Shown: positions 1 through 64,000 of the stretch, one piece after another
How the letters are laid out: each line of letters opens with the position of its first letter
How positions within the stretch are numbered: position 1 is the first letter of the stretch
Source: an uncultured bacterium
Lineage (GTDB): Bacteria; Muiribacteriota; Ozemobacteria; Ozemobacterales; Ozemobacteraceae
DNA: 64,000 nt
NCBI GenBank assembly: GCA_964472075.1
Contig: CAYYIY010000001.1
Span: forward strand, 150,670-214,669
Direction of reading: 5' to 3'
The notes under the pieces: model-generated
What the model saw: only the letters and a program-made list of their open reading frames with translations
Database searches by the model: none
Told to the model about the DNA's origin: nothing
Position numbers and translations under genes: made by a program

Positions 1-1469
1 ACGCGCTTCCCAAAGACCCCAAGCGAGCGCTCGAGATCGTCGATCGATTCATTCGCAATGGTCTGTTTCGCACGAAACCCGGTCCGGACGGCAAGCCCGT
101 ACCCGATCCGATGCGCGTGGCTCTGATCATCGATTACGCGCAATTTCTGATTCCGCGTACCGACCCGGGCTACACCAGCGCCGAGATCGTCGAAACGCTG
201 ATCAAGATTCTGGACTGGGCCTCAGATCCGATGATCGGCAAGGCGATGGTCGTTACCTGTCTGATCGCGGAAACGCTGGCGGATCTCAGCAAGCAGGTCG
301 TCGAAAACCCGCGCTCGGCCAAACTGCGCATCGACCTGCCGAATGCCGCTGAGGTTCGTGATTTCATCGGTTCGATCACCGCTGACATCGCGGACTTCTC
401 GAGTGTCTGCGATGTCGATCGCGAGTCGCTCAGCCAGAAGCTCGAAGGCTTGTCACGCGTCGATCTGCAGAACCTGATCCGGCGAGCCGTCAAGAACCGG
501 CAGCGCATCAGCATGGAGTATCTGCGATCGGTCAAGAAGGAACTCATCGAAAAGTCCGCGGGCGGTCGCATGGAATTCGTCGAATCCACCAAAACCCTCG
601 ATCACGTTGCCGGCCACGTCGCGGTCAAGCAGTGGCTGCGCCAGGACGCGCTGCTGATGAAGCGCGGCAAGCTCAAGGCACTGCCGATGGGGTATCTGAT
701 TACCGGCCGCATCGGCACCGGCAAGACCTATCTCGTCGAGTGTTTTGCGGGGGAATGCGGCATTCCGTGCGTCGAGCTGAAAAATTTCCGCGACAAGTGG
801 GTTGGCGCTTCTGAAGGCAACCTCGAAGCCATCTTCAAGATTCTGCACGCCATGGGTCAGGTCATCGTGTTTGTCGACGAGGCTGACCAGTGGGCGGGCA
901 AACGCAGCAGCGAGGGCGGCGATTCCGGGTTGAGCGGAAGGCTCTATGCCATGCTGGCCCGAGAAATGGCCGACACCCGCAATCGCGGTCGCATCTTCTG
1001 GATGTTCGCCACCTCGCGCCCGGATCTGCTCGAGATCGATCTCAAACGCGTCGGTCGCCTGGACGTTCACATTCCTCTGTTTTCACCGCAGACCGCCGAA
1101 GAACGCAAGGAGTTGTTCGCGGCACTGGCGAAGAAAAACAAGGTGAAACTGGCGGAAGAGGATTATCCAACCTTCCCGGACGATCTCGATATCGGTGGCA
1201 ACGAGATGGAAGGCATTCTGATCCGAGCCTCCCGTTTGTACGAGTTACAGGAAGACACCCCCGACAAGAAACCGATCGGATCGTTCATTCGTGACGTCAT
1301 GAAGGGATACAAACCCATGGCTCACACGGAACGACTCGAGTACATGGATCTCGTCGCCACGCTCGAGTGCACCGACGAACGGTTCCTGCCCGAGAAGTTC
1401 GCGAAGATCCCGCTCGATCAGATCGAACAGCGCATGGCCATATTGAAAGGAAGCCTCGGCGAAGGCTGA
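1..1469 (+). CDS. AAA+ ATPase (classic AAA family), 5'-truncated at window edge
   Basis: Track ORF 111..1469 stays open in-frame back to nt 3 with no stop, so the gene begins upstream of the window. Walker A GRIGTGKT, Walker B VFVDEAD, SRH-like ATSRPDLL..GRLD. Confidence 0.75.
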   Translation, partial: ALPKDPKRALEIVDRFIRNGLFRTKPGPDGKPVPDPMRVALIIDYAQFLIPRTDPGYTSAEIVETLIKILDWASDPMIGKAMVVTCLIAETLADLSKQVVENPRSAKLRIDLPNAAEVRDFIGSITADIADFSSVCDVDRESLSQKLEGLSRVDLQNLIRRAVKNRQRISMEYLRSVKKELIEKSAGGRMEFVESTKTLDHVAGHVAVKQWLRQDALLMKRGKLKALPMGYLITGRIGTGKTYLVECFAGECGIPCVELKNFRDKWVGASEGNLEAIFKILHAMGQVIVFVDEADQWAGKRSSEGGDSGLSGRLYAMLAREMADTRNRGRIFWMFATSRPDLLEIDLKRVGRLDVHIPLFSPQTAEERKELFAALAKKNKVKLAEEDYPTFPDDLDIGGNEMEGILIRASRLYELQEDTPDKKPIGSFIRDVMKGYKPMAHTERLEYMDLVATLECTDERFLPEKFAKIPLDQIEQRMAILKGSLGEG

Positions 1470-1574
1470 TATTCACCCATTCACTCTTCGCTCAGTCTCA
1501 CTCACAGCGCTGGTCGAGTCAGGCCTCCTCATACGCACGCTCAGATCATACTCAGCATAAAGGCGGTGTGCGAT

Positions 1575-3341
1575 TCAGCGCACCGATCCGGAAATGATCG
1601 TGACGTTCGATAAACCAGATCGCGGGCCTTCCGCCGTTCGTTCATCACTCGCAGGGACTTCCGGAAGGGTTTCACAGATTTCCTTGCACAAGAAGCCCAG
1701 AAGATCGGTGATTCGCATTTCAAAAGGCGTCCTGGGTTCGCTTCCGGGAGGTTGCTGAACGGAGTACCGCACCCAGACCGGCATGGCAATACGCTCGACG
1801 ACGATTTCTTCAGGACGGGGAATCATGTAGTAACGATCATGTCCGGAAAAATGAAAATGCCCGGCGGGATCGACCGCGCCGCGGGCGATGGCTTCAGGGG
1901 CGATTCCTTCTTTCGGCTGCAGGGGCAGAGTGACACGCAGAATGGTCTCGTGCATCTCGCCGACTGACTGGCACAGGGCGACTGTCGACGGTTTCGGTTC
2001 TCCGATGGGGTTTTGTCTCAGAAACCAGTTCAGATATGGCTTGATACCCAACATTTCAGGCGCAGATGCCAGGGTTGTTTGTCCAGTCTCGATTTCGATG
2101 AGCACATCACGCTCCTGCATGGCGCTCAGAAAATCCAGAGCTTCATGAATGTCGGGGCGCAACTGACGCTGAACAGCCTCTGGATAAACCAGGACATTGA
2201 CCTGCGGCATCGCGATTGCCGCATTCCACGGATTGAAGCGCTCAAGACGACGCAGCAACAGATCGTTGTCCGAGACAGAATTCGCCGCCGCGGCGGCAAT
2301 GACGGCAGCAAGCTCCTGGCGCAATCGTACGAGATTCAGCCGAGGCGGTTGCCTTTTCAGCAGCGACAGCAGAGTCTTTTCCTGTTCGAGCATCGCCACG
2401 GCTGTCGGTCGATGTTCGAGCCGCTCAACAGCGGTAGCGCGATGCAGCGCACATCTGTCAGCTTTATGGGCAAGATTGAAAGCGGCAACAGTATCGGGAG
2501 CGTGGAGATGCACGTCAACCAGCCTCTTCAGGGTCGTCGGTGCCAGACGTGGAAACGGGACGCGCGCCACCGACAACAGGGCAGCCCCGCTGCATACCAC
2601 CTGTTTCTCACGCACGAAAACCTGCCGCACAACTCCCTGGTAACCGGCCGTCACGGAAAGACGTACCAATTGTCCATGGCTGTCCGTCCGTTCGATCTCA
2701 GCGACAATATCCGTTTCTGCCACCGTATCACCGACGCGCCTTCTCAAAGCGGCCACTCGCCAGGTCGTCGGCACGGCACTCGATTGCCCATGCACCTCAG
2801 GAACTACCACGGTCGGCTCGTCTCCGAGATCGAGAATGTCGTCGAGAACGCCCTCGGTTTCATCCGAATTCAGAAGCGGTTCAGGGCTGAAAATCATCGA
2901 TCCGGAAAACAGACACTGTTCCTTGTCCGAGCTGCCTAACGCAAAGATCCTGATTCGATCGAGCAGAGGATGTCGCACCCCGGCAACTTCAATGGTTCGC
3001 GTCGACGCCTGCTCATCGAGAAACACATCGACGCTCATTCCAGAATCGGGTGGAAACAGGTCTGGAGCTGCATGCGCCGACCAGGCCCATCTGGTTCCCT
3101 TGCCGTCGGTCGCCAGAGATGCACGCGGGGGCTGATACCATCTTCCTTTCAGATTGCGCGCGAGGCGCGCCGCCGCCCAGTTCAGCCCTGATCGTGCCGC
3201 CGCTTCTGCTTTGCGTCGGGCAAGCATTTTCTGAACGGCCCGGGTCTCCTGGCTCGAATAGTTCGACAGGGCAATCAGGCACAGCAACAAAGCCCCACCG
3301 AACACGATGACCAGGGAGAGAGAAAAACCGTGACGTTTCAT
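1575..3341 (-). CDS. GspK-like large minor pseudopilin (type II secretion / type IV pilus)
   Basis: N-terminus MKRHGFSLSLVIVFGGALLL is a prepilin-like leader lacking the +5 Glu, as in GspK. Its start overlaps the upstream pseudopilin stop in an ATGA arrangement. Size is 588 aa if the internal Met is used. Confidence 0.5.
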   Translation of the reverse strand: MKRHGFSLSLVIVFGGALLLCLIALSNYSSQETRAVQKMLARRKAEAAARSGLNWAAARLARNLKGRWYQPPRASLATDGKGTRWAWSAHAAPDLFPPDSGMSVDVFLDEQASTRTIEVAGVRHPLLDRIRIFALGSSDKEQCLFSGSMIFSPEPLLNSDETEGVLDDILDLGDEPTVVVPEVHGQSSAVPTTWRVAALRRRVGDTVAETDIVAEIERTDSHGQLVRLSVTAGYQGVVRQVFVREKQVVCSGAALLSVARVPFPRLAPTTLKRLVDVHLHAPDTVAAFNLAHKADRCALHRATAVERLEHRPTAVAMLEQEKTLLSLLKRQPPRLNLVRLRQELAAVIAAAAANSVSDNDLLLRRLERFNPWNAAIAMPQVNVLVYPEAVQRQLRPDIHEALDFLSAMQERDVLIEIETGQTTLASAPEMLGIKPYLNWFLRQNPIGEPKPSTVALCQSVGEMHETILRVTLPLQPKEGIAPEAIARGAVDPAGHFHFSGHDRYYMIPRPEEIVVERIAMPVWVRYSVQQPPGSEPRTPFEMRITDLLGFLCKEICETLPEVPASDERTAEGPRSGLSNVTIISGSVR

Positions 3342-3844
3342 GGTTCCTCCGGGCACCGAATCTCGTGGCGACAGAACTCACGACGACCACGAGCATCGAT
3401 GACTGAGAACCCGAACGAAATGAATCCGGGCATGGAGCGTTGAACCGAGAACTCGGACAACGGGCCGCCAAGGATTTTCGACCCACTCATGTCAGCGGAA
3501 TTCATTCGCGACAGGTCAGTCAGCTTCAGCATTCCCGTCTCATCGAGAAAGACCAGCTGCAAACGATACTGACTGTCAAGAAACACGGTCATCGAAGCGG
3601 GTGCATCGTCCTGGTTCGGAAAGACGACTTGCCGGCAATCAGCAATGGTTTCAGCAAATCTCAGATGAGTAAACCGCAGTCGATGGCCCGCTTCCATCCG
3701 CTCCGTGCCCGTCTGCAGCCATCTGTGGTAATGGACAAACACGAAGAAGGTCACGCCCACGACCACGACAAACAGAACAATCCCGATCAGCAGTTCCACC
3801 AGAGTGAAACCGTACTGAGTTCGCGGACGGGAATTCAGACTCAT
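3338..3844 (-). CDS. Prepilin-type N-terminal cleavage/methylation domain protein (minor pseudopilin)
   Basis: Internal start gives MSLNSRPRTQYGFTLVELLIGIVLFVVVVG, the canonical G-F-T-L-x-E prepilin motif followed by a hydrophobic helix. There is a 4-nt ATGA overlap with the upstream gene. Confidence 0.7.
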   Translation of the reverse strand: MSLNSRPRTQYGFTLVELLIGIVLFVVVVGVTFFVFVHYHRWLQTGTERMEAGHRLRFTHLRFAETIADCRQVVFPNQDDAPASMTVFLDSQYRLQLVFLDETGMLKLTDLSRMNSADMSGSKILGGPLSEFSVQRSMPGFISFGFSVIDARGRREFCRHEIRCPEEP

Positions 3845-4353
3845 GGAATCGGAACAACCAAACCCTGTGTCAAACGGTGCAGAGGCCGGCCGCCCCATTC
3901 AAGTCTGACAAACAGTCTGACAATCGATCCGTCTACTCCGGAAATGTCCGAGCCGGCTCGGTCTGATACGCTCTTCCCAAGCATGTATCGTACCTGCAAT
4001 AAAGCACGAAAGGGAAGGCGAAGGTTCGGTTCGGCAAACGTCGTGCCCGGAACCAGAGCACCGAGGTCTTCCTGCAGAAGCCGGTTTTCCACGATGGCTT
4101 CGGTCATGTCGGTTTCTCCCTCTCCGTAGGCGAGTCTTCCAGCGCTTGCTTCGTCGGCCAGGCGAAGGAGGATTTTTTCCGCCAGACGCATGGCCGCCGG
4201 GTATTGCCTGATCAGGGTCTGCTGCGGAAGACTCGATTCAGACAAAAACCGACTTACCGTTGTCACCAGCAGAAAAAGCAGACCTACAGAGATCAGCAGT
4301 TCGACAAAGGTAGTACCCTTCGGTTTTTCGCCTGTCATGGGTTGTTCCCGCAT
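3841..4353 (-). CDS. Prepilin-type pseudopilin (GspG/H-like)
   Basis: N-terminus ...KPKGTTFVELLISVGLLFLLV is a prepilin cleavage/methylation motif. It is the first gene of the minus-strand pseudopilin operon. Confidence 0.7.
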   Translation of the reverse strand: MREQPMTGEKPKGTTFVELLISVGLLFLLVTTVSRFLSESSLPQQTLIRQYPAAMRLAEKILLRLADEASAGRLAYGEGETDMTEAIVENRLLQEDLGALVPGTTFAEPNLRLPFRALLQVRYMLGKSVSDRAGSDISGVDGSIVRLFVRLEWGGRPLHRLTQGLVVPIP

Positions 4354-4456
4354 TTGCCCCTCATGATAGCACAGGCATCAGGGGCGGCTCCATGATGGTT
4401 GGTATGCTATACTTGCATTGTTGTAAAGCTCGCATACGTCTTCAGGAGGCACTGTC

Positions 4457-5281
4457 ATGAGAATGCTGGTCGTGATTCTGGCGCTTGTTCTTTGCTGTGG
4501 ACCGGTTTGTGCCGGAGCTCTCGAGGGATACGACAACCAGAAACTGAGCAACCCCGACCACAAGACCCCGAAGTATCTTTTCGGGCGCGTTGCCCAGAAC
4601 TATTCGCTCGACTCCGTGAAGGACAAAGCCTCTGCCGAAGAGCTGCTGAAGAAAATGCTCCCCGATCTTGTCGCGGCGGGCATGATCATTGAAGAGGTGA
4701 AGGGTGACAAGATCAAGGTAAAAACCGAAATCGGCTGGGAATGGGTCGATGTCATCAGAGGCGCCGGGGCCCCGAACCCGGGCTTTTGGTGGGGTTCCGA
4801 AGGCAAGCCGATTGACGGCACCACCACCGGAGGAACTTCGAACGAGCCGGGCAGCGGAACAACCGGTGAGAGCACCACTTCTTCCCCCGGATCGTCTGCC
4901 GGCGGATTGAGCACGGTTCCCGATCGGCCGGAATATGGTCAGGCATCGATTGACACCAGCAGCGATGAACGTGCCATCATCAGTGCAGCCACCTGGGTGA
5001 AAGAGAAACACCCTGATCTGTTTCCCGAAGGTGACGATCGCGACAAAGCCTACGTCATGATGACACACGTCATCGGCATTTTACGAGCCAAGGGATTCGA
5101 CGTGCATCGGGTGGTCAATCATCCGTCACGTCCGGTCGGACATCCGCTGCGATATGGTTCCGACGCCCTCGTTCTGAAGGGAAAGATCTACGACTGCTAT
5201 GCGGCGCTCGGCGACCCCAATCGCTCGACCCCACAGGCCCTCTACGTCGGCCCGTATGCCGCCGGACGCGCCAAAGAATAA
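4457..5281 (+). CDS. Secreted hypothetical protein
   Basis: Signal peptide MRMLVVILALVLCCGPVCAGA. A Gly/Thr/Ser-rich linker (TTTGGTSNEPGSGTTGESTTSSPGSSAGG) separates two domains. No family recognised. Confidence 0.5.
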   Translation: MRMLVVILALVLCCGPVCAGALEGYDNQKLSNPDHKTPKYLFGRVAQNYSLDSVKDKASAEELLKKMLPDLVAAGMIIEEVKGDKIKVKTEIGWEWVDVIRGAGAPNPGFWWGSEGKPIDGTTTGGTSNEPGSGTTGESTTSSPGSSAGGLSTVPDRPEYGQASIDTSSDERAIISAATWVKEKHPDLFPEGDDRDKAYVMMTHVIGILRAKGFDVHRVVNHPSRPVGHPLRYGSDALVLKGKIYDCYAALGDPNRSTPQALYVGPYAAGRAKE

Positions 5282-5310
5282 ACTTTCGAAGACAGGCTGC
5301 GGAAACGCCC

Positions 5311-5793
5311 TCAGGCAAATCGCCGGTCGGCTCGCGTCACGGCGGCTTCGCCGACCTTTCCCTCAAACCAGCCGATCCGGACTTCGGCGGCGCTGTCGAA
5401 AGCCGGAACATACGGTTTGATATCGAGCAGCGGGGTCTCATCGAGGACATCGATGTTTTCCACGGTCAACACCCGTCCTTTTCGTTCGACCAGTCGCACC
5501 AATGATAACCCGATCGGATTCGGCCGGGCCGGCGAGCGTGTGGCAAAAATGCCGTGTTCAACCGTATCGAGAAACGGCTTCACTCGCAGGCGTGCCTGAC
5601 GACTGCCATGCAGATGATAGATCAGCCACAAGTGCGAAAATCCTTCCAGATCGATCAATCCTTCCTCGAATTCCCGATGAATTTCTATTGTACCGGTTAT
5701 CTTTTCCGCCCCGCAAGGCTGAACGGGCATTCCCTCGACCTGAATATACGGAGTGCGAATAATCCCTATCGCTTGCAGATTGATGTGTTCCAT
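5311..5793 (-). CDS. tsaA: tRNA (adenine37-N6)-methyltransferase TrmO/TsaA family
   Basis: IGIIRTPY...PNPIGLSLVRL...DETPLLDIKPY motifs are typical of the YaeB/TsaA SAM-dependent methyltransferase fold. Length is 160 aa. Confidence 0.8.
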   Translation of the reverse strand: MEHINLQAIGIIRTPYIQVEGMPVQPCGAEKITGTIEIHREFEEGLIDLEGFSHLWLIYHLHGSRQARLRVKPFLDTVEHGIFATRSPARPNPIGLSLVRLVERKGRVLTVENIDVLDETPLLDIKPYVPAFDSAAEVRIGWFEGKVGEAAVTRADRRFA

Positions 5794-5984
5794 TCGTTCC
5801 TCCAGGGGCTGACCACCCGAGCACGCATTGAGATGTGCATATAGTAGCGCATTTCAGGCAAACAGCACAGCCCGCTTCGTGAGTCGAAAAGCAGATAGCG
5901 AATCCCGCGTCGAGTTTTGCGGACCTTTTCTTCCTGGGCGAAAAGGATTACACTTGGTAGCATACAGTATGCCCGGAGGCCCCT

Positions 5985-6596
5985 ATGTGTGATCCACAAA
6001 AACTCTTGACCATCAAGGATGCTGCAGAACTGCTGAGCGTCAATCAGGAAGTCCTGCGCCGCTGGCTTCGCCAGGGCCAGATGACCGGGGTCAAAATCGG
6101 CAGCGACTGGCGTATCCGCATGTCTGATCTTGAACGTTATCTGGCTCCAGAAGCGGATGAGAAAGGTCCGGCCGTGCAGCAGGGTCCGAAGATGTGCATT
6201 AAGATTCCGAAGTGGCTGGAGTTTTCGGGCTTGCCCGGCAAGCTGTATCAAGACTATGGGCCGGAAGCCTGGCCGGTGTTCAAGAAACTCGTCGAACTCG
6301 ACTACGAAAAGGAAGAACGCGAAGATCGCCGTGTCTTCTGGTGCGATTCTCTTCTTTCAGAGCGAGTCGGATACCCGGATGACGTGGTCCGCAACACCTT
6401 GAAACAACTCGAAAAATCAGGGTTGATCAAGCAGGGACACGATCGCGCCAAGGGCGACTTTATTCGTATCGTCACCCCTATTCGCACCCCTCGCTTGATT
6501 CTCGACATTCCCTTCGCTCAGGGCGGCATCCGCGGCGCTCCGGAACAGGCATGCGAAAATCGTTGTTTAAGACGCTATCTCGAGCCTGAAAACTGA
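5985..6596 (+). CDS. Excisionase-family HTH DNA-binding protein with a C-terminal winged-helix-like domain
   Basis: LLTIKDAAELLSVNQEVLRRWLRQGQMTGVKIGSDWRI matches the excisionase/AlpA-type HTH. GGAGG lies 9 nt upstream of the ATG. The C-terminus ...ERVGYPDDVVRNTLKQLEKSGLIKQ looks like a winged HTH. Confidence 0.6.
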   Translation: MCDPQKLLTIKDAAELLSVNQEVLRRWLRQGQMTGVKIGSDWRIRMSDLERYLAPEADEKGPAVQQGPKMCIKIPKWLEFSGLPGKLYQDYGPEAWPVFKKLVELDYEKEEREDRRVFWCDSLLSERVGYPDDVVRNTLKQLEKSGLIKQGHDRAKGDFIRIVTPIRTPRLILDIPFAQGGIRGAPEQACENRCLRRYLEPEN

Positions 6597-6603
6597 TGTT
6601 TCA

Positions 6604-6637
6604 CGATACCCGACCCGGACATTCCGAGTCGGGTATC
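6604..6637. terminator. Bidirectional hairpin between convergent genes
   Basis: Perfect 10-bp inverted repeat GATACCCGAC ... GTCGGGTATC with a 14-nt loop, located between the stops of the HTH gene (+) and the ytfJ-like gene (-). Confidence 0.45.
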
Positions 6638-6656
6638 GGAGAGCGATCAATTTCTT

Positions 6657-7175
6657 TCAGCGTTTCACGGCGCTTTCCGGCCCGTCCTTCTTTTCTTCCA
6701 GCTGCATCTTGCGCATCTCGAAGCGTTTGTTGATCATATTCTGAAACACCGGAACCAGCGTCGATACCGCCTGTGAGATCCAGCTTTCCGGTTGCAGGCG
6801 ATGCAGTTGCACCTGACCGTCCTTTTTCAGAATCAGAATGGCGATCGGGCGGGCCATGCCTCCCGCTCCGCAGCCGATGCCCTTGTTCCCTTTCTCGCCT
6901 TCTTTCGAGGCTTTGTCATGTGATTTGACTTCGGTCTCAGAACGCACACGCTCTCCCATGCCGAAGCCGAAGCCGCGCACAATGATGGGGATGATGGTGA
7001 CATCGCCGGCCGTGACGGGGGTTCCGAGAACGGCGTTGGCATCAAGGTTCGACTTGAGCAAATCGCCAACCTGATGAAACGTCAGGTTGAGATCAGCCGA
7101 AACCGCCGCCGGCTCTTCGGCCTGAGCCAGACACGCGACACACAACAACGCGATCAGTACCAGTACCTTCTTCAT
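6657..7175 (-). CDS. YtfJ/GerW family protein (secreted)
   Basis: Signal peptide MKKVLVLIALLCVACLAQA. GDVTIIPIIVRGFGFGMG ... GCGAGGMARPIAILIL matches the conserved Gly-rich core of the YtfJ/GerW (spore-associated) family. Confidence 0.65.
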   Translation of the reverse strand: MKKVLVLIALLCVACLAQAEEPAAVSADLNLTFHQVGDLLKSNLDANAVLGTPVTAGDVTIIPIIVRGFGFGMGERVRSETEVKSHDKASKEGEKGNKGIGCGAGGMARPIAILILKKDGQVQLHRLQPESWISQAVSTLVPVFQNMINKRFEMRKMQLEEKKDGPESAVKR

Positions 7176-8242
7176 GAAACAACCTCCGGTGGATTGATTT
7201 CGGACACACGAACAGAACTTTCAGATACACTTCCAGCCAGAATCAGACCGCCTGTTCCGCCCAGGAGGGCCGAAGCAAAGAACAGCGGCCCAATGGCCGG
7301 CACCAGCACCAGAAACCAGACGCACACGACAAGCAGTGCGGCCGCCAAGGGCCAGGCACGCCCCTGCACGAACTTTCCCAGACAACACTGGCCGATAGCC
7401 ATCGCCGTCACCGCCGGGGCAACGAGCAAGAGGGGAAACAGCGGAACAATCGCAAACAAAGGCACAATCAAGCCGATCTTCGACTTCCAGCCGGTCACCA
7501 CCAGAAGGGCAAAAACGACGGCTCCGATGAGTCCGTAGAGCACAGCCGCGACCGGAAACGACCGCAGAGAGCGGGCCGCCTGCGTCACCTGGGCGGACAG
7601 CAACATGCACCAGACCAGCGATGCCAGAGCCAGGCCGCCGATTGCCCGTGCCTTCAGCTTCTGCACCGTCGGCGATGCCGACCATTCACGACCAACACGA
7701 TGCACCGTCTCCGACAACGACTCCTGTTCCGGCGGCGGCGTCTGAAGAGCGATGCCACTCTCACGGTTAGCGCTGTCTGCAGCGGAAAACTCCGCCAGCA
7801 GCTCTCGGACAAATGAATAGGGTGATTGCGACGACAAGGGAACGACCGCCGGCTGAGTGGCTGCCGAAACAATCATCTGCAATGGTACAAGCCTTCCATA
7901 GCTTATAACACCATCAGATGCCAGAAATGAAGGAAGACGAAACACCAGAAACTCAGGGGCGGCCGTAACAACAATGGTATGACTGCCAATGTTCAGGGGC
8001 AACGAAGAATACGTCCAGACGTTTGATGCGACAGGCGGCACGACGCCGATAAAGGGCGGTGTCGTCACCGTCGACTCGGCAGGCTGGTCGGTCGGAGCGG
8101 CGATAACCGCACCGCAGGCACACAGCAACACCGTCAGAATGACGGCCACGGCATGGCGGATTCGAGCGTTCACCTCTCCTCCCTCCCGAGCGGCGGTCGC
8201 GCTCTCTCTCAACAGCCTAGAACAGCCTGCGCCCTTTGTCAA
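7172..8242 (-). CDS. Polytopic membrane protein (possible YtfI-like partner of YtfJ)
   Basis: Multiple hydrophobic helices. Its stop overlaps the ytfJ-like start by 4 nt, indicating an operon. Start codon is uncertain. Confidence 0.45.
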   Translation of the reverse strand: MTKGAGCSRLLRESATAAREGGEVNARIRHAVAVILTVLLCACGAVIAAPTDQPAESTVTTPPFIGVVPPVASNVWTYSSLPLNIGSHTIVVTAAPEFLVFRLPSFLASDGVISYGRLVPLQMIVSAATQPAVVPLSSQSPYSFVRELLAEFSAADSANRESGIALQTPPPEQESLSETVHRVGREWSASPTVQKLKARAIGGLALASLVWCMLLSAQVTQAARSLRSFPVAAVLYGLIGAVVFALLVVTGWKSKIGLIVPLFAIVPLFPLLLVAPAVTAMAIGQCCLGKFVQGRAWPLAAALLVVCVWFLVLVPAIGPLFFASALLGGTGGLILAGSVSESSVRVSEINPPEVVS

Positions 8243-8343
8243 ATAAGCGACTTGTACAACTCACCCATGTTTTCAGAAACCAACGTTTCTGAACGGGATA
8301 CCGACGCAGCACGCATCGTGTGAACGGCACCGCCCGGTCGAGA

Positions 8344-10113
8344 TCAACGAATGCGCAGATTGATCAGGGTGTAGTCGTCGAACGGTGGAACGCCGGTCAT
8401 GTGCGAGCTGAGAGCCCCCTGCAGGTATTCGACCACGGAAAATGCCTGCTCACGAGCTTTCGCAGAAAATGCTTCCATCAATCGTTTCTTGGTAAACGGC
8501 TTGTCAAAACGATCTCGGGCATCGATCACGCCGTCGGTATACATGAGAATCGAATCGCCCGGTTCGAGATCGACCGTTCCGAACGGGTATTCATCGAGGT
8601 CGTCATACATACCCAACGGCAGGCCGCCCTCACTGAGTTCGACGATTTCTCCCGTTTTCGAGCGCCACAACAGCATCGGCGGGTGTCCGGCCAGCGCGTA
8701 TTCGAGCTTGCGCCGATCGTGACTCAGCATCATGGCGCCCGCCGTGACATACTGAACCCCTTTCGAGAACCGGCAGATGCGGTGATGCGCGCACTTCATG
8801 AAGACGCTGAGATCAGAAGCCGACATCATGAGTTCGGCCATGTGAGTCGTCGACAGCACCATGGTCAGGGCGGCCGGAATCCCCTTTCCCGAAACGTCGC
8901 CGATAAAGAAGGCCAGACGCCCGTCATCGCGCTCGACCCAGTCGTAGAAGTCACCGCCGATCTCTTCCGCGGAACTGAGGTGCGCTCCGATCTCGACATC
9001 GGGAAGATTCGGCCGCCGATTCGGGAGATACTGAATCTGAATCTGTCGGGCAATGGCCATTTCTTCCTTGATCTGATCGCGCCGGCTGATCTCTTCGAGT
9101 AACTGCGTGTTCGCCAGCGCGACCCCCAGCTGATTGCCGAAGATCGTCATGATACGCATGTCGGTTTCGGCAAAGCCGCCCTGCCGACGTTTATCGGCGA
9201 CATTCAGAACGCCGTAGACCTCGTTCTTATGAATCAACGGCACGCAGATGAAACCGCCGGTGCGATAGCCTTCGCGTTTCAGTGAGCGAAAGCGTGGGTC
9301 GGCACTGATATCATTGATCAGCAACGGCTGCCGGTTGGCAATGACCCACTCCGACACCGGCGATGAAGACAGATAGGGCTGCTTCTCATACTCCTTGCCG
9401 ACGCCGACGGCCTCGAGAATGAACAGTTTTCCGGTGCGAATGTCGCGAATGATAATCGAGGCTCGACGCACCGAGAGAATCGCCGGCATACGTTTGAGAA
9501 TGAAGCGCGCCAGCGAGCCGAGATCCATGACGTTGTTCATGCCTCGCCACAGACGGTACAAGACTTTGATCTCGTGAAACCGCTGTTTCAGCTGACTATG
9601 CGATCTTTTCAACAGCTTTTCGTTCTTGCGCAGTCTGGCGAGCAGAAACGAGTTGCGCAGCGAGTAGGCCAGATAGTTGGTGAAGATCGTCAGCGACCGC
9701 AGATCGGTATCGGAAAACTCCCCGCCGTCCTCGCGATCGGTCAGACTGAGAACGCCGATGACCTTCTTCTGGTCGATGAGCGGCAGGCAGATGAAGGCCT
9801 TGGAAAGATAACTCTCACGCCGGCTCAGATGCCGAAAGCGTTCGTCCTCGTCGATGTTTCTGACGATCAGCGTCTCAGCGTGATCGGCCACCCAGTTGAT
9901 AATCGGCGCTTCGGCCGTATGACGAATGACGGTGGCATCCTGCGGCATGCCGATCGAAGCGGGAATATGAAACCCTTTACGATCGATCAGCACCAGACTG
10001 ACCCGCTTCACCCTGATGATGTGAGGTACTTCGCTGACAATCGCTTGTACCAGCTCCTGCGGATCATTGCTCGAACAGGCCAGCCGTCCCAGTTTTTCCA
10101 GAATGGTCATCAT
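8344..10113 (-). CDS. GAF-GAF-PP2C serine phosphatase (RsbU/SpoIIE family)
   Basis: Two GAF-like regions are followed by a PP2C domain with GGDFYD ... FFIGDVSGKGIPAALTM ... DGVIDA signature motifs. Confidence 0.8.
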   Translation of the reverse strand: MMTILEKLGRLACSSNDPQELVQAIVSEVPHIIRVKRVSLVLIDRKGFHIPASIGMPQDATVIRHTAEAPIINWVADHAETLIVRNIDEDERFRHLSRRESYLSKAFICLPLIDQKKVIGVLSLTDREDGGEFSDTDLRSLTIFTNYLAYSLRNSFLLARLRKNEKLLKRSHSQLKQRFHEIKVLYRLWRGMNNVMDLGSLARFILKRMPAILSVRRASIIIRDIRTGKLFILEAVGVGKEYEKQPYLSSSPVSEWVIANRQPLLINDISADPRFRSLKREGYRTGGFICVPLIHKNEVYGVLNVADKRRQGGFAETDMRIMTIFGNQLGVALANTQLLEEISRRDQIKEEMAIARQIQIQYLPNRRPNLPDVEIGAHLSSAEEIGGDFYDWVERDDGRLAFFIGDVSGKGIPAALTMVLSTTHMAELMMSASDLSVFMKCAHHRICRFSKGVQYVTAGAMMLSHDRRKLEYALAGHPPMLLWRSKTGEIVELSEGGLPLGMYDDLDEYPFGTVDLEPGDSILMYTDGVIDARDRFDKPFTKKRLMEAFSAKAREQAFSVVEYLQGALSSHMTGVPPFDDYTLINLRIR

Positions 10114-10114
10114 A

Positions 10115-12850
10115 TCAATTCAGCACCGCCAGCTTTCCTTGAGTTTTCCGAACATCGTCCCCACGTCTGATCGTCACTTTATAGATATAGACTCCGTTGG
10201 CCACCGTTTTACCACTTTCCGTGCGCAGATCCCAGCGGGCCGAAAAGGTCCGGTTCCCGGCATGATTGAGATCCAGCACCGCCAGTCGTTCTCCGGAAAC
10301 GTCATAGATGCGCGCCTCGACTTCCGTCCCCGGATCGTCCGAGCCGGCTCCTTCCAGAATCACAGCCAGCTGTGCAGAACCACGGCAAGGGTTCGGCCAG
10401 GCGATCGTCTGCGCCACCGTCAGCGGGCCGATCAGATTCTGCCGAATCACGGCTCGTTCACGATTATCCGCCCGATCGGCGACCTCAATGCAGAAGAGAT
10501 GTTCGCCGCGTGAAAGATGCGACACATCGGCGGCCACCACTCCGGTGTCCGCATCCAATTGAAACGGAATCGCCTGGCCGTCGGCCTCGACGCGCACCGA
10601 TTCAGGTTTTACTCCCGAACCTCCGTCGGTCAGTCTGGCCATGAGCACCGGCTGATCGTGCTTCTGTTCGACTCGCGGATCATGAATTCGGGGGGGCGAG
10701 CGGTCCGAGACGAGCATGTACAAGCCATCGCGACTCACGGCGCTGAACCAGCCGCGATCCGACCGACTGGCACGCAGCCATGGATTGTCCGAATCCTTTC
10801 GGTTCCAGATTCCGATCTGACCGTCGTTCTCAGCAGACGCATCAACGTTGAAGGTCAGCCGGGTCTCGATGACGTTGCCGCCGTTGAAGGTCAGCTCGTA
10901 CGGTCGTGACAGTATCTGCAGTTCGGTCGGCACATCGATCTCACTCATCTCAAAGAGTAACGCATGATCTTCGGCCGCCCGGGAACGCAATGCGACATCC
11001 GCTTCGCGCAGCTGCAGATGCGCGGTGACACCTTCCTTCAGCACGGAGGCATAGAAGGAAAAAGTACTGGTTTCAGTGCCGACGCGAACCGTCACCTGAC
11101 CGTCTCCCGAGCCGGGAATCGTGTAATTGCCGACAAAGACGCGTCGCGAGTCGTCGGCCGCCGACAGCTCGGCCGGTGCCTGAATGTTGCTGAAACGAAC
11201 CATGGCCTGCGGGGTGTCGGCAAGAGCCGTTTCCGATTTGACCACGATGATGAATTCTCTCGGAAACGCCGGATTCGGAATCGGAAACACGCGCATGGCC
11301 TGTCCGTCCGCGGCAAACGTATAGGCAAACGCCTGTGAAACATCAGCCTGTGTGGTAGCCACCGCGGGAATCAGCACCAGTCGCTGAAAATCGGTTAGAT
11401 CGACCTGCAGTCGGCCGACCCCGGTCTCGTCGAGCAACAGGTCCCGTGTCCAGGTCTCACCGTTCGCGCGCACGCCGGCGAGAAACGGGGTCATGGCCGG
11501 TTCTACCGCCCGAAACCCAAGGCTCAAAAGGCCATTGCCTGTTATCGACTCGTACTTTCCCGCGTTCGCGCGCGAGATTCCCTGACCGCCGAACGTGCTG
11601 CGTTGAGACGCCGAATAGACATGTGTCTTGCCGGTCAGCGGCAGACGATCGGCCTCGGGGCCGAGGCGGCGCACCTTGTCCTGATAGCCCCACAGATCGC
11701 GGTTCTGACCAAGCAGGTTGAAGTGATTCGCCGTCAGCCAGTCTTTCAGGACCCTCACAAAGTTCGTGCTCTTTTCGGCGAGCAGGGTATTCAAGCCATT
11801 GATGCCGACCGAGGCGTTGTCGACACAGGAGCGCAGAAAGGCGGCACGCTCGTCATCTGAAGCCCCACCGTATTTTTCCACCAGATAGTAGATGAAAAGA
11901 AACGAAGCGCCGTAATGACGAAACAGCGTGGCTTCCGAAAACCACTCCGTCTCCGAACTGTCGGTGAGCACGATTTCCGGTTGTTCGAGAAATCTCGAGA
12001 GATGCGGTGATGGCGGCACTCCAAACCCGCCGAGCGAAGCTGAATACAGATATTCCGCGTATCCGCTCAGCCCTTCGTCGATCCAGCGCTCTTCCTGATT
12101 GCGCGGCGACATGTGCCTCGAGAAATTCACCATGTGTTGAAACTCGTGGGCAAGCGTGCGGTAGAAATCGTTGTTCTTGTCGGCCGGATTGCCGGGAAAC
12201 CCCGGATTCACATCCATGAAGAATACGGGCATGCGATTGCCTTCATACAGGGGTTCAGGCTGCAGGTCGGCCGAGTCAAAGTATCCGGCAACATAGCCGC
12301 CGCTCATGCCATCGCGAATGTCCAGAAGTAAAATGTAGATTTTCTGGTCCGGAAGCTGAAAAGAAGCAGGGAGCTGTACGGTTCCGAACCAGCGCGACAC
12401 CATCGGGTAAATTTTCTCATCAAACGTCTTCTGCACCTGCTGAAACGTGTCGGCGGTCAAGGAACTGGAGCCACCTTCCGAATCGCGGGCCGCGAATACG
12501 TAACACGATGTTCCAATTGCTCGTAGAACCGCCCGTCTCACCTCATACTGACTTGTACCGAAGTTAAAGGCGAGAAAATCGATTTCCTTCGCATTCACAT
12601 CGGAACTCTGCAGCGGTGCTGTCAACCGTGCTCGCAGCGCGACCTCCCGGGCGAAAACCGGGTCGCGCGCCAGACGACCGGCAAACTGAGCCGTATTCTG
12701 CGGACGACGACTCCGCAGCAGAAAGGTGCCGTCGCTGATCATCGGACGTGCGCTTAATAGTCCGGCACTGGTCCCTTCAAGCCAGAGCAACAGCAGCGCC
12801 AGAAAAAAGAGCAACCGCTGAAAGGGCAAGACAGGCCGACCCGGGGTCAT
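10115..12850 (-). CDS. Secreted zinc metalloprotease (HExxH) with C-terminal T9SS-type sorting domain
   Basis: N-terminal signal/TM helix. HEFQHMVNF zincin motif. C-terminus ...NGVYIYKVTIRRGDDVRKTQGKLAVLN resembles the Por/T9SS C-terminal beta-sandwich tail. Length is 911 aa. Confidence 0.6.
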   Translation of the reverse strand: MTPGRPVLPFQRLLFFLALLLLWLEGTSAGLLSARPMISDGTFLLRSRRPQNTAQFAGRLARDPVFAREVALRARLTAPLQSSDVNAKEIDFLAFNFGTSQYEVRRAVLRAIGTSCYVFAARDSEGGSSSLTADTFQQVQKTFDEKIYPMVSRWFGTVQLPASFQLPDQKIYILLLDIRDGMSGGYVAGYFDSADLQPEPLYEGNRMPVFFMDVNPGFPGNPADKNNDFYRTLAHEFQHMVNFSRHMSPRNQEERWIDEGLSGYAEYLYSASLGGFGVPPSPHLSRFLEQPEIVLTDSSETEWFSEATLFRHYGASFLFIYYLVEKYGGASDDERAAFLRSCVDNASVGINGLNTLLAEKSTNFVRVLKDWLTANHFNLLGQNRDLWGYQDKVRRLGPEADRLPLTGKTHVYSASQRSTFGGQGISRANAGKYESITGNGLLSLGFRAVEPAMTPFLAGVRANGETWTRDLLLDETGVGRLQVDLTDFQRLVLIPAVATTQADVSQAFAYTFAADGQAMRVFPIPNPAFPREFIIVVKSETALADTPQAMVRFSNIQAPAELSAADDSRRVFVGNYTIPGSGDGQVTVRVGTETSTFSFYASVLKEGVTAHLQLREADVALRSRAAEDHALLFEMSEIDVPTELQILSRPYELTFNGGNVIETRLTFNVDASAENDGQIGIWNRKDSDNPWLRASRSDRGWFSAVSRDGLYMLVSDRSPPRIHDPRVEQKHDQPVLMARLTDGGSGVKPESVRVEADGQAIPFQLDADTGVVAADVSHLSRGEHLFCIEVADRADNRERAVIRQNLIGPLTVAQTIAWPNPCRGSAQLAVILEGAGSDDPGTEVEARIYDVSGERLAVLDLNHAGNRTFSARWDLRTESGKTVANGVYIYKVTIRRGDDVRKTQGKLAVLN

Positions 12851-12900
12851 GAACGGCTCCTGAAGCAGATGACGACAAACAACGAGACCGGCCCAGTATA

Positions 12901-14445
12901 CTACGTGCGGGCGGAATCCTCCACCTGCACCACCAGAGCCGTGATATCATCGCACTTCTCCCCCGACTTCAATTCCACCATTTCCTTGACCGTGCGGGTG
13001 AATTCCTCGGGTGACAAGTTCAAATGCGCGAGAAAAAATGCGGTCAATGCCTGATACCCATCAGACGCACCCGTGCAATCTTCGAAAAAGTCGGTCAACC
13101 CGTCGGTATAGAACAGAATGCGATCGCCCGGCTGCATCTCGATCGTTCGCGTTTGATACGTGCTTTCGCGAAACAACCCGAGAAGAGTACCAGTTGACTC
13201 AAGCGGAATAACGCTCTTTAAAGAGGCTTGATAATACAGAGGGAAGTCATGGCCCGCGTTTGCATAGGTGAACGTTCGTCGACCGGGGTTGAAAAAACCG
13301 ACAAACGCGCTGCTGTTGAAACGAGTTTCAGCACCAAGGTAGTCTTTGACCGTCAGATTGACCTCGTTCAGCAGCTGCGCCGGATCACTCACATGCGCAA
13401 TCTTCTCGCGAAAGAGACTGGTAACCACAGCCATGATCAGCGAAGCCGGAATCCCCTTGCCGCAGGCATCGCCGACCAGCAGGCCGAGCGTTTCATGCGA
13501 ACAGTGGCGACACGACTTGCTGGTGCAATCGCGGCGACTGTGCGAACAGGCGTCGAGGTAGCTGTAGTAATCGCCGCCGATAAAGCGGGCGGGGCGAAAG
13601 AACACCGAGATGGACAGCCCGGGCCAGGCCGGCGAAGACCAGGGAAGAACACCTTCCTGTACCAGTCGCGCCAGCTCGAGTTCCTTGTTCATGCGCGTAT
13701 CGCGCTGTTCCAGTTCATGTGCCTTCTCCCGTAGTTCCTGATGCAGGGTCAGGTTGTGCAGACTGATCCCGATCTGATCGATCAAGATCTGCAGCTGCAG
13801 CAGCACATCATCGGAGATCGGCGCTTCGAGATCGCTGTGAAACAGCAGCAATACCCCGATATCCTGACGGCGATGCTGAATCGGCAGACAGATCGTCTGA
13901 CTCCCGCCGGCCAGGCTCCGGATCGGTGAATCAGCGGACAAGGCCGGATCATCGGGCGGGATCAGAAGAATCTCGCCTCTCCGCAACAGCTGCCACATCA
14001 ACGACTCAGCGGGAACCGGTGACGGCAGAGCCGCGAGTTCCGCTTCCGGCACCCCGTAGCTGCGCACCGGCCGCATTTTTCCGTCTCGACGATCGATCAG
14101 CAGCAATACGGCTCGATCGAAGCCGACGATGCGAATGACCAGAGCCAGAATCGGATCAAACGGATTCTGCGTCTCCAGGGCGCGAATGTCATCAAGCGTC
14201 TGGGACAAATGGTGAAATTCGCGCAGGAAAAGCAGTTCCGCACGCGTACGCCAGAACTTGCGGGCGGTGACGAACAGAGCCGCCGACAGATAGACGCAGG
14301 CGAGATACCAGAGAAGTGAGCCGGGCCGGCCGCCGAGCACCACGCCCAGACACAACCCCCACACCAGGAAGAAGACGATCCAGCGCCAGTTGCCCAGCAC
14401 AAAAACGTTTCCCGTTCTTGGGCGAAGGGGTGAGAGAGTACGCAT
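12901..14445 (-). CDS. Membrane-anchored GAF-PP2C phosphatase with Cys/His-rich insertion
   Basis: Two N-terminal TM helices, a GAF-like region and PP2C motifs GGDYYSY ... VGDACGKGIPASL ... DGLTD. A 21-aa insert ACSHSRRDCTSKSCRHCSHET lies inside the catalytic core. Confidence 0.75.
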   Translation of the reverse strand: MRTLSPLRPRTGNVFVLGNWRWIVFFLVWGLCLGVVLGGRPGSLLWYLACVYLSAALFVTARKFWRTRAELLFLREFHHLSQTLDDIRALETQNPFDPILALVIRIVGFDRAVLLLIDRRDGKMRPVRSYGVPEAELAALPSPVPAESLMWQLLRRGEILLIPPDDPALSADSPIRSLAGGSQTICLPIQHRRQDIGVLLLFHSDLEAPISDDVLLQLQILIDQIGISLHNLTLHQELREKAHELEQRDTRMNKELELARLVQEGVLPWSSPAWPGLSISVFFRPARFIGGDYYSYLDACSHSRRDCTSKSCRHCSHETLGLLVGDACGKGIPASLIMAVVTSLFREKIAHVSDPAQLLNEVNLTVKDYLGAETRFNSSAFVGFFNPGRRTFTYANAGHDFPLYYQASLKSVIPLESTGTLLGLFRESTYQTRTIEMQPGDRILFYTDGLTDFFEDCTGASDGYQALTAFFLAHLNLSPEEFTRTVKEMVELKSGEKCDDITALVVQVEDSART

Positions 14446-14460
14446 GCGGCGGCGAGGCCC

Positions 14461-15078
14461 TCAGTCGAGGTCGACGGTCTGGTCGCCCCATTCCGTGAGC
14501 CGCAGGTAGAGCTTCTTTGGGCTTTTCGCGTCGATGACGAATCGACGATCCTTCTCGAGGTAGTTCTTGAGGCGCTGCCGAATCTTGAACAGCAGATCCT
14601 TCGTAAAGACGGTTTTGGTCTCGTTGCCGGCAATCAGCGGTGCCGATAATCGCTTCCAGATGTCCGAGAGACCCTGCGGTCTCGCACGCTTGCGAAGGTC
14701 CTGATAGATGCGTTCGATCATCGCCTCGAATAATTCGGCGCCGTTGAAAGCGAAGAAGAACGCCACCGGCGGAATAAACCCGAACTGCATCAGCACGTTA
14801 CGACCCTTCTGTACCAGCCGCTCTCCCTCGCCCTGCAGATGCACGACTTCGGAACGCATGATGCGCATCAGCATCATATCGAGATCTTTGCGCTGCAGCG
14901 TCTGAATCAACTCCCTGTCGGTCGGAAAAAACTTCTGCAGGGTGGAAAGAATCGTTTCGAGTCGCTCACCGCTGAGAAACTGGAGATTCCTCTGATAGGT
15001 CTCGGGGTTCTTGCGCTTCATTTCCCCGAGCACCTTCTCAAAGTTCAGAATAAACTCGAATTTTGAGGCGCTCGCCAT
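14461..15078 (-). CDS. Hypothetical protein, first gene of the PP2C/protease operon
   Basis: 205-aa ORF with no recognisable motifs. It has a 16-nt gap to the downstream PP2C gene, and an AT-rich promoter region lies upstream. Confidence 0.45.
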   Translation of the reverse strand: MASASKFEFILNFEKVLGEMKRKNPETYQRNLQFLSGERLETILSTLQKFFPTDRELIQTLQRKDLDMMLMRIMRSEVVHLQGEGERLVQKGRNVLMQFGFIPPVAFFFAFNGAELFEAMIERIYQDLRKRARPQGLSDIWKRLSAPLIAGNETKTVFTKDLLFKIRQRLKNYLEKDRRFVIDAKSPKKLYLRLTEWGDQTVDLD

Positions 15079-15160
15079 CTTTTGAACGATCCGTATAGAG
15101 ATAAATTTTTATTTATCCTAATGCGAAACCTTCGCCGATTCAAGCATTTTTCTCCCCGAG

Positions 15161-15189
15161 TTGATAAGAAATTCCGCCGGCGGTATGCT
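15161..15189 (+). promoter_or_regulatory. Sigma70-like promoter for the sigma-54 activator gene
   Basis: TTGATA, then a 17-nt spacer, then TATGCT, about 40 nt upstream of the ATG at 15229. It sits in the AT-rich divergent intergenic region 15079..15228. Confidence 0.35.
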
Positions 15190-15228
15190 GAACCACGTAA
15201 TTGCGATTCTTGCCACATCCGGACATCC

Positions 15229-16869
15229 ATGTATGGAGCGACATCAATGGGGGTGACATCTGCAACAATGCCGTCACGATTGCTGCTGCCCCACTTTCCC
15301 GAGCTGGTGATTCACCTGCAACCGCAGGGGCCGGTGGTGGAGCAGTTACCACCCTGGCTGGCCGATCTTCTCACCGGCCAGGAAACCGGTGAACCCAGCC
15401 AAGGGTTTCAAACGCTGGCCCAACGTCTGCCCGGCCTCTCGGAACTGGTTGAAAGCGCAGCTTCACAGGGGCAGCCGATCACCGGGTATCAAAGCGAGCT
15501 TACTGACGCCTCAGGCAATCTGCAACGACTGGTACTCGACGCGTATCCCCAGGTGCTGGCGGACGGTTCCCGCTCGGTGCGCGTCAGTGTACAGGCTTTT
15601 CCCGACCGGGTCGCGGTCGACCTTCCCGATGGCGGAGCATGGCACGGCATCGTGGGTCGCACGGCCCCCATGCGCAAGGTTTTCAACAAGATTCGCCTCT
15701 ACGGAGCCGTGACTGCCCCAGTGCTGGTGACCGGCGAAACCGGGTCCGGCAAGGAAGGCGTGGCTCAAGCGCTTCATCAGGTCAGTGCCCGGCGCTCCGG
15801 CCCGTTCGTCGCCGTCAATTGCAGTGCCATCTCGGAAAACCTCTTCGAAAGTGAACTGTTCGGGCACGAAAAGGGTTCATTCACCGGAGCCCTGCGAACG
15901 CACAAGGGGCGGTTCGAGCGAGCGCACGGCGGCACACTGTTCCTCGATGAGATCGGCGACATTCCCACCGCGTTTCAGGCCAAGCTGTTACGGGTTCTCG
16001 AGACCGGCACCCTCGACCGCGTGGGCGGCGAGCATCCAGTTCAGGTCGACGTTCGCGTGGTTGCCGCCACCAACCGGCCGCTCGAGGAAGATGCCCGCCT
16101 GAACCGTTTCCGTGCCGACTTGTACTATCGCATCAGCGCGCTGCAGATTCACCTGCCGCCATTGCGAGAGCGCGTCGAGGATATTCCCGATCTTGTTCAT
16201 CATTTCATCAGACAGCTGAACGAAAAGTACCAGCGCCGCATTGCGGCGCTTACGCCCGAAGCGCTGCACCTGCTGCAACAGTACTGGTGGCCGGGGAATG
16301 TGCGCGAACTGCGCAATCTGATGGAGCGACTGTTTGCCGAGAATCAAAGCGATGTCATCGGTCTGCGATCGCTGAAAGACTGGTATGAAGAGCGAGTGCA
16401 GGCGGTGCGCAACGGTGTGGCCTACGATCCGCGCGTCACGGCGCTGCCCTGGCAGCAGCCTATTCCTTTGGGCATGGAGATCCAGCAGGCCACGACCCCC
16501 GCCGGAACTCTCAACAGCCGAAACGGTGACGCACCGGCCAACGGCCGGAACTCATCAGGAGTTCGTACAAATACAAACAGTCGTGACTCAGCTCGAGAAA
16601 CGGTTTTGATGCCTGGAGAAGAAAACTGGGCCAGCGATCGCGCCCGGCCGATCAATGTCGTTCGTTCGTCTGACAGCGGCGCCGGCGGTTCTCGGTTGCC
16701 GCCGATGTCACCCGCGTCAAAGACGGCTGATCTGACGGTAGATCAGGTCAAGCAGGCAATCACCGCGGCTCGCGGCAACATGACGCAGGCCGCTCGGACT
16801 CTCGGCATTCACAAGGCGACTCTGTATCGCTTTCTGAAAGCTCACAACCTCACCCGCGACTCGCTTTAA
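15229..16869 (+). CDS. Sigma-54-dependent transcriptional activator (unknown N-terminal sensor, AAA+ core, Fis-type HTH)
   Basis: VLVTGETGSGKEGVAQALH, GSFTGA (GAFTGA variant), GGTLFLDEIGD, and a C-terminal HTH QAARTLGIHKATLYRFLK. There is no receiver domain. The internal ATG was chosen because nt 15082-15228 are AT-rich and non-coding in character. Confidence 0.8.
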   Translation: MYGATSMGVTSATMPSRLLLPHFPELVIHLQPQGPVVEQLPPWLADLLTGQETGEPSQGFQTLAQRLPGLSELVESAASQGQPITGYQSELTDASGNLQRLVLDAYPQVLADGSRSVRVSVQAFPDRVAVDLPDGGAWHGIVGRTAPMRKVFNKIRLYGAVTAPVLVTGETGSGKEGVAQALHQVSARRSGPFVAVNCSAISENLFESELFGHEKGSFTGALRTHKGRFERAHGGTLFLDEIGDIPTAFQAKLLRVLETGTLDRVGGEHPVQVDVRVVAATNRPLEEDARLNRFRADLYYRISALQIHLPPLRERVEDIPDLVHHFIRQLNEKYQRRIAALTPEALHLLQQYWWPGNVRELRNLMERLFAENQSDVIGLRSLKDWYEERVQAVRNGVAYDPRVTALPWQQPIPLGMEIQQATTPAGTLNSRNGDAPANGRNSSGVRTNTNSRDSARETVLMPGEENWASDRARPINVVRSSDSGAGGSRLPPMSPASKTADLTVDQVKQAITAARGNMTQAARTLGIHKATLYRFLKAHNLTRDSL

Positions 16870-17028
16870 CAGACACTGCCGCGCTTTAACCGATGCTCTC
16901 GTCGGCGGTATTCCCGTCACTTCTTCAGCCGTTCGTCAGCGACAGTCCGGTGAATGTGGAGTTGGAAAAAGAAACTCCTACCCGCAAACGATCATCAGCA
17001 ATCGATGCTCGAACAAAACGAAGATGAC

Positions 17029-19320
17029 TCAGGCTTGAACGGGCTCTGCGGCCGCTGTCGTATCGCGAACCGCGCTGCCCATGACGCGATTGCGGCCGGA
17101 GTGTTTGGCTTCGTACAAGGCTTCATCGGCGAGTTTAATCATTTCGAGCGTTGTTTCGACCGGATTGATCGGTACCGCCGACACGCCGAGGCTGATGGTC
17201 ACCTGTAACGGACCTTTCGGCCCCTGCACCACAAGCTGCTCAACCCGCTGTCGCAGACGTTCGGCAAAGAGAACGGCCCCCTCGAGATCGGTTTCAGGAA
17301 GAATAATGGCAAACTCTTCGCCGCCGTACCGCGCAGGGCTGTCGGTATCACGCACGGTCGCCCGGACGGTCCTGGCGACTTCTCTCAAGACCAGATCGCC
17401 GGTCTGATGGCCCCAGGTATCGTTGAACTTCTTGAAGTGATCGATGTCGGTCATGATCAACGACAACGGCTTTTCGTAGCGTTTTGCGCGGCGGAACTCC
17501 TCTTCGAGCTTGGACTGGAAATGGCGATGCACGATCAGACCGGTCAGACCGTCAATCGTCGCCAGATTGAAGAGACGAGCCTTCTCGATGACCACCGCGG
17601 CCTGATTGGCCATGGTCAACGCCAGCTGCAGATCTTCCTGATCGAAGGGGCCTTCGGCGCGATTGACCACATTCATAACGCCGATGGAACTGTTGCGCAC
17701 CTGCAGAGGCACACAGATGAGCGAGTGAATGTCCTGGTGATCTTCAGGATCGAGCGCCGCGAATTCCGCGGTTCCAGGCACGTGTTCGATCAATCGCGGC
17801 TCGCCTTTGGTGAACACTTCGCCGGCAATACCTTCACCTGTACGAAACAATTTCTTCAAATCGTCGCTCAGGCCGCTGCGCGTCGGGTCTGTCCGACTTG
17901 AACTGCCGATCAGCACAGATTCTTCAACCAGATTCTCGTATCGCTCATCCAGCAACAGAATCGAGCCTCGTTCGGCCGAGAGCGCCAGAATCGCGCGAGA
18001 CAGAATGGTATCCAGCGTCTTGGTAAGATCGCCCATGAAGTTCACGGCCTGGCTCACTTCATTGACCAGGCTGAGTTCGCGCACTTTTCGCGCCAGTTCA
18101 CGATTTCGCTGTTTCAGATCGTAGAATTGCTGCACCAGCCTCATCGTCGCCCACTGCACCGGAACCATCAACATGATCGGAACGACTTCGAGGATGACAT
18201 CGAGTCGAAATACCAGCCACGCGATACCCAGCCAGCCGCCCCAGACCATGGCCACTATCGAATTGGCGCGCCACCCTGCCTGCTTCCAGATCAGCCAGCC
18301 GGTGAGCAACGCCACCAGAATGATCATGATCCCCGCACGACGAGGCGGCAGACGGCGCAACACGCTCCCCTCGAGAATGTTCTGCAGCAGATTGGCGTGA
18401 ATCTCCATGCCGGCCATCGCCCCGAATGGCGAAAATTTCACATCCTCTGACAGCCCGCGAGCGCGCGTTCCGACTATGACAGCCGCGTCCCTGAAGATTC
18501 CTTTGGTGAAGCGCCCCTGCAGGACATCCAGAAAAGACACGTCACGAAAATGTGCATTCGGCCCGGCGTAATTCAAGAGATACGATGAGTAGACGGTCTG
18601 GTTGTTCGGATTCACCCTTCTGAAGTAGTACGGAAGACGAACCTGTCCCAGCCGCACTCCACTTTCATCTGCTTCTACGGGGGTTTTCATTAGCAGAGAA
18701 GCGATCGATAGCCCAAAGAGATAGTGGTTTTTACCGTCGACCGACTTCTGCAACTGAAGATTGCGAATCACGCCGTCGCGGTTAAGCGTTTCCGACTCCA
18801 TGTCGATGAAGCCTTCTCCCGCGGCCGCAGAAGCCAAAATCGGCACCGCGCGATCGACCATGAAACGCGATACCGGCTCAAGCGTTTCCGGGTCGGCCGT
18901 CAAACGCAAACTGACTGTTTGAGCCAGAATAACGTTGCCTGATTCGCGAATGGCCTGGGCGAAACTCTGATCGTCCTGGTCACCAAGCGACGATGGTTCA
19001 CTGAAAATCAGATCAAATCCGACAGCTCCGGCTCCCTCGTTTTTCAGGATCTTCAGCAGTTCCGCATATCGAGAGCGGGGCCAGGGCCACGCACCAAGCT
19101 TTTCAAGACACGCATCGGTGATGGAAACGAGTACGATCCGGGAATGTGCCGGAAGCTCTCCACGAAAGCGAAAGCGGGCATCGATCGAGTGGTTTTCGAG
19201 GTTGGTGAACAGCCCGAAGAAGAAGGCGAGGGCAAACAGAACCCCGAACAGCAGAGAGGCGAAAAGCTCCCAGCTGCGAATGAAGCGGCCCTGGCCGCGA
19301 AAAGATGCCTCGGAGGTCAT
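17029..19320 (-). CDS. CHASE2-GAF-GGDEF diguanylate cyclase
   Basis: CHASE2 signature DARFRFRG..IVLVSITDACL..GAWPWPRS..GAGAVGFDLIFSEP, TM helices, a GAF region, and GGDEF with an intact RYGGEEF active site. Confidence 0.8.
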   Translation of the reverse strand: MTSEASFRGQGRFIRSWELFASLLFGVLFALAFFFGLFTNLENHSIDARFRFRGELPAHSRIVLVSITDACLEKLGAWPWPRSRYAELLKILKNEGAGAVGFDLIFSEPSSLGDQDDQSFAQAIRESGNVILAQTVSLRLTADPETLEPVSRFMVDRAVPILASAAAGEGFIDMESETLNRDGVIRNLQLQKSVDGKNHYLFGLSIASLLMKTPVEADESGVRLGQVRLPYYFRRVNPNNQTVYSSYLLNYAGPNAHFRDVSFLDVLQGRFTKGIFRDAAVIVGTRARGLSEDVKFSPFGAMAGMEIHANLLQNILEGSVLRRLPPRRAGIMIILVALLTGWLIWKQAGWRANSIVAMVWGGWLGIAWLVFRLDVILEVVPIMLMVPVQWATMRLVQQFYDLKQRNRELARKVRELSLVNEVSQAVNFMGDLTKTLDTILSRAILALSAERGSILLLDERYENLVEESVLIGSSSRTDPTRSGLSDDLKKLFRTGEGIAGEVFTKGEPRLIEHVPGTAEFAALDPEDHQDIHSLICVPLQVRNSSIGVMNVVNRAEGPFDQEDLQLALTMANQAAVVIEKARLFNLATIDGLTGLIVHRHFQSKLEEEFRRAKRYEKPLSLIMTDIDHFKKFNDTWGHQTGDLVLREVARTVRATVRDTDSPARYGGEEFAIILPETDLEGAVLFAERLRQRVEQLVVQGPKGPLQVTISLGVSAVPINPVETTLEMIKLADEALYEAKHSGRNRVMGSAVRDTTAAAEPVQA

Positions 19321-19329
19321 GGATCGCGT

Positions 19330-19375
19330 AAAAAGAAAATGCCTCGACCCCGGGTTTCACTCCGGGGCCGAAGCA
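19330..19375 (-). terminator. Hairpin + U-tract between TPR gene and cyclase gene
   Basis: On the minus strand, cttcGGCCCCGGagtgaaaCCCGGGGtCgagg is followed one nt later by cATTTTCTTTTT, immediately upstream of the cyclase ATG. This is a possible attenuator or partial terminator. Confidence 0.35.
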
Positions 19376-19381
19376 TCGTGT

Positions 19382-20479
19382 TCAGTGAGTCTGAGCGTCG
19401 GGAGCCGGGTTCCCGATCTGCGCCCGCAGCTTGCGAATTTCAGAAAACGTCTGGTGAAACTCCTTGTCCGCGCGCGGATAGAGTTTCAACGCCTCTTTGT
19501 AATTCTTCAGCGCCTTTTCGATCTCAGCCTTATCGCGCAGTTTGTCACCGCGCTCACGATACAAGGTCGCCAGTTGCCGCCGGGCATCAAGGAACTTGTC
19601 TTCATACATATTCTGGCTCGAATACATGGGACTGAAGGGGTCAACGCGCGCACTCGACTGGTACAACGTGAGTGCCTCTTCGTAATCTTTGATCGCCACA
19701 GCCCACTTTTCGGGGGCTTCAATGTCGCTTGCCTCGTCGATATCGGCCGGCTTGAGGTGGGACATCAGCCGTTCGCCGATCTGCAGCAAAAAGGCACGAT
19801 AGGTAAAGTCATCGTCGGCCACGACGAGCAGCGCCCGCTGCAACACCTTGTAGGCCTGCAGATACTTCCCCAGATCGGCGGCCCGCTGACTGCGACGCAG
19901 ATATGAGCGCACCAGTGCCCGCTTGCATTCGCGCACCGCCTGCTTCACATACGTGACAAAGCGATGGTTTTCCGGCATGCCGCCCAGGTTCTTGAGGGCT
20001 TCCTGATACTCGAGGATCGCTTCGGCATACGCGCCGGTTTGACGCAGGTCGTCGCCGTTCTTCACGAACGGGGAAATCTGCGCGAAGATCTCCTGATCGC
20101 GCAGCAGCACCCGGGCCTTGTCGAGAAACTTCTTGGCTTCTTCAAGAAAAGCCGTTTCGGTTTCGGCCGCCAGGTTGATAGCTTCTTCCAATTCGTCGAC
20201 GGCGCGGGCGTAGTCTTTCGACTCAAGCGCGACGATTCCCTGTTCGCGATGCAGCTGGGCCAGTTGTGCGTCGGCCACCGTGATCTGGCTCTGCGCCTTC
20301 TTCTGCAGTGCCAGCTCTTCATCGGTGAACGAGGCTTCAGGATCAGCCGCGGCGATCCGGTCGAGTTCCTCGAGAACCTTGAGATATCCGGCTTTGGCGT
20401 CGGCCCAGTTCTTGTTCTCGGCCAGCGTGTCGGCATCTTCGAGATAGGATTTGATCAACTGCAGATCTTCGTTCGTCAT
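19382..20479 (-). CDS. TPR-repeat protein
   Basis: Repeated 34-aa helical units (A..Y...A, W..A..Y pattern). There is a 4-nt overlap with the upstream TPR gene. Confidence 0.55.
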   Translation of the reverse strand: MTNEDLQLIKSYLEDADTLAENKNWADAKAGYLKVLEELDRIAAADPEASFTDEELALQKKAQSQITVADAQLAQLHREQGIVALESKDYARAVDELEEAINLAAETETAFLEEAKKFLDKARVLLRDQEIFAQISPFVKNGDDLRQTGAYAEAILEYQEALKNLGGMPENHRFVTYVKQAVRECKRALVRSYLRRSQRAADLGKYLQAYKVLQRALLVVADDDFTYRAFLLQIGERLMSHLKPADIDEASDIEAPEKWAVAIKDYEEALTLYQSSARVDPFSPMYSSQNMYEDKFLDARRQLATLYRERGDKLRDKAEIEKALKNYKEALKLYPRADKEFHQTFSEIRKLRAQIGNPAPDAQTH

Positions 20480-22431
20480 GGCTCGTCTCCTTTGCGCCGG
20501 TCTGCCTGATGCAGACGCCGGGCGGCTGATTCGGAATCGAAAAATGTCAAACCTTCTTCAGGTCTTGAGCCCTTCTTCGCTTCGCGGGCTTTCTGATAAT
20601 CGCCCGCCGCTTTCTGGTACTCGCGACGTTGGTAGTGAATATACCCTAAAAGCGACCGACCTTCACTATGATTCGGGTCAATTTCGAGCAGTTTTTTTAC
20701 GTGCTTCTCGGCTTGCGGGTACAACCGCATCTGAATTTCGAGCAACGCCAACTCGTGCCACAACCGCGGGTGTGCGGCAAAACGCGTGGTCAGCCGCTGA
20801 AAGTGGTCGAGAGCCAGCGCGTATTTGCCTTCTTCGCGCAGACGATTTCCCTCTCGATAATGGGGGTCTCGGGAAAGCTCATCATCAGGTCCGGTGGCGG
20901 CCGCTCCCTGCTTTCCACCCGCCGGCCCCTTCTTGCCGCTTTGCCGAGCCGCATGATCGAGCAGTTTCTGCATGGCTTCACGCCGCGACGACTTCGGAAA
21001 CGACTTCAGAAAGGTCGCTCCCCACTGCTGCGCCGCCGCATAGGCCCGCAGGATCACACGCAGGCGAATGGCCTCGAAGTAGGCTTCCTCGACAAACCGA
21101 GAGGCAGGGTGCAGGCGCAACAACTGATCATACAAGCGGCAGGCTTCCTTCAACTCACCGAATCGAGCGGTGTTCCCAGCCAGGCGAATCAGCAGCTCCG
21201 CATCCGGAGTGCCGCCCGAGCGCAGCTGCATCTCTTCCTGATCTTTCAGAATCTCGGTCGCCAGTGATTCGCTCTCTTGCCGCGACAACTTGGGAAAGGT
21301 TAACAACGCCGCCAGACTGTCCGGCGGACGTGACGATGCGGGAGTGGAGATCGCCGGACGGGTGAACGTTTCGGGTTCAGGATCAGAAGGGGCCTGGCTC
21401 ATTTTGCCCAAAGCCGCGGAAATATCCTCAACCTCCTCGAATTTTCCTGACTTTTCTGTTGACGAATCCGCTATTTTCTTCGTCTGTGAGGGCTTCGCAG
21501 CCGCAACAACCTTCGAATCCGCCGGTTCTGAGGATTTTGAAGAGGCAGGAGACGTCACGGGTTCGCCGGAATCGCCGGAATCGCCGGCATCAGCGGAATC
21601 TGCGGGCTCAGATGCCGATGCGGGGTCTGCCGGCTTCGCGACTGCCTCTGTGTCGGAATCCGGGGTTTCCGCCTCGGGGTCTTCATCGCGCACCGGGCGG
21701 CTCGGCCCCGTGCTGCGCGCATTCATCTCCTCGAGGTCTTTGTTGGTCAGCATGACCGGTTTCCTGGTCTGGCTTTTTGCGGCCACGACAGATTCAACAC
21801 GAGAGGGGCGGACGGAATTCGCTTCAAAAGCTGCGGGTTTCCTGTTGCCGCGTTCTTCCGTGTCGCGGGCCTGGCGAACGGAACCCTGTCCCACCCGGGC
21901 CGCAGTTCCTTCCGTCGATTTCTCGGTCTTTTTTGAGCTGACCGACAATTCTGACGGTGTTCCCGCCGTTCGCACCGAACCTGGGTTCTTTGCCGGTGTT
22001 TTCGCCGAAGTCTGAACCGATTTCAGCAGATGTCCGGCCAGGCGGGCAAATTCCGTTCCGGGAAAACGTTTTTTCAGATCACGACACAGATCGTGTGCTT
22101 TCTCCGACTGCCCCAACATCAGGTATGCCTGCGCCTGTCGGAATCGAGCTTCGGCTTCTTCTTCCGATGCGGGTTTCTGGTTGATGAGCTCCTGGTAGGT
22201 GTCGATCGCCTGCTCAAAACGCTCGGCATACAGCTGGCAGTCACCCAGCATCAAAAGCGCCAGAATCTTCTGTTCCCGGCGTGCTGCCGTTTGCACAGCC
22301 TCTTCAAGCGTCTGCACAGCGCCGTCGAGATCACCCTGGGAACGAGCCTGAATCGCCTGTTCCATCAGGCGGGTCGCAGAGGGTGACGCGAGTAACATGC
22401 CCGCACCGCCGAACATCAGAGCGACCGCCAT
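20476..22431 (-). CDS. Secreted TPR-repeat protein with long acidic Ser/Pro/Asp-rich low-complexity linker
   Basis: Internal start gives signal peptide MAVALMFGGAGMLLASPSA and avoids overlap with the upstream gene that ends at 22449. TPR units lie at both ends. The central ~200 aa are low complexity. Confidence 0.55.
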   Translation of the reverse strand: MAVALMFGGAGMLLASPSATRLMEQAIQARSQGDLDGAVQTLEEAVQTAARREQKILALLMLGDCQLYAERFEQAIDTYQELINQKPASEEEAEARFRQAQAYLMLGQSEKAHDLCRDLKKRFPGTEFARLAGHLLKSVQTSAKTPAKNPGSVRTAGTPSELSVSSKKTEKSTEGTAARVGQGSVRQARDTEERGNRKPAAFEANSVRPSRVESVVAAKSQTRKPVMLTNKDLEEMNARSTGPSRPVRDEDPEAETPDSDTEAVAKPADPASASEPADSADAGDSGDSGEPVTSPASSKSSEPADSKVVAAAKPSQTKKIADSSTEKSGKFEEVEDISAALGKMSQAPSDPEPETFTRPAISTPASSRPPDSLAALLTFPKLSRQESESLATEILKDQEEMQLRSGGTPDAELLIRLAGNTARFGELKEACRLYDQLLRLHPASRFVEEAYFEAIRLRVILRAYAAAQQWGATFLKSFPKSSRREAMQKLLDHAARQSGKKGPAGGKQGAAATGPDDELSRDPHYREGNRLREEGKYALALDHFQRLTTRFAAHPRLWHELALLEIQMRLYPQAEKHVKKLLEIDPNHSEGRSLLGYIHYQRREYQKAAGDYQKAREAKKGSRPEEGLTFFDSESAARRLHQADRRKGDEP

Positions 22432-22448
22432 CGCGATTCCCAGTCGAT

Positions 22449-23816
22449 TCACACTTCCCCCTCCTCGAGCACGTCGATCACGATGCCCGCGCACCAGAAA
22501 ATCAGATACAGGGCACCGGCAATCAGCACCAGCGCGTTGGCGGCATCCCACAAGAAGGAACCGATAGCCTCGGAAAGTGGCGTCAGATAAAGTATTCCCC
22601 ACGCGGGAAGCGTCGCTGCGTCGACTTTTTTCAGCGAGCGATACGCCACGACGAACGTGGTATCGCCGAGACGCAGTTCCTGCACCCCTTCTTCGCCTCG
22701 CATGGCTTCAGCCACCGCGCGATTCGAGTGGCTGAGGTTCACCTGATTCGCCACCATCGAGGTTTTCGGATGGGCGATGACCACGCCGTCGTCGTCGACG
22801 ACCAGCAGATGCGACGTCGAGGTCAGGCGGGTCTTCTGTGCCAGATCGCCGAGAAAACCAAGGTCAACCTGTGAAGAAAGCATGGCAAAGGGCTCGCGAT
22901 CTTCATCGCGCAGCGGCACCGCGACGTTCCAGATCGGGCGGCCCAACCCTTCTTCGAACCAGACGGGGCCGGAATAGAACGAGCGAGCGGCACGGGTCGC
23001 CGACTTCACCCAGTTGGCAAGCATCTGAAAGCTGCCGGCGATCTCGGTAACCCCGATGATTTCCTGCCCGTCGAGCTGTTTGACCGACACGGAGCGAATC
23101 AGATCGCGGTCGCTGATACTCGCCCGCAGGATGTTCTCAGCGGTCAACGGGTCGGCCAGCGTCGGCAAACCAACCGGAAACAGCCGATCAATCAGGGTCA
23201 CCGACGGCACCAACGCGATGATCAGGTTTTCGACGGCAGGCAGCAGAAGTTCTGCGGTCACCGGGGTATGATACGCATCGTCGCCCTGGTATGCCGGCGC
23301 AGACGTCCCGGCGCTGCTTTCCATGTCGGGATCTTCGGGAAGAGCCGGCGACAGAGGTTCGACGGGTTCGTTCCAGAGATGCAGCGCATACAACACGCGA
23401 CGCCCCGAGGCACGTGCAGTCTCGAGATACAGCTGCAGATCTTCCTGCAGTCGTTTCTGAGCACGTTCGAAGGCGATTTCAGCCTGAACGACCCCATCAA
23501 TCGCCGCTTCGGCGCGGCCTCGTATCGATCGCAGGCGCGGCAGAACCGATCCGGCCTGAGCCGCCTGCCGAAACGCCGGCAAGCGCGCCAGCAGGCGCAG
23601 AGAATCGCGCACTCCGGCCAGCGATCGCGCCACATCGTCGACAGCCAGATCGGCTACTGTACCAACCTGTCGAAACACCTGATTCTTGCGAGCCTCGCGA
23701 TCGCGAAACAGACCGTCGGAAACAATATAGATAACCAGAACGGAAAGCGCGATCGAGATCAGGTAGACAAACGAAACCTGATCCTGCGTTTTTTCCAGCA
23801 ACTTGGTCTGCAACAT
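22449..23816 (-). CDS. Sensor-like membrane protein (TM - periplasmic domain - TM, no output domain)
   Basis: Hydrophobic helix near the N-terminus, a ~380-aa extracytoplasmic region, and a C-terminal TM (LVLIAGALYLIFWCAGIVI). It is the first gene of the TPR/cyclase operon. Confidence 0.45.
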   Translation of the reverse strand: MLQTKLLEKTQDQVSFVYLISIALSVLVIYIVSDGLFRDREARKNQVFRQVGTVADLAVDDVARSLAGVRDSLRLLARLPAFRQAAQAGSVLPRLRSIRGRAEAAIDGVVQAEIAFERAQKRLQEDLQLYLETARASGRRVLYALHLWNEPVEPLSPALPEDPDMESSAGTSAPAYQGDDAYHTPVTAELLLPAVENLIIALVPSVTLIDRLFPVGLPTLADPLTAENILRASISDRDLIRSVSVKQLDGQEIIGVTEIAGSFQMLANWVKSATRAARSFYSGPVWFEEGLGRPIWNVAVPLRDEDREPFAMLSSQVDLGFLGDLAQKTRLTSTSHLLVVDDDGVVIAHPKTSMVANQVNLSHSNRAVAEAMRGEEGVQELRLGDTTFVVAYRSLKKVDAATLPAWGILYLTPLSEAIGSFLWDAANALVLIAGALYLIFWCAGIVIDVLEEGEV

Positions 23817-23934
23817 GAGAAGAACAGGACCCTTTCAGCGCTTAGCCGTGCCGACGGCTCAAGATTCGGGGAAAAAATGCCGATATCTTTTGTAGGCGAA
23901 GAAAAAATTCGCCACTATCAAGGAGGTAACCGCC

Positions 23935-24066
23935 ATGCTGTGCCCACAATGCAACGCCCCGATGGTTCGCAAAACCCACACCGGACGCCTTTCTCCGTAT
24001 CATACATTCAACTGCACCCACTGCAAGTTCGTGATTTTCTACCGCGGGCGCATGATCGAAGAGTGA
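23935..24066 (+). CDS. Small zinc-ribbon protein (43 aa), absent from the ORF track
   Basis: MLCPQCNAPMVRKTHTGRLSPYHTFNCTHCKFVIFYRGRMIEE, with CxxC-x17-CxxC spacing. A perfect AAGGAGG lies 9 nt upstream of the ATG. Confidence 0.5.
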   Translation: MLCPQCNAPMVRKTHTGRLSPYHTFNCTHCKFVIFYRGRMIEE

Positions 24067-24068
24067 CA

Positions 24069-24434
24069 TCAGGCCTGAGTCAGCAGTTGAACGGCATTGG
24101 TCACCGACGGCTGAATGTCGAGCAATCTTTCCGCCCTGGTAATACGCAGGGTCTCAAGCACTTCCGCCGTCGGTGAGGCTACGATGAAACGCGCACTCTG
24201 AGATTTGAAATCGCGCGAAGTATTGAGCAGAAACTGCGTGGCCGTCGAATCGATGAATTCGACCTGCTCGAGGTTGAAAACCACTCTGGTGGCTCCTTTT
24301 TCACGAACCAGCGCCAGAGCCTCTTTCAGCTTGGCGACGTGATACACGCAGAACTCTCCGGTCAGATCGAACACCACCACCCCGTCACTCGTGCGAACGT
24401 TCCAACTCATCATGGCTCCATGTTCTCCAGACAT
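24069..24434 (-). CDS. STAS-domain anti-sigma-factor antagonist (SpoIIAA/RsbV-like)
   Basis: VVVFDLTGEF...LKEAL...RVVFNLEQVEFIDSTATQFLL, where the conserved Ser position corresponds to DST. An alternative start at the internal MMSWN (about nt 24413) is possible. Confidence 0.7.
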   Translation of the reverse strand: MSGEHGAMMSWNVRTSDGVVVFDLTGEFCVYHVAKLKEALALVREKGATRVVFNLEQVEFIDSTATQFLLNTSRDFKSQSARFIVASPTAEVLETLRITRAERLLDIQPSVTNAVQLLTQA

Positions 24435-24439
24435 TCTTG

Positions 24440-24820
24440 CTAGCGGGCGGGAATGGTCGGTTTTTCCGCTCCCGGTGCGCTGATGCTCGCAATCGCCTCA
24501 GCGACGGTGTTCCCAAATCGGAACAGACGATCGCTGCGGGTGACTCGAAAAATTTCAAAAACTTCAGGGCTGAGACACGACAGACAGAGCGAACCCCGAT
24601 CAGCCTTCAGGCGTCGATCGAGTTGAACCAGAAACCCGATGGCGGTCGAATCGAGGTGCACAAGGCCCGACAGGTTGAAGACGATGCTGCGCACCCCGCG
24701 TTCGATAATCATTTCCGCTGCCTGCTTCACTTTCGGCAGCGTATAGATGTCTAACTCGCCTGAAATGGAAAGCACGAATACGCCGTTTTCGCATTCCGCG
24801 GTGAATGTCATTCGTTCCAT
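24440..24820 (-). CDS. STAS-domain anti-sigma-factor antagonist (second copy)
   Basis: VFVLSISGELDIYT...SIVFNLSGLVHLDSTAIGFLV. Lies 6 nt upstream of the first STAS gene. Confidence 0.7.
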   Translation of the reverse strand: MERMTFTAECENGVFVLSISGELDIYTLPKVKQAAEMIIERGVRSIVFNLSGLVHLDSTAIGFLVQLDRRLKADRGSLCLSCLSPEVFEIFRVTRSDRLFRFGNTVAEAIASISAPGAEKPTIPAR

Positions 24821-25053
24821 GAGGACAGACCCTCTCCATCGAGATTGATTCAGCCATAAAATTTACTGCACTTTCGGTACGGAATGCAAGTATTCCAAGG
24901 GGAGGATCAAAACGACATTCCCGCCACACGTTTCAGACAACGTTCCTCGCTCCGGAAGGATTATCTGTAAACCTCTTCCGGAAAAGTCGATCTTCGCGTG
25001 TTGTATGAGCAGTGGTTTCGCGGACAGAAGGAGGGAGGTTGCCCATTCGCCGT

Positions 25054-25092
25054 AAAAACTCACCCGGGCAATGAAGTCATCACCCGGGTGAG
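25054..25092 (-). terminator. Rho-independent terminator downstream of pepF
   Basis: Perfect 10-bp GC-rich stem CTCACCCGGG / CCCGGGTGAG with a 12-nt loop. On the minus strand it is followed by TTTTT. It lies 50 nt after the pepF stop. Confidence 0.65.
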
Positions 25093-25142
25093 AACGAGCC
25101 GTTCTGTTTGACGGTTACGATCGCACGGCCGTCGGTCGTTGT

Positions 25143-27059
25143 TCAGCGACGATGTGCCGCTTTTTTCTTCGCTGTTCCGGCAGCCGGTCGAGTGCTCTTG
25201 CCCTTGCTGACCACCGTCGCGAGTTTTTCAGCTTCGGACAGCATTTCTTCAATGATGTTCATGCCTTCCTGCCAGAACGACGGTTTCGCAATGTCGAGAC
25301 CCATCTTCTTCACCAGGTTGACCGGGTTGTCCGAGCCGCCCGAAGCCAACAGGTCGAGATACTTCGGCACGAACGACTTGCCTTCCTTGCGGTAGCGGGC
25401 ATACAGCGAGAGCACCAGCAGCTCGCCGAACGAGTAGGCGTAGCAGTAGAAGGGCGTGTGAATGAAGTGCGGAATGTAGCACCACCAGTAGCTGTAGTTG
25501 TCGGTCAGATCGACGGAATCGCCGAACATGGCGCGGTTGGTTTCCATCCAGAATCTGCCGATGGTTTCCGGCGTCAGCTCGCCTTCCTTGCGACGCGCGG
25601 CATGCAACTTCTGCTCGAACCGGGTCATGCAGGCCTGGCGGAACACTGTCGCGAAGGCGTCTTCGATCTTGCTGCACAGCAAGGCCAGCTTGACCGCCGG
25701 GTTTTTCTGTTCGCCCATCAGACGATGGAACGTGAGCATCTCGCCGAACACGCTGGCCGTTTCCGCCAGAGTCAGCGGCGTATCACTCTGCAGATAGCCC
25801 TGCTTGCGCGAGAGATACTGATGCACCCCATGACCGAGTTCATGGGCCATGGTCACGGCATCACGCAGTTTGTCGCTGTAGTTGGTGAGAATGTACGGGT
25901 GCACGTCGGGCGTCGTGCCGGCGCAGAAGGCGCCGCCGCGTTTGCCGGGTCTGAGTTCCGCGTCGATCCAGTTCTTGTTGTAGAACTCTTCAACGATGCG
26001 GCCAAGCTCGGGTGAGAACTCGCGATAGGCGTCGATGATGAGCTTCTTGCTCTCCGCCCAGCTGCATGAAGGCATTTCGGCCGAAATCGGCGCGTATCGA
26101 TCGTAATCGTACAACTTCTTCAGGCCCAAAAGTTTTGCCTTGAGCTTGTAATAGCGACTGACGAGTGCCGTGTTGGCATCGCAGGTCTTCAGCAGGGCGT
26201 CGACGGTCTTCGGCTCGATGTCGTTCGCCAGGTTGCGCGAGGCCATCGGGTCTGCGTAGGCCCGCAGGCGATCGACCACCGTGTGATGATCGACCACCGT
26301 GTTGAAGATGAAGGTCAGCGGCTTGAGACCGGCCTTGAATCCTTCAGTCAATGCCTGAGCGGCCGCCTGCCGGGTTTCACGATCGGGGTTGTACAGAAGC
26401 GAGAGGGCTTCCTGCTCGCTCATGGTCTTCGTTTCGCCCTTGATCTTCACCGTGAACGTCATGGCACCGAGCAGTTCGTCAAAGAGACGGGTGAACGCGC
26501 GCGACCCGGTGTTTTCGATCTCGTCAATGACTTTTTCTTCCGCTTCGCTGAGCAGATGCGGTTTGTACCGTCGCGATGCTTCGAGATAATGGCGATACTT
26601 TTTCGTGCCGGCATCGGCCAGCAGTTTCCTGGCTTCGGCATCAGGAACGGCGCACCATTCAAGATCGACAAAGATCAGGTGTTTGGAAATCTCGGTCGAT
26701 CGGGTCTGCATCTCACGCAGTTTGCGCCCATATTCGGGGTTCTGGGTGTCAGAGGCGAACAGCAGATGGGCATAAATATGCGGCCGATCGCGCAGCATCA
26801 GAATCTCTTCATACTCCTGCACCATCTGTCCGAGTTGTTTGCCGTTGAGCTTCGGTTTCGGAGCCAGTTTTCCCTTGTATTTCTTCTCGAACTCTTTGGC
26901 GCGTTTCAGCGCGGCCTGGTAATGGCCGTCCAGATTCTTGTCCTTGAGATCTTTGTACAAGTCGCCCAGGTTCCAGCAGACGCCGTGCGCCGAACTGCGC
27001 GGCCCCTCTTTCTTGGCCGGCGCGGCCGTCTTCGCAGCCCTGGCAGAAGCTTTCTTCAT
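25143..27059 (-). CDS. pepF: Oligoendopeptidase F (M3B family)
   Basis: HELGHGVHQYLS zinc-binding motif and overall M3B architecture (638 aa). It has an N-terminal basic tail. Confidence 0.85.
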   Translation of the reverse strand: MKKASARAAKTAAPAKKEGPRSSAHGVCWNLGDLYKDLKDKNLDGHYQAALKRAKEFEKKYKGKLAPKPKLNGKQLGQMVQEYEEILMLRDRPHIYAHLLFASDTQNPEYGRKLREMQTRSTEISKHLIFVDLEWCAVPDAEARKLLADAGTKKYRHYLEASRRYKPHLLSEAEEKVIDEIENTGSRAFTRLFDELLGAMTFTVKIKGETKTMSEQEALSLLYNPDRETRQAAAQALTEGFKAGLKPLTFIFNTVVDHHTVVDRLRAYADPMASRNLANDIEPKTVDALLKTCDANTALVSRYYKLKAKLLGLKKLYDYDRYAPISAEMPSCSWAESKKLIIDAYREFSPELGRIVEEFYNKNWIDAELRPGKRGGAFCAGTTPDVHPYILTNYSDKLRDAVTMAHELGHGVHQYLSRKQGYLQSDTPLTLAETASVFGEMLTFHRLMGEQKNPAVKLALLCSKIEDAFATVFRQACMTRFEQKLHAARRKEGELTPETIGRFWMETNRAMFGDSVDLTDNYSYWWCYIPHFIHTPFYCYAYSFGELLVLSLYARYRKEGKSFVPKYLDLLASGGSDNPVNLVKKMGLDIAKPSFWQEGMNIIEEMLSEAEKLATVVSKGKSTRPAAGTAKKKAAHRR

Positions 27060-27171
27060 ATCCTATTCCTTTCGTGGTTTTAGAAGAGTGGAATGACAGA
27101 TCTTTGGGGTCATGGTGCGTGAAATTCCCTTCTCCGTCAAGGGATATCTTCCGGGGAAGGAATCTTTTTCG

Positions 27172-27177
27172 TATAAT
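27172..27177 (+). promoter_or_regulatory. Candidate -10 box (TATAAT)
   Basis: Exact TATAAT lies 45 nt upstream of the ATG at 27223, which is preceded by GGAGG. No good -35 was found. Confidence 0.3.
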
Positions 27178-27222
27178 GAGAAATACAGTGCGGTACACAA
27201 CCGCATCTCTGGAGGTATTCGC

Positions 27223-29292
27223 ATGCATAGCATCATTCGGCGGGCCGGAACTCTGATTCCGGCGTTGCTGGTTGTTCTGCCGGTCACGTTGTTCGCCTGG
27301 GGACCGATGACGCATCTCACGGTCAATCAGCGAGCGTATGAACAAGCTGTGCGCGAGTTCGGCAATCATCTGGCGATTCCGCGCGAGCTGGCCGACGATT
27401 TCATCGGCGGCGGACCCTGCCCCGACATCAAGTCGCAGAGCGGCGCGTCATTTCCGTACAAGTTTCACAACGACCCCGATACGGTCGTACGCATGATCGA
27501 GCTGGCGAAAACCGACAGCCGCTTCGGGCAGGCCGACGTGGTCATGGCGCTCGGCTGGGCCGGTCATGTGTTCGGCGAAGTCTGGACCGCCCACGCCGAC
27601 GACGGCTACGCCAACAACAAGGTGACCATTCCGGTCGCGCAGAGTACCGGCATCAACCATCAGATCAACGAATTGTGCCTTGATCTGGTCATGTATCGAC
27701 GCAACCGCGAATCGCTGGCCCGCAAACACCTCGCCATTCCCGTCAGGCTGGTCGAAGCGGCGATGGCCGGAGAACGTGAGAAAGACCCCGAATCGAAGAT
27801 CATGACGGCTGCCGAGATCAAGGGCGCGGCGAGCAAGTTCCTGCCGACCGTCGTCGGCGTGCGGGTCATCGGCGAATATCTGATGCGCGAGCGCCCCGAC
27901 CTGCTCGATGAAATGGAAGAGTTTTTCAGCGACAGTGACGAGCAGATCAACAGCAGCGTCGACAACGTGCTGCGTCTGCTCAAAGAGCACGGCATGATGA
28001 ATGCGAAGAACGTGGTCAAGAGCCTCGATTCGCGCGAAAAAGTGAAGCTCGCGCTCGAAGGCAGTCTGTCGAGCAAGTTCAAAACCTGGGCGCTGTCAGC
28101 ACTCGGACGGGTTCTGCAAAACGACGGAGCCGGCGACATCTTCACCGTGCTGGCCTATCACATGGTCAAGGGCGCCCTGTTCACTCCGGCAACCCACGAT
28201 GTCTTTCTCGACAAGGCCAAGAGCATGGGCGCGGCCAGCGTCTGGGGCAACCCGAATCACAGCCGCATCGTCACCCGCTTTACCGAAGGTTTGCTCAGCC
28301 GCGGCGATCTGACGTTTCCCGAAATCATCGCCTGGGCCATGGAAGGCTTCGAAGCCGGAAATGCGGAAAAGCAGAAACAGCTGGCTCAGTTCAAGAAAGC
28401 CGGTCTGAATGCACGCGGCCGCAAGCCGGTTTCCTCCGGGCAGGTGCTCGAAGCCCTGAAGGAGGTCGAGCGGGTGGAAGCGCTTCAGCGCGAATGGCCG
28501 TGGTTCTGGCCGTGGCGACCAAGCGAACTGCGAGTGGCCCAGGCGCGGGAACACGCCGGTCGCCTGCTCGCCTATCATATCGAAGACAGCGGCCTGGCCG
28601 GAGCCGCCGGCCTGCGCCTGCAGGCGTTCCAGCAGAAGAATCAGCAGCTGCGCAGCGCGATCTGGTCGTATCGCATGACCGCCTGGTATCAACCCTTCAA
28701 AAAATGGGACCAGAACAAAAGCCTGGCCGAAATTTCCGCGAGCTACGGAGCGGAAAAAGCCTTCTTCGCTGAGCTGATGCGCGTGAAGATGCAACTCGAC
28801 GCTCAGGGCGACGACCCGGCGAAGCTTGCCGCTCTGCAAACCGATACGCAACAACGATTACGAGAAACCGAGTATGCGCTGCAGAACGCCAGGGCGCAGC
28901 TCGACAGCCTGCCGGTCTGGAACCTGATCAAGCGCGATCAGAAGAAGGACGAGATCAAGAAGCTCGAGCAACAGCGCCAGGATCTGCGCTCAAGACTCGA
29001 CGTGTTGCAGGCTCTGGCGGCCGGAACGCCCGCCGCCGCGACAACCGAATCGGGGTCTGCTGCAGCCGCGTCCAAGGCGCCTGACGTCGATCTCGAACTC
29101 GGACGCGGGGTGACGCTCGCCGATGCTCAGAAAAAGTACGAGTCAGCGTATGCCGAATATGCCGCCATTGCTGTGCAACCGAACAGCGATACCTCGACCG
29201 TGAAAGCAGCTCTCGAGCGTCTCGAACTTGCCCGAAAGATTCGCCAGTCGGTCATCGCCCGCCTCGAAGCCGAGAAAGCCGCCGGCAACTGA
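27223..29292 (+). CDS. Zinc-dependent phospholipase C / S1-P1 nuclease superfamily domain protein with long C-terminal coiled-coil
   Basis: After the signal peptide the mature N-terminus WGPMTHLTV resembles P1-nuclease WGALGHATV. FHNDPD and LGWAGHVFGEVWTAH match the His/Asp zinc-ligand motifs of the fold. The C-terminal ~300 aa are Q/A/L/R-rich heptad-like sequence. Confidence 0.6.
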   Translation: MHSIIRRAGTLIPALLVVLPVTLFAWGPMTHLTVNQRAYEQAVREFGNHLAIPRELADDFIGGGPCPDIKSQSGASFPYKFHNDPDTVVRMIELAKTDSRFGQADVVMALGWAGHVFGEVWTAHADDGYANNKVTIPVAQSTGINHQINELCLDLVMYRRNRESLARKHLAIPVRLVEAAMAGEREKDPESKIMTAAEIKGAASKFLPTVVGVRVIGEYLMRERPDLLDEMEEFFSDSDEQINSSVDNVLRLLKEHGMMNAKNVVKSLDSREKVKLALEGSLSSKFKTWALSALGRVLQNDGAGDIFTVLAYHMVKGALFTPATHDVFLDKAKSMGAASVWGNPNHSRIVTRFTEGLLSRGDLTFPEIIAWAMEGFEAGNAEKQKQLAQFKKAGLNARGRKPVSSGQVLEALKEVERVEALQREWPWFWPWRPSELRVAQAREHAGRLLAYHIEDSGLAGAAGLRLQAFQQKNQQLRSAIWSYRMTAWYQPFKKWDQNKSLAEISASYGAEKAFFAELMRVKMQLDAQGDDPAKLAALQTDTQQRLRETEYALQNARAQLDSLPVWNLIKRDQKKDEIKKLEQQRQDLRSRLDVLQALAAGTPAAATTESGSAAAASKAPDVDLELGRGVTLADAQKKYESAYAEYAAIAVQPNSDTSTVKAALERLELARKIRQSVIARLEAEKAAGN

Positions 29293-29325
29293 CCGGCGAT
29301 TCCAGACTACAAAATTTTCAGGTGG

Positions 29326-29365
29326 TCCCCCCGAAGCTGTCGGCTTCCGGGGGGATTCGCTTTTT
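29326..29365 (+). terminator. Rho-independent terminator after the PLC-like gene
   Basis: GC-rich hairpin CCCCCCGAAGC-tgtc-GGCTTCCGGGGGG, followed 6 nt later by TTTTT. Confidence 0.5.
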
Positions 29366-29470
29366 CAGAAATAGTACAGGCTAGCTGATCTCTGAATGTA
29401 GATGAAACGAGCCGATTCAGGCGAACCGATATCGCGACGCGATGGGGAAGCCGTACGATGAGTCGGTCAA

Positions 29471-30922
29471 TCAGCCTGCGTGATTAGGGCCTGGACAGAT
29501 GACCAGAAGTTCGTCTCCGACGGCCAGAACCCGTTTCTGAGGATTGATGAGCACTTCCTGATTCTGATCGCGCACACCGACCAGAATCGCACCGTTCGAC
29601 TTGAATAGATCAGGCAGTACATCGGAGATCGCCTTTCCGACATACTGAGGCGGCAACGGAATATAGCGAAGATTGTTGCCGGTCTTGGCGGTCAGCAGAT
29701 CTTTGAAGAACGGCTGCAGCCCGCGGGTCGAAGCCAGACGCGCCAGCAGGCGGCCCGAAACATCGCCCTGCACGACGACGTCGTCAACGCCACCCATCTT
29801 GAGATGGTCGATAAACTCGGGTTGGTAGATTTCCGCGCAGGTGTGAATGCCTTTGTTGAGACGTTCGATGGTCAGCGCGGCCAGAATGGTGCGCGCGTCG
29901 ATATCGCTGTGCGAGCGGCCTTTACCGGCTTCGGAAAGGATGATCGCCGTGCGCGCATGTGCCAGGTTAGCCTTGCGCAGCGTTTCGATGCGGGTAAAGT
30001 CTTCGCGCAGTATCTGAATGCGATTCAACGGCACATTAGCGGCACGCAACTCGTCGAGATCGACATGTTCGGAAACCAGCAGAAAATCAGCGTTGCTGAA
30101 ATCGTCGCTGGCCGCGAACTCTTCGACAAGAATGGCGACCTTGCTGCTGTAGCCGCAGATGACGACATGGCCGGAAAGATCTTCGGGGTTTTCGCTCTTG
30201 AGCATGGCGTTCTCCTTGAGTTTGTCGATCATGACGGCGGAAATCGTACCGGTAATCATGGCAAAGATACCCATCGCGAACAGCGACAGAATGACAAAGA
30301 CCAGCTTTCCGCCCAGCGAGCGCGGGTAGTCGGCATACTCTCCGGTAATCAGTGAAAACAGCGCCTTCCAGAACGCGTCTGAGTGACTCTGAAGAGGCGA
30401 GTCGGGGCCGACTTCATACTCGGCCAGCCCGACCGAACCAAAGACGAGCGCGAACAGCAGAATACCGAAGATCAGCAGATACTCAACCCAGCGATGCCCG
30501 AGAGCACTGCTGTACACGGCAAGACGACGCTGCATGATGGCGCCGAGTGAAAACACCCGTACCAGTCGCACCAGCAGAAAAATACGACTGAGTCGAAAGA
30601 TGCGAAACATGGGAATAACCGCGAGAATCTCGACCCAGTGCCCCGTGATGAATCGTTTCGTCGTCGGCGTGCAAAGCCAACGCAGCACCAGTTCCACGAG
30701 AAACAATACCAGAAGGGCATCATTTACCAGATGCACCCATTCGAGTGTTTCCGGTGTCGGGTTAAAGAACGCCTCAAAGACAAGGAGTCCGATCGAAATC
30801 AGAATCAGGAGCAGAATGAACGCGCCGAACCACGGATGATCGATGAGCGCCCGAATGCGCGGATACCGGCGACGTTCCTGATGGAAGGTTCCGTGGGCGG
30901 GCGAAGGCTGAACGGATTTCAT
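29471..30922 (-). CDS. Voltage-sensor-containing cation channel with RCK (TrkA-N/TrkA-C) cytoplasmic domains
   Basis: S4-like helix RIFRLSRIFLLVRLVRVF with Arg every third residue, a pore region ALFSLITGEYADYP, and C-terminal Rossmann VVICGYSSKV (RCK) plus TrkA-C-like regions. Confidence 0.7.
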   Translation of the reverse strand: MKSVQPSPAHGTFHQERRRYPRIRALIDHPWFGAFILLLILISIGLLVFEAFFNPTPETLEWVHLVNDALLVLFLVELVLRWLCTPTTKRFITGHWVEILAVIPMFRIFRLSRIFLLVRLVRVFSLGAIMQRRLAVYSSALGHRWVEYLLIFGILLFALVFGSVGLAEYEVGPDSPLQSHSDAFWKALFSLITGEYADYPRSLGGKLVFVILSLFAMGIFAMITGTISAVMIDKLKENAMLKSENPEDLSGHVVICGYSSKVAILVEEFAASDDFSNADFLLVSEHVDLDELRAANVPLNRIQILREDFTRIETLRKANLAHARTAIILSEAGKGRSHSDIDARTILAALTIERLNKGIHTCAEIYQPEFIDHLKMGGVDDVVVQGDVSGRLLARLASTRGLQPFFKDLLTAKTGNNLRYIPLPPQYVGKAISDVLPDLFKSNGAILVGVRDQNQEVLINPQKRVLAVGDELLVICPGPNHAG

Positions 30923-31015
30923 GCCCCGATTGTAACGAAACCCTTCAGAACCTGCAAACGAAAGTCCCGCAATAACTGCCGACGAGGGTTCGCGGCTGTC
31001 GTCGTATCAGACGAA

Positions 31016-31756
31016 TCAGGGTTCGCGGCGGCCGTCGTACCAGAAGGAACAGGCTTCACGGGTGCGCACGGCGAAGGGGAGAGAGAACACCATGCGTGCC
31101 AGTTGCGGAATCATCTCGTTCCAGGAATACAGTCTGAGTTTTCGCGACGAGGTGAGTTGGCGGGGCTTGTGAATGATGACAAACTGCCGGTTCGTCTTTC
31201 TGCCGAAAAGTCCGAGTTTGATACTGAAGCGAATCTCTTCTGACGCATAGAGCGCTTCGTCAAAACCACCGATGGCTCGAAATGCCGAGGCGTCGACGAA
31301 GAGAAACGCTCCGGCGCCGAGTCGCCACAGGCGGCTGCACCAGTTCCAGAGAGTTATCGACAGATTGCCGATCGGTGTCTTGTCCGGGAAACGCATCAAG
31401 GCCCCTCCGCCGATGACCTTGCCGCTTCTGATATGACGTGCCGTCGCCTGAAAGAGTCCGGGTGGCGGCTCTGAATCAGCATCGACGAAAATGAACCAGT
31501 CGCCCCTGGCCACACGGGCACCCGCATTACGCGCCGTACTGATTCGGTTCACCGGCTCAAAAACCACACGGGCGCCAAGTTTTTCTGCCACCTCACCAGT
31601 ACGGTCGGTCGAGTTGTTGTTGCAAACGACGATTTCAGATTCCCACCCGAGTAATGAAAACTGCGCTCGGGCGGTATCAACGGCCTTGAGACAGGCAGGC
31701 AACAGCCGCTCCTCGTTAAAAGCCGGAACGATAATCGAAATGAGCATGAGGCGCAA
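31016..31756 (-). CDS. Glycosyltransferase family 2
   Basis: ISIIVPAFNEERLL...VVCNNNSTDRT...FIFVDADSEP (DxD), GT-A fold motifs. Length is 246 aa. Confidence 0.8.
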   Translation of the reverse strand: MRLMLISIIVPAFNEERLLPACLKAVDTARAQFSLLGWESEIVVCNNNSTDRTGEVAEKLGARVVFEPVNRISTARNAGARVARGDWFIFVDADSEPPPGLFQATARHIRSGKVIGGGALMRFPDKTPIGNLSITLWNWCSRLWRLGAGAFLFVDASAFRAIGGFDEALYASEEIRFSIKLGLFGRKTNRQFVIIHKPRQLTSSRKLRLYSWNEMIPQLARMVFSLPFAVRTREACSFWYDGRREP

Positions 31757-31768
31757 AAACCTGCTGAT

Positions 31769-32836
31769 TCAGCGTTTCTTGCGGCGCGGACGAGGCTGTT
31801 CCTGACGAGCTTCGAGCCAGGCCAGCACCAGGTCGCGAGTGGCGATCAATCCCTTTTCATGCGTGCGTTCCATGCCGTGCGAAGCCGAAACGCCGGGCCC
31901 GATCAGGCCGACGCGAATGTTGCGACCGGCGCGCAGAGCGGCTGATCCGTCCGAGCCGTAATACGGAAAAACATCGATCTTGTGCGGAATCTTGCCCTCT
32001 TTTGCCAAAGTCACCAGTTCGCAACGCAGCTGATAATCGTACGGGCCGGTGGAATCCTTCGGGCAGATGGAGACCGAGAGTTCGTCACCATCGACCCGGT
32101 CCCCGACCACCCCCATGTCAACCACGAGCATCTCTTCGACCGAATCGGGGAACCCGGCACTCGCGCCATGGCCGACCTCTTCATAGTTCGAGAAGAAAAA
32201 GGCGACCGGCAGTTGTTCGAGTGTTTCACGCCCAAGCGTGAGAAAGGTATCGATCATGACGGCACACCCGGCGCGATCGTCGAGGAAACGCGATTTCACG
32301 AAACCGGTGTCCACATATTCGAACCTGGTGTCGAAGCAGATGAAATCGCCGATCTCGATGCCAAGGTCTCGGACATCCTTCTTCGAGTTGACGACGGCGT
32401 CCAGTCTGATATGCATGTTTTCCGGCTTGCGCTCGGTCTTTTCGGCATCACGATTGACATGCGCCGCCGGGTTATTGAGCAGCAGCGTGCCGCGAAACGT
32501 CTTGCCGGACATGGTATGAACCGTGACGTATTCCCCTTCGAACGAAGGCAACAGCGGCCCGCCGATCTTGGTGATCGCCAGCGTGCCGTCACCGTTGATC
32601 TGGCAGACCATGGCTCCAAGCGTATCGAGGTGACCTGCGATCAAATAGCGCGGCTGCGGATGCTGACCGACAAGCAGACCGCCCTTGAGCGTGCGCTCGG
32701 CGCGAATGCCCGCTTTGCCGGCAATCTCGGCGACATGCGCGACGACTTCATCGGTAAACCCCGACGGCCCCTGAACCTTCTGCAGTTCCCGTAAAATGCT
32801 GACGATTCGATTTTCCGCTGCGCTCTTGCGACCCAT
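31769..32836 (-). CDS. M42 family aminopeptidase (FrvX/YsdC-like)
   Basis: GPSGFTDEV...IAGHLDTLGAMV...GKTFRG...NYEEVGHGAS pattern of M42 peptidases. Start was placed at the internal MGRKS to give the typical ~355-aa length. Confidence 0.75.
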   Translation of the reverse strand: MGRKSAAENRIVSILRELQKVQGPSGFTDEVVAHVAEIAGKAGIRAERTLKGGLLVGQHPQPRYLIAGHLDTLGAMVCQINGDGTLAITKIGGPLLPSFEGEYVTVHTMSGKTFRGTLLLNNPAAHVNRDAEKTERKPENMHIRLDAVVNSKKDVRDLGIEIGDFICFDTRFEYVDTGFVKSRFLDDRAGCAVMIDTFLTLGRETLEQLPVAFFFSNYEEVGHGASAGFPDSVEEMLVVDMGVVGDRVDGDELSVSICPKDSTGPYDYQLRCELVTLAKEGKIPHKIDVFPYYGSDGSAALRAGRNIRVGLIGPGVSASHGMERTHEKGLIATRDLVLAWLEARQEQPRPRRKKR

Positions 32837-32913
32837 GTGTCTCTCCTCACGCGTGATTTCCGCCATGATATCATAAGCGCAGGAAGCGAATCTCGGTTGA
32901 AAGAGCTTGAACA

Positions 32914-33249
32914 ATGTCCGTCCTCTCTTCTCCAGCCTGGACTCTGACTCTAGCACTGACGGCCATCATTGAAGGTTTGACGTGCCTGTTTCGGTTCGGA
33001 TTCAGGCTCGAGTCGACGCGGGATACGGCATCGTGGGTGGCGCCGCTGACCTTCGGCATACGCATTCATCACGGGTATGTCGGGGTGTTGCTCTGCCTGG
33101 CTTCCTGGCTTCTGATACGACGAGAACCGGCGCGCCGAGCGACGCTGATTTGCGGAGCGGCCCTCGCGCTCTCAGATCTGATTCACCATTTCGTGGTTCT
33201 CTGGCTGGTAACCGGCGACCCGCAGTTCGATCTGTTCTATCCGCGCTGA
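32914..33249 (+). CDS. Small hydrophobic protein (111 aa), hypothetical
   Basis: ATG start and three predicted hydrophobic helices. It sits in the otherwise empty interval between the M42 peptidase gene and argF. Confidence 0.3.
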
Positions 33250-33410
33250 CACCGGCAATCAGGAGCATTTTCCGCGGAGAAGGGCCTTTGAAATCCTGCT
33301 CGCCGGGAGTTGCCAAAGTGCGCGGGGAATGCTATTCAAGAAGAGCTTCCGAGTGCGTGACATTCCGCCTGACGGAAGAACATACATCTGCTGGAAAGGA
33401 AGAATCCACC

Positions 33411-34391
33411 ATGAACGGCAACCTGCACGGTCGTCACCTCCTTACGCTCGAAGATTATTCCGCTGACGAAATCACGTATCTGCTCGACCTCTCGGCTGAG
33501 CTGAAGCGGCTGAAGAGAGTCGGTATCAAGCCCCGCAACCTCGAGGGCAAGAACATCGCCCTGATCTTCGAGAAGGCCTCGACCCGCACCCGCTGCGCGT
33601 TCGTGTGCGCTTGTTATGACGAGGGCGCTCACGCCGAATACCTCGGCAAAGACGATATTCAGCTCGGCAAGAAGGAAACCGTCGCCGACACGGCCCGCGT
33701 GCTTGGGCGCATGTTCGACGGTATCCAGTTCCGCGGCTTCAAGCATGAGACCGTCGAAGAGCTGGCCAAATACGCCGGCGTGCCGGTCTGGAACGGCCTG
33801 ACCGACAAGTTCCACCCGACCCAGGTGCTCGCCGACTTCCAGACGGTGCTGGAACAGTTCGGTCGGTTGAAGGGCATCACGTTCGCCTATGTCGGCGACG
33901 GCCGCAACAACATGGCCAACACGCTGTTGATCGGTGCCGCCAAGATGGGCATGGATTTCCGCATTGTCGCCCCGAAGAGCCTGATGCCCGAAGATCAGCT
34001 GGTCGCCAAGGCCAAGGAGTTCGCCAAGCAGAGCGGCGGCAAGGTCATGCTGACCGACGACGTGAAAGAAGGCGTGAAGGGCTGCGACGTGCTCTACACG
34101 GACGTCTGGGTGAGCATGGGCGAAGAGAAGGAATTCGACAAGCGCATCAAATTGCTGACCCCGTATCAGGTCAACATGAAGATGATCAAAGCGACGGGCA
34201 AGGACGACTGTATGTTCCTGCACTGCCTGCCTGCGTTTCACAACCATGACACGACGACCTCGAAAGACATCGGCGCGATGGAAGTCACCGACGAGGTCTT
34301 CGAGAGCCAGCACAGCCGCGTGTTCGATCAGGCCGAGAATCGACTGCACACGATCAAAGCCGTGATGGTGGCCACCATCGGCCAGAAGTAA
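33411..34391 (+). CDS. argF: Ornithine carbamoyltransferase
   Basis: STRTR carbamoyl-phosphate motif and HCLPA ornithine-binding motif. Length is 326 aa. RBS is GGAAAGGAAG. The upstream part of track ORF 32982..34391 is non-coding. Confidence 0.9.
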
Positions 34392-34405
34392 GATTCACAT
34401 TCGGT

Positions 34406-34445
34406 AACCGCCGTCGAAAAGAGTTTTCGACGGCGGTTTTCTTTT
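34406..34445 (+). terminator. Rho-independent terminator of argF
   Basis: Perfect 15-bp stem AACCGCCGTCGAAAA-gag-TTTTCGACGGCGGTT, followed by TTTTCTTTT. Confidence 0.85.
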
Positions 34446-34457
34446 GGCGCGCGCGGG

Positions 34458-34465
34458 TGTACAAT
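34458..34465 (+). promoter_or_regulatory. Extended -10 element (TGTACAAT) for the M14 carboxypeptidase gene
   Basis: TGnTACAAT lies 35 nt upstream of the ATG at 34500, directly after the argF terminator. Confidence 0.4.
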
Positions 34466-34499
34466 GCAGAAGTTCCACTCTTGCTCGGGAGTTTACCTG

Positions 34500-35984
34500 A
34501 TGAAACGCCTTCATTCCCTGTTGATCCTGTTTCTCGTTGTTGCCGCAACACTGTCGGCCACGCCGCGCAGTCTCGTGCGTCTGACCGGTCTCGACCAGGT
34601 TGAGATGAAAGCCTTTCTCGAGGGTGACTTCGACGTCACTCGCACCGAACCAGGCATGATCGAAGTCGTGGTCTCGGAAAACGAGATCATGATGATCAAG
34701 AAGTCAGGAATGAAGATCAAAACGCTCATTCCCGACCTGGACGTCTATGTATCGCAACGCCTGGCTGAACAGACCGCCACGGCCAGTTATTACACCTACG
34801 ACACCATGGCCCGTCAGCTGCAGGACTGGGCGGCCCAATACCCCGAGATCACTCAGCTGAGCAGCATCGGCAAGAGCATTGAAGGGCGCGAGATCTGGGC
34901 ACTCAAGGTCAGCGACAACGCCGCCGTCGACGAAGCCGAACCCGCCTGCCTGTTGCTGGGCGGCACCCACGCGCGTGAATGGATCGGCGTCGAACTGACC
35001 ATGGCCTCATTGCGTGCCTACCTGGAAGGATACAGCAAAAAAGACGAACGCCTGACCCGCCTGATCAAAGAGCGCGAAGTGTGGTTCGTTCCCATGCTCA
35101 ACCCTGATGGAATCCATTTTTCACAGAATTCGCAGCGGTACTGGCGCAAGAACCGACGTCCGGTCGGCTCGAGCTTCGGCATCGACCTGAACCGGAACTT
35201 CGGCTACCAGTGGGGTCTGACCGGAGCCAGCGACAAGCCTTACAGCGATACCTATCATGGCGCCGAACCGTTCAGCGAACCGGAAACCCAGGCGGTGAAA
35301 GCGCTTGCCGAGCGCGAATGCTTCCAGACCAGCCTCGCGTTTCACAGTTATTCGGAACTGATTTTGTACCCGTTCGCTTATGCCTACAATGCGCCGAATC
35401 CAGATGTTGCCGTGTATAAAGACATCGGCGGGCAGATGGCGAAGTTCAACAAATACCGCGTGCAGAACTGCACCGAGCTGTACCCGGCCATGGGTATCTC
35501 TGACGACTGGCTCTACGGCGATCAGAAAACCATCGCTTTCACCTTCGAACTGGCGCGCGAATTCATTCCGCCCCCGCAGCAGATTGCCGCCATCAACGCG
35601 GTCAATGTTCCGGCCGTGCTGCTGATGATCGAAAAGACGGCGGCAATTGCCGTGAACACCCCAACGGGAAGCCCCGAGCGTTCGTTCACGCTCGATACCG
35701 TCGACGGCCTCGAAGCCCTGGCGATGGGTCAGCGCCTGATGCCTTCGGTTTCCGGCACCACTCGCGAACAGCTGGCCGCACGCCTGCAGACGACGGTTCG
35801 ACAGGTGGCCGTCGGAGCGGTCGAAGAAGCCCTGACGGGGAACCTCAACCCGCTGACACTCGTAAAACAGTCTGCGGCGTCGAGCTTGATCATGCCGCAT
35901 ATCCGCTCACGACTGCGGTTCGAAGCCTGCCATGGTCGGACAATTCCGACACCTCTTATGGAGACAATCTTCTCCAGCCGCTGA
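34500..35984 (+). CDS. Secreted M14 family zinc carboxypeptidase
   Basis: Signal peptide MKRLHSLLILFLVVAATLSA. HAREWIG zinc ligands, NPDG, HSYSELILYP and FTFEL match M14 motifs. Confidence 0.8.
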   Translation: MKRLHSLLILFLVVAATLSATPRSLVRLTGLDQVEMKAFLEGDFDVTRTEPGMIEVVVSENEIMMIKKSGMKIKTLIPDLDVYVSQRLAEQTATASYYTYDTMARQLQDWAAQYPEITQLSSIGKSIEGREIWALKVSDNAAVDEAEPACLLLGGTHAREWIGVELTMASLRAYLEGYSKKDERLTRLIKEREVWFVPMLNPDGIHFSQNSQRYWRKNRRPVGSSFGIDLNRNFGYQWGLTGASDKPYSDTYHGAEPFSEPETQAVKALAERECFQTSLAFHSYSELILYPFAYAYNAPNPDVAVYKDIGGQMAKFNKYRVQNCTELYPAMGISDDWLYGDQKTIAFTFELAREFIPPPQQIAAINAVNVPAVLLMIEKTAAIAVNTPTGSPERSFTLDTVDGLEALAMGQRLMPSVSGTTREQLAARLQTTVRQVAVGAVEEALTGNLNPLTLVKQSAASSLIMPHIRSRLRFEACHGRTIPTPLMETIFSSR

Positions 35985-36002
35985 TCAAACCCGGATGCAA
36001 GC

Positions 36003-36035
36003 AGGCGAAGTCGCACTCGGCTTCGCCTTTTTCCT
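36003..36035 (+). terminator. Rho-independent terminator after the M14 gene
   Basis: AGGCGAAG-tcgcactcgg-CTTCGCCT 8-bp stem followed by TTTTTCCTTCTC. Confidence 0.7.
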
Positions 36036-36186
36036 TCTCTGAGGCACCATGACAGCTTGAGTTTCGTTTGTCCGAGACAGGCATTCGATTTCTCACTCGT
36101 TCAACACTCATGCGCGTCAAACATCGACGGATCGATTCGCAGAGAGGCCATGCCGTGACGGTGCCGGTTTATGGTATGTTCGCCCC

Positions 36187-38415
36187 ATGAGTTCGTCGTT
36201 CACTCATCGATGCCGTTTCTGCCTGCTATGGCTGTGTCTCGCATGTTTCACGGGAAGCCTTCAGGCGCAGGAACTGCAGGTCTGGGCCATGGGTGCCGAG
36301 GGCAAGCTGATTCGCGAAATGGCCGACCGGTTCGAAGCCGCGAACCCCGGCGTGAAAGTTGTCACCCAATCGATCTCATGGGGGACAGCCCACGAAAAGC
36401 TGGTAACGTCGATTGTCGGAAACATGGAGCCTGATGTCTGCCAGCTCGGCACCACCTGGATGGCCGAGTTTCAGACGATGGGCGCTCTCGAACCAATCGC
36501 CCCATGGCTGGCTTCTTCGAGCATCAGAATGACCGAGTTCTTTCCGGCATCGCTCGATTCGAACCGTTTCAACGGCGAGTTTTTCGGAGTTCCGTGGTAT
36601 GTCGACACCCGCGTTTTCTTTTATCGTACCGATCTTGCATCGGCCGCAGGCTTTTCACGCTTCCCCGAAACCTGGACGGAACTGAAAACCCTGGCGCACA
36701 ACCTGAAACGACTCAAGGCCGAGCGCGGCATTCCCGGGTTCGTTTACGGCCCAGGCATTGGCGACTGGCAGATGCTGCTGATGTATTTCTGGCAATGCGG
36801 CGGCGAGATACAGCCTGAGTTATGGCCCGGCCCGATCATGGGCAACGATGTTCTGCGCGAAGCATTCGAACACATCGTGTCGTTCTACGACGAAGGGCTG
36901 TCACACCGCGAGCAGGGCGGCGAGCAGGAGCTGATCGCCGGTACGGAGTCGGGATATTACCCGATGTATGTTTCCGGCCCATGGCTGGTAAACGAACTCG
37001 AAAGCCGGCCGGGCTTGAAGGGGCGCTGGACAACCGCTCCTCTGCCGCGGCATCGGCGCGGCACCTCGTTTCTGGGTGGGTCGAATCTCGTGATGTTTCG
37101 CGGCTCAAAGCTCAAGCCACTCGCCTGGAAATTCATCGAGTTCATGAGCACCCCGGAACATCAAGCTCTGTGGTATGAGATCTCACGCGACCTGCCGGCT
37201 CGACAGACCGCATGGGATCTTCCCGCTTTGGCGGAACGTCCGCATCTCGATGCCTTTCGACGACAACTGCTCGATGCGCGCGCCCCGCCCGCCCTGCCGG
37301 AGTGGGAAGCCATGGCGGAGCGTATCTCACATCGGTATACCGAGATCATGCGCGGCGGACGCCCGATCGACGAGGGAATCGCGTTACTGCAGGAAGACTG
37401 CGCCGCCATCATCGAGCGCAGCGGGGTTCGCCCGGGCATTCGCTTTTCGTGGCCGCTGGCAATTGGTCTGATGCTGGTTCCCGCCGTTCTGGCCTTTCTT
37501 TATCTGCACACCGATCCGGCCCGACCTCCCTCTGAACGCCTGCGCTCGCGGGCCTGGCCGTTTCTTCTGCCGGCCCTGCTGCTGATTCTGGCTTTTCGTT
37601 TTCTGCCCGGCGCCGCCTGTCTGGTTACCAGCTTTACCAACTGGGACATTTACGGAATACAGGACCCCGGCCGCGTGCGCTTCATCGGCCTCGACAATTT
37701 TCTGGCTCTCGCCGAAGATCCCGCGTTCTGGTATAGCCTGCGCAATATTCTGGCGTTTGTCCTGGTCGGCGTCCCATTGAATATTGTCACGGCGCTGATC
37801 ATCGCCTTGGTTCTTGATCAACCGTGCCGGTCACTCAAAGGGGTTTCGCGAACCCTGTTCTTTCTCCCCACCGTCACCACGCTGGCTGCCGTTGCTCTCG
37901 TCTGGCAGCGTATCTACGCCGTTGAAGGCGGATTGTTGAACCAACTCTGCCTGTGGGTCGGGCTTCCGGTCGTCAACTGGTTGAACCATTCGTGGTTGGC
38001 CCTGCCGGCACTGATCACCATGACTGTCTGGAAAGGCTTCGGCCTGAATGCCGCGGTCTTTCTCGCCGCGCTGCAGAACGTGCCGGAAGAATTGTACGAG
38101 CAGGTCGAGATCGACGGCGGCAACTGGTGGCACAAGATACGTCACGTAACCCTGCCGTTTTTACGGGGCAGCATGGTGTTTGTCTTCGTCACGACGACGG
38201 TGGGAACCTTTCACGTGTTTACCGAACCTTACATGATGACGGGCGGCGGCCCGCTTTACGCAACGTTGACGCCGGTACTTCACTTGTACCAGAATGGGTT
38301 TCAGTTTTTCCGACTCGGGTATGCGTCGGCAATCACCTGTACTCTGAGCGTTGGGGTTATCGCGTTCAATCTGCTGCAGCAGGCCATGCGACGCCGTTGG
38401 GGAGGCACGCCTTGA
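36187..38415 (+). CDS. Fused ABC transporter: family-1 extracellular solute-binding protein joined in-frame to a MalF/UgpA-type permease
   Basis: The N-terminal ~430 aa carry a signal peptide and a sugar-binding-protein fold. The C-terminal ~300 aa contain six TM helices and the EAA loop EELYEQVEIDGGNWWHKIRHVTLP. There is no stop between the two parts. Confidence 0.7.
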   Translation: MSSSFTHRCRFCLLWLCLACFTGSLQAQELQVWAMGAEGKLIREMADRFEAANPGVKVVTQSISWGTAHEKLVTSIVGNMEPDVCQLGTTWMAEFQTMGALEPIAPWLASSSIRMTEFFPASLDSNRFNGEFFGVPWYVDTRVFFYRTDLASAAGFSRFPETWTELKTLAHNLKRLKAERGIPGFVYGPGIGDWQMLLMYFWQCGGEIQPELWPGPIMGNDVLREAFEHIVSFYDEGLSHREQGGEQELIAGTESGYYPMYVSGPWLVNELESRPGLKGRWTTAPLPRHRRGTSFLGGSNLVMFRGSKLKPLAWKFIEFMSTPEHQALWYEISRDLPARQTAWDLPALAERPHLDAFRRQLLDARAPPALPEWEAMAERISHRYTEIMRGGRPIDEGIALLQEDCAAIIERSGVRPGIRFSWPLAIGLMLVPAVLAFLYLHTDPARPPSERLRSRAWPFLLPALLLILAFRFLPGAACLVTSFTNWDIYGIQDPGRVRFIGLDNFLALAEDPAFWYSLRNILAFVLVGVPLNIVTALIIALVLDQPCRSLKGVSRTLFFLPTVTTLAAVALVWQRIYAVEGGLLNQLCLWVGLPVVNWLNHSWLALPALITMTVWKGFGLNAAVFLAALQNVPEELYEQVEIDGGNWWHKIRHVTLPFLRGSMVFVFVTTTVGTFHVFTEPYMMTGGGPLYATLTPVLHLYQNGFQFFRLGYASAITCTLSVGVIAFNLLQQAMRRRWGGTP

Positions 38416-39215
38416 CGACATCGGGACGCGCCGTCGCACCTCTGCACACCGCCGGCTGGCTGGTGTTTCTCGCGTTCAGCCTGCTCGTCACGCTGCTGCC
38501 CTTTCTGTGGATGTTTTATCATTCCTGCAGCGAGATCCAGGCAGGGTTTTCGGTCGATGCGTACCGGCGACTGTTTGCTCAAGCGACGATTCCGAGGCAT
38601 TTTGCGAACAGCATCATCTATGCCGGCGGGCTGACCGCACTTTCGCTGATTTTCAACACGCTGGCCGGGTTCGCCTTCGCCTGCCTGCAGTTTCCGCGTC
38701 GCGAGCGGCTGTTCACGCTGCTGTTGATGACCATGATGATCCCGAGTCAGATCACGCTGGTGCCGATGTTTCTGTTTCTCAAGTTTTTCGGCATGCTCAA
38801 CAGCTTTTCGGGGTTGATTATTCCAGGGTCGGCGCATGTCTTCGGCATCTTCATGGTGCGACAGTTCCTGCGCGACCTGCCGGAAGAAGTCTTCGAGGCC
38901 GCCCGCATCGACGGCTGCAGCGAGTGGCATCTGTTTCGACACATCGTGCTGCCGCTCAGTCGCCCGATTCTCGCCACTCTGGCGGTTATCAGCTTCATCG
39001 GTGCCTGGAACGAGTTTCTCTGGCCGCTCATTGTCATGCAGAAACAGGAAATGTACCCGTTACCCGTAGCCTTGACGATGTTAAACAGCCAGTATTACGA
39101 CGACATGGGCCTGATGATGGCCGGCGCCGTCGTCACCATGGTTCCCGCCCTGCTGGTCTTCGCCTTCGCCCAACGCCACTACATCAAAGGCCTCACCCGC
39201 GGCGCCGGAAAATAG
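38412..39215 (+). CDS. ABC sugar permease (MalG/UgpE-type)
   Basis: TTG start overlaps the upstream stop, with GGAGG 6 nt upstream. EAA loop EEVFEAARIDGCSEWHLFRHIVLP. Length is 268 aa. Confidence 0.75.
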   Translation: MTTSGRAVAPLHTAGWLVFLAFSLLVTLLPFLWMFYHSCSEIQAGFSVDAYRRLFAQATIPRHFANSIIYAGGLTALSLIFNTLAGFAFACLQFPRRERLFTLLLMTMMIPSQITLVPMFLFLKFFGMLNSFSGLIIPGSAHVFGIFMVRQFLRDLPEEVFEAARIDGCSEWHLFRHIVLPLSRPILATLAVISFIGAWNEFLWPLIVMQKQEMYPLPVALTMLNSQYYDDMGLMMAGAVVTMVPALLVFAFAQRHYIKGLTRGAGK

Positions 39216-39243
39216 AATACGTTCATTCCTGTAATCAAGGGCG

Positions 39244-39302
39244 ACAAATCTAAACCCAAACTTTAGATTTCGGCTACAAATCTAAAGGTCCACTTTAGAT
39301 TT
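39244..39302. repeat. Two tandem copies of a perfect AT-rich palindrome ACAAATCTAAA-N7-TTTAGATTT
   Basis: 39246-39254 pairs with 39262-39270, and 39278-39286 pairs with 39294-39302. The copies are 32 bp apart, in the AT-rich spacer between the ABC permease stop and the 5'-nucleotidase start. Confidence 0.8.
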
Positions 39303-39393
39303 TCGGTATTTCTTTGCCCATTCGCCGTTTTGGTTTTTGTTGCGAGGGCGACGGTGGGCGCGTAAACTGCGGGGGAGGAGCAGATCGAGACGT

Positions 39394-41094
39394 ATGCGTA
39401 TTCGAAATAGCCTGATCGACGTTCATGAAGCGAACTGTCGCAACGAGCATGACTCGAGCGATGACGGAACGCGCGTCGGCCGAGTGACGAAAGCACCGCG
39501 GCACCCGAAATACGGTCATTTCAAACCACTTCTGCTGACGGTCGTGTTTCTGGTGCTGGCAACGGCCTGGAGCACAGCCGGCGAGTCCCTGCGCACGCTG
39601 ACGATTCTGCATACCAACGATGTCCATTCGCACCTTCTGCCGTTCGATCAGGTCGATTACGGCAAGAATGTCGGCGGTGCCGCGCGGCTGTATGAACTGG
39701 TGAAAAAGATCGCCTCGGAAACCCCGAACTGCCTGCTTCTCGATGGCGGCGACCTGTTTCAAGGCACACCGTTCTATTCTTCGTTTTTCGGTGAAGTGGA
39801 AACCCAGGTCGCGGATCTGATCGGCTACACCGCCACCGTTCTCGGCAACCACGATCTCGATGACGGCCTGGCCAATGTGCGCAAACAGTATGCATCCTCT
39901 TCCGTTCAGCTGCTCTGCGCGAACGTTTTTGACGAAAGTACCGGTTCGCCGACGTTCACCCCATGGCTGATTGCCGATCGAGGCGATATCAAAATCGGCG
40001 TCATCGGCGCTATCGGTTCGGAAGCCTGGAGCGTCATCTCGCGCAAACGACAGCGGGGCATGGTTTTTCAGGACCACGAGCCGATCGTTGCCAGCATTGC
40101 CGCATTTCTGCGCCCACAGGTCGACCTGGTCGTCTTTCTTTCTCATGCGGGCTACGACTCCGATCTCGTCTATGCGGCGCAATCTCCCGACATCGATATC
40201 ATCGTCGGGGGTCACACGAACAACCTCACGCCGCAACCGGTTCTCGTAAAACACCTGCCAAGAGCAGACGCGAAGCAGAGCCGGAACGGCCTCAACGGCA
40301 CCATTGTCGTGCAGGCCTTCAAGTGGGGGGTGTTTCTCGGTCGACTCGATCTGATCCTGCGGCCCGATGACACCATCGCCACGTATTCCGGTCACCTGTC
40401 GAAGATCGATGCTTCCATTCCCGTTTCAGACATCAACCCGGTTGCCCGGCTCGTCGATTCATACCACGAGCGCATCAAAGCCATGACCAGCCAGCTGATC
40501 GGTCACTGCAGCACTGACATGCTCTACCCTGACGAGGAAAAGCACCTGAAAGTCTTTCCGATCGGTGTGTGGGCTTGCGAGGCCATGCGCGAGTTCGTCG
40601 GAGCCGATTTCGGCATCATCAACTCGGGAACGATCCGCGACGGCATCGCTTCCGGGCCGGTCACCATGGGAACGCTGCTCAGCGTTCTGCCCTTCGACAA
40701 TACGATCGTGACCTACCGCATGAAGGGTCGTGATATCGAAGCCATGCTTTCATACATCGCCGCCAATCATGGCAGAATCACCGGCTATCAGTATGCCGGT
40801 CTCGGGTTCACCGCCATCGTCGGGTCGGGCACCGTGCAGGGGCTGACGATTGGGGGCTTACCGGTCGACCCCGAGCGCATGTATCATGCCGCCACCATTT
40901 CGTATCTCGCTGACGGAAATCAAAACGGCCTCATCCTTTTCAAGAACGCCGTCGATCGCCACGACACCGGTTTTCTGATGCGCGATGTGGCTATTGAACG
41001 GCTTCGCAAGTCACCGCAACTAGTACCACCGTCAGCCGACGGAATCCGTTTCGTCACCACCAACACCGCCGGCCAGACAACCGGTACGCATTGA
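39394..41094 (+). CDS. Bifunctional metallophosphatase / 5'-nucleotidase (UshA family), secreted
   Basis: LTILHTNDVHSHL, GGDLFQG and GNHDLDDG calcineurin-like motifs, plus a C-terminal 5'-nucleotidase substrate domain. GGGAGGAG lies upstream of the chosen ATG. Confidence 0.8.
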   Translation: MRIRNSLIDVHEANCRNEHDSSDDGTRVGRVTKAPRHPKYGHFKPLLLTVVFLVLATAWSTAGESLRTLTILHTNDVHSHLLPFDQVDYGKNVGGAARLYELVKKIASETPNCLLLDGGDLFQGTPFYSSFFGEVETQVADLIGYTATVLGNHDLDDGLANVRKQYASSSVQLLCANVFDESTGSPTFTPWLIADRGDIKIGVIGAIGSEAWSVISRKRQRGMVFQDHEPIVASIAAFLRPQVDLVVFLSHAGYDSDLVYAAQSPDIDIIVGGHTNNLTPQPVLVKHLPRADAKQSRNGLNGTIVVQAFKWGVFLGRLDLILRPDDTIATYSGHLSKIDASIPVSDINPVARLVDSYHERIKAMTSQLIGHCSTDMLYPDEEKHLKVFPIGVWACEAMREFVGADFGIINSGTIRDGIASGPVTMGTLLSVLPFDNTIVTYRMKGRDIEAMLSYIAANHGRITGYQYAGLGFTAIVGSGTVQGLTIGGLPVDPERMYHAATISYLADGNQNGLILFKNAVDRHDTGFLMRDVAIERLRKSPQLVPPSADGIRFVTTNTAGQTTGTH

Positions 41095-41188
41095 TTTTTT
41101 CCGAGACGACGAATTCTTCGACGATTGTGCCCTGATCGTGGTAGAATAAGGTCGTTGTGATGTCGAGACGGTCTTCGGAGGTATCCTC

Positions 41189-41455
41189 ATGAATCGCCTT
41201 TCTTCTGTTCTGGTTGTCGGCTTGATCGCCGGCGGGCTGCTGGGGTGTTCTCTGCAGAAAGAGGACCAGATAGCCAAGGGCTTTCAGTCGAAAGACCCGA
41301 AAATTCGCATGGAAACCGCCGAGCAGCTCGCAGAGTGCGGCAACCCGCGTGCGTTGCAGCTGCTGGAACTGCAACGCGACGATCCGGACTTTCAGGTGCG
41401 CGACAAAGTGCGCGAAGCGATCGCAAAAATCAACAAACAGACATTCATGAAGTAA
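41189..41455 (+). CDS. Small lipoprotein with HEAT/PBS-lyase-like repeats
   Basis: Lipobox LLGCS, then ...DPKIRMETAEQLAECGNPRALQLLE...DPDFQVRDKVREAI. GGAGGT RBS. Confidence 0.5.
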   Translation: MNRLSSVLVVGLIAGGLLGCSLQKEDQIAKGFQSKDPKIRMETAEQLAECGNPRALQLLELQRDDPDFQVRDKVREAIAKINKQTFMK

Positions 41456-41479
41456 ACGCCGGCGACGATCGTCATCGTC

Positions 41480-41758
41480 CTAGCGTCTGACCGTGAAGTT
41501 TCTCGATGAGAGCTTTTCACAGCTATCATCAAGCAGAATCTGCATGTCATCCACCCGCGAAAAGCGAGGGCCGCGGCGCAGCTCCTCGAGAAATTCCGTT
41601 ATCAACGACTCGGGTCCTTCCGCATACGCCTGCACGGAACCATCATCGAGATTTTCCACCCAGCCGACCAGGCCGCGCTGCTCAGCCTGACGCACGGTAA
41701 AGTAGCGAAAGCCCACGCCCTGCACCATTCCACGCACGATAACTTGTACTTTTCTCAT
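41480..41758 (-). CDS. acyP: Acylphosphatase
   Basis: VRGMVQGVGFRYFT...GWVENLDDGSVQAYAEG matches acylphosphatase signatures. Length is 92 aa. Confidence 0.85.
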   Translation of the reverse strand: MRKVQVIVRGMVQGVGFRYFTVRQAEQRGLVGWVENLDDGSVQAYAEGPESLITEFLEELRRGPRFSRVDDMQILLDDSCEKLSSRNFTVRR

Positions 41759-41792
41759 ACATCCTCACTTCTCGTTCACGCGATCTCTCAAC

Positions 41793-42530
41793 CTAGAGAC
41801 GCCGAACACGATACTCAGCGAACATCGCGCATGCCGCCGTCAGCCGCGAGGCATGACGTTCTGCCCGCATCAGGGGTTCAAACCATGACGGCGGCAGAAA
41901 CTCTCGATGCGAGAATCCGCCGGAACACGCATACGAAAGCGGCATCAATCGTTCCACCCGTTCGACACGCAGCGCCGGAAACTCAGCCTGCAGAAGCGTT
42001 CGGTCGCGGTGAAACAGCAGATAAGCCAACGCTCCGTTCGCCCCCGAAAGCGGTCCGGTAGAGGCAAACTCCCATCTCCGCGTATGCGGACGAAACGGCT
42101 CGTGGTGCAAAAAAGAGTAAATGAACCTTGACCAGAGCGAGTTCCAGGGTTCGATCAGGTGTAACACTCCACCCGGTCTCAGGCAGCGAACGACTTCACG
42201 CAGGAATACGCGCGGCCGCGAGAGATGATGCAGCACGTTCAAACCGACGATCGCCTTGAGCGAGCCGGTCTGAAACGGCAACCCCTGGGTCGCGTGCAGA
42301 CGAACGTCGATCGAGTCGAGATCAAGCAGATCGGATCTCACCACGTCAGGCAGCAGCTCCTCAAGAAACCCGCCACCCGAGCCGACTTCGAGCACCGCCC
42401 CCGCGCCTTCCGGTATGCCGGTGAGCAAACGCCGATACCAGTCCGTGTAGATGCTCTTCAGCACCGGTCGCTGCCGAAACAGCATGCGGCGCAGGCGGGT
42501 CACGGAGGGTTGATCAAGTTCGCGGCACAT
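41793..42530 (-). CDS. Class I SAM-dependent methyltransferase
   Basis: VLEVGSGGGFL ... VGLNVLHHL ... LRPGGVL motifs. Start was placed at an internal ATG to avoid overlap with divergent wzm. Confidence 0.65.
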   Translation of the reverse strand: MCRELDQPSVTRLRRMLFRQRPVLKSIYTDWYRRLLTGIPEGAGAVLEVGSGGGFLEELLPDVVRSDLLDLDSIDVRLHATQGLPFQTGSLKAIVGLNVLHHLSRPRVFLREVVRCLRPGGVLHLIEPWNSLWSRFIYSFLHHEPFRPHTRRWEFASTGPLSGANGALAYLLFHRDRTLLQAEFPALRVERVERLMPLSYACSGGFSHREFLPPSWFEPLMRAERHASRLTAACAMFAEYRVRRL

Positions 42531-42605
42531 ACCGATACTATACCATCGGTCGCCAATCGATCGCTCGGCATTGCAGCCGCAGGCAGGCTGCCATACAATA
42601 CGCGC

Positions 42606-43394
42606 ATGTTCACCCCGTTGCTGCAGCACCGACACCTCACCTGGGAACTGGCCAAGCGAGAGTTTCAAGATCGCTTTATCGGTCACATTCTCGGCTGGGT
42701 CTGGGTTGTGCTGCAGCCAGTGTTGTTCATGAGCATACAGATTTTCGTGTTTGCCTGTATCTTTCGCGTTTCACTTGCCGCTTATCCGCATCTTCCCTAT
42801 ACCTATGCCACCTATGTTCTCGCCGGCATGATTCCCTGGTATTACACCCAGGAACTGCTGATGAAATCCTGTCAGGCCGTCTCGAGCCAGGCCGGCCTCG
42901 TCAAGCAGGTGGTGTTTCCGATCGAGGTGCTACCGCTGAAAACCGTGGTCGCCACTTTACTGCCACAGCTCATCGCCATCGGTCTCTTCATGCTGTATAC
43001 CCTGGTGACCTTCGGCGCTCTTTCCTGGACTTATCTGCTGCTGCCTCCGACCGTGCTTCTTCAGAGCCTCTTTCTGTCGGGAATCGCGTGCCTGCTTTCC
43101 GCGATCGGCGTATATGTTCGCGATATACGTGACATCATCCAATCGATGCTGATGGCGGCTCTCTATCTGCTTCCCGTTTTTTATCTTCCCGACATGGTTC
43201 CCGGCATTTTTCGCTACGTTCTCTGGCTCAACCCGTTCAGCTATATGGTCTGGGTGTATCAGGACATCCTGTATTTCGGCTCAATCGCACACCCCGAGGC
43301 ATGGCTGGTGTTCATCATCGAATCTTTCGTCTCGTTCGCCGTTGGTTCCCGGGTGTTTCACAAACTGAAAATCATGTTCGGCAGCCATCTGTAA
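42606..43394 (+). CDS. ABC-2 type polysaccharide export permease (Wzm/TagG-like)
   Basis: Six TM helices and an ABC-2 family pattern. Start is at MFTPLLQHRHL. Confidence 0.8.
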   Translation: MFTPLLQHRHLTWELAKREFQDRFIGHILGWVWVVLQPVLFMSIQIFVFACIFRVSLAAYPHLPYTYATYVLAGMIPWYYTQELLMKSCQAVSSQAGLVKQVVFPIEVLPLKTVVATLLPQLIAIGLFMLYTLVTFGALSWTYLLLPPTVLLQSLFLSGIACLLSAIGVYVRDIRDIIQSMLMAALYLLPVFYLPDMVPGIFRYVLWLNPFSYMVWVYQDILYFGSIAHPEAWLVFIIESFVSFAVGSRVFHKLKIMFGSHL

Positions 43395-44791
43395 TGAGCA
43401 CCGTTCCCATACAGGTTTCCAGCCTCGGAAAGCAGTATCGTCTGTACGAGCATCCATGGGAAATGCTCTCGGAACTGTTGTTCGGCAAAGGCAACGCCCG
43501 CGATTTCTGGGCCTTGCGCGATGTCACTTTTGAGGTACAAGCCGGCGAGGTTTTCGGTATTATCGGTCGCAATGGCGCAGGCAAGAGCACACTTCTGCGT
43601 ATTCTCGCCGGTACTCTCGACCGAACCACCGGAGAGGTCAACGTGTCCGGAAGAGTTTCGGCCATTCTCGAACTGGGCACCGGGTTCCAACCAGACTACA
43701 CCGGGCGTGACAATATTCGCATCGGCGGAATGTGCCTCGGCATGAGTCGCCGAGAGGTTGACGACAAACTTGAATCGATCATCGAGTTCAGTGAATTGCG
43801 TGAATTCATCGATCAACCGTTCCGCACCTATTCTTCCGGCATGCAGGCGCGCCTGACGTTTGCCACGGCCATCAGCGTCATTCCGGACATTCTCATCATC
43901 GACGAAGCGCTCTCTGTCGGAGATGCGCGATTCGCCCGCAAATGTTATGAACACCTCCAGGAGCTGAAGCGACAGAAACGCACGATCCTGATGGTCAGTC
44001 ATGACATGAACTCAATCAACACCTTCTGTGATCGCGCCCTGTTGCTCGAACAGGGAAGAGTGCTCGCCATCGGCGACCCGCGCGATGTCACACACCAGTA
44101 TTACGGCCTGCTCTTCGGCCCGGAATCGTCTGAGACATCTGCGCAAGCGACTCCCACTGTCGACCCGTTACCCGTGTCCTTAACTCACGACGTATCCGAC
44201 CCTCCCGTCGAAGCGCTTCGACCCGGAATACACCAGTCTTCTCGCTGGCTTCCCGAAAATATCCGCACACCAGAGAACTCGGACGAATGGATCGCCGCGG
44301 CGCGACGGCATCTTCAGCTCGAAGCGCGAGCACTGCCCGCTCGTGGATTCGTCGTCGGCGGTGGAGAGGTGCATATTCTCGATGCCGGGGTTCTCGACCT
44401 GCAGGGACAACTCCTTCATTCGCTTCATTCCGGCCAGGATTGTCTGCTCTATTTTCGCGCCATCTTTCTTCAGACTCTGCCGAGAGTCAATGCCGGAATT
44501 GTCCTGCGCAGCACTCGCGGCGTTGATCTGTTCGGCGTGACGAACGAGACGATGGGTTGGGACATTCACGATGTTCCGGAAGGCGCCATCGTCGAGTGCC
44601 GCGCCCGGGTTCGCATGTGGCTGACCAACGGAACCTACTTTCTGACCGTCGGGATCAGTCGCGCTCCCGGGCCGCAATGTGAACTGATCTATGACGCGTA
44701 TGCTTTTGATGTTCTGCCAACCCCCGGCATCTTCACGACATCACTTGTCGACCTGTGCGCACAGTTCGAGGTTGAGGTGCATCGACCATGA
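43394..44791 (+). CDS. ABC transporter ATPase with C-terminal extension (Wzt-like)
   Basis: Walker A GRNGAGKST, signature YSSGMQARL, Walker B ILIIDEALSVGD. A ~200-aa C-terminal domain beyond the NBD resembles O-antigen-terminus-binding Wzt proteins. The ATG overlaps the wzm stop. Confidence 0.8.
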   Translation: MSTVPIQVSSLGKQYRLYEHPWEMLSELLFGKGNARDFWALRDVTFEVQAGEVFGIIGRNGAGKSTLLRILAGTLDRTTGEVNVSGRVSAILELGTGFQPDYTGRDNIRIGGMCLGMSRREVDDKLESIIEFSELREFIDQPFRTYSSGMQARLTFATAISVIPDILIIDEALSVGDARFARKCYEHLQELKRQKRTILMVSHDMNSINTFCDRALLLEQGRVLAIGDPRDVTHQYYGLLFGPESSETSAQATPTVDPLPVSLTHDVSDPPVEALRPGIHQSSRWLPENIRTPENSDEWIAAARRHLQLEARALPARGFVVGGGEVHILDAGVLDLQGQLLHSLHSGQDCLLYFRAIFLQTLPRVNAGIVLRSTRGVDLFGVTNETMGWDIHDVPEGAIVECRARVRMWLTNGTYFLTVGISRAPGPQCELIYDAYAFDVLPTPGIFTTSLVDLCAQFEVEVHRP

Positions 44792-45828
44792 CCGCCTTGC
44801 CTTTCAACGGCGTGTCCGAGTCACGCAACCGAGCGGAACGGATGTTCGAGTCGGTTCCCTGCCCGTTATGCGGCCGGTCAGAAGCGCGACGATTGTTCCG
44901 CCGCCCTGATCACACCTATGAAATGTCCGAGTTTTCCTTTCCCGTAGTGCGCTGCCGATCCTGTTCGATGGTGTATGTGAATCCACGGCCGAAACCGGGA
45001 TATCTCTCTCTGTTCTATCCCAGGGAATTTTTCGGCGTGCAACGGCATCCGCGCGATGTTCTTATCGATCAGTCCGAGTCCATGCAACAGAAATGGCAGT
45101 TGCTGAAGGATCTTCCGCCGGGACGCATTCTTGATATCGGATGTCAGAAGGGGGAGTTTCTCTATTTCATGCAGTGTCGCGGCTGGCGGGGGCAAGGCAT
45201 CGAAATCTCCCCACTGTCGCCCAATCTGTTCAGGCAGGATATTCACTACGGACCTCTCGCTACGGCACCGCTGGAAACCGGGTCCTTCGACGCCGTCACG
45301 TTGTGGGCCGTTCTCGAGCATCTTCTCGAACCTCAGGAAATGCTGCAACGAATTCAACCCCTGCTGAAGCCGAACGGGCGTCTGATTGTCCTGGTCACCA
45401 ACATCTGTAGTTTGCCCGGGCGCTGGATGCGCCACGACGATATTCCGAGGCATCTGTTGCTTTTCTCCCCCCAGACGCTGAAATCCATGCTCGAACGATG
45501 CGGGTGGCAGGTGCAGCGGGTCCACTGCAACCACGTGTTGTTCGGCGGCCGGCATCGCGGCCTGTTCACGTATCTGCTCAAGTGGCTGGCCGGGGAATCC
45601 TTCGCGGACATCGTCGCCCAGAATCGAACCCCTGAGCGCTGGCTCGAGTTCACCACCCTCTTGCACGGCAAACCTTCGCGTCTGGTCGAGTGGGTGGAAT
45701 CCTGGGACAAGAAGCTCACCCCATGGCTGGACCAGCTGATGGACCGCCTCGGCTTCGGCTTCACGCTGATTGCCACCGCGACACCCCAATCGACAGAACG
45801 AATGATCTGTCACGGGAGAATTCGCTGA
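44788..45828 (+). CDS. Class I SAM-dependent methyltransferase with N-terminal CxxC...CxxC zinc ribbon
   Basis: CPLCG...CRSC, then RILDIGCQKGEFL ... TLWAVLEHL ... KPNGRLIV. Overlaps wzt by 4 nt. Confidence 0.7.
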   Translation: MTALPFNGVSESRNRAERMFESVPCPLCGRSEARRLFRRPDHTYEMSEFSFPVVRCRSCSMVYVNPRPKPGYLSLFYPREFFGVQRHPRDVLIDQSESMQQKWQLLKDLPPGRILDIGCQKGEFLYFMQCRGWRGQGIEISPLSPNLFRQDIHYGPLATAPLETGSFDAVTLWAVLEHLLEPQEMLQRIQPLLKPNGRLIVLVTNICSLPGRWMRHDDIPRHLLLFSPQTLKSMLERCGWQVQRVHCNHVLFGGRHRGLFTYLLKWLAGESFADIVAQNRTPERWLEFTTLLHGKPSRLVEWVESWDKKLTPWLDQLMDRLGFGFTLIATATPQSTERMICHGRIR

Positions 45829-47795
45829 TGTGCGGCATCTGCGGCTGGGTCAACACGGATCAGGCACAGCCGGCTCCTGTTGAGGTGCTCCGTCGCATGC
45901 TGGGTCGCCTCCGGCACCGCGGCCCGGCCTCGGGCGGCCTCTGGAAAGCGAAGCACGTGGCTCTGGGTCATGCCCGGCTGCCGATCATCGATCTGAGCTC
46001 GCAGGCCGCGCAGCCTATCGTGAGCGAAGACGGCAACTGCGTTCTCGTCTGCAACGGCGAGATCTACAACTTCGAGGATCTGCGCATCGATCTCGAGAAG
46101 CGCGGCCATCAGTTTCGGTCTCGATCCGATTCCGAAGTCATCCTGCATCTGTGGGAAGAAAAAGGTGAGAGTTGTGTTCATGATCTGATCGGCATGTTCG
46201 CGTTCGCCATCTGGGACGAACGCCGGGAGATGCTGTTTCTCGCCCGCGACCGATTCGGCAAGAAACCCCTGGTCTACGCGCGGTATCCGGATCACTTTGT
46301 CTTCGGTTCGGAGATCAAGGCTCTTCAGTGTGACCCAGGGTTTCGTCCGGCGGTCAGCGAGCGCGGTCTGTATCTGTATCTGGCCTACCAGTCGGTGCCG
46401 GCACCCTACTCGGCGTTCGATCGCGTCGAGAAGCTGCCGCCCGCCCATTGTCTGACGGTTCGCCGGGGACGGTGTGATCTGCGCGAATACTGGCGCCTGA
46501 GCCATGAACCGCGATTTTCCGATGCTCCCGAGCCGCCGGCCGCGATCGTCGCCGAACTGCAGGAGCGTCTGAAGCAGTCGGTGAAACGTCGCATTCGCGC
46601 CGACGTACCGGTCGGAGCCATGCTGTCGGGGGGAATCGACTCATCGCTGGTCGTGTCGATCATCGCCAGGCAGACCGATCAACCGCTGTCGACGTTCACC
46701 GTCGGGTTTCCGATCGCCGAGTATGACGAGCGCCCCTGGGCTCGAGAAGTCGCCGGCCAATTACACACCAATCATTTCGAGTTACTGGCCGGCCCTGAAA
46801 TCATCGATCTTCTTCCAGACATTGTCTGGTACTATAACGAACCGTTCGCCGACTCATCAGCCCTGCCGACCTGGCTTGTCTGTCGCCTGGCGCGTCAGCA
46901 CGTTACGGTGGCCCTTTCCGGAGACGGCGGCGACGAGTGTTTTGCCGGATACCCGCGCTACCAGAACATCGGTGAGCACGCGCTCGATCAGGGGTTTCCA
47001 TCAATCTGGGAGCGCTGGCACCGGCGTTTTCGTGACTGGCGGGGATTCGTCACCGGGCGTTCGTGGACCGCCGACCTGCGCCGCCTGGCGGATCTGCGGC
47101 AGGACCGACTGCTCTACTACTACCGACTGGCTCACTTCCACGAGGGATACCAGACCCGCCTTCTGACTCCCGAGTTCCGCCGCCGTCTGGGCGATCTGGT
47201 TGCGGTCGATCATCTGCTCGAGCGCTTCCGACGCAGTCGAGCGCCGACCTTTCTCGACACGCTCACTGAGATCGATCTGGGGTTGTACCTGCCCGACACC
47301 CTGATGACCAAGACGGACGTTGCCTCGATGGCGCATGCGCTCGAGGTTCGGTCTCCCTTTCTCGACCATACTCTGGTCGAGTTCTGCGCCCGATTTCCGT
47401 CTCACTGGAAGCTGAAGGACGGGTGCCAGGGCAAGTGGATTCTGCGTTGCGCCGCCGCTGATCTGTTGCCAGAGTCGATACTGAATCGAAAAAAGATGGG
47501 GTTCGGCATTCCGATGGACCACTGGTTCAGAAAGGAATGGCGGGACGTCGCTCATGACGCCCTGCTTTCCGGCCGCCTGATCGCACGCGGCTACTTCGAA
47601 CCCACCTATCTAAGATCACTCTTCGAGAGGCACCAACAGGGCGAAAGCTGGCAGTATCTGATCTGGAATCTCATCATGTTCGAGCATTGGCACCGTCGAT
47701 TCATCGATGGAGACGCCCCGCCGATGCCCGAACCGGAACTCACAATAACCGAAGTGAAAAGTGACCGCAGAGAATCCGGAGATCCTCCCCACTGA
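45828..47795 (+). CDS. Asparagine synthase (glutamine-hydrolysing) family amidotransferase
   Basis: N-terminal MCGICGW Ntn-Cys, NGEIYN and SGGIDSS PP-loop motif. Length is 655 aa. The ATG overlaps the upstream stop. Confidence 0.8.
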   Translation: MCGICGWVNTDQAQPAPVEVLRRMLGRLRHRGPASGGLWKAKHVALGHARLPIIDLSSQAAQPIVSEDGNCVLVCNGEIYNFEDLRIDLEKRGHQFRSRSDSEVILHLWEEKGESCVHDLIGMFAFAIWDERREMLFLARDRFGKKPLVYARYPDHFVFGSEIKALQCDPGFRPAVSERGLYLYLAYQSVPAPYSAFDRVEKLPPAHCLTVRRGRCDLREYWRLSHEPRFSDAPEPPAAIVAELQERLKQSVKRRIRADVPVGAMLSGGIDSSLVVSIIARQTDQPLSTFTVGFPIAEYDERPWAREVAGQLHTNHFELLAGPEIIDLLPDIVWYYNEPFADSSALPTWLVCRLARQHVTVALSGDGGDECFAGYPRYQNIGEHALDQGFPSIWERWHRRFRDWRGFVTGRSWTADLRRLADLRQDRLLYYYRLAHFHEGYQTRLLTPEFRRRLGDLVAVDHLLERFRRSRAPTFLDTLTEIDLGLYLPDTLMTKTDVASMAHALEVRSPFLDHTLVEFCARFPSHWKLKDGCQGKWILRCAAADLLPESILNRKKMGFGIPMDHWFRKEWRDVAHDALLSGRLIARGYFEPTYLRSLFERHQQGESWQYLIWNLIMFEHWHRRFIDGDAPPMPEPELTITEVKSDRRESGDPPH

Positions 47796-49161
47796 GTCGC
47801 TGAGCCAGCAACGGGTTTGCTGATTGAAAGCGCGGAATAAAGTCTTTCAGATAGGACTGTTCCGCAAAAAAGTTTGGTTCGAAACTCGTAACTTCCCATT
47901 GATGCTCGCGGAACAATTGTTCCAGTTCGCCGGCGCGGACCCGATTGCCGCATTCGCCGTTCCGCGACTCAAACTCCCCGGCAAACGACTCGGCATCGAG
48001 CAGTAGAAACTCAAGCGGTCGGTCCATGTCACGATGATCACGGAAATCGACCTGATGAAAGGCGAGCGCACCCGGCCTGGCCACCCTGGTCATCTCGCGA
48101 CAGGCAGCCCACGTATCGACACAATGTTCGAGCACCGCGTTCGAGAGAAAGAGATCGACGGAATGGTAGGGGACCGTTCGCAGGTTCTCGAGCGGGTGCG
48201 CAAACGGTTGAATCTCAGGGGCCTGCCTGTGGGCCAGAAACGTCTCGAGCACCGTGGTCGGCACACCGGGAAAAGCGCTCGGCATCGCCTGCAGCAGGGT
48301 CGCATAGAAACGCGAATGGTACTCTTCGACCCACGTGCAGAGAAACCGGTCGACCACGAACACCGTGGCCCCATGGCAGGCGAGGATCAGGGAACTGCCA
48401 AGATTGATGCCCGGCCCGATCTCCATGACCGTCTTTCCGCGAAGACCCTCGCCACCGCCCGGCAGTCGACTGAGATACTGTCGGGCCACGCGAATCGCGT
48501 GATCGACATCCTGTCTCAAGGCCTGCGGCGAGCAATCACGCTCACGCTGATTCACCGGCAAACCGGTTGCCGATAACAGGCCTGCTGACTTCATTCCAGG
48601 CGTCACCATTCTGGACATTCTCTCGGGCAGAACATTCCAGAGCCAGCGAAAGGCGCGCCGGAACGGCGGCACCAGGCAGACCACGTAGATCAGCCAGTAC
48701 AAAGCGGCCAGAAAGCGATTCCGCAGATTCCAATGGGAGACGTTGTGCAGCGGATGTTCGTCAGGCGGACGGAAGCGGTAGGAATACGTGCGCCCGTTGG
48801 TGTTGGGGTCCGAGTTGTCGCTGGTCGAAAACATGAGAAGGCGACCCCAGTGAGAGTACGAGCCACCACCATGTTGGCGAATGATCTCATGCAGACTATG
48901 AGGTGGTCCAAGTTCCACTCCATCTTCCATGAGGATCAGCGTCGACCGTTGATTGAACTCAGGCGTGTCCGCCAGCGCCGCCAGCTCGGGCATCTGCAGG
49001 CCCCAGCAGCGATCGATCTCGCGGAAGAACGGTCCCTCGAGTGGCACCGGATGGGCATGCTCCGCCCAGGTGCCCTTCTTCCAGGCTTCGAGCCACTCCT
49101 GTGCTTGCGACAGCAATTGCCTCGGCGACCAGGCAGGAGGCAGCGAATGGGGTCGTTTCAT
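47740..49161 (-). CDS. Class I methyltransferase-fold protein carrying an N-terminal unclassified ~55-aa domain
   Basis: VMEIGPGINLG ... VDLFLSNAVLEH methyltransferase motifs. The N-terminal region LMEDGVELGPPHSLHEIIRQHGGGSYSHWGRLLMFSTSDNSDPNTNGRTYSY recurs in two neighbouring genes. ATGA overlap with the upstream GT4 gene. Confidence 0.55.
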   Translation of the reverse strand: MKRPHSLPPAWSPRQLLSQAQEWLEAWKKGTWAEHAHPVPLEGPFFREIDRCWGLQMPELAALADTPEFNQRSTLILMEDGVELGPPHSLHEIIRQHGGGSYSHWGRLLMFSTSDNSDPNTNGRTYSYRFRPPDEHPLHNVSHWNLRNRFLAALYWLIYVVCLVPPFRRAFRWLWNVLPERMSRMVTPGMKSAGLLSATGLPVNQRERDCSPQALRQDVDHAIRVARQYLSRLPGGGEGLRGKTVMEIGPGINLGSSLILACHGATVFVVDRFLCTWVEEYHSRFYATLLQAMPSAFPGVPTTVLETFLAHRQAPEIQPFAHPLENLRTVPYHSVDLFLSNAVLEHCVDTWAACREMTRVARPGALAFHQVDFRDHRDMDRPLEFLLLDAESFAGEFESRNGECGNRVRAGELEQLFREHQWEVTSFEPNFFAEQSYLKDFIPRFQSANPLLAQRLSGEDLRILCGHFSLRLL

Positions 49162-50288
49162 GGCTGTTGCAGGCGCGCCAGCAAACGATCGTATAGAGCG
49201 GAATACTGGGCGGCAATATAATCCATGGAGTAGAGGCTTTCGACCGTGCGACGGGCACGCCGCCCCCATTCCTCGGCCTGCTCGGGTCGGCGCATGACAT
49301 CGACGATCGCGGTGCAAAGGGCTTCTGGGGATTCCGGCGGAATCAGGCGACCGTTCCAGCCATCGACGAGCAGATCGCTCGTGCCGCTGACCCGGGTGGC
49401 AATAATCGGCAGTTCCATGGACATCGCCTCGAGCAGCGCATTTGAAAGACCCTCGCCGCGACTGGGCAGGATGAACAGATCATGAGTGTCGAGAATGGCT
49501 CGCGGCTCATCGCGAAAGTCATGAAAGATCACTCGGTCCTCGACGCCGCATGCCGCCGAAAGGCGCCGGAAATCGTATTCCGGATAGTCCACTCCGTACA
49601 GATGCAGCTCGCAGGTCGGGATTCCCGATTCCTGCCTCAGAAGCGCCATCGCTCGGATAGCGACGTCGATGCCTTTCTGCGGATGTCGACGACCGACCAG
49701 ACACAGACGCCACGGTCGCCGCTCTTTATCAGGCTTTGCCCAACGAGCAGAGCGCTGAAACCGACTCGTGTCGATGCCGTTCGGCAGACACAGGATCCGG
49801 TCGGTTGGGAACTGCCAGGTCCGGAGTTCCTGCTCGATCTCGCGGCTGATGGCAACGATGGCGTCTGCCTGACGCAGGATCGGCAGGCCGAACGCGGAGA
49901 GCGGCAGTCGTGAAAACTGGTGCAGATCACCGTAGGTACCGGCGCAACCCAGCTTGATCAGGCAGGGTTTTCTCAGCAGTTGCGCGGCCAGCACGGCAAC
50001 GACCGCATGCCCGAACGCCTGATGGACGTGAAGAATGTCATAGGATCGGCGATATCGCACGAGAAAGGCGAACTGATTCCAGCCGCTGAAGGGCCGATAC
50101 CCAAGCGCGAACGGAACCCGCGTGATGCGGAAGCCGCTCCAGTTTTCGACCGGCAGGGCGTCGGGAGTTCTCTGCTGGGTGAGCACGTGAACGTCATGTC
50201 CGCGCTGGGCAAGCCGTTCGGCCAGGCGCTCGGCCTGCACTTCGGCTCCCCCCGGACGCCAGGGTCGAAACTGATGGATGATCATCAT
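49158..50288 (-). CDS. Glycosyltransferase family 4 (GT-B)
   Basis: N-terminal MMIIHQFRPWRPGGAEV with a C-terminal EGLSNALLEAMSMELPIIATRVSG (E-x7-E-like) motif. Confidence 0.8.
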   Translation of the reverse strand: MMIIHQFRPWRPGGAEVQAERLAERLAQRGHDVHVLTQQRTPDALPVENWSGFRITRVPFALGYRPFSGWNQFAFLVRYRRSYDILHVHQAFGHAVVAVLAAQLLRKPCLIKLGCAGTYGDLHQFSRLPLSAFGLPILRQADAIVAISREIEQELRTWQFPTDRILCLPNGIDTSRFQRSARWAKPDKERRPWRLCLVGRRHPQKGIDVAIRAMALLRQESGIPTCELHLYGVDYPEYDFRRLSAACGVEDRVIFHDFRDEPRAILDTHDLFILPSRGEGLSNALLEAMSMELPIIATRVSGTSDLLVDGWNGRLIPPESPEALCTAIVDVMRRPEQAEEWGRRARRTVESLYSMDYIAAQYSALYDRLLARLQQP

Positions 50289-50325
50289 CACCCTGGGCCT
50301 GCCTGCGCCGTTTCTCACGCCTTTC

Positions 50326-53300
50326 CTACCTCGACACTTCCTCAATCTGCGACCAGCCGCGCGGGGCATATTCTCTCACACTCTTCAGACGACAGGCAAG
50401 AAAAGCCCCGTAGTCGAAGGCACGCAGATATTCGACAATTGCAGCGCAGGTCAGACTCGGGCCGTGCGTGACTGCATCGCGCAAACGACGATTGGCTATT
50501 TCCCACGTGTATTGCAGCCAGCGGGGTTTGAGCGTGACCAGGGGCAGGCAATACGTTGTGGAAGCGGCACCGCGCAGCCAGTCAACCACGCGGCAACCAT
50601 CTGTGGACCTCAGACCGAACACCCCGAGCGACGGATCGACAAACCACCAACGATCCCCCTCACTCAGCTTGATCTCCGCAACCCAGTGCTGAGTATGACG
50701 GCTGTATTGAGCCGCTGGAGAAAGCTCGTAGTCCAGATGCAACAGTCGAATGGATAGTCCGAGATCGTTCAGGATGTCAGCCAGCAAAAAGGTCTCCTGA
50801 TAACAATACAACTCGAGAGGAGCACTCGCCTGAAACAGTCTTTCGCGAACTTGTGAACGAGCCAGATCTCCCTCGTCGTGATGAAAGATCTCATGCGTCC
50901 GGGTTCCGAAGTCGACACGACGACTGTACCAGTCACAAAACTCGAGAAGTCTCTGCATTTCAGAATTGTTTGAATTCAGAAACACACGCAGAGGAGATGG
51001 CAGACTGTCGGCGTCGATCAATCGCACATACGGATTCATTTCCTGCCGAGGTGAGCGCATCAGAGGCCGCGAGAGTTGAGTCCGGGCCTCCGTGGCCACA
51101 CTCATGACAGGGAGATAGAACCAGACAGCATTCCCGGTGGTGCTATCCATGCCGACCCCAAGCAAGGCAGGGAGCGGGGTTGATACCGACGCCGCATTGC
51201 CGACAGCCGGCAACCACGACTCAGCCGGCCAGGCATGAAACACCGACGAAGGAACCACTGGAAGCAGCGGGTCGGGTTTCAGATCATCAGGCCACGTCAC
51301 AACCTTCACGCCGGTGACGGTCGACGTCCGAAGCATGATCGGCGTCGATCGCTCGGTGACGTGCTCTCCGGCAAACAATCGGTGACCGAGCGCCGGACCG
51401 CACAGTGCAGCGAGCATGAACAGACCGAGGAAAGTGATGCCCTCCCCGCCTTTTCCATCAAGCGATCGGCGCGGGTCTCGCTGAAACGGAGAAAACATCC
51501 AGAGACTGAGCACTCCGGCCATCAAAGGCCATGTCGCGGCCAGGACACGCCACCCGCCATCGAGGAAGATGAACGGCACAAACGCCAGCATGCATCCCAG
51601 AAGCATTGTCCAGAAAACAATCTCACGTCGACACTCCCGCATCGCAAGGGCGAATCCGAACCATAGACCAGTACCAATGGCGAGCAGCAAGACAAAACGA
51701 GAAGAGATCACCTCACCGATTGGCAGTGTCGCCAGAAGAATGGTCCGCAGAAACAGAAACAGATCGCCCATGAATTCTTTTCCTGAGCGGCGCAGATACT
51801 CCAGTGCCAGATCAGGCTGTCGCCGCAGAGATTCACAGCCACGTTCCCAGAGGAATTGCGCCCGTTCTTTTTCGGAGGGTCTTTTTTCCAGTTCCGACTT
51901 GTACTTTTCACGAACCTGCACCCAGGTCAGATTTTCAGCCATACCGCAGAAGGTGTATCCAGCGTTGGAATGCGGCAGATTGTCGGCACCACCGTAAACC
52001 CGAACGAGGAGCAACGGAAACAGTAGTCCCATCATGGTTCCTGCCAGCAGGCCGAGAAGCATTCTGCGAGTCCAGTCTCCCCGCCACGTGCTCCAGACAG
52101 CGTATAGAACGGGACCGACCAGCACCGTTATCGCGCCAACGCGTGCCTGCATTGCCAACGCCAGCCCCAGACCCGCGGCGAACTGCGCCAACGTTGAAAC
52201 CGACCAGGTTCCATTCAACAGCAGGCGCAGAGCGACACACCCGAGAGTCATTCCCAGAGCCTCTGAAAGACAGGTTCCCATAAAGCACTGCGCGTACGCG
52301 AGACACAGCGCAACACATCCGATACCCGTCCAGACTCCGTACCGGCGGCGCAGCCCGTCAGCCAGCCAGAAAACGCTTACTGCCAGCAGCACCACTTGCA
52401 TCAGTGTCGCCAGTTCCAGTCTCAGACCCGTCACCGCCAGACGAGCGGCAAGAAACGCGGCATTCAGCGGCCGGCGTACGTTCCACTCGTTCAAAGTGCC
52501 CTGCGCAATCAACTGATGCGCTCCGTTCAGATAACTGCGCGCATCACTGAGGGGGATATACCCCATAAAGGCGAAAGAGTACAGATCGTACCGGTGCATC
52601 GGCTCGGCGATCCCGCTCCATTGCCGAAACAGCGGCAACAGAAACAGCAGGACAGCCAGGATCAGACCCCAGCGGGCCATGCGGCGGCTCAAACCGCGCT
52701 CAGCCTTGATCCAGGCGGCTTGCTCCGCTCGCGGGCGCAGCCACCTGATCGCCCAGGCGCACCCGACCCCGCCCATCGCCCAGAGCCACAACCACCCCGG
52801 AATCTGACTGACCGTGAGGTACAGCAGATGCCGACCTCTGATCCATGCCCAGGCCTGCGTTGGAGCACAAGGAAACACCAGCGGCACGGCCAGAAACAGC
52901 ACCAGTCCTCCGATCGCGCCTGCCGCGAAAAGTGCCGGCATCAACCGACAGAATAACGGCCCCACAAGAGGAAGCGCGGTAAAGAACGCTGCCGCCAGAC
53001 TCAGCCAAAGCCCGACCGTCGCCGTTCTTTCGCTCCAGCCCGGAAGCTGTGGGCAACTTACTTCATATACCCGACCGTTGGTGCGTGGGTCACTTCCGTC
53101 CGAGCTGGAGAAAATCAGATCCTCGTTCCAATGCGAGTATCTGCCACCTCCTTTTGAGCGGATGTCGGCATGCAGGCTGTGCGCCATCGACAGCGAACGC
53201 CCGCTCTCAAAGAGTTCCAGGCGACTCCAGCGGGGAAAGCGTGCGCTGTCTCCCGTTCCTGTCATGGATGCGATACCACGATAGATAAACGCCTGCGAAT

Positions 53301-53442
53301 CGGTGGTTTCCGGTCTTATCTGTGACACATCGAGGGTGAGTCGAACCCTCGTGACCCGCTCCGGATCATACTGAAAACGCATACAGATGGTCGCCAGCAC
53401 CAGTAACAGGACAACCAGCGCAACGCGTGTCGGAACGTTCAT
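50326..53442 (-). CDS. Large polytopic membrane protein: N-terminal unclassified domain, >12 TM helices, C-terminal transglutaminase-like domain
   Basis: The N-terminal TM is followed by ...FESGRSLSMAHSLHADIRSKGGGRYSHWNEDLIFSSSDGSDPRTNGRVYEV. A long hydrophobic core follows. The C-terminus CYQETFLLADILNDLGLSIRLLH...HTQHWVAEI...WWFVDPS fits the Cys-His-Asp transglutaminase-like pattern. Confidence 0.6.
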   Translation of the reverse strand: MNVPTRVALVVLLLVLATICMRFQYDPERVTRVRLTLDVSQIRPETTDSQAFIYRGIASMTGTGDSARFPRWSRLELFESGRSLSMAHSLHADIRSKGGGRYSHWNEDLIFSSSDGSDPRTNGRVYEVSCPQLPGWSERTATVGLWLSLAAAFFTALPLVGPLFCRLMPALFAAGAIGGLVLFLAVPLVFPCAPTQAWAWIRGRHLLYLTVSQIPGWLWLWAMGGVGCAWAIRWLRPRAEQAAWIKAERGLSRRMARWGLILAVLLFLLPLFRQWSGIAEPMHRYDLYSFAFMGYIPLSDARSYLNGAHQLIAQGTLNEWNVRRPLNAAFLAARLAVTGLRLELATLMQVVLLAVSVFWLADGLRRRYGVWTGIGCVALCLAYAQCFMGTCLSEALGMTLGCVALRLLLNGTWSVSTLAQFAAGLGLALAMQARVGAITVLVGPVLYAVWSTWRGDWTRRMLLGLLAGTMMGLLFPLLLVRVYGGADNLPHSNAGYTFCGMAENLTWVQVREKYKSELEKRPSEKERAQFLWERGCESLRRQPDLALEYLRRSGKEFMGDLFLFLRTILLATLPIGEVISSRFVLLLAIGTGLWFGFALAMRECRREIVFWTMLLGCMLAFVPFIFLDGGWRVLAATWPLMAGVLSLWMFSPFQRDPRRSLDGKGGEGITFLGLFMLAALCGPALGHRLFAGEHVTERSTPIMLRTSTVTGVKVVTWPDDLKPDPLLPVVPSSVFHAWPAESWLPAVGNAASVSTPLPALLGVGMDSTTGNAVWFYLPVMSVATEARTQLSRPLMRSPRQEMNPYVRLIDADSLPSPLRVFLNSNNSEMQRLLEFCDWYSRRVDFGTRTHEIFHHDEGDLARSQVRERLFQASAPLELYCYQETFLLADILNDLGLSIRLLHLDYELSPAAQYSRHTQHWVAEIKLSEGDRWWFVDPSLGVFGLRSTDGCRVVDWLRGAASTTYCLPLVTLKPRWLQYTWEIANRRLRDAVTHGPSLTCAAIVEYLRAFDYGAFLACRLKSVREYAPRGWSQIEEVSR

Positions 53443-55487
53443 GCGCGACGTTGCAGAAGTGTTGCAGGAACGCGGATCATGTCGACCTCAGGCCAAACCT
53501 GCACAGTATAACGACGACCGTTGCGATTCGGATCCGTGTTGTCTGAGGTCGAGAAGAACAATCGCTCGTTCCAGTGCGAAAATCGTCCGAGTCCCTGCTG
53601 CATGATATCTTGATGTACAGCGTGTGCGACACCGATCGCTCGTCCGTTTTCGAAAATCTGTAATCTCGATTGAAACGGGGCGGCCATCGAGTCACCCGAC
53701 GTCGGCAACCTGGGCAGACCGGTCACCCAGCAATGTCCGTGCTCCTGTGAGAACGGTGCCGCGAGCGTCCAGGTCGAAAGCCCCGGATCCGTCGTGAGTT
53801 CATTCGCGAACAACCTGATGCTCAGCCGCATCTCGTGACAGCCGGCAGACGACGGCAACAGGCGCGGCGGCGCAAGAAACGCCTGTTGCAGCAGATTTCG
53901 CAGATCAGCGGTCAAAACCCAATAGAGCCGACCCTCGCCGGCAGTCGCCCGCGAGAGCGGAATCGCGAGCATCTGCTCTCCGGGGGTTTTCAATGGCAGA
54001 TAAGCAACCGGCTCGGCTTCGCGCAAGAGTACCAGACCGGGTTCCGCCAGCAGAGAAAGTAATTGTTCAGGGTCTTCGCACTGAACCAGCAAAGGAACCG
54101 TCTGCGCATATTCGCTCTCTGCCTGAGTCAACAATTGTCCTATATGCTTGATCATGAAACGAGGATCAATACGCCGAACCGCCGGCACTCGTTCGTTCAC
54201 CGCACGCTCGGCAATCTGTCCGGCGCACGCGAGCGCTTCGCGCCATCCACGCGTCTCGTCGGCGAAGTGCGAAAACAGATTGATCTGTTCGGTTGGCGGA
54301 TACACGGTCACCGGGCTCCAGTTCACGGAAAGGTCCAGGTCCAGAGCCTGCTGCAGATTGTCAGGCAGTTCGCGAACGGTCGATTTCATGACCAGCGCTC
54401 CCACGGACAGACGCCGATGCGGCAGGCGCTGGCGTCTCTGCAGTGCTTGAAGGGTCTCGAGAACCTGATCGAGTTCCGCTCCTCGTCTCAGTCGGGCGTA
54501 TGTTCGCGGCTGAAAACTGTCGACCGAGATCGAGATGTTCCAGCGTGAAAACTTCTCGAGCCAATCGCGCTCGCGCTCGCGAATCAAGACCCCGTTCGAG
54601 GTGAACCCGAAGGTGAGATTCGGATTGTCGTCAGGCCGAAACCGTTCGACGAACCCAATGAACTCTGGATCAACCCAGGGTTCACCGCCATTCCAGGTGA
54701 GATGCAGTAACGTAGGAATCAGCGCCAGTATCTGTTTGCCAAGTCCGGGAACCGCTCTTTGAGAGTTCCAGCGCGCATAGTTCTGACTGCACATCGGACA
54801 GTGCAGGTTGCACTCGAGCGATGATACCCAGGCCAGGTGCGAAGGCAACCCGTCCACCGAGGTTTTCCCTTGCCGCCAGGCTGATTCGAGTTTCGCAAGG
54901 TTCACTGATGAAGCGTGACTCGGATCGCCGCGGTCGAGCACGAACGTGCGCCCGGAGACCGGCAGTGAGACGACATACTTTCGACGATTGGTCAACGGAC
55001 TGGTACCGTCTGAGGTCGAGAAGAACAGAGCCCCCGTATCACTCAGATAGAAAGCCCCGCCGTCACGTCTGATCGCTTCGATACTCTGGAGTCCGGGGCC
55101 AAGTGCTCTATCATCCTCAATCAATACAGCTTTCGACAGATCGGTTTCATCAATTTCGAAAGGTTCAGGAAGCTGGTGGAAATAGCAGTGCCCCCCGTGA
55201 TGCCGCCACCCTGCCAGACCCTCGAACGGAGGCGGTTCGCCGCCGCTCCATTGCGTCGACAGGCAGGTTGCGCATGGGTATCCGGCGAGCCGTCCGTGCG
55301 CCAGATCCTCACGCAACCGGTGCCAGGGTTCACCGTTCCAGATCTCGGCCAGAGATGCCTCTCGCGCTTGACCGAGCGGAAGAGCGTCTCCACCATAACC
55401 GCGCCAGAAGCAGCAGGGGCTGACTTCTCCGGAGAGGTCGATCACCATCTGCTGCCATGGATATGCGCATCTGGGTTGCTTGACCAT
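53439..55487 (-). CDS. Radical SAM enzyme with N-terminal SPASM/twitch-like Cys module and two copies of the unclassified domain
   Basis: ECNLHCPMC (CxxxCxxC) and WNGGEPWVD (GGEP) radical SAM core. The N-terminus VSPCCFWRGYGGDALPLGQAREASLAEIWNGEPWHRLRE...PCATC resembles the C-terminal half of SPASM domains. ATGA overlap with the downstream gene. The track ORF begins with TTG at 55715, and the internal ATG was preferred. Confidence 0.65.
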   Translation of the reverse strand: MVKQPRCAYPWQQMVIDLSGEVSPCCFWRGYGGDALPLGQAREASLAEIWNGEPWHRLREDLAHGRLAGYPCATCLSTQWSGGEPPPFEGLAGWRHHGGHCYFHQLPEPFEIDETDLSKAVLIEDDRALGPGLQSIEAIRRDGGAFYLSDTGALFFSTSDGTSPLTNRRKYVVSLPVSGRTFVLDRGDPSHASSVNLAKLESAWRQGKTSVDGLPSHLAWVSSLECNLHCPMCSQNYARWNSQRAVPGLGKQILALIPTLLHLTWNGGEPWVDPEFIGFVERFRPDDNPNLTFGFTSNGVLIRERERDWLEKFSRWNISISVDSFQPRTYARLRRGAELDQVLETLQALQRRQRLPHRRLSVGALVMKSTVRELPDNLQQALDLDLSVNWSPVTVYPPTEQINLFSHFADETRGWREALACAGQIAERAVNERVPAVRRIDPRFMIKHIGQLLTQAESEYAQTVPLLVQCEDPEQLLSLLAEPGLVLLREAEPVAYLPLKTPGEQMLAIPLSRATAGEGRLYWVLTADLRNLLQQAFLAPPRLLPSSAGCHEMRLSIRLFANELTTDPGLSTWTLAAPFSQEHGHCWVTGLPRLPTSGDSMAAPFQSRLQIFENGRAIGVAHAVHQDIMQQGLGRFSHWNERLFFSTSDNTDPNRNGRRYTVQVWPEVDMIRVPATLLQRRA

Positions 55488-55518
55488 GGCTGTTTCGAAA
55501 AGTGACCTGCCCTGTCTT

Positions 55519-57471
55519 TCAGGGTCGCGACAGTGGCAACGACGGTCCTTCCCAGAAGCGGCCGATGTCTCGCTGGTACAAAGAGAGAATGATGCGACGG
55601 GAACCCCCGCGAGCGTGCAGCAGACGCAACAACGCGTAGGTGTCCTGCCGCAGGCGCGGTCCGCTGCAGGCCTGCTGCAGTTGTTGCTCAAGTTTTTCGA
55701 CCATCGGCGGCTCAACTTTGCCGCTCGCCATGGCGATGAAACGTCGCAGGTTCAGTCGATCGGAACTCAGATGCAGGATCGTATCGACCAGCCCCTGAAA
55801 TCGTCCGAGCAGATCGAGATCCGGACCCTCGATCAGATGAGGGCGAGGCCAGGTCAGATTGCCGAAATGAGCGGAAATGAAGACGGTAAACTGCTGCGGG
55901 ATCGCCTGCTGACGCAGCTGGCCCAGATACTCAACGGTCAGATCGTCCGGGTTCATCGACTCGATGAATACGACCTTTCCAGCAGGACCGGGCGGTAGAA
56001 GTTTGAGTAACTCAACGATGTCGTCAGGGACGGTGAGTCGCACGGCACGATCACTGCCGCGCACATAGAGCGAATCGGGAAACACGCCGCAGGTCGTTTC
56101 GAGCGTCTGTTGCCACTTCTGACGAGCCGCCTGAGCTTCCGCCCCGTTGCCGACCGTGCGCATGATGTTTTCCGCCGTCGATTGTCGAGTGACCCAGGCG
56201 GTGGCCCGCAAAGTCAGCTCGGCCATTGTGTGTTCACGTGACAGGTACAATACCGGAAGACGACCAGCAGTCTGCAAGGCAAAAGCCTGCATCCAGGCCG
56301 CTTTTCCTTCTTCGCGACCCCCGACGATCAGGTGCAGGCCGCGCTGCACAAACCCACCACCTAAAGCTTTGCCGAGTTCGACGCCGGGGGCAACCACCAC
56401 GGAAGCATGTGACGGCAGTCCGGAAACGAGTTCGGGCGCTTCGAGTTTCAGGGGACGGAACTGTCGAATTTCGCGCGTCGACAGGGTGGGTAGGGGCGCG
56501 GCCGGCTGAGACAAAGGAGCCGCTGTCGAAGGAAGAGAAGCCGGAGTTGCCACGGGGGCCGGTGCTGAAGCTCGCGTTTCTCCCACGCTTGCCGCCAGAC
56601 CGGCAAACACTTCCTTCAGTTTCTGAACCGGCTCTTTGGTGGATTCGAGAAACTTGATCCAGGTGCGAACTTCCTTGAGACACTCGTCCAGAGTTCTCTT
56701 TTTGCCGCAGTAATCGGAGAAAGCGGCGGGGCCATAGGCAAAATGGGACTGGCTGACCCCCACTTTCGGGCGGTGCAGCCCAGGGTGAATACTCCCCGGC
56801 ACGAGAACGGGAGTTGTCGCACTCGCCATCTCAGGCAGGATGGTTCGGTCCGTGGTTTTCATCAGGCGGCGATCACCACGTTTGATGCCGGCGATGCGCC
56901 CGATCAACGCCCGATACATGCGTCCGAGTTGCCGATGCCCGCCGCAGCCGAACACACCCGGGTGAATCTCGATCGCAATTTCATCGGGCGTGGCCAGCAG
57001 GAACATGGCATCGTTACTGATGCCGAGCGTTTTCAGACTTTCGATGAATCGGGTCGTATCGTCGTAGACTGCCTGAAATCCGAAGACTTCCTGATTCGGA
57101 CGATAAGGCCTGCCGTCGACCACCACATGAGTGTGTTCCCTGGCAAGCAGCTGCAGAAGCTCATCCTGACCCGGCAGTTCCGGTACTCTTTTCCCCTCGA
57201 CTTCGAGATGGATCTGCAGCCCTTCATAGCCGCATTCCTCGAGTAACAGATCAGAGGCGCGACGAATCGCATGCACCACGGTCATCGGCCCGGAAAGGAC
57301 GATGCTTTCTTCGTTGAAAGCCTGTTGCAGCTGTTCCGCATTTTCGGTTTCCTCGAAAAAGTAGGCGGAACGGTACAAGCCCTCAGGAACGGCTTTCAGC
57401 GCATCGCTCAGCCCTTTCAGGGGTTTGATGCCCGAAGCAACTCCCGACGCGGAAAGTATCAGCGCATTCAT
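55519..57471 (-). CDS. Hypothetical protein with C-terminal RecA/KaiC-superfamily domain (degenerate Walker A)
   Basis: The C-terminal GLHLIVGGREEGKAAWMQAFALQ...LYLSREHTMAELTLR resembles KaiC/DnaB-C/RadA folds, but Walker A is GGREEGKA. There is a Pro/Ala-rich linker, and the N-terminal ~270 aa are unrecognised. Confidence 0.45.
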   Translation of the reverse strand: MNALILSASGVASGIKPLKGLSDALKAVPEGLYRSAYFFEETENAEQLQQAFNEESIVLSGPMTVVHAIRRASDLLLEECGYEGLQIHLEVEGKRVPELPGQDELLQLLAREHTHVVVDGRPYRPNQEVFGFQAVYDDTTRFIESLKTLGISNDAMFLLATPDEIAIEIHPGVFGCGGHRQLGRMYRALIGRIAGIKRGDRRLMKTTDRTILPEMASATTPVLVPGSIHPGLHRPKVGVSQSHFAYGPAAFSDYCGKKRTLDECLKEVRTWIKFLESTKEPVQKLKEVFAGLAASVGETRASAPAPVATPASLPSTAAPLSQPAAPLPTLSTREIRQFRPLKLEAPELVSGLPSHASVVVAPGVELGKALGGGFVQRGLHLIVGGREEGKAAWMQAFALQTAGRLPVLYLSREHTMAELTLRATAWVTRQSTAENIMRTVGNGAEAQAARQKWQQTLETTCGVFPDSLYVRGSDRAVRLTVPDDIVELLKLLPPGPAGKVVFIESMNPDDLTVEYLGQLRQQAIPQQFTVFISAHFGNLTWPRPHLIEGPDLDLLGRFQGLVDTILHLSSDRLNLRRFIAMASGKVEPPMVEKLEQQLQQACSGPRLRQDTYALLRLLHARGGSRRIILSLYQRDIGRFWEGPSLPLSRP

Positions 57472-57481
57472 GATTCACCTC

Positions 57482-58930
57482 TCAGCGAAGTTCTCCCAGC
57501 TGCAAAGCCGCTGCTATGCGACGAGGAATGTCACTCAGGTTCATGACGCCCTGAAACAGCGTCTGATGAGTCCCCATCGCGTGCAGGAACATGTCTTCAC
57601 ACCCGTGACCGTTTGTCGCCATCTCGTGCAGCGACTTGCCGGTATCGAGAAACGAGATACCCAGCTTGCCCCAGACGAGATCGCCGAGACGCATTTCGAA
57701 TTCCTCGCCCGCAGGTACAAGTTTCAGTGAAGCAATTTCAGCATCAGAAAAGGTAAGAGATGGATACGATTTTTTCAGTTCATCCGCGAGACTCGCGGGA
57801 TCGGCGGCGATGCGACGTGCCAGCATTTTGGTCGACACCGCCGACTTGCGAAACGTATCTTCCTGAAATCGCTCGGTCATGTGCAGACCGCCGGTCGAGT
57901 GGTCGGGCACCATGACGAGAAGCGTATCCGGATGCGTGCGCACGAATTCCTGCAATACCCGAACCGTGGCATCCATTTCGCGAATCTGCTCGACCAGCTC
58001 CGCAGCATCGTGAGCATGGGAGAGGGCGTCAATCTGGCCGGCTTCGACCATCAGCAGAAAACCCTTCGGATGCGCGGACAGGATTTTCAATGCTGACGCC
58101 GTCATCTCAGGAAGATCAGGCGTTGATTTGCAGTCAGGTTCGAACGTGAACGGCATGAACGAATCAGAAAACACCGCGAACACTTTCTCAACCTTGTCGG
58201 TCAGGGCCTGCACCAGATCCTGGCGTGACTGCACGACACGATACCCCTGCTGCTGCACGTCCGCGAGCAGATTCCGTCCTTTCGGCTGTTTGCCTCCCTG
58301 TTCGACGCTCTGAAACCAGGCGCGGCCACCGCTCATCAGCAGATCGATACCCGAAAACACGATCTGCTCAGCCAGCTTTGCCTCTTCATCGCGGTGATTC
58401 ACGTGACCGGCAAAGGCGGCCGGGGTCGCATGCGTCAACCGAGTGTCCGAGATGATCCCCGTCTTCATGCCCTTGTTCCGGGCCAGATCCATGATCGTGA
58501 TCAACTGATTGCCGGCGGCATCAACTGATACCTTGTTGAACAGGCCGATCTTTCCCGTAGCCAGCGTCGAAGCCGCCGCGGCCGAATCATTCACGGTCGA
58601 GTCGGCCGCAAAGCCGATGACCCGGCCGACAATGGGAAAACGATCGGTCTCGAGTTTTCCCTGGCGACCGACGATCGCGTCACGAGACAACCGCAGGGCA
58701 GGAGCGCCCAGTCCGTCGGCAATCAGCAGAATCGCATTGCGAGCCGGACGCGCCAAGACCTTGAGCCGGCGCTGCAGGGCCTCATCAAGCGTGATCGGCT
58801 TTGAATCAACCGGAGTGATCAAATCGTTCGCCGGAGGTTTTGCCGGGGTAACGACCGGGGTTTCCTGGGCTGCAAGCATTGCACAGCCCGCCATAATCAA
58901 CAGCACAGTCAGCAGGAGTCGACGCATCAT
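57482..58930 (-). CDS. Alkaline phosphatase (PhoA family), secreted
   Basis: Signal peptide MMRRLLLTVLLIMAGCAMLAA. LLIADGLG and DSAAAASTLATGKIG match the PhoA active-site Ser region. C-terminal HDAAE and PDHSTGG motifs. Confidence 0.75.
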   Translation of the reverse strand: MMRRLLLTVLLIMAGCAMLAAQETPVVTPAKPPANDLITPVDSKPITLDEALQRRLKVLARPARNAILLIADGLGAPALRLSRDAIVGRQGKLETDRFPIVGRVIGFAADSTVNDSAAAASTLATGKIGLFNKVSVDAAGNQLITIMDLARNKGMKTGIISDTRLTHATPAAFAGHVNHRDEEAKLAEQIVFSGIDLLMSGGRAWFQSVEQGGKQPKGRNLLADVQQQGYRVVQSRQDLVQALTDKVEKVFAVFSDSFMPFTFEPDCKSTPDLPEMTASALKILSAHPKGFLLMVEAGQIDALSHAHDAAELVEQIREMDATVRVLQEFVRTHPDTLLVMVPDHSTGGLHMTERFQEDTFRKSAVSTKMLARRIAADPASLADELKKSYPSLTFSDAEIASLKLVPAGEEFEMRLGDLVWGKLGISFLDTGKSLHEMATNGHGCEDMFLHAMGTHQTLFQGVMNLSDIPRRIAAALQLGELR

Positions 58931-58995
58931 TCCATCCTCCTCGGGTGTATGCCTGATTCTAGCACACCCCCTCCGCTCTTGTATCTTCGTGTGTT

Positions 58996-61224
58996 CTATC
59001 GCCGGTCCTCGGCTTGCGGTGACGGCAGACCACGGGGTTCGTCGAAGCGTGCCAGACCGCATGGTCCTTCAGAAGCAATCCCGTACTCGTCACCGCGTCG
59101 ATACAAAAGCACCGGTTGATACTCGGAAAATGCCTGCTTCAACAGAGCATTCGGACCATCGCCCAGATCAAGAGCCAGAATTCGACTGCCGGTGCCGAGA
59201 AACGGGTGATTCAGGCGCACGACTTCCATGCCGTTGATGGAAAACTCCTCAGGCCGACGGTATCGCGCCTGCTGCTCCGCCTCGTCAAGCACGGCAGCCA
59301 CCAGCCCTTCGGGCGCATCTTGGGGCAACCGGCGCAGCTGATCGAGAAGCGCATCATAGTCGACGGCATCGGTACTCACCGCACGCTGCATGAGGGGTGC
59401 GGAAACCCGCAAGGCACGCAGCTGCCTGAGCACATCCAGCCGAATACGCGCAGGGTGTCTGAGAAACACCAGCGATTGATTCGGTACCAACCGTTCGATA
59501 ACCGACGCCAGATCAGAGCGGATATGCCAGTAATCGCGTGCCAGCAGCGACCACCAGGCGTGAACCATCACGAAGAGTCCGATGGCCGCAATAAGACCCT
59601 GTGCGCGCCGCCCGGCATTCGGCCAGAGTTGATCGAGCAGGCGCAGCACGCGAGCGCCCCCCCATGCCGCCGCAGGCAACAGCGGAAACAGATAACGCGG
59701 TCCGTAGCAGAAATCCTGAAAATAGTACCAGCTGTAGCCGACGATAACCAGGATTGAATGCAGCACAAAGAATAAGTCGATGATCGTCTCGGTATTTGAA
59801 ACAGCCTCTCGCCGCTTCAGCAGGGCGAACCCCGTCCAGCCGGCCAGGCCGCCGCCAAACGCCCAGGCCGAAAAGCCGAGAAGGTTGTCGATGTTGTTCG
59901 ACCACAGCAGCCCGGGTGACAACTGAGCCAGCACCGACGCCGACACCTGTACGTGCCGAACAGCCAGCAAAGGGTCGCCGGCAATCAATTGAGCCCACTG
60001 TGATTGAGCCAGTACGGCGGGAATAACACTGCCGAGCAGCAGTCCACCCCAGATCGCCCGCCTGGCAAAAGTTGCCGGAATCAGGAACGCGGAGATAAAC
60101 AGAGACAACATCAGAGCCGCTCCCTCGACACGGCGGGTCAGCAACAGCAAGGCAATCGCCACCATGGCACCGGCAAGACCGCGGTTTCTTCCCTGCGTCA
60201 GATCGGCCAGACCGTTCACGCCGATCAACAGGCAGAGAAGTCCGAGTGAATGATTCATCTGCGATGCGCTCATCAGCAGCAGAAATGGCGAGCAAGCAAA
60301 AAGAGAGATTCCGTAGATCTCTGTCTCACGCGCCTGGGCCGTTCGAAACAGCCGAACAAAGAGCAACAGGCACAGGACACCAAGCATCGGGTTCAGCAAA
60401 GTGTCCAGGTTGACTTTCATCAATGCAGCCTTCAAAAAAGCATAAGCAGGCTGGTAGGTTGAATAGATCCAGGAACCGTTTTCATCGATGGATGGATCGG
60501 GCAGGAACGATTCGCGTATCGGCAGCGGCGGCGTATGCGCACGGCCGAGCAACAGCAGACGAGCCTGCCAGTGCTGAATGATCTCATCCTGCACGCGCGG
60601 AATACCACCCAACAGCAGCTGTTGCCCCACGACGCCGCAGCTCAGAATCAGCACGGCGAACCCCAGCAACCGCGACCGAGACAGGAGCGGCAAGTCAGGT
60701 GACGACTGTTGGGAAGCCGCGGCATCTGCCGGACGGCACGACATGACACAGCGCCGAAACCAGATCAGAGACGCGAAGGTTCTCGCCCAGTCAAGCCCGA
60801 GCAGCAGCAAGGCTGATGTCTGTTCAGGTTGAATGCAGGTATACCCGCTGTTCGTATCCATCAGGCGTTGCGGCACCAATGCCAACAGAATCAGCCACCA
60901 GAAACGATTTCCGAGATGGTGTCGAAGAGAGCCGAGAATCTCCTTCCACTGCGCCTTTTCTTCAACGGTTCCGATCGCACGGATAACGGTGAGTGCCAGA
61001 AACAGCAGCACGACCAATGACCACAGCGAGTCGTCCATGCCCGCATAGGCCACGGCATCGGTAAGACGCGCTTCCCATCGGATGGCGTCCGACTGCAGCA
61101 AAGCCGTGCCGACATGAGACAGCAGCAGAAGCAGCGTATCGACGATGATCAGCGGCACAGGCGAACTCTCGGTTGAAAGCTTGAGGAACAGAGATATCGG
61201 GGCATCATGGTATAACCTCGGCAA
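58996..61224 (-). CDS. Large polytopic membrane protein, GT-C-like (possible lipid-linked-sugar-dependent glycosyltransferase or polymerase)
   Basis: 742 aa with more than 12 hydrophobic helices and a soluble C-terminal ~180 aa. No sharp motif. It is the first gene of the minus-strand glycan operon. Confidence 0.4.
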   Translation of the reverse strand: MPRLYHDAPISLFLKLSTESSPVPLIIVDTLLLLLSHVGTALLQSDAIRWEARLTDAVAYAGMDDSLWSLVVLLFLALTVIRAIGTVEEKAQWKEILGSLRHHLGNRFWWLILLALVPQRLMDTNSGYTCIQPEQTSALLLLGLDWARTFASLIWFRRCVMSCRPADAAASQQSSPDLPLLSRSRLLGFAVLILSCGVVGQQLLLGGIPRVQDEIIQHWQARLLLLGRAHTPPLPIRESFLPDPSIDENGSWIYSTYQPAYAFLKAALMKVNLDTLLNPMLGVLCLLLFVRLFRTAQARETEIYGISLFACSPFLLLMSASQMNHSLGLLCLLIGVNGLADLTQGRNRGLAGAMVAIALLLLTRRVEGAALMLSLFISAFLIPATFARRAIWGGLLLGSVIPAVLAQSQWAQLIAGDPLLAVRHVQVSASVLAQLSPGLLWSNNIDNLLGFSAWAFGGGLAGWTGFALLKRREAVSNTETIIDLFFVLHSILVIVGYSWYYFQDFCYGPRYLFPLLPAAAWGGARVLRLLDQLWPNAGRRAQGLIAAIGLFVMVHAWWSLLARDYWHIRSDLASVIERLVPNQSLVFLRHPARIRLDVLRQLRALRVSAPLMQRAVSTDAVDYDALLDQLRRLPQDAPEGLVAAVLDEAEQQARYRRPEEFSINGMEVVRLNHPFLGTGSRILALDLGDGPNALLKQAFSEYQPVLLYRRGDEYGIASEGPCGLARFDEPRGLPSPQAEDRR

Positions 61225-61248
61225 TCTGCCGATACAGAAGAGTAAACG

Positions 61249-61908
61249 ATGAACACCTCATCTGTCACTTCGACGCGACTTTCGGGCGCAACGGCTCAAC
61301 CGCGAAACCCTCGCATCATCCGGCGAAGCGGTTGCCGGCTGCTGCTGATGCTGCTGTTCATCGCGTGCGCTCTGCCTCAGCCTGCCTCGGCGGTAGGGAA
61401 CGCCATGCCTCTGCCGAATGCGGCTCAGACTGACGTTCCCTCGATCGGCGCAGGGGGCATCACCTGGAAGTACAAGCGAGCCAGTGGCCCAATGAAGTTT
61501 GGAGGCGATCTTCAGATGATCGGGTTGCGACTTTTCGGCGGGCGCAAGGACGACCCGAAAATCGGTCTTGCCGCGAATACCGGCACGCTGAACGGTTCTT
61601 CTCTGCAGCTCGATGTTCGCATGGGCGGGCTCACACTTGAAGATTCCTTTCGCTCGGACCGCCGTCTGAAATGGCGCGCGACAATCGGCGGCGGCCATTA
61701 CGACCTGCACACCCGCCGCACCGGCTACAACATCAACTCAGGCGGTTTTGCCTACTTCGAACCCATGTTCATCGGGGTGATTCCGATGAATAAGCACATT
61801 TCCATCGAACTCGGCGGCGGCTACACATTTGCCGGAACAACCGGGGTCAAGCTCGAAGGCCCGTTCTTCGAGTTCAATCTGCTGCTGGGTCGCAATCTCG
61901 AACCCTGA
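61249..61908 (+). CDS. Secreted Gly-rich hypothetical protein
   Basis: Signal peptide ...LLLMLLFIACALPQPASA, then Gly-rich beta-strand-like segments. Confidence 0.4.
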   Translation: MNTSSVTSTRLSGATAQPRNPRIIRRSGCRLLLMLLFIACALPQPASAVGNAMPLPNAAQTDVPSIGAGGITWKYKRASGPMKFGGDLQMIGLRLFGGRKDDPKIGLAANTGTLNGSSLQLDVRMGGLTLEDSFRSDRRLKWRATIGGGHYDLHTRRTGYNINSGGFAYFEPMFIGVIPMNKHISIELGGGYTFAGTTGVKLEGPFFEFNLLLGRNLEP

Positions 61909-62580
61909 TCAGCGGCTGTCGAGATACCGCCAGAGACAGCGACAGGCCATCGAGCGCCAGGGGCGCCACGACTCACCGAGCTTCACCAGTTCTTCATTCG
62001 TCGGCAGTGCCGGCAACCCGTACGCGAGCGCGATGCTTCGTTTCAACGCGTGGTCGGAAAGCGGCAACACATCGGGTCGCTGCAGATGAAAGATCAAAAA
62101 CATATCTGCGGTCCAGACCCCGATTCCTCGCACACGGGTAAGACAGGTGCGCACTTCATCGTCGGTCATGCCCTGCAGAGTCATCATGTCAGGCAGAGTC
62201 CCGTTCAGCGTCCTGGCGGCCAGATCTTTCACCGCCGCAATCTTCGGACCCGACACTCCCGCCAGCCTCAGCTGCACCTCGGGCACGGCAAGCACATCGT
62301 CAGCATGCAGAGTGCGGCGACGCGGAAACAGCTCGTGAACGCGTTTGACAATGGTTTCAGCCGCACGAGTACTGATCTGCTGGGCGACAATCGAGTGAAA
62401 CAGGGTTTGAAACGGGTGACGAAAGCGCACCGTTTCGATCGCAAACATGCCGACTTTCTTGATCACCTTCGCCAGCCGGCGGTCGGTACGCGCCAGTCGC
62501 CTCAGAATCTCTGATGTCGACAGGTCTGCCGCGGTTTCATCGACTCGCCCGGAGCGAGAGTCTTCATGCTTCGTCATCAT
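61909..62580 (-). CDS. alkA: DNA-3-methyladenine glycosylase II (HhH-GPD family)
   Basis: HhH-GPD core LAGVSGPKIAAVKDLA ... VRGIGVWTADMFLIF with the catalytic Asp in LSDHAL. Confidence 0.8.
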   Translation of the reverse strand: MMTKHEDSRSGRVDETAADLSTSEILRRLARTDRRLAKVIKKVGMFAIETVRFRHPFQTLFHSIVAQQISTRAAETIVKRVHELFPRRRTLHADDVLAVPEVQLRLAGVSGPKIAAVKDLAARTLNGTLPDMMTLQGMTDDEVRTCLTRVRGIGVWTADMFLIFHLQRPDVLPLSDHALKRSIALAYGLPALPTNEELVKLGESWRPWRSMACRCLWRYLDSR

Positions 62581-62703
62581 GTGAAATCCATGCTACCACA
62601 CGCCCCCGCGAAATCGAATGGCTCGGGTATCGACAACGCTTCCACGTTCATGGTAAAGGTGTTGAAGAGAAGTTTTCGAGAACGTCGGTGTACACCGAGT
62701 GAG

Positions 62704-64000
62704 ATGAGTATGGATGCCAGTCTCAACATCGTCAGTCGCCTGCTTGAAAAGGGTCATCACCTCGATGATCTGAAAGCGCTGCTCTCGCCGTTCCGTGAAC
62801 GCGGGTTCGATGATTTCGCCGAGCAGATGGCCATCATGCTGAGCAAGGTCTCGGCCCTTCTCGAAATCTCCAACGAGCTTTCCGAAACCCTGTCGCTCGA
62901 CACTCTGCTCGGGCGCATCATCGAGATCGCCACCCAGGCGCTCGATGCCGATCGCGGCACTCTTTTCCTGCATGATGCCCAGCACAAGGAACTGTTTTCG
63001 CGCATTCTTCAGGGAGACAGCGTTCAGGAGATCCGCTTTCCCTGCCATCTGGGTATTGCCGGGGCGGTGTTCACCAGCGGCGAGCCGATCGTCATTCATG
63101 ACGCCTATTCCGACCCGCGATTCAACAAAGAGATCGATCGCAAGACCGGGTATCACACCCGCAACATTCTCTGTGCCCCGATCAAGACCCGTCACGGCGA
63201 AGCGGTCGGGGTGATTCAGCTGCTGAACAAGGCCGAGGCTCGCGGCCCCTTCAACCAGGACGACCTGGTTCTCCTGCGCTCGATCACCTCACAGGCCTCG
63301 GCCGCCCTGCAGAACGCCCAGCTGTTCGAACAGGTGCAGAAAGCCCGCGCCGAGCAGGAACGTCTGCTCGAACTTTCCACCGCCATCTCTTCTGAACTTC
63401 AGCTTTCCTCGCTGCTGGCCAAGATCATGGAAACCACCACGATCATTCTGAATGCCGAACGCAGCACGCTGTTTCTGCATGATCACCGCACCAACGAGTT
63501 GTGGGCGCCGGTCGCGCAAGGCATGGAAGGCAGCCGGGAAATCCGGTTTCCGTCCCACCTGGGAATTGCCGGATCCGTGTTCACGAGCGGCAATACGATC
63601 AACATTCCTGATGCCTATGCCGATCCGCGATTCAACAAGGATTTCGACCGCAAGACGGGGTTCGTGACCCGCAACATCCTCTGCATGCCGGTGATCAACA
63701 AATCGGGCAAGGTCATCGGGGTCACGCAGGTACTCAACAAACGCGGCGGGCCGTTCACCCGCTACGACGAGCAGAAGCTTGCCGCCTTCAGCGCACAAGC
63801 CAGCATCGCCATCGAGAATGCCCGTCTGTTCGAAGACGTCATGAATATGAAGAATTACAACGAGAGCATTCTGCAGAGCATGAGCAACGCCCTGATGACT
63901 CTCGACGGCAATGATCACATCGTCACGGCCAATGCCGCGGCCGGTCGCATGCTGCACTGCGAGGCACAGAGCCTGATGTCGCAAACGCCGGCCCATGTCT
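62704..64000 (+). CDS. GAF-GAF-PAS sensor protein, 3'-truncated at window edge (absent from ORF track)
   Basis: Translation from ATG 62704 is open to the window end. Two near-identical GAF units (IRFPCHLGIAGAVFTSGEPIVIHDAYSDPRFNKEIDRKTGYHTRNILCAPI and IRFPSHLGIAGSVFTSGNTINIPDAYADPRFNKDFDRKTGFVTRNILCMPV) are followed by a PAS-like segment. Confidence 0.7.
   Translation, partial: MSMDASLNIVSRLLEKGHHLDDLKALLSPFRERGFDDFAEQMAIMLSKVSALLEISNELSETLSLDTLLGRIIEIATQALDADRGTLFLHDAQHKELFSRILQGDSVQEIRFPCHLGIAGAVFTSGEPIVIHDAYSDPRFNKEIDRKTGYHTRNILCAPIKTRHGEAVGVIQLLNKAEARGPFNQDDLVLLRSITSQASAALQNAQLFEQVQKARAEQERLLELSTAISSELQLSSLLAKIMETTTIILNAERSTLFLHDHRTNELWAPVAQGMEGSREIRFPSHLGIAGSVFTSGNTINIPDAYADPRFNKDFDRKTGFVTRNILCMPVINKSGKVIGVTQVLNKRGGPFTRYDEQKLAAFSAQASIAIENARLFEDVMNMKNYNESILQSMSNALMTLDGNDHIVTANAAAGRMLHCEAQSLMSQTPAHV

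Follow-up and report, generated by a model that had tools for sequence, protein, structure and literature searches.

The 64,000-nucleotide window analysed here (the whole stretch of DNA, from an uncultured bacterium of the Ozemobacteraceae) encodes a radical SAM protein whose N-terminal cysteine region is a complete twitch domain, and which is probably a single-chain enzyme that tailors a glycan at a Wzm/Wzt locus. From N to C-terminal, the protein is composed of the twitch domain, an unclassified β-module of 80 residues, the radical SAM core, a C-terminal domain and a second copy of the module (Table 1). The twitch-first order is already curated in databases and is not new; the layout that includes the modules is new, and so is the subfamily that displays it.

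Table 1. Features of the radical SAM gene and related features of the window (residues in the numbering of the ATG start).
Feature	Coordinates	Strand	Remarks
Wzm (ABC-2 permease) and Wzt (ABC ATPase with Wzt_C)	42225..44791	+	Pfam ABC2_membrane, ABC_tran, Wzt_C
Module copy in 525-aa methyltransferase (ORF 47740..49317)	48775..49011	-	module HMM E 1.2e-22
Module copy in 1038-aa membrane protein (ORF 50326..53442)	53053..53226	-	module HMM E 1.3e-20
Radical SAM CDS	53439..55487	-	682 aa from the corrected ATG start; translation verified
Module copy B	53499..53747	-	residues 581-663; well conserved
Family-specific C-terminal region	53808..54287	-	residues 401-560; helices, then beta-rich domain
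Radical SAM core	54288..54854	-	residues 212-400
GGEP	54678..54689	-	within core
CX3CX2C (CNLHCPMC)	54789..54812	-	residues 226-233; within core
Module copy A	54960..55205	-	residues 95-176; beta-rich, between twitch and core
N-terminal twitch domain	55212..55475	-	residues 5-92; conserved C7, C25, C26, C72, C75
TTG-to-ATG extension	55488..55715	-	76 aa, 8 Cys; non-coding in this frame

Read from a TTG codon, the open reading frame (53439..55715, minus strand) comprises 758 aa. In this longer numbering the Pfam search places SPASM (PF13186) at residues 83-151, where it covers profile positions 1-66 of 67 (49.2 bits for a cutoff of 21.5, E 6.7e-13), and Radical_SAM (PF04055) about 220 residues further downstream, at residues 301-428 (44.5 bits for a gathering score of 29.5, E 2.5e-11). 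These are not chance matches, since both exceed the Pfam curated thresholds and eight cysteines are conserved in homologues. An earlier note on this DNA, made from the sequence alone, had described a radical SAM enzyme with a SPASM-family auxiliary-cluster domain ahead of the core and one copy of an unclassified module on either side of it. The profile search, the CNLHCPMC and GGEP motifs and the positions of the two modules confirm this description, which had left out some 250 further residues between the core and copy B.

The radical SAM core displays sequence features of its superfamily, namely the CX3CX2C motif, the PF04055 score and the GGE motif; C226, C230, C233 and G267-G268-E269-P270 are invariant in an alignment of 27 sequences. 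An AlphaFold2 model of the full protein has pLDDT above 85 for the greater part of residues 1-530 (pTM 0.76), and above 90 across most of the core. Foldseek matches the core to CteB, SuiB, viperin, MoaA, anSME and DesII with E from about 1e-6 to 1e-4, and with probability 1.0 for the first five, so that the modelled fold is a partial (β/α)6 barrel. The three cysteines of the CX3CX2C motif would bind the SAM-cleaving [4Fe-4S] cluster. The C-terminal region (residues 401-560) is conserved across the T-M-R-C clade and is predicted with pLDDT mostly between 73 and 94 up to about residue 530. Cysteines 421, 470 and 550 are not conserved, and no conserved cysteine follows the core in the alignment of 27 or in the table of relatives; a hidden C-terminal auxiliary domain was rejected on these grounds.

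The N-terminal cysteines form the motif C7-x12-G20-x4-C25...C72-x2-C75, with an extra adjacent cysteine, C26, that makes a CC pair. Seven of the eight conserved cysteines of the protein are invariant among the 27 aligned homologues, and C7 is found in 25, being missing from the other two because these are annotated from a later methionine. A search of the PDB with the first 100 residues as a single sequence returned nothing meaningful; a profile of the family matches the C-terminal twitch domain of BtrN (residues 167-248, E 2.8e-6), and the four cluster-binding positions of BtrN align with conserved cysteines of the family. Moreover, AlphaFold2 predicts a β-hairpin (13-16/21-23) followed by a helix (53-63), which is the twitch topology. 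The twitch/SPASM cysteine motif, including the ligands for one cluster carried by the twitch, has been defined (PMC6231123), and the region holds what characterises a twitch: SPASM/twitch homology, one cysteine before the hairpin, one after β2' and a CX2C after α2'. The CX5CX3C part that serves a second cluster is absent, as there is no cysteine at +5/+3 after C75 and C101 is not invariant; the protein thus lacks the seven-cysteine pattern of a full SPASM domain (CX9-15GX4C-gap-CX2CX5CX3C-gap-C). The earlier label of C-terminal half of a SPASM domain has therefore to be reversed: its cysteines are those with which the SPASM motif opens, and they belong to a complete twitch that corresponds to the BtrN segment. 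C7, C25 (or C26), C72 and C75 most likely ligate a single auxiliary [4Fe-4S] cluster, entirely through cysteine.

The ATG at 55487, which had already been preferred to the TTG at 55715, is the better supported start on the grounds of homology and base composition. Indeed, in 25 of the 27 sequences of the alignment the N-terminus lies a few residues ahead of the conserved CAYPWQQM; two are annotated from a later methionine, and none of the aligned homologues carries the TTG extension. Codon-position GC is 0.64/0.48/0.64 in the 682-aa coding sequence, which is normal for genes here, and 0.49/0.70/0.65 in the extension; the end of the upstream gene, which overlaps the extension, has normal values in its own frame (0.68/0.49/0.71). 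The cysteine-rich extension is thus rejected as an out-of-frame reading of the upstream gene. The NCBI product (P0001) begins 13 aa later than the preferred start, and starts annotated too late are also found in at least two homologues; as a practical point, these deposited annotations remove the first predicted cluster-binding cysteine.

Because the start could be placed at either of two codons, the earlier of which lies inside the upstream gene, and because the NCBI annotation cuts into the twitch domain, one might regard the SPASM-like N-terminus as artefactual: the product of mis-assembly, of a frameshift that joined the end of an upstream radical SAM gene to this one, or of cysteines that show this pattern by chance. 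However, the upstream gene (650 aa) is unrelated to the radical SAM gene and shows weak similarity to KaiC/RadA, the same order with the same conserved cysteines is found in dozens of independent genomes and metagenomes, and a curated model with the twitch-first order exists (NF033640). The set of homologues effectively refutes such an origin, to which we assign a negligible probability.

SPASM and twitch domains are described as C-terminal extensions of the radical SAM core (PMC9012708), whereas here about 135 residues separate the end of the twitch from the beginning of the core. The order had been called atypical, which holds relative to the literature but does not make it novel: NCBIfam NF033640 (N_Twi_rSAM) models precisely a twitch followed by a core, and the twitch lies ahead of the core in 105 of the 180 relatives tabulated. 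NF033640 is the best NCBIfam match of the present protein, with 98.3 bits in two stretches; since the curated cutoff is 170, formal membership is ruled out. It is also the top NCBIfam match for all 55 module-less relatives at E<=1e-20, none of which comes roughly up to the cutoff, and one of these (P0029) is colinear with the model in a single stretch (residues 11-298 to profile positions 5-303). Compared with NF033640, the present protein keeps the order and adds the 80-aa insert between twitch and core, the family-specific C-terminal domain and the second module. The family is large, with 398 cluster representatives matching at E<=1e-30. A word-indexed profile search, which gave 6 proteins, was uninformative. 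Literature searches found no paper on the NF033640 family, on an N-terminal twitch/SPASM or on circular permutation, and no biochemical or structural study of any member.

Relative to the usual arrangement, in which the twitch follows the core as in BtrN, the layout is circularly permuted. The canonical twitch has β1' as its first strand, which packs against β1, on the N-terminal edge of the core (PMC6231123), and because of this packing a twitch encoded before β1 could reach the canonical place. The twitch would then be spatially equivalent to the canonical one, and linked to the core through the inserted β-module. Alternatively, each twitch could serve a neighbouring core, either across a head-to-tail dimer or within a tandem arrangement such as T-R-T-R; tandem T-R-T-R and R-T-R-T proteins do occur among the relatives, and the 80-aa module between twitch and core makes a long tether. 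Against this, the gap in module-less relatives is short (median 41 aa) and sufficient for packing beside β1 within one chain (PMC6231123), and the single-chain model reaches the pTM given above. Service in trans therefore appears unlikely, and packing of the twitch on its own core is the arrangement that we favour.

The Wzm and Wzt genes mark an ABC-transporter-dependent polysaccharide locus, and the window also holds AsnB, a GT4 glycosyltransferase and methyltransferases (Pfam). Homologues of Wzm/Wzt are found beside the radical SAM family in 6-8 of 17 loci. Within 5.5 kb of the family gene in 16 other genomes, neighbours include methyltransferases (14), GT1/GT4 glycosyltransferases (8), asparagine synthase (6), Wzt_C/ABC proteins (5) and ABC-2 permeases (4); the family is repeatedly accompanied by polysaccharide genes in 16 genomes, which represent four phyla. 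The 650-aa upstream gene and an alkaline phosphatase are not conserved as neighbours. The context suggests that the enzyme belongs to an ABC-transporter-dependent (Wzm/Wzt) cell-surface polysaccharide locus, and glycan tailoring is its likely role. We found no literature linking SPASM with O-antigen or bradyrhizose with radical SAM; the genes treated in the Xanthomonas papers that name radical SAM together with wzt are unrelated.

Most studied SPASM/twitch enzymes are peptide (RiPP) maturases, and the protein could be one as well, the polysaccharide genes being nearby by coincidence. Its best Foldseek matches, CteB and SuiB, would fit, as would sub-threshold NCBIfam matches to WgkB, PapB, DynA, CbpB and other peptide maturases. 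These NCBIfam matches are, however, limited to the generic core, the RRE peptide-recognition domain was not found with Pfam or NCBIfam, and the fusion partners are sugar-tailoring domains. Furthermore, no peptide, protease or exporter cassettes recur as the polysaccharide genes do. The adjacent precursor gene that, with the RRE, characterises RiPP systems was not found either, in a search of small ORFs that was non-exhaustive, and the conserved neighbours are polysaccharide genes. A peptide maturase is thus very unlikely.

The start codon of the downstream membrane protein overlaps the radical SAM stop codon as ATGA, and this translational coupling to a large polytopic membrane protein raises the question of a lipid or lipid carrier as substrate (undecaprenyl, a hopanoid or a lipid A acyl chain) instead of a sugar polymer. 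Radical SAM enzymes that modify lipids are known, and one of the Foldseek matches is GDGT-MAS. We consider a lipid improbable, as the genes conserved around the family are those for nucleotide sugars, glycosyltransferases, methyltransferases and Wzm/Wzt, and no lipid-synthesis genes recur. For the glycan-tailoring enzyme, the reaction would probably act on a sugar or substituent of a glycan or of its precursor, and one may speculate that it starts with abstraction of a hydrogen atom and that, as in oxidations of the BtrN type, the electron is handled by the twitch cluster.

The module has no Pfam family, and the model of copy B has no significant match in the PDB by Foldseek. Both copies match an HMM built for the module, copy A (E 2.7e-25; pLDDT 86-94 in the full model) being degenerate, with several conserved residues lost, and copy B (E 6.5e-24) being predicted on its own with pLDDT 93.6 and pTM 0.84 as eight strands and one helix. 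Within the window the module is also carried by the downstream membrane protein and by a methyltransferase with Methyltransf_11/23 domains (Pfam) encoded in the same gene string as the radical SAM protein. Elsewhere its partners are methyltransferases, FkbM, a sulfotransferase, sulfatase-like proteins, a PhyH dioxygenase and GT4; one Wzt carries it between the ATPase and Wzt_C, and in some members of the radical SAM family (P0003, P0004 and P0032) long coiled-coil-like stretches precede a terminal module. These associations point to an accessory domain common to tailoring enzymes of Wzm/Wzt loci, which would probably target them to a common polymer or assembly complex. Proteins in which the module stands alone carry either a transmembrane anchor or the signal of a lipoprotein; some copies may thus work outside the cytoplasm, which agrees poorly with a role confined to docking in the cytoplasm.

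A bolder and rather doubtful reading would join three proposals: the module as a new recognition domain, a novel radical modification of the glycan, and the tandem relatives as intermediates of duplication. If it were true, the module would be common to every tailoring enzyme of a widespread class of Wzm/Wzt pathways, and in some genomes to the exporter ATPase, and would hold these proteins on the growing polymer or link them together; the enzyme would install an undescribed radical-derived modification, possibly a chain-end mark read by Wzt_C; and the R-T-R-T and T-R-T-R proteins would be living intermediates of a duplication route to permutation.

The large, uncharacterised twitch-first clade provides a natural circular permutation with which the position of the auxiliary cluster could be tested against function. 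The subfamily, moreover, suggests that radical chemistry takes part in making surface polysaccharides of the ABC-transporter-dependent kind, and exposes an unclassified domain common to many glycan-tailoring enzymes.

Among known enzymes, the SPASM proteins anSME, CteB, SuiB and PqqE share the fold class of the core and the same CX9-15GX4C...CX2C first half (PMC6231123), while the present protein has no CX5CX3C...C second-cluster part and no RRE, and carries its domain at the N-terminus. The homologous twitch of BtrN (2-deoxy-scyllo-inosamine dehydrogenase, PDB 4M7T/4M7S) shares the cysteine positions, one before the hairpin, one after β2' and two after α2', and its auxiliary cluster is fully ligated by four cysteines (PMC9012708). 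BtrN, a protein of 250 aa that acts on a carbohydrate-type substrate, differs in having its twitch after the core and no accessory domains, and the present family has the extra cysteine of the CC pair; by analogy, we hypothesise that the two share their chemistry. At the level of the pathway, to our knowledge no radical SAM terminator has been described in systems of the WbdD/WbbB type. Proteins of this type terminate or tailor the chains in ABC-transporter-dependent O-antigen pathways, and the likeness, which is based on context, consists of a Wzm/Wzt locus with Wzt_C, methyltransferases, and coiled-coil-like stretches in some members of the family.

The radical SAM (rSAM) protein of the window carries a putative auxiliary-cluster domain ahead of its catalytic core. 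On the 758-aa ORF, Pfam SPASM matches residues 83-151 (profile positions 1-66 of 67; 49.2 bits, cutoff 21.5, E 6.7e-13) and is followed by Pfam Radical_SAM at residues 301-428 (44.5 bits, cutoff 29.5, E 2.5e-11), which bears out both the order and the core, with its CxxxCxxC and GGEP motifs, that an earlier note had read from the DNA. Judged from these profile matches, the twitch-then-core feature is real and no chance pattern. Foldseek searches against the PDB retrieved CteB, SuiB, viperin, MoaA, NifB, anSME and DesII (E between 1e-6 and 1e-4), among them SPASM/twitch-class enzymes and near relatives.

The same note had taken the N-terminal region for the C-terminal half of SPASM. Counted from ATG 55487, the conserved cysteines are C7, C25, C26, C72 and C75 in this region, and C226, C230 and C233 in the core; C7 is missing, among 27 aligned sequences, only in two late-start annotations, C101 is frequent yet not invariant, and no Cys C-terminal to the core is conserved among the aligned family members. 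The N-terminal pattern, C7-x12-G20-x4-C25 ... C72-x2-C75, corresponds to the opening portion of the published SPASM motif (CX9-15GX4C-gap-CX2CX5CX3C-gap-C) and lacks CX5CX3C...C, the part that binds the second cluster, which makes the region a twitch by the published definition (PMC6231123). Moreover, a profile of the region matched one solved protein, the radical SAM enzyme BtrN, at residues 167-248, its C-terminal twitch (E 2.8e-6), and the AlphaFold2 model of the rSAM protein (pLDDT 76.5 overall, mostly >85 over residues 1-530; pTM 0.76) has a hairpin (13-16/21-23) and a helix (53-63) in twitch topology. Cys motif, BtrN match and predicted topology together indicate that the region is a complete twitch, i.e. 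the first half of SPASM.

Two starts had been considered for the gene, TTG 55715, with 8 further Cys, and ATG 55487. The 27 aligned family members begin a few residues before the conserved CAYPWQQM, save two late-Met annotations; these two homologues and P0001, the 669-aa NCBI product of the window gene, lack the first Cys because they are annotated from a later Met. Furthermore, codon-position GC in the TTG-to-ATG stretch is 0.49/0.70/0.65, against about 0.64/0.48/0.64 in window genes, whereas the upstream gene's tail, which overlaps this stretch, has normal values in its own frame (0.68/0.49/0.71). The extra cysteines thus come from reading the upstream gene in the wrong frame, and the start is ATG 55487, giving a protein of 682 aa. 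In P0001 and the two homologues (P0020, P0028), the annotated start is the Met of MIIDL/MVIDL (ATG 55448 in the window, versus ATG 55487). Such a start drops the conserved first twitch Cys and looks like a systematic start-site error.

Full-text literature searches found no N-terminal twitch or SPASM, nor a circular permutation thereof. The order is nevertheless unusual only relative to the literature, and the word atypical in the earlier note does not hold for the databases, where the top NCBIfam match of the rSAM protein is the curated NF033640 (N_Twi_rSAM). An exhaustive profile search gave 398 cluster representatives at E<=1e-30. The architectures of 180 proteins were tabulated with our own HMMs for twitch (T), the unclassified module (M), core (R) and family-specific C-terminal domain (C): T-R was found in 38, T-M-R-C in 34, T-R-C in 19, and T-M-R-C-M or T-M-R-C-M-M in 8, and the twitch precedes the core in 105/180 when rarer twitch-first layouts are included. 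One module-less relative, P0029, is colinear over residues 11-298 with NF033640 profile positions 5-303, twitch first. Each of the 55 module-less T-R relatives examined has a match to NF033640 at E<=1e-20 (best 2.8e-48). Since none of them even roughly reaches its cutoff, and the window protein also remains below it (98 vs 170 bits), the latter belongs to a sister group, itself uncurated, of a curated architecture. The main point of the note, an auxiliary-cluster Cys domain N-terminal to the core, is genuine with two corrections, namely that the domain is a twitch rather than half a SPASM and that databases had curated the order before. What is new is the T-M-R-C-M layout of the subfamily, together with the unclassified module and the polysaccharide context.

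If encoded immediately ahead of beta1, a twitch could reach the same site as a canonical twitch; module-less relatives have a median of 41 aa between twitch and core. Tandem proteins occur in both registers, R-T-R-T (P0088, P0095, P0104, P0133, P0174) and T-R-T-R (P0147, P0154, P0156, P0158, P0166), five of each, all with two CX3CX2C motifs save P0174, which has one. Their cores adjoin each other in a crude neighbour-joining ordering. This is consistent with a duplication-then-trimming route to circular permutation, of which the tandems may be intermediates, although it is only suggestive.

Positions of the features in the window
Feature	Position	Strand	Remark
rSAM gene	53439..55715	(-)	mechanical ORF, 758 aa from TTG
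CNLHCPMC	54789..54812	(-)	core motif
GGEP	54678..54689	(-)	core motif
Module copy	54960..55205	(-)	rSAM protein
Module copy	53499..53747	(-)	rSAM protein
Module copy	53053..53226	(-)	1038-aa membrane protein
Module copy	48775..49011	(-)	525-aa methyltransferase
Wzm	42225..43394		
Wzt	43301..44791		with Wzt_C
Amidotransferase	45690..47795		AsnB-type
Upstream gene	55519..57471	(-)	650 aa
Membrane protein	50326..53442	(-)	1038 aa, polytopic
742-aa ORF	36187..38415	(+)	

The ~80-aa module flanks the core on each side, as the note had stated, and its four copies are spread over three genes in a single string on the minus strand. The consensus reads G-x-C-[WY]...L-x-E-D-G-x-x-L-G-P-x-H-x-x-H-x-x-I-R-x-x-G-x-G-R-[YF]-S-H-W...[LF]-F-S-[ST]-S-D-N-[ST]-D-P-x-x-N-G-R-x-Y (in short, GxGR[YF]SHW...FS[ST]SDN[ST]DPxxNGRxY). 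Pfam has no family for it, and its AlphaFold2 model (pLDDT 93.6, pTM 0.84), beta-rich with eight strands and one helix, gave no significant Foldseek match in the PDB (best E 0.31, weakly Ig-like folds); the module looks like a candidate new domain family. Its fusion partners in other proteins are SAM methyltransferases, an FkbM methyltransferase, sulfotransferases, a sulfatase-like protein, a PhyH dioxygenase, a GT4 glycosyltransferase and canonical-order rSAM-SPASM proteins; on its own it is found in ~140-aa proteins that have a membrane anchor or lipoprotein signal. In the Wzt of a Maridesulfovibrio MAG (L011:18065-19798(-)), it occupies residues 305-383, following the ABC ATPase domain and preceding the carbohydrate-binding Wzt_C, which links it to polymer export. 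The thread common to its partners is glycan tailoring and export, and the module may have a shared targeting or binding role. Long coiled-coil-like stretches separate the catalytic part from the terminal module in some module-bearing enzymes, namely P0003 (~620-800), P0004 and P0032 (~430-520); in this they resemble the molecular-ruler chain terminators WbdD and WbbB.

Besides the export and amidotransferase genes, the locus holds methyltransferases, one of them module-bearing, a GT4 glycosyltransferase, the membrane protein and the rSAM gene. The family was found in 16 loci (Nitrospira, Planctomycetota/Gemmataceae, Alpha- and Betaproteobacteria, Maridesulfovibrio); clustering of predicted proteins over these and the window gave AsnB-like proteins in 9/17, Wzt in 8/17 and Wzm in 6/17. 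A Pfam census of 102 neighbours within 5.5 kb counted methyltransferases (14), GT1/GT4 (8), Asn synthase (6), Wzt_C/ABC (5), ABC-2 (4) and GT2 (4), with RmlA-type, DegT and Polysacc_synt_2 genes likewise present. Pfam and NCBIfam searches showed no RRE domain, and no peptide cassette turned up among the neighbours. Neither the upstream 650-aa gene nor the alkaline phosphatase is a conserved partner. The 650-aa gene has weak P-loop similarity (KaiC E 0.022; RadA E 8.6e-4) and was not found next to the rSAM family in other genomes. The ATG of the membrane protein gene overlaps the rSAM stop (ATGA), the two being translationally coupled; apart from the module, Pfam detects in this protein only a weak Acetyltransf_2-like stretch (879-940, E 0.011). 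The 742-aa ORF joins a solute-binding protein domain, SBP_bac_1 (38-327), to a BPD_transp_1 ABC permease domain (574-738); it is an unusual fusion, or else the ORF listing has run two genes together.

Domain assignments and gene context are direct observations; cluster binding and the substrate class of the enzyme are putative, and the reaction type, H abstraction, is speculative. SAM would be cleaved by the radical SAM cluster, the 5'-deoxyadenosyl radical would take an H atom from a sugar or substituent of a polysaccharide or its precursor, and the electron would be accepted or relayed by the four-Cys twitch cluster, as proposed for BtrN. In that enzyme, whose auxiliary [4Fe-4S] cluster has four Cys ligands and is proposed to take up or relay an electron (PMC9012708), the cysteine ahead of the hairpin, the one that follows beta2' and the CX2C behind the helix all align with those of the rSAM family.
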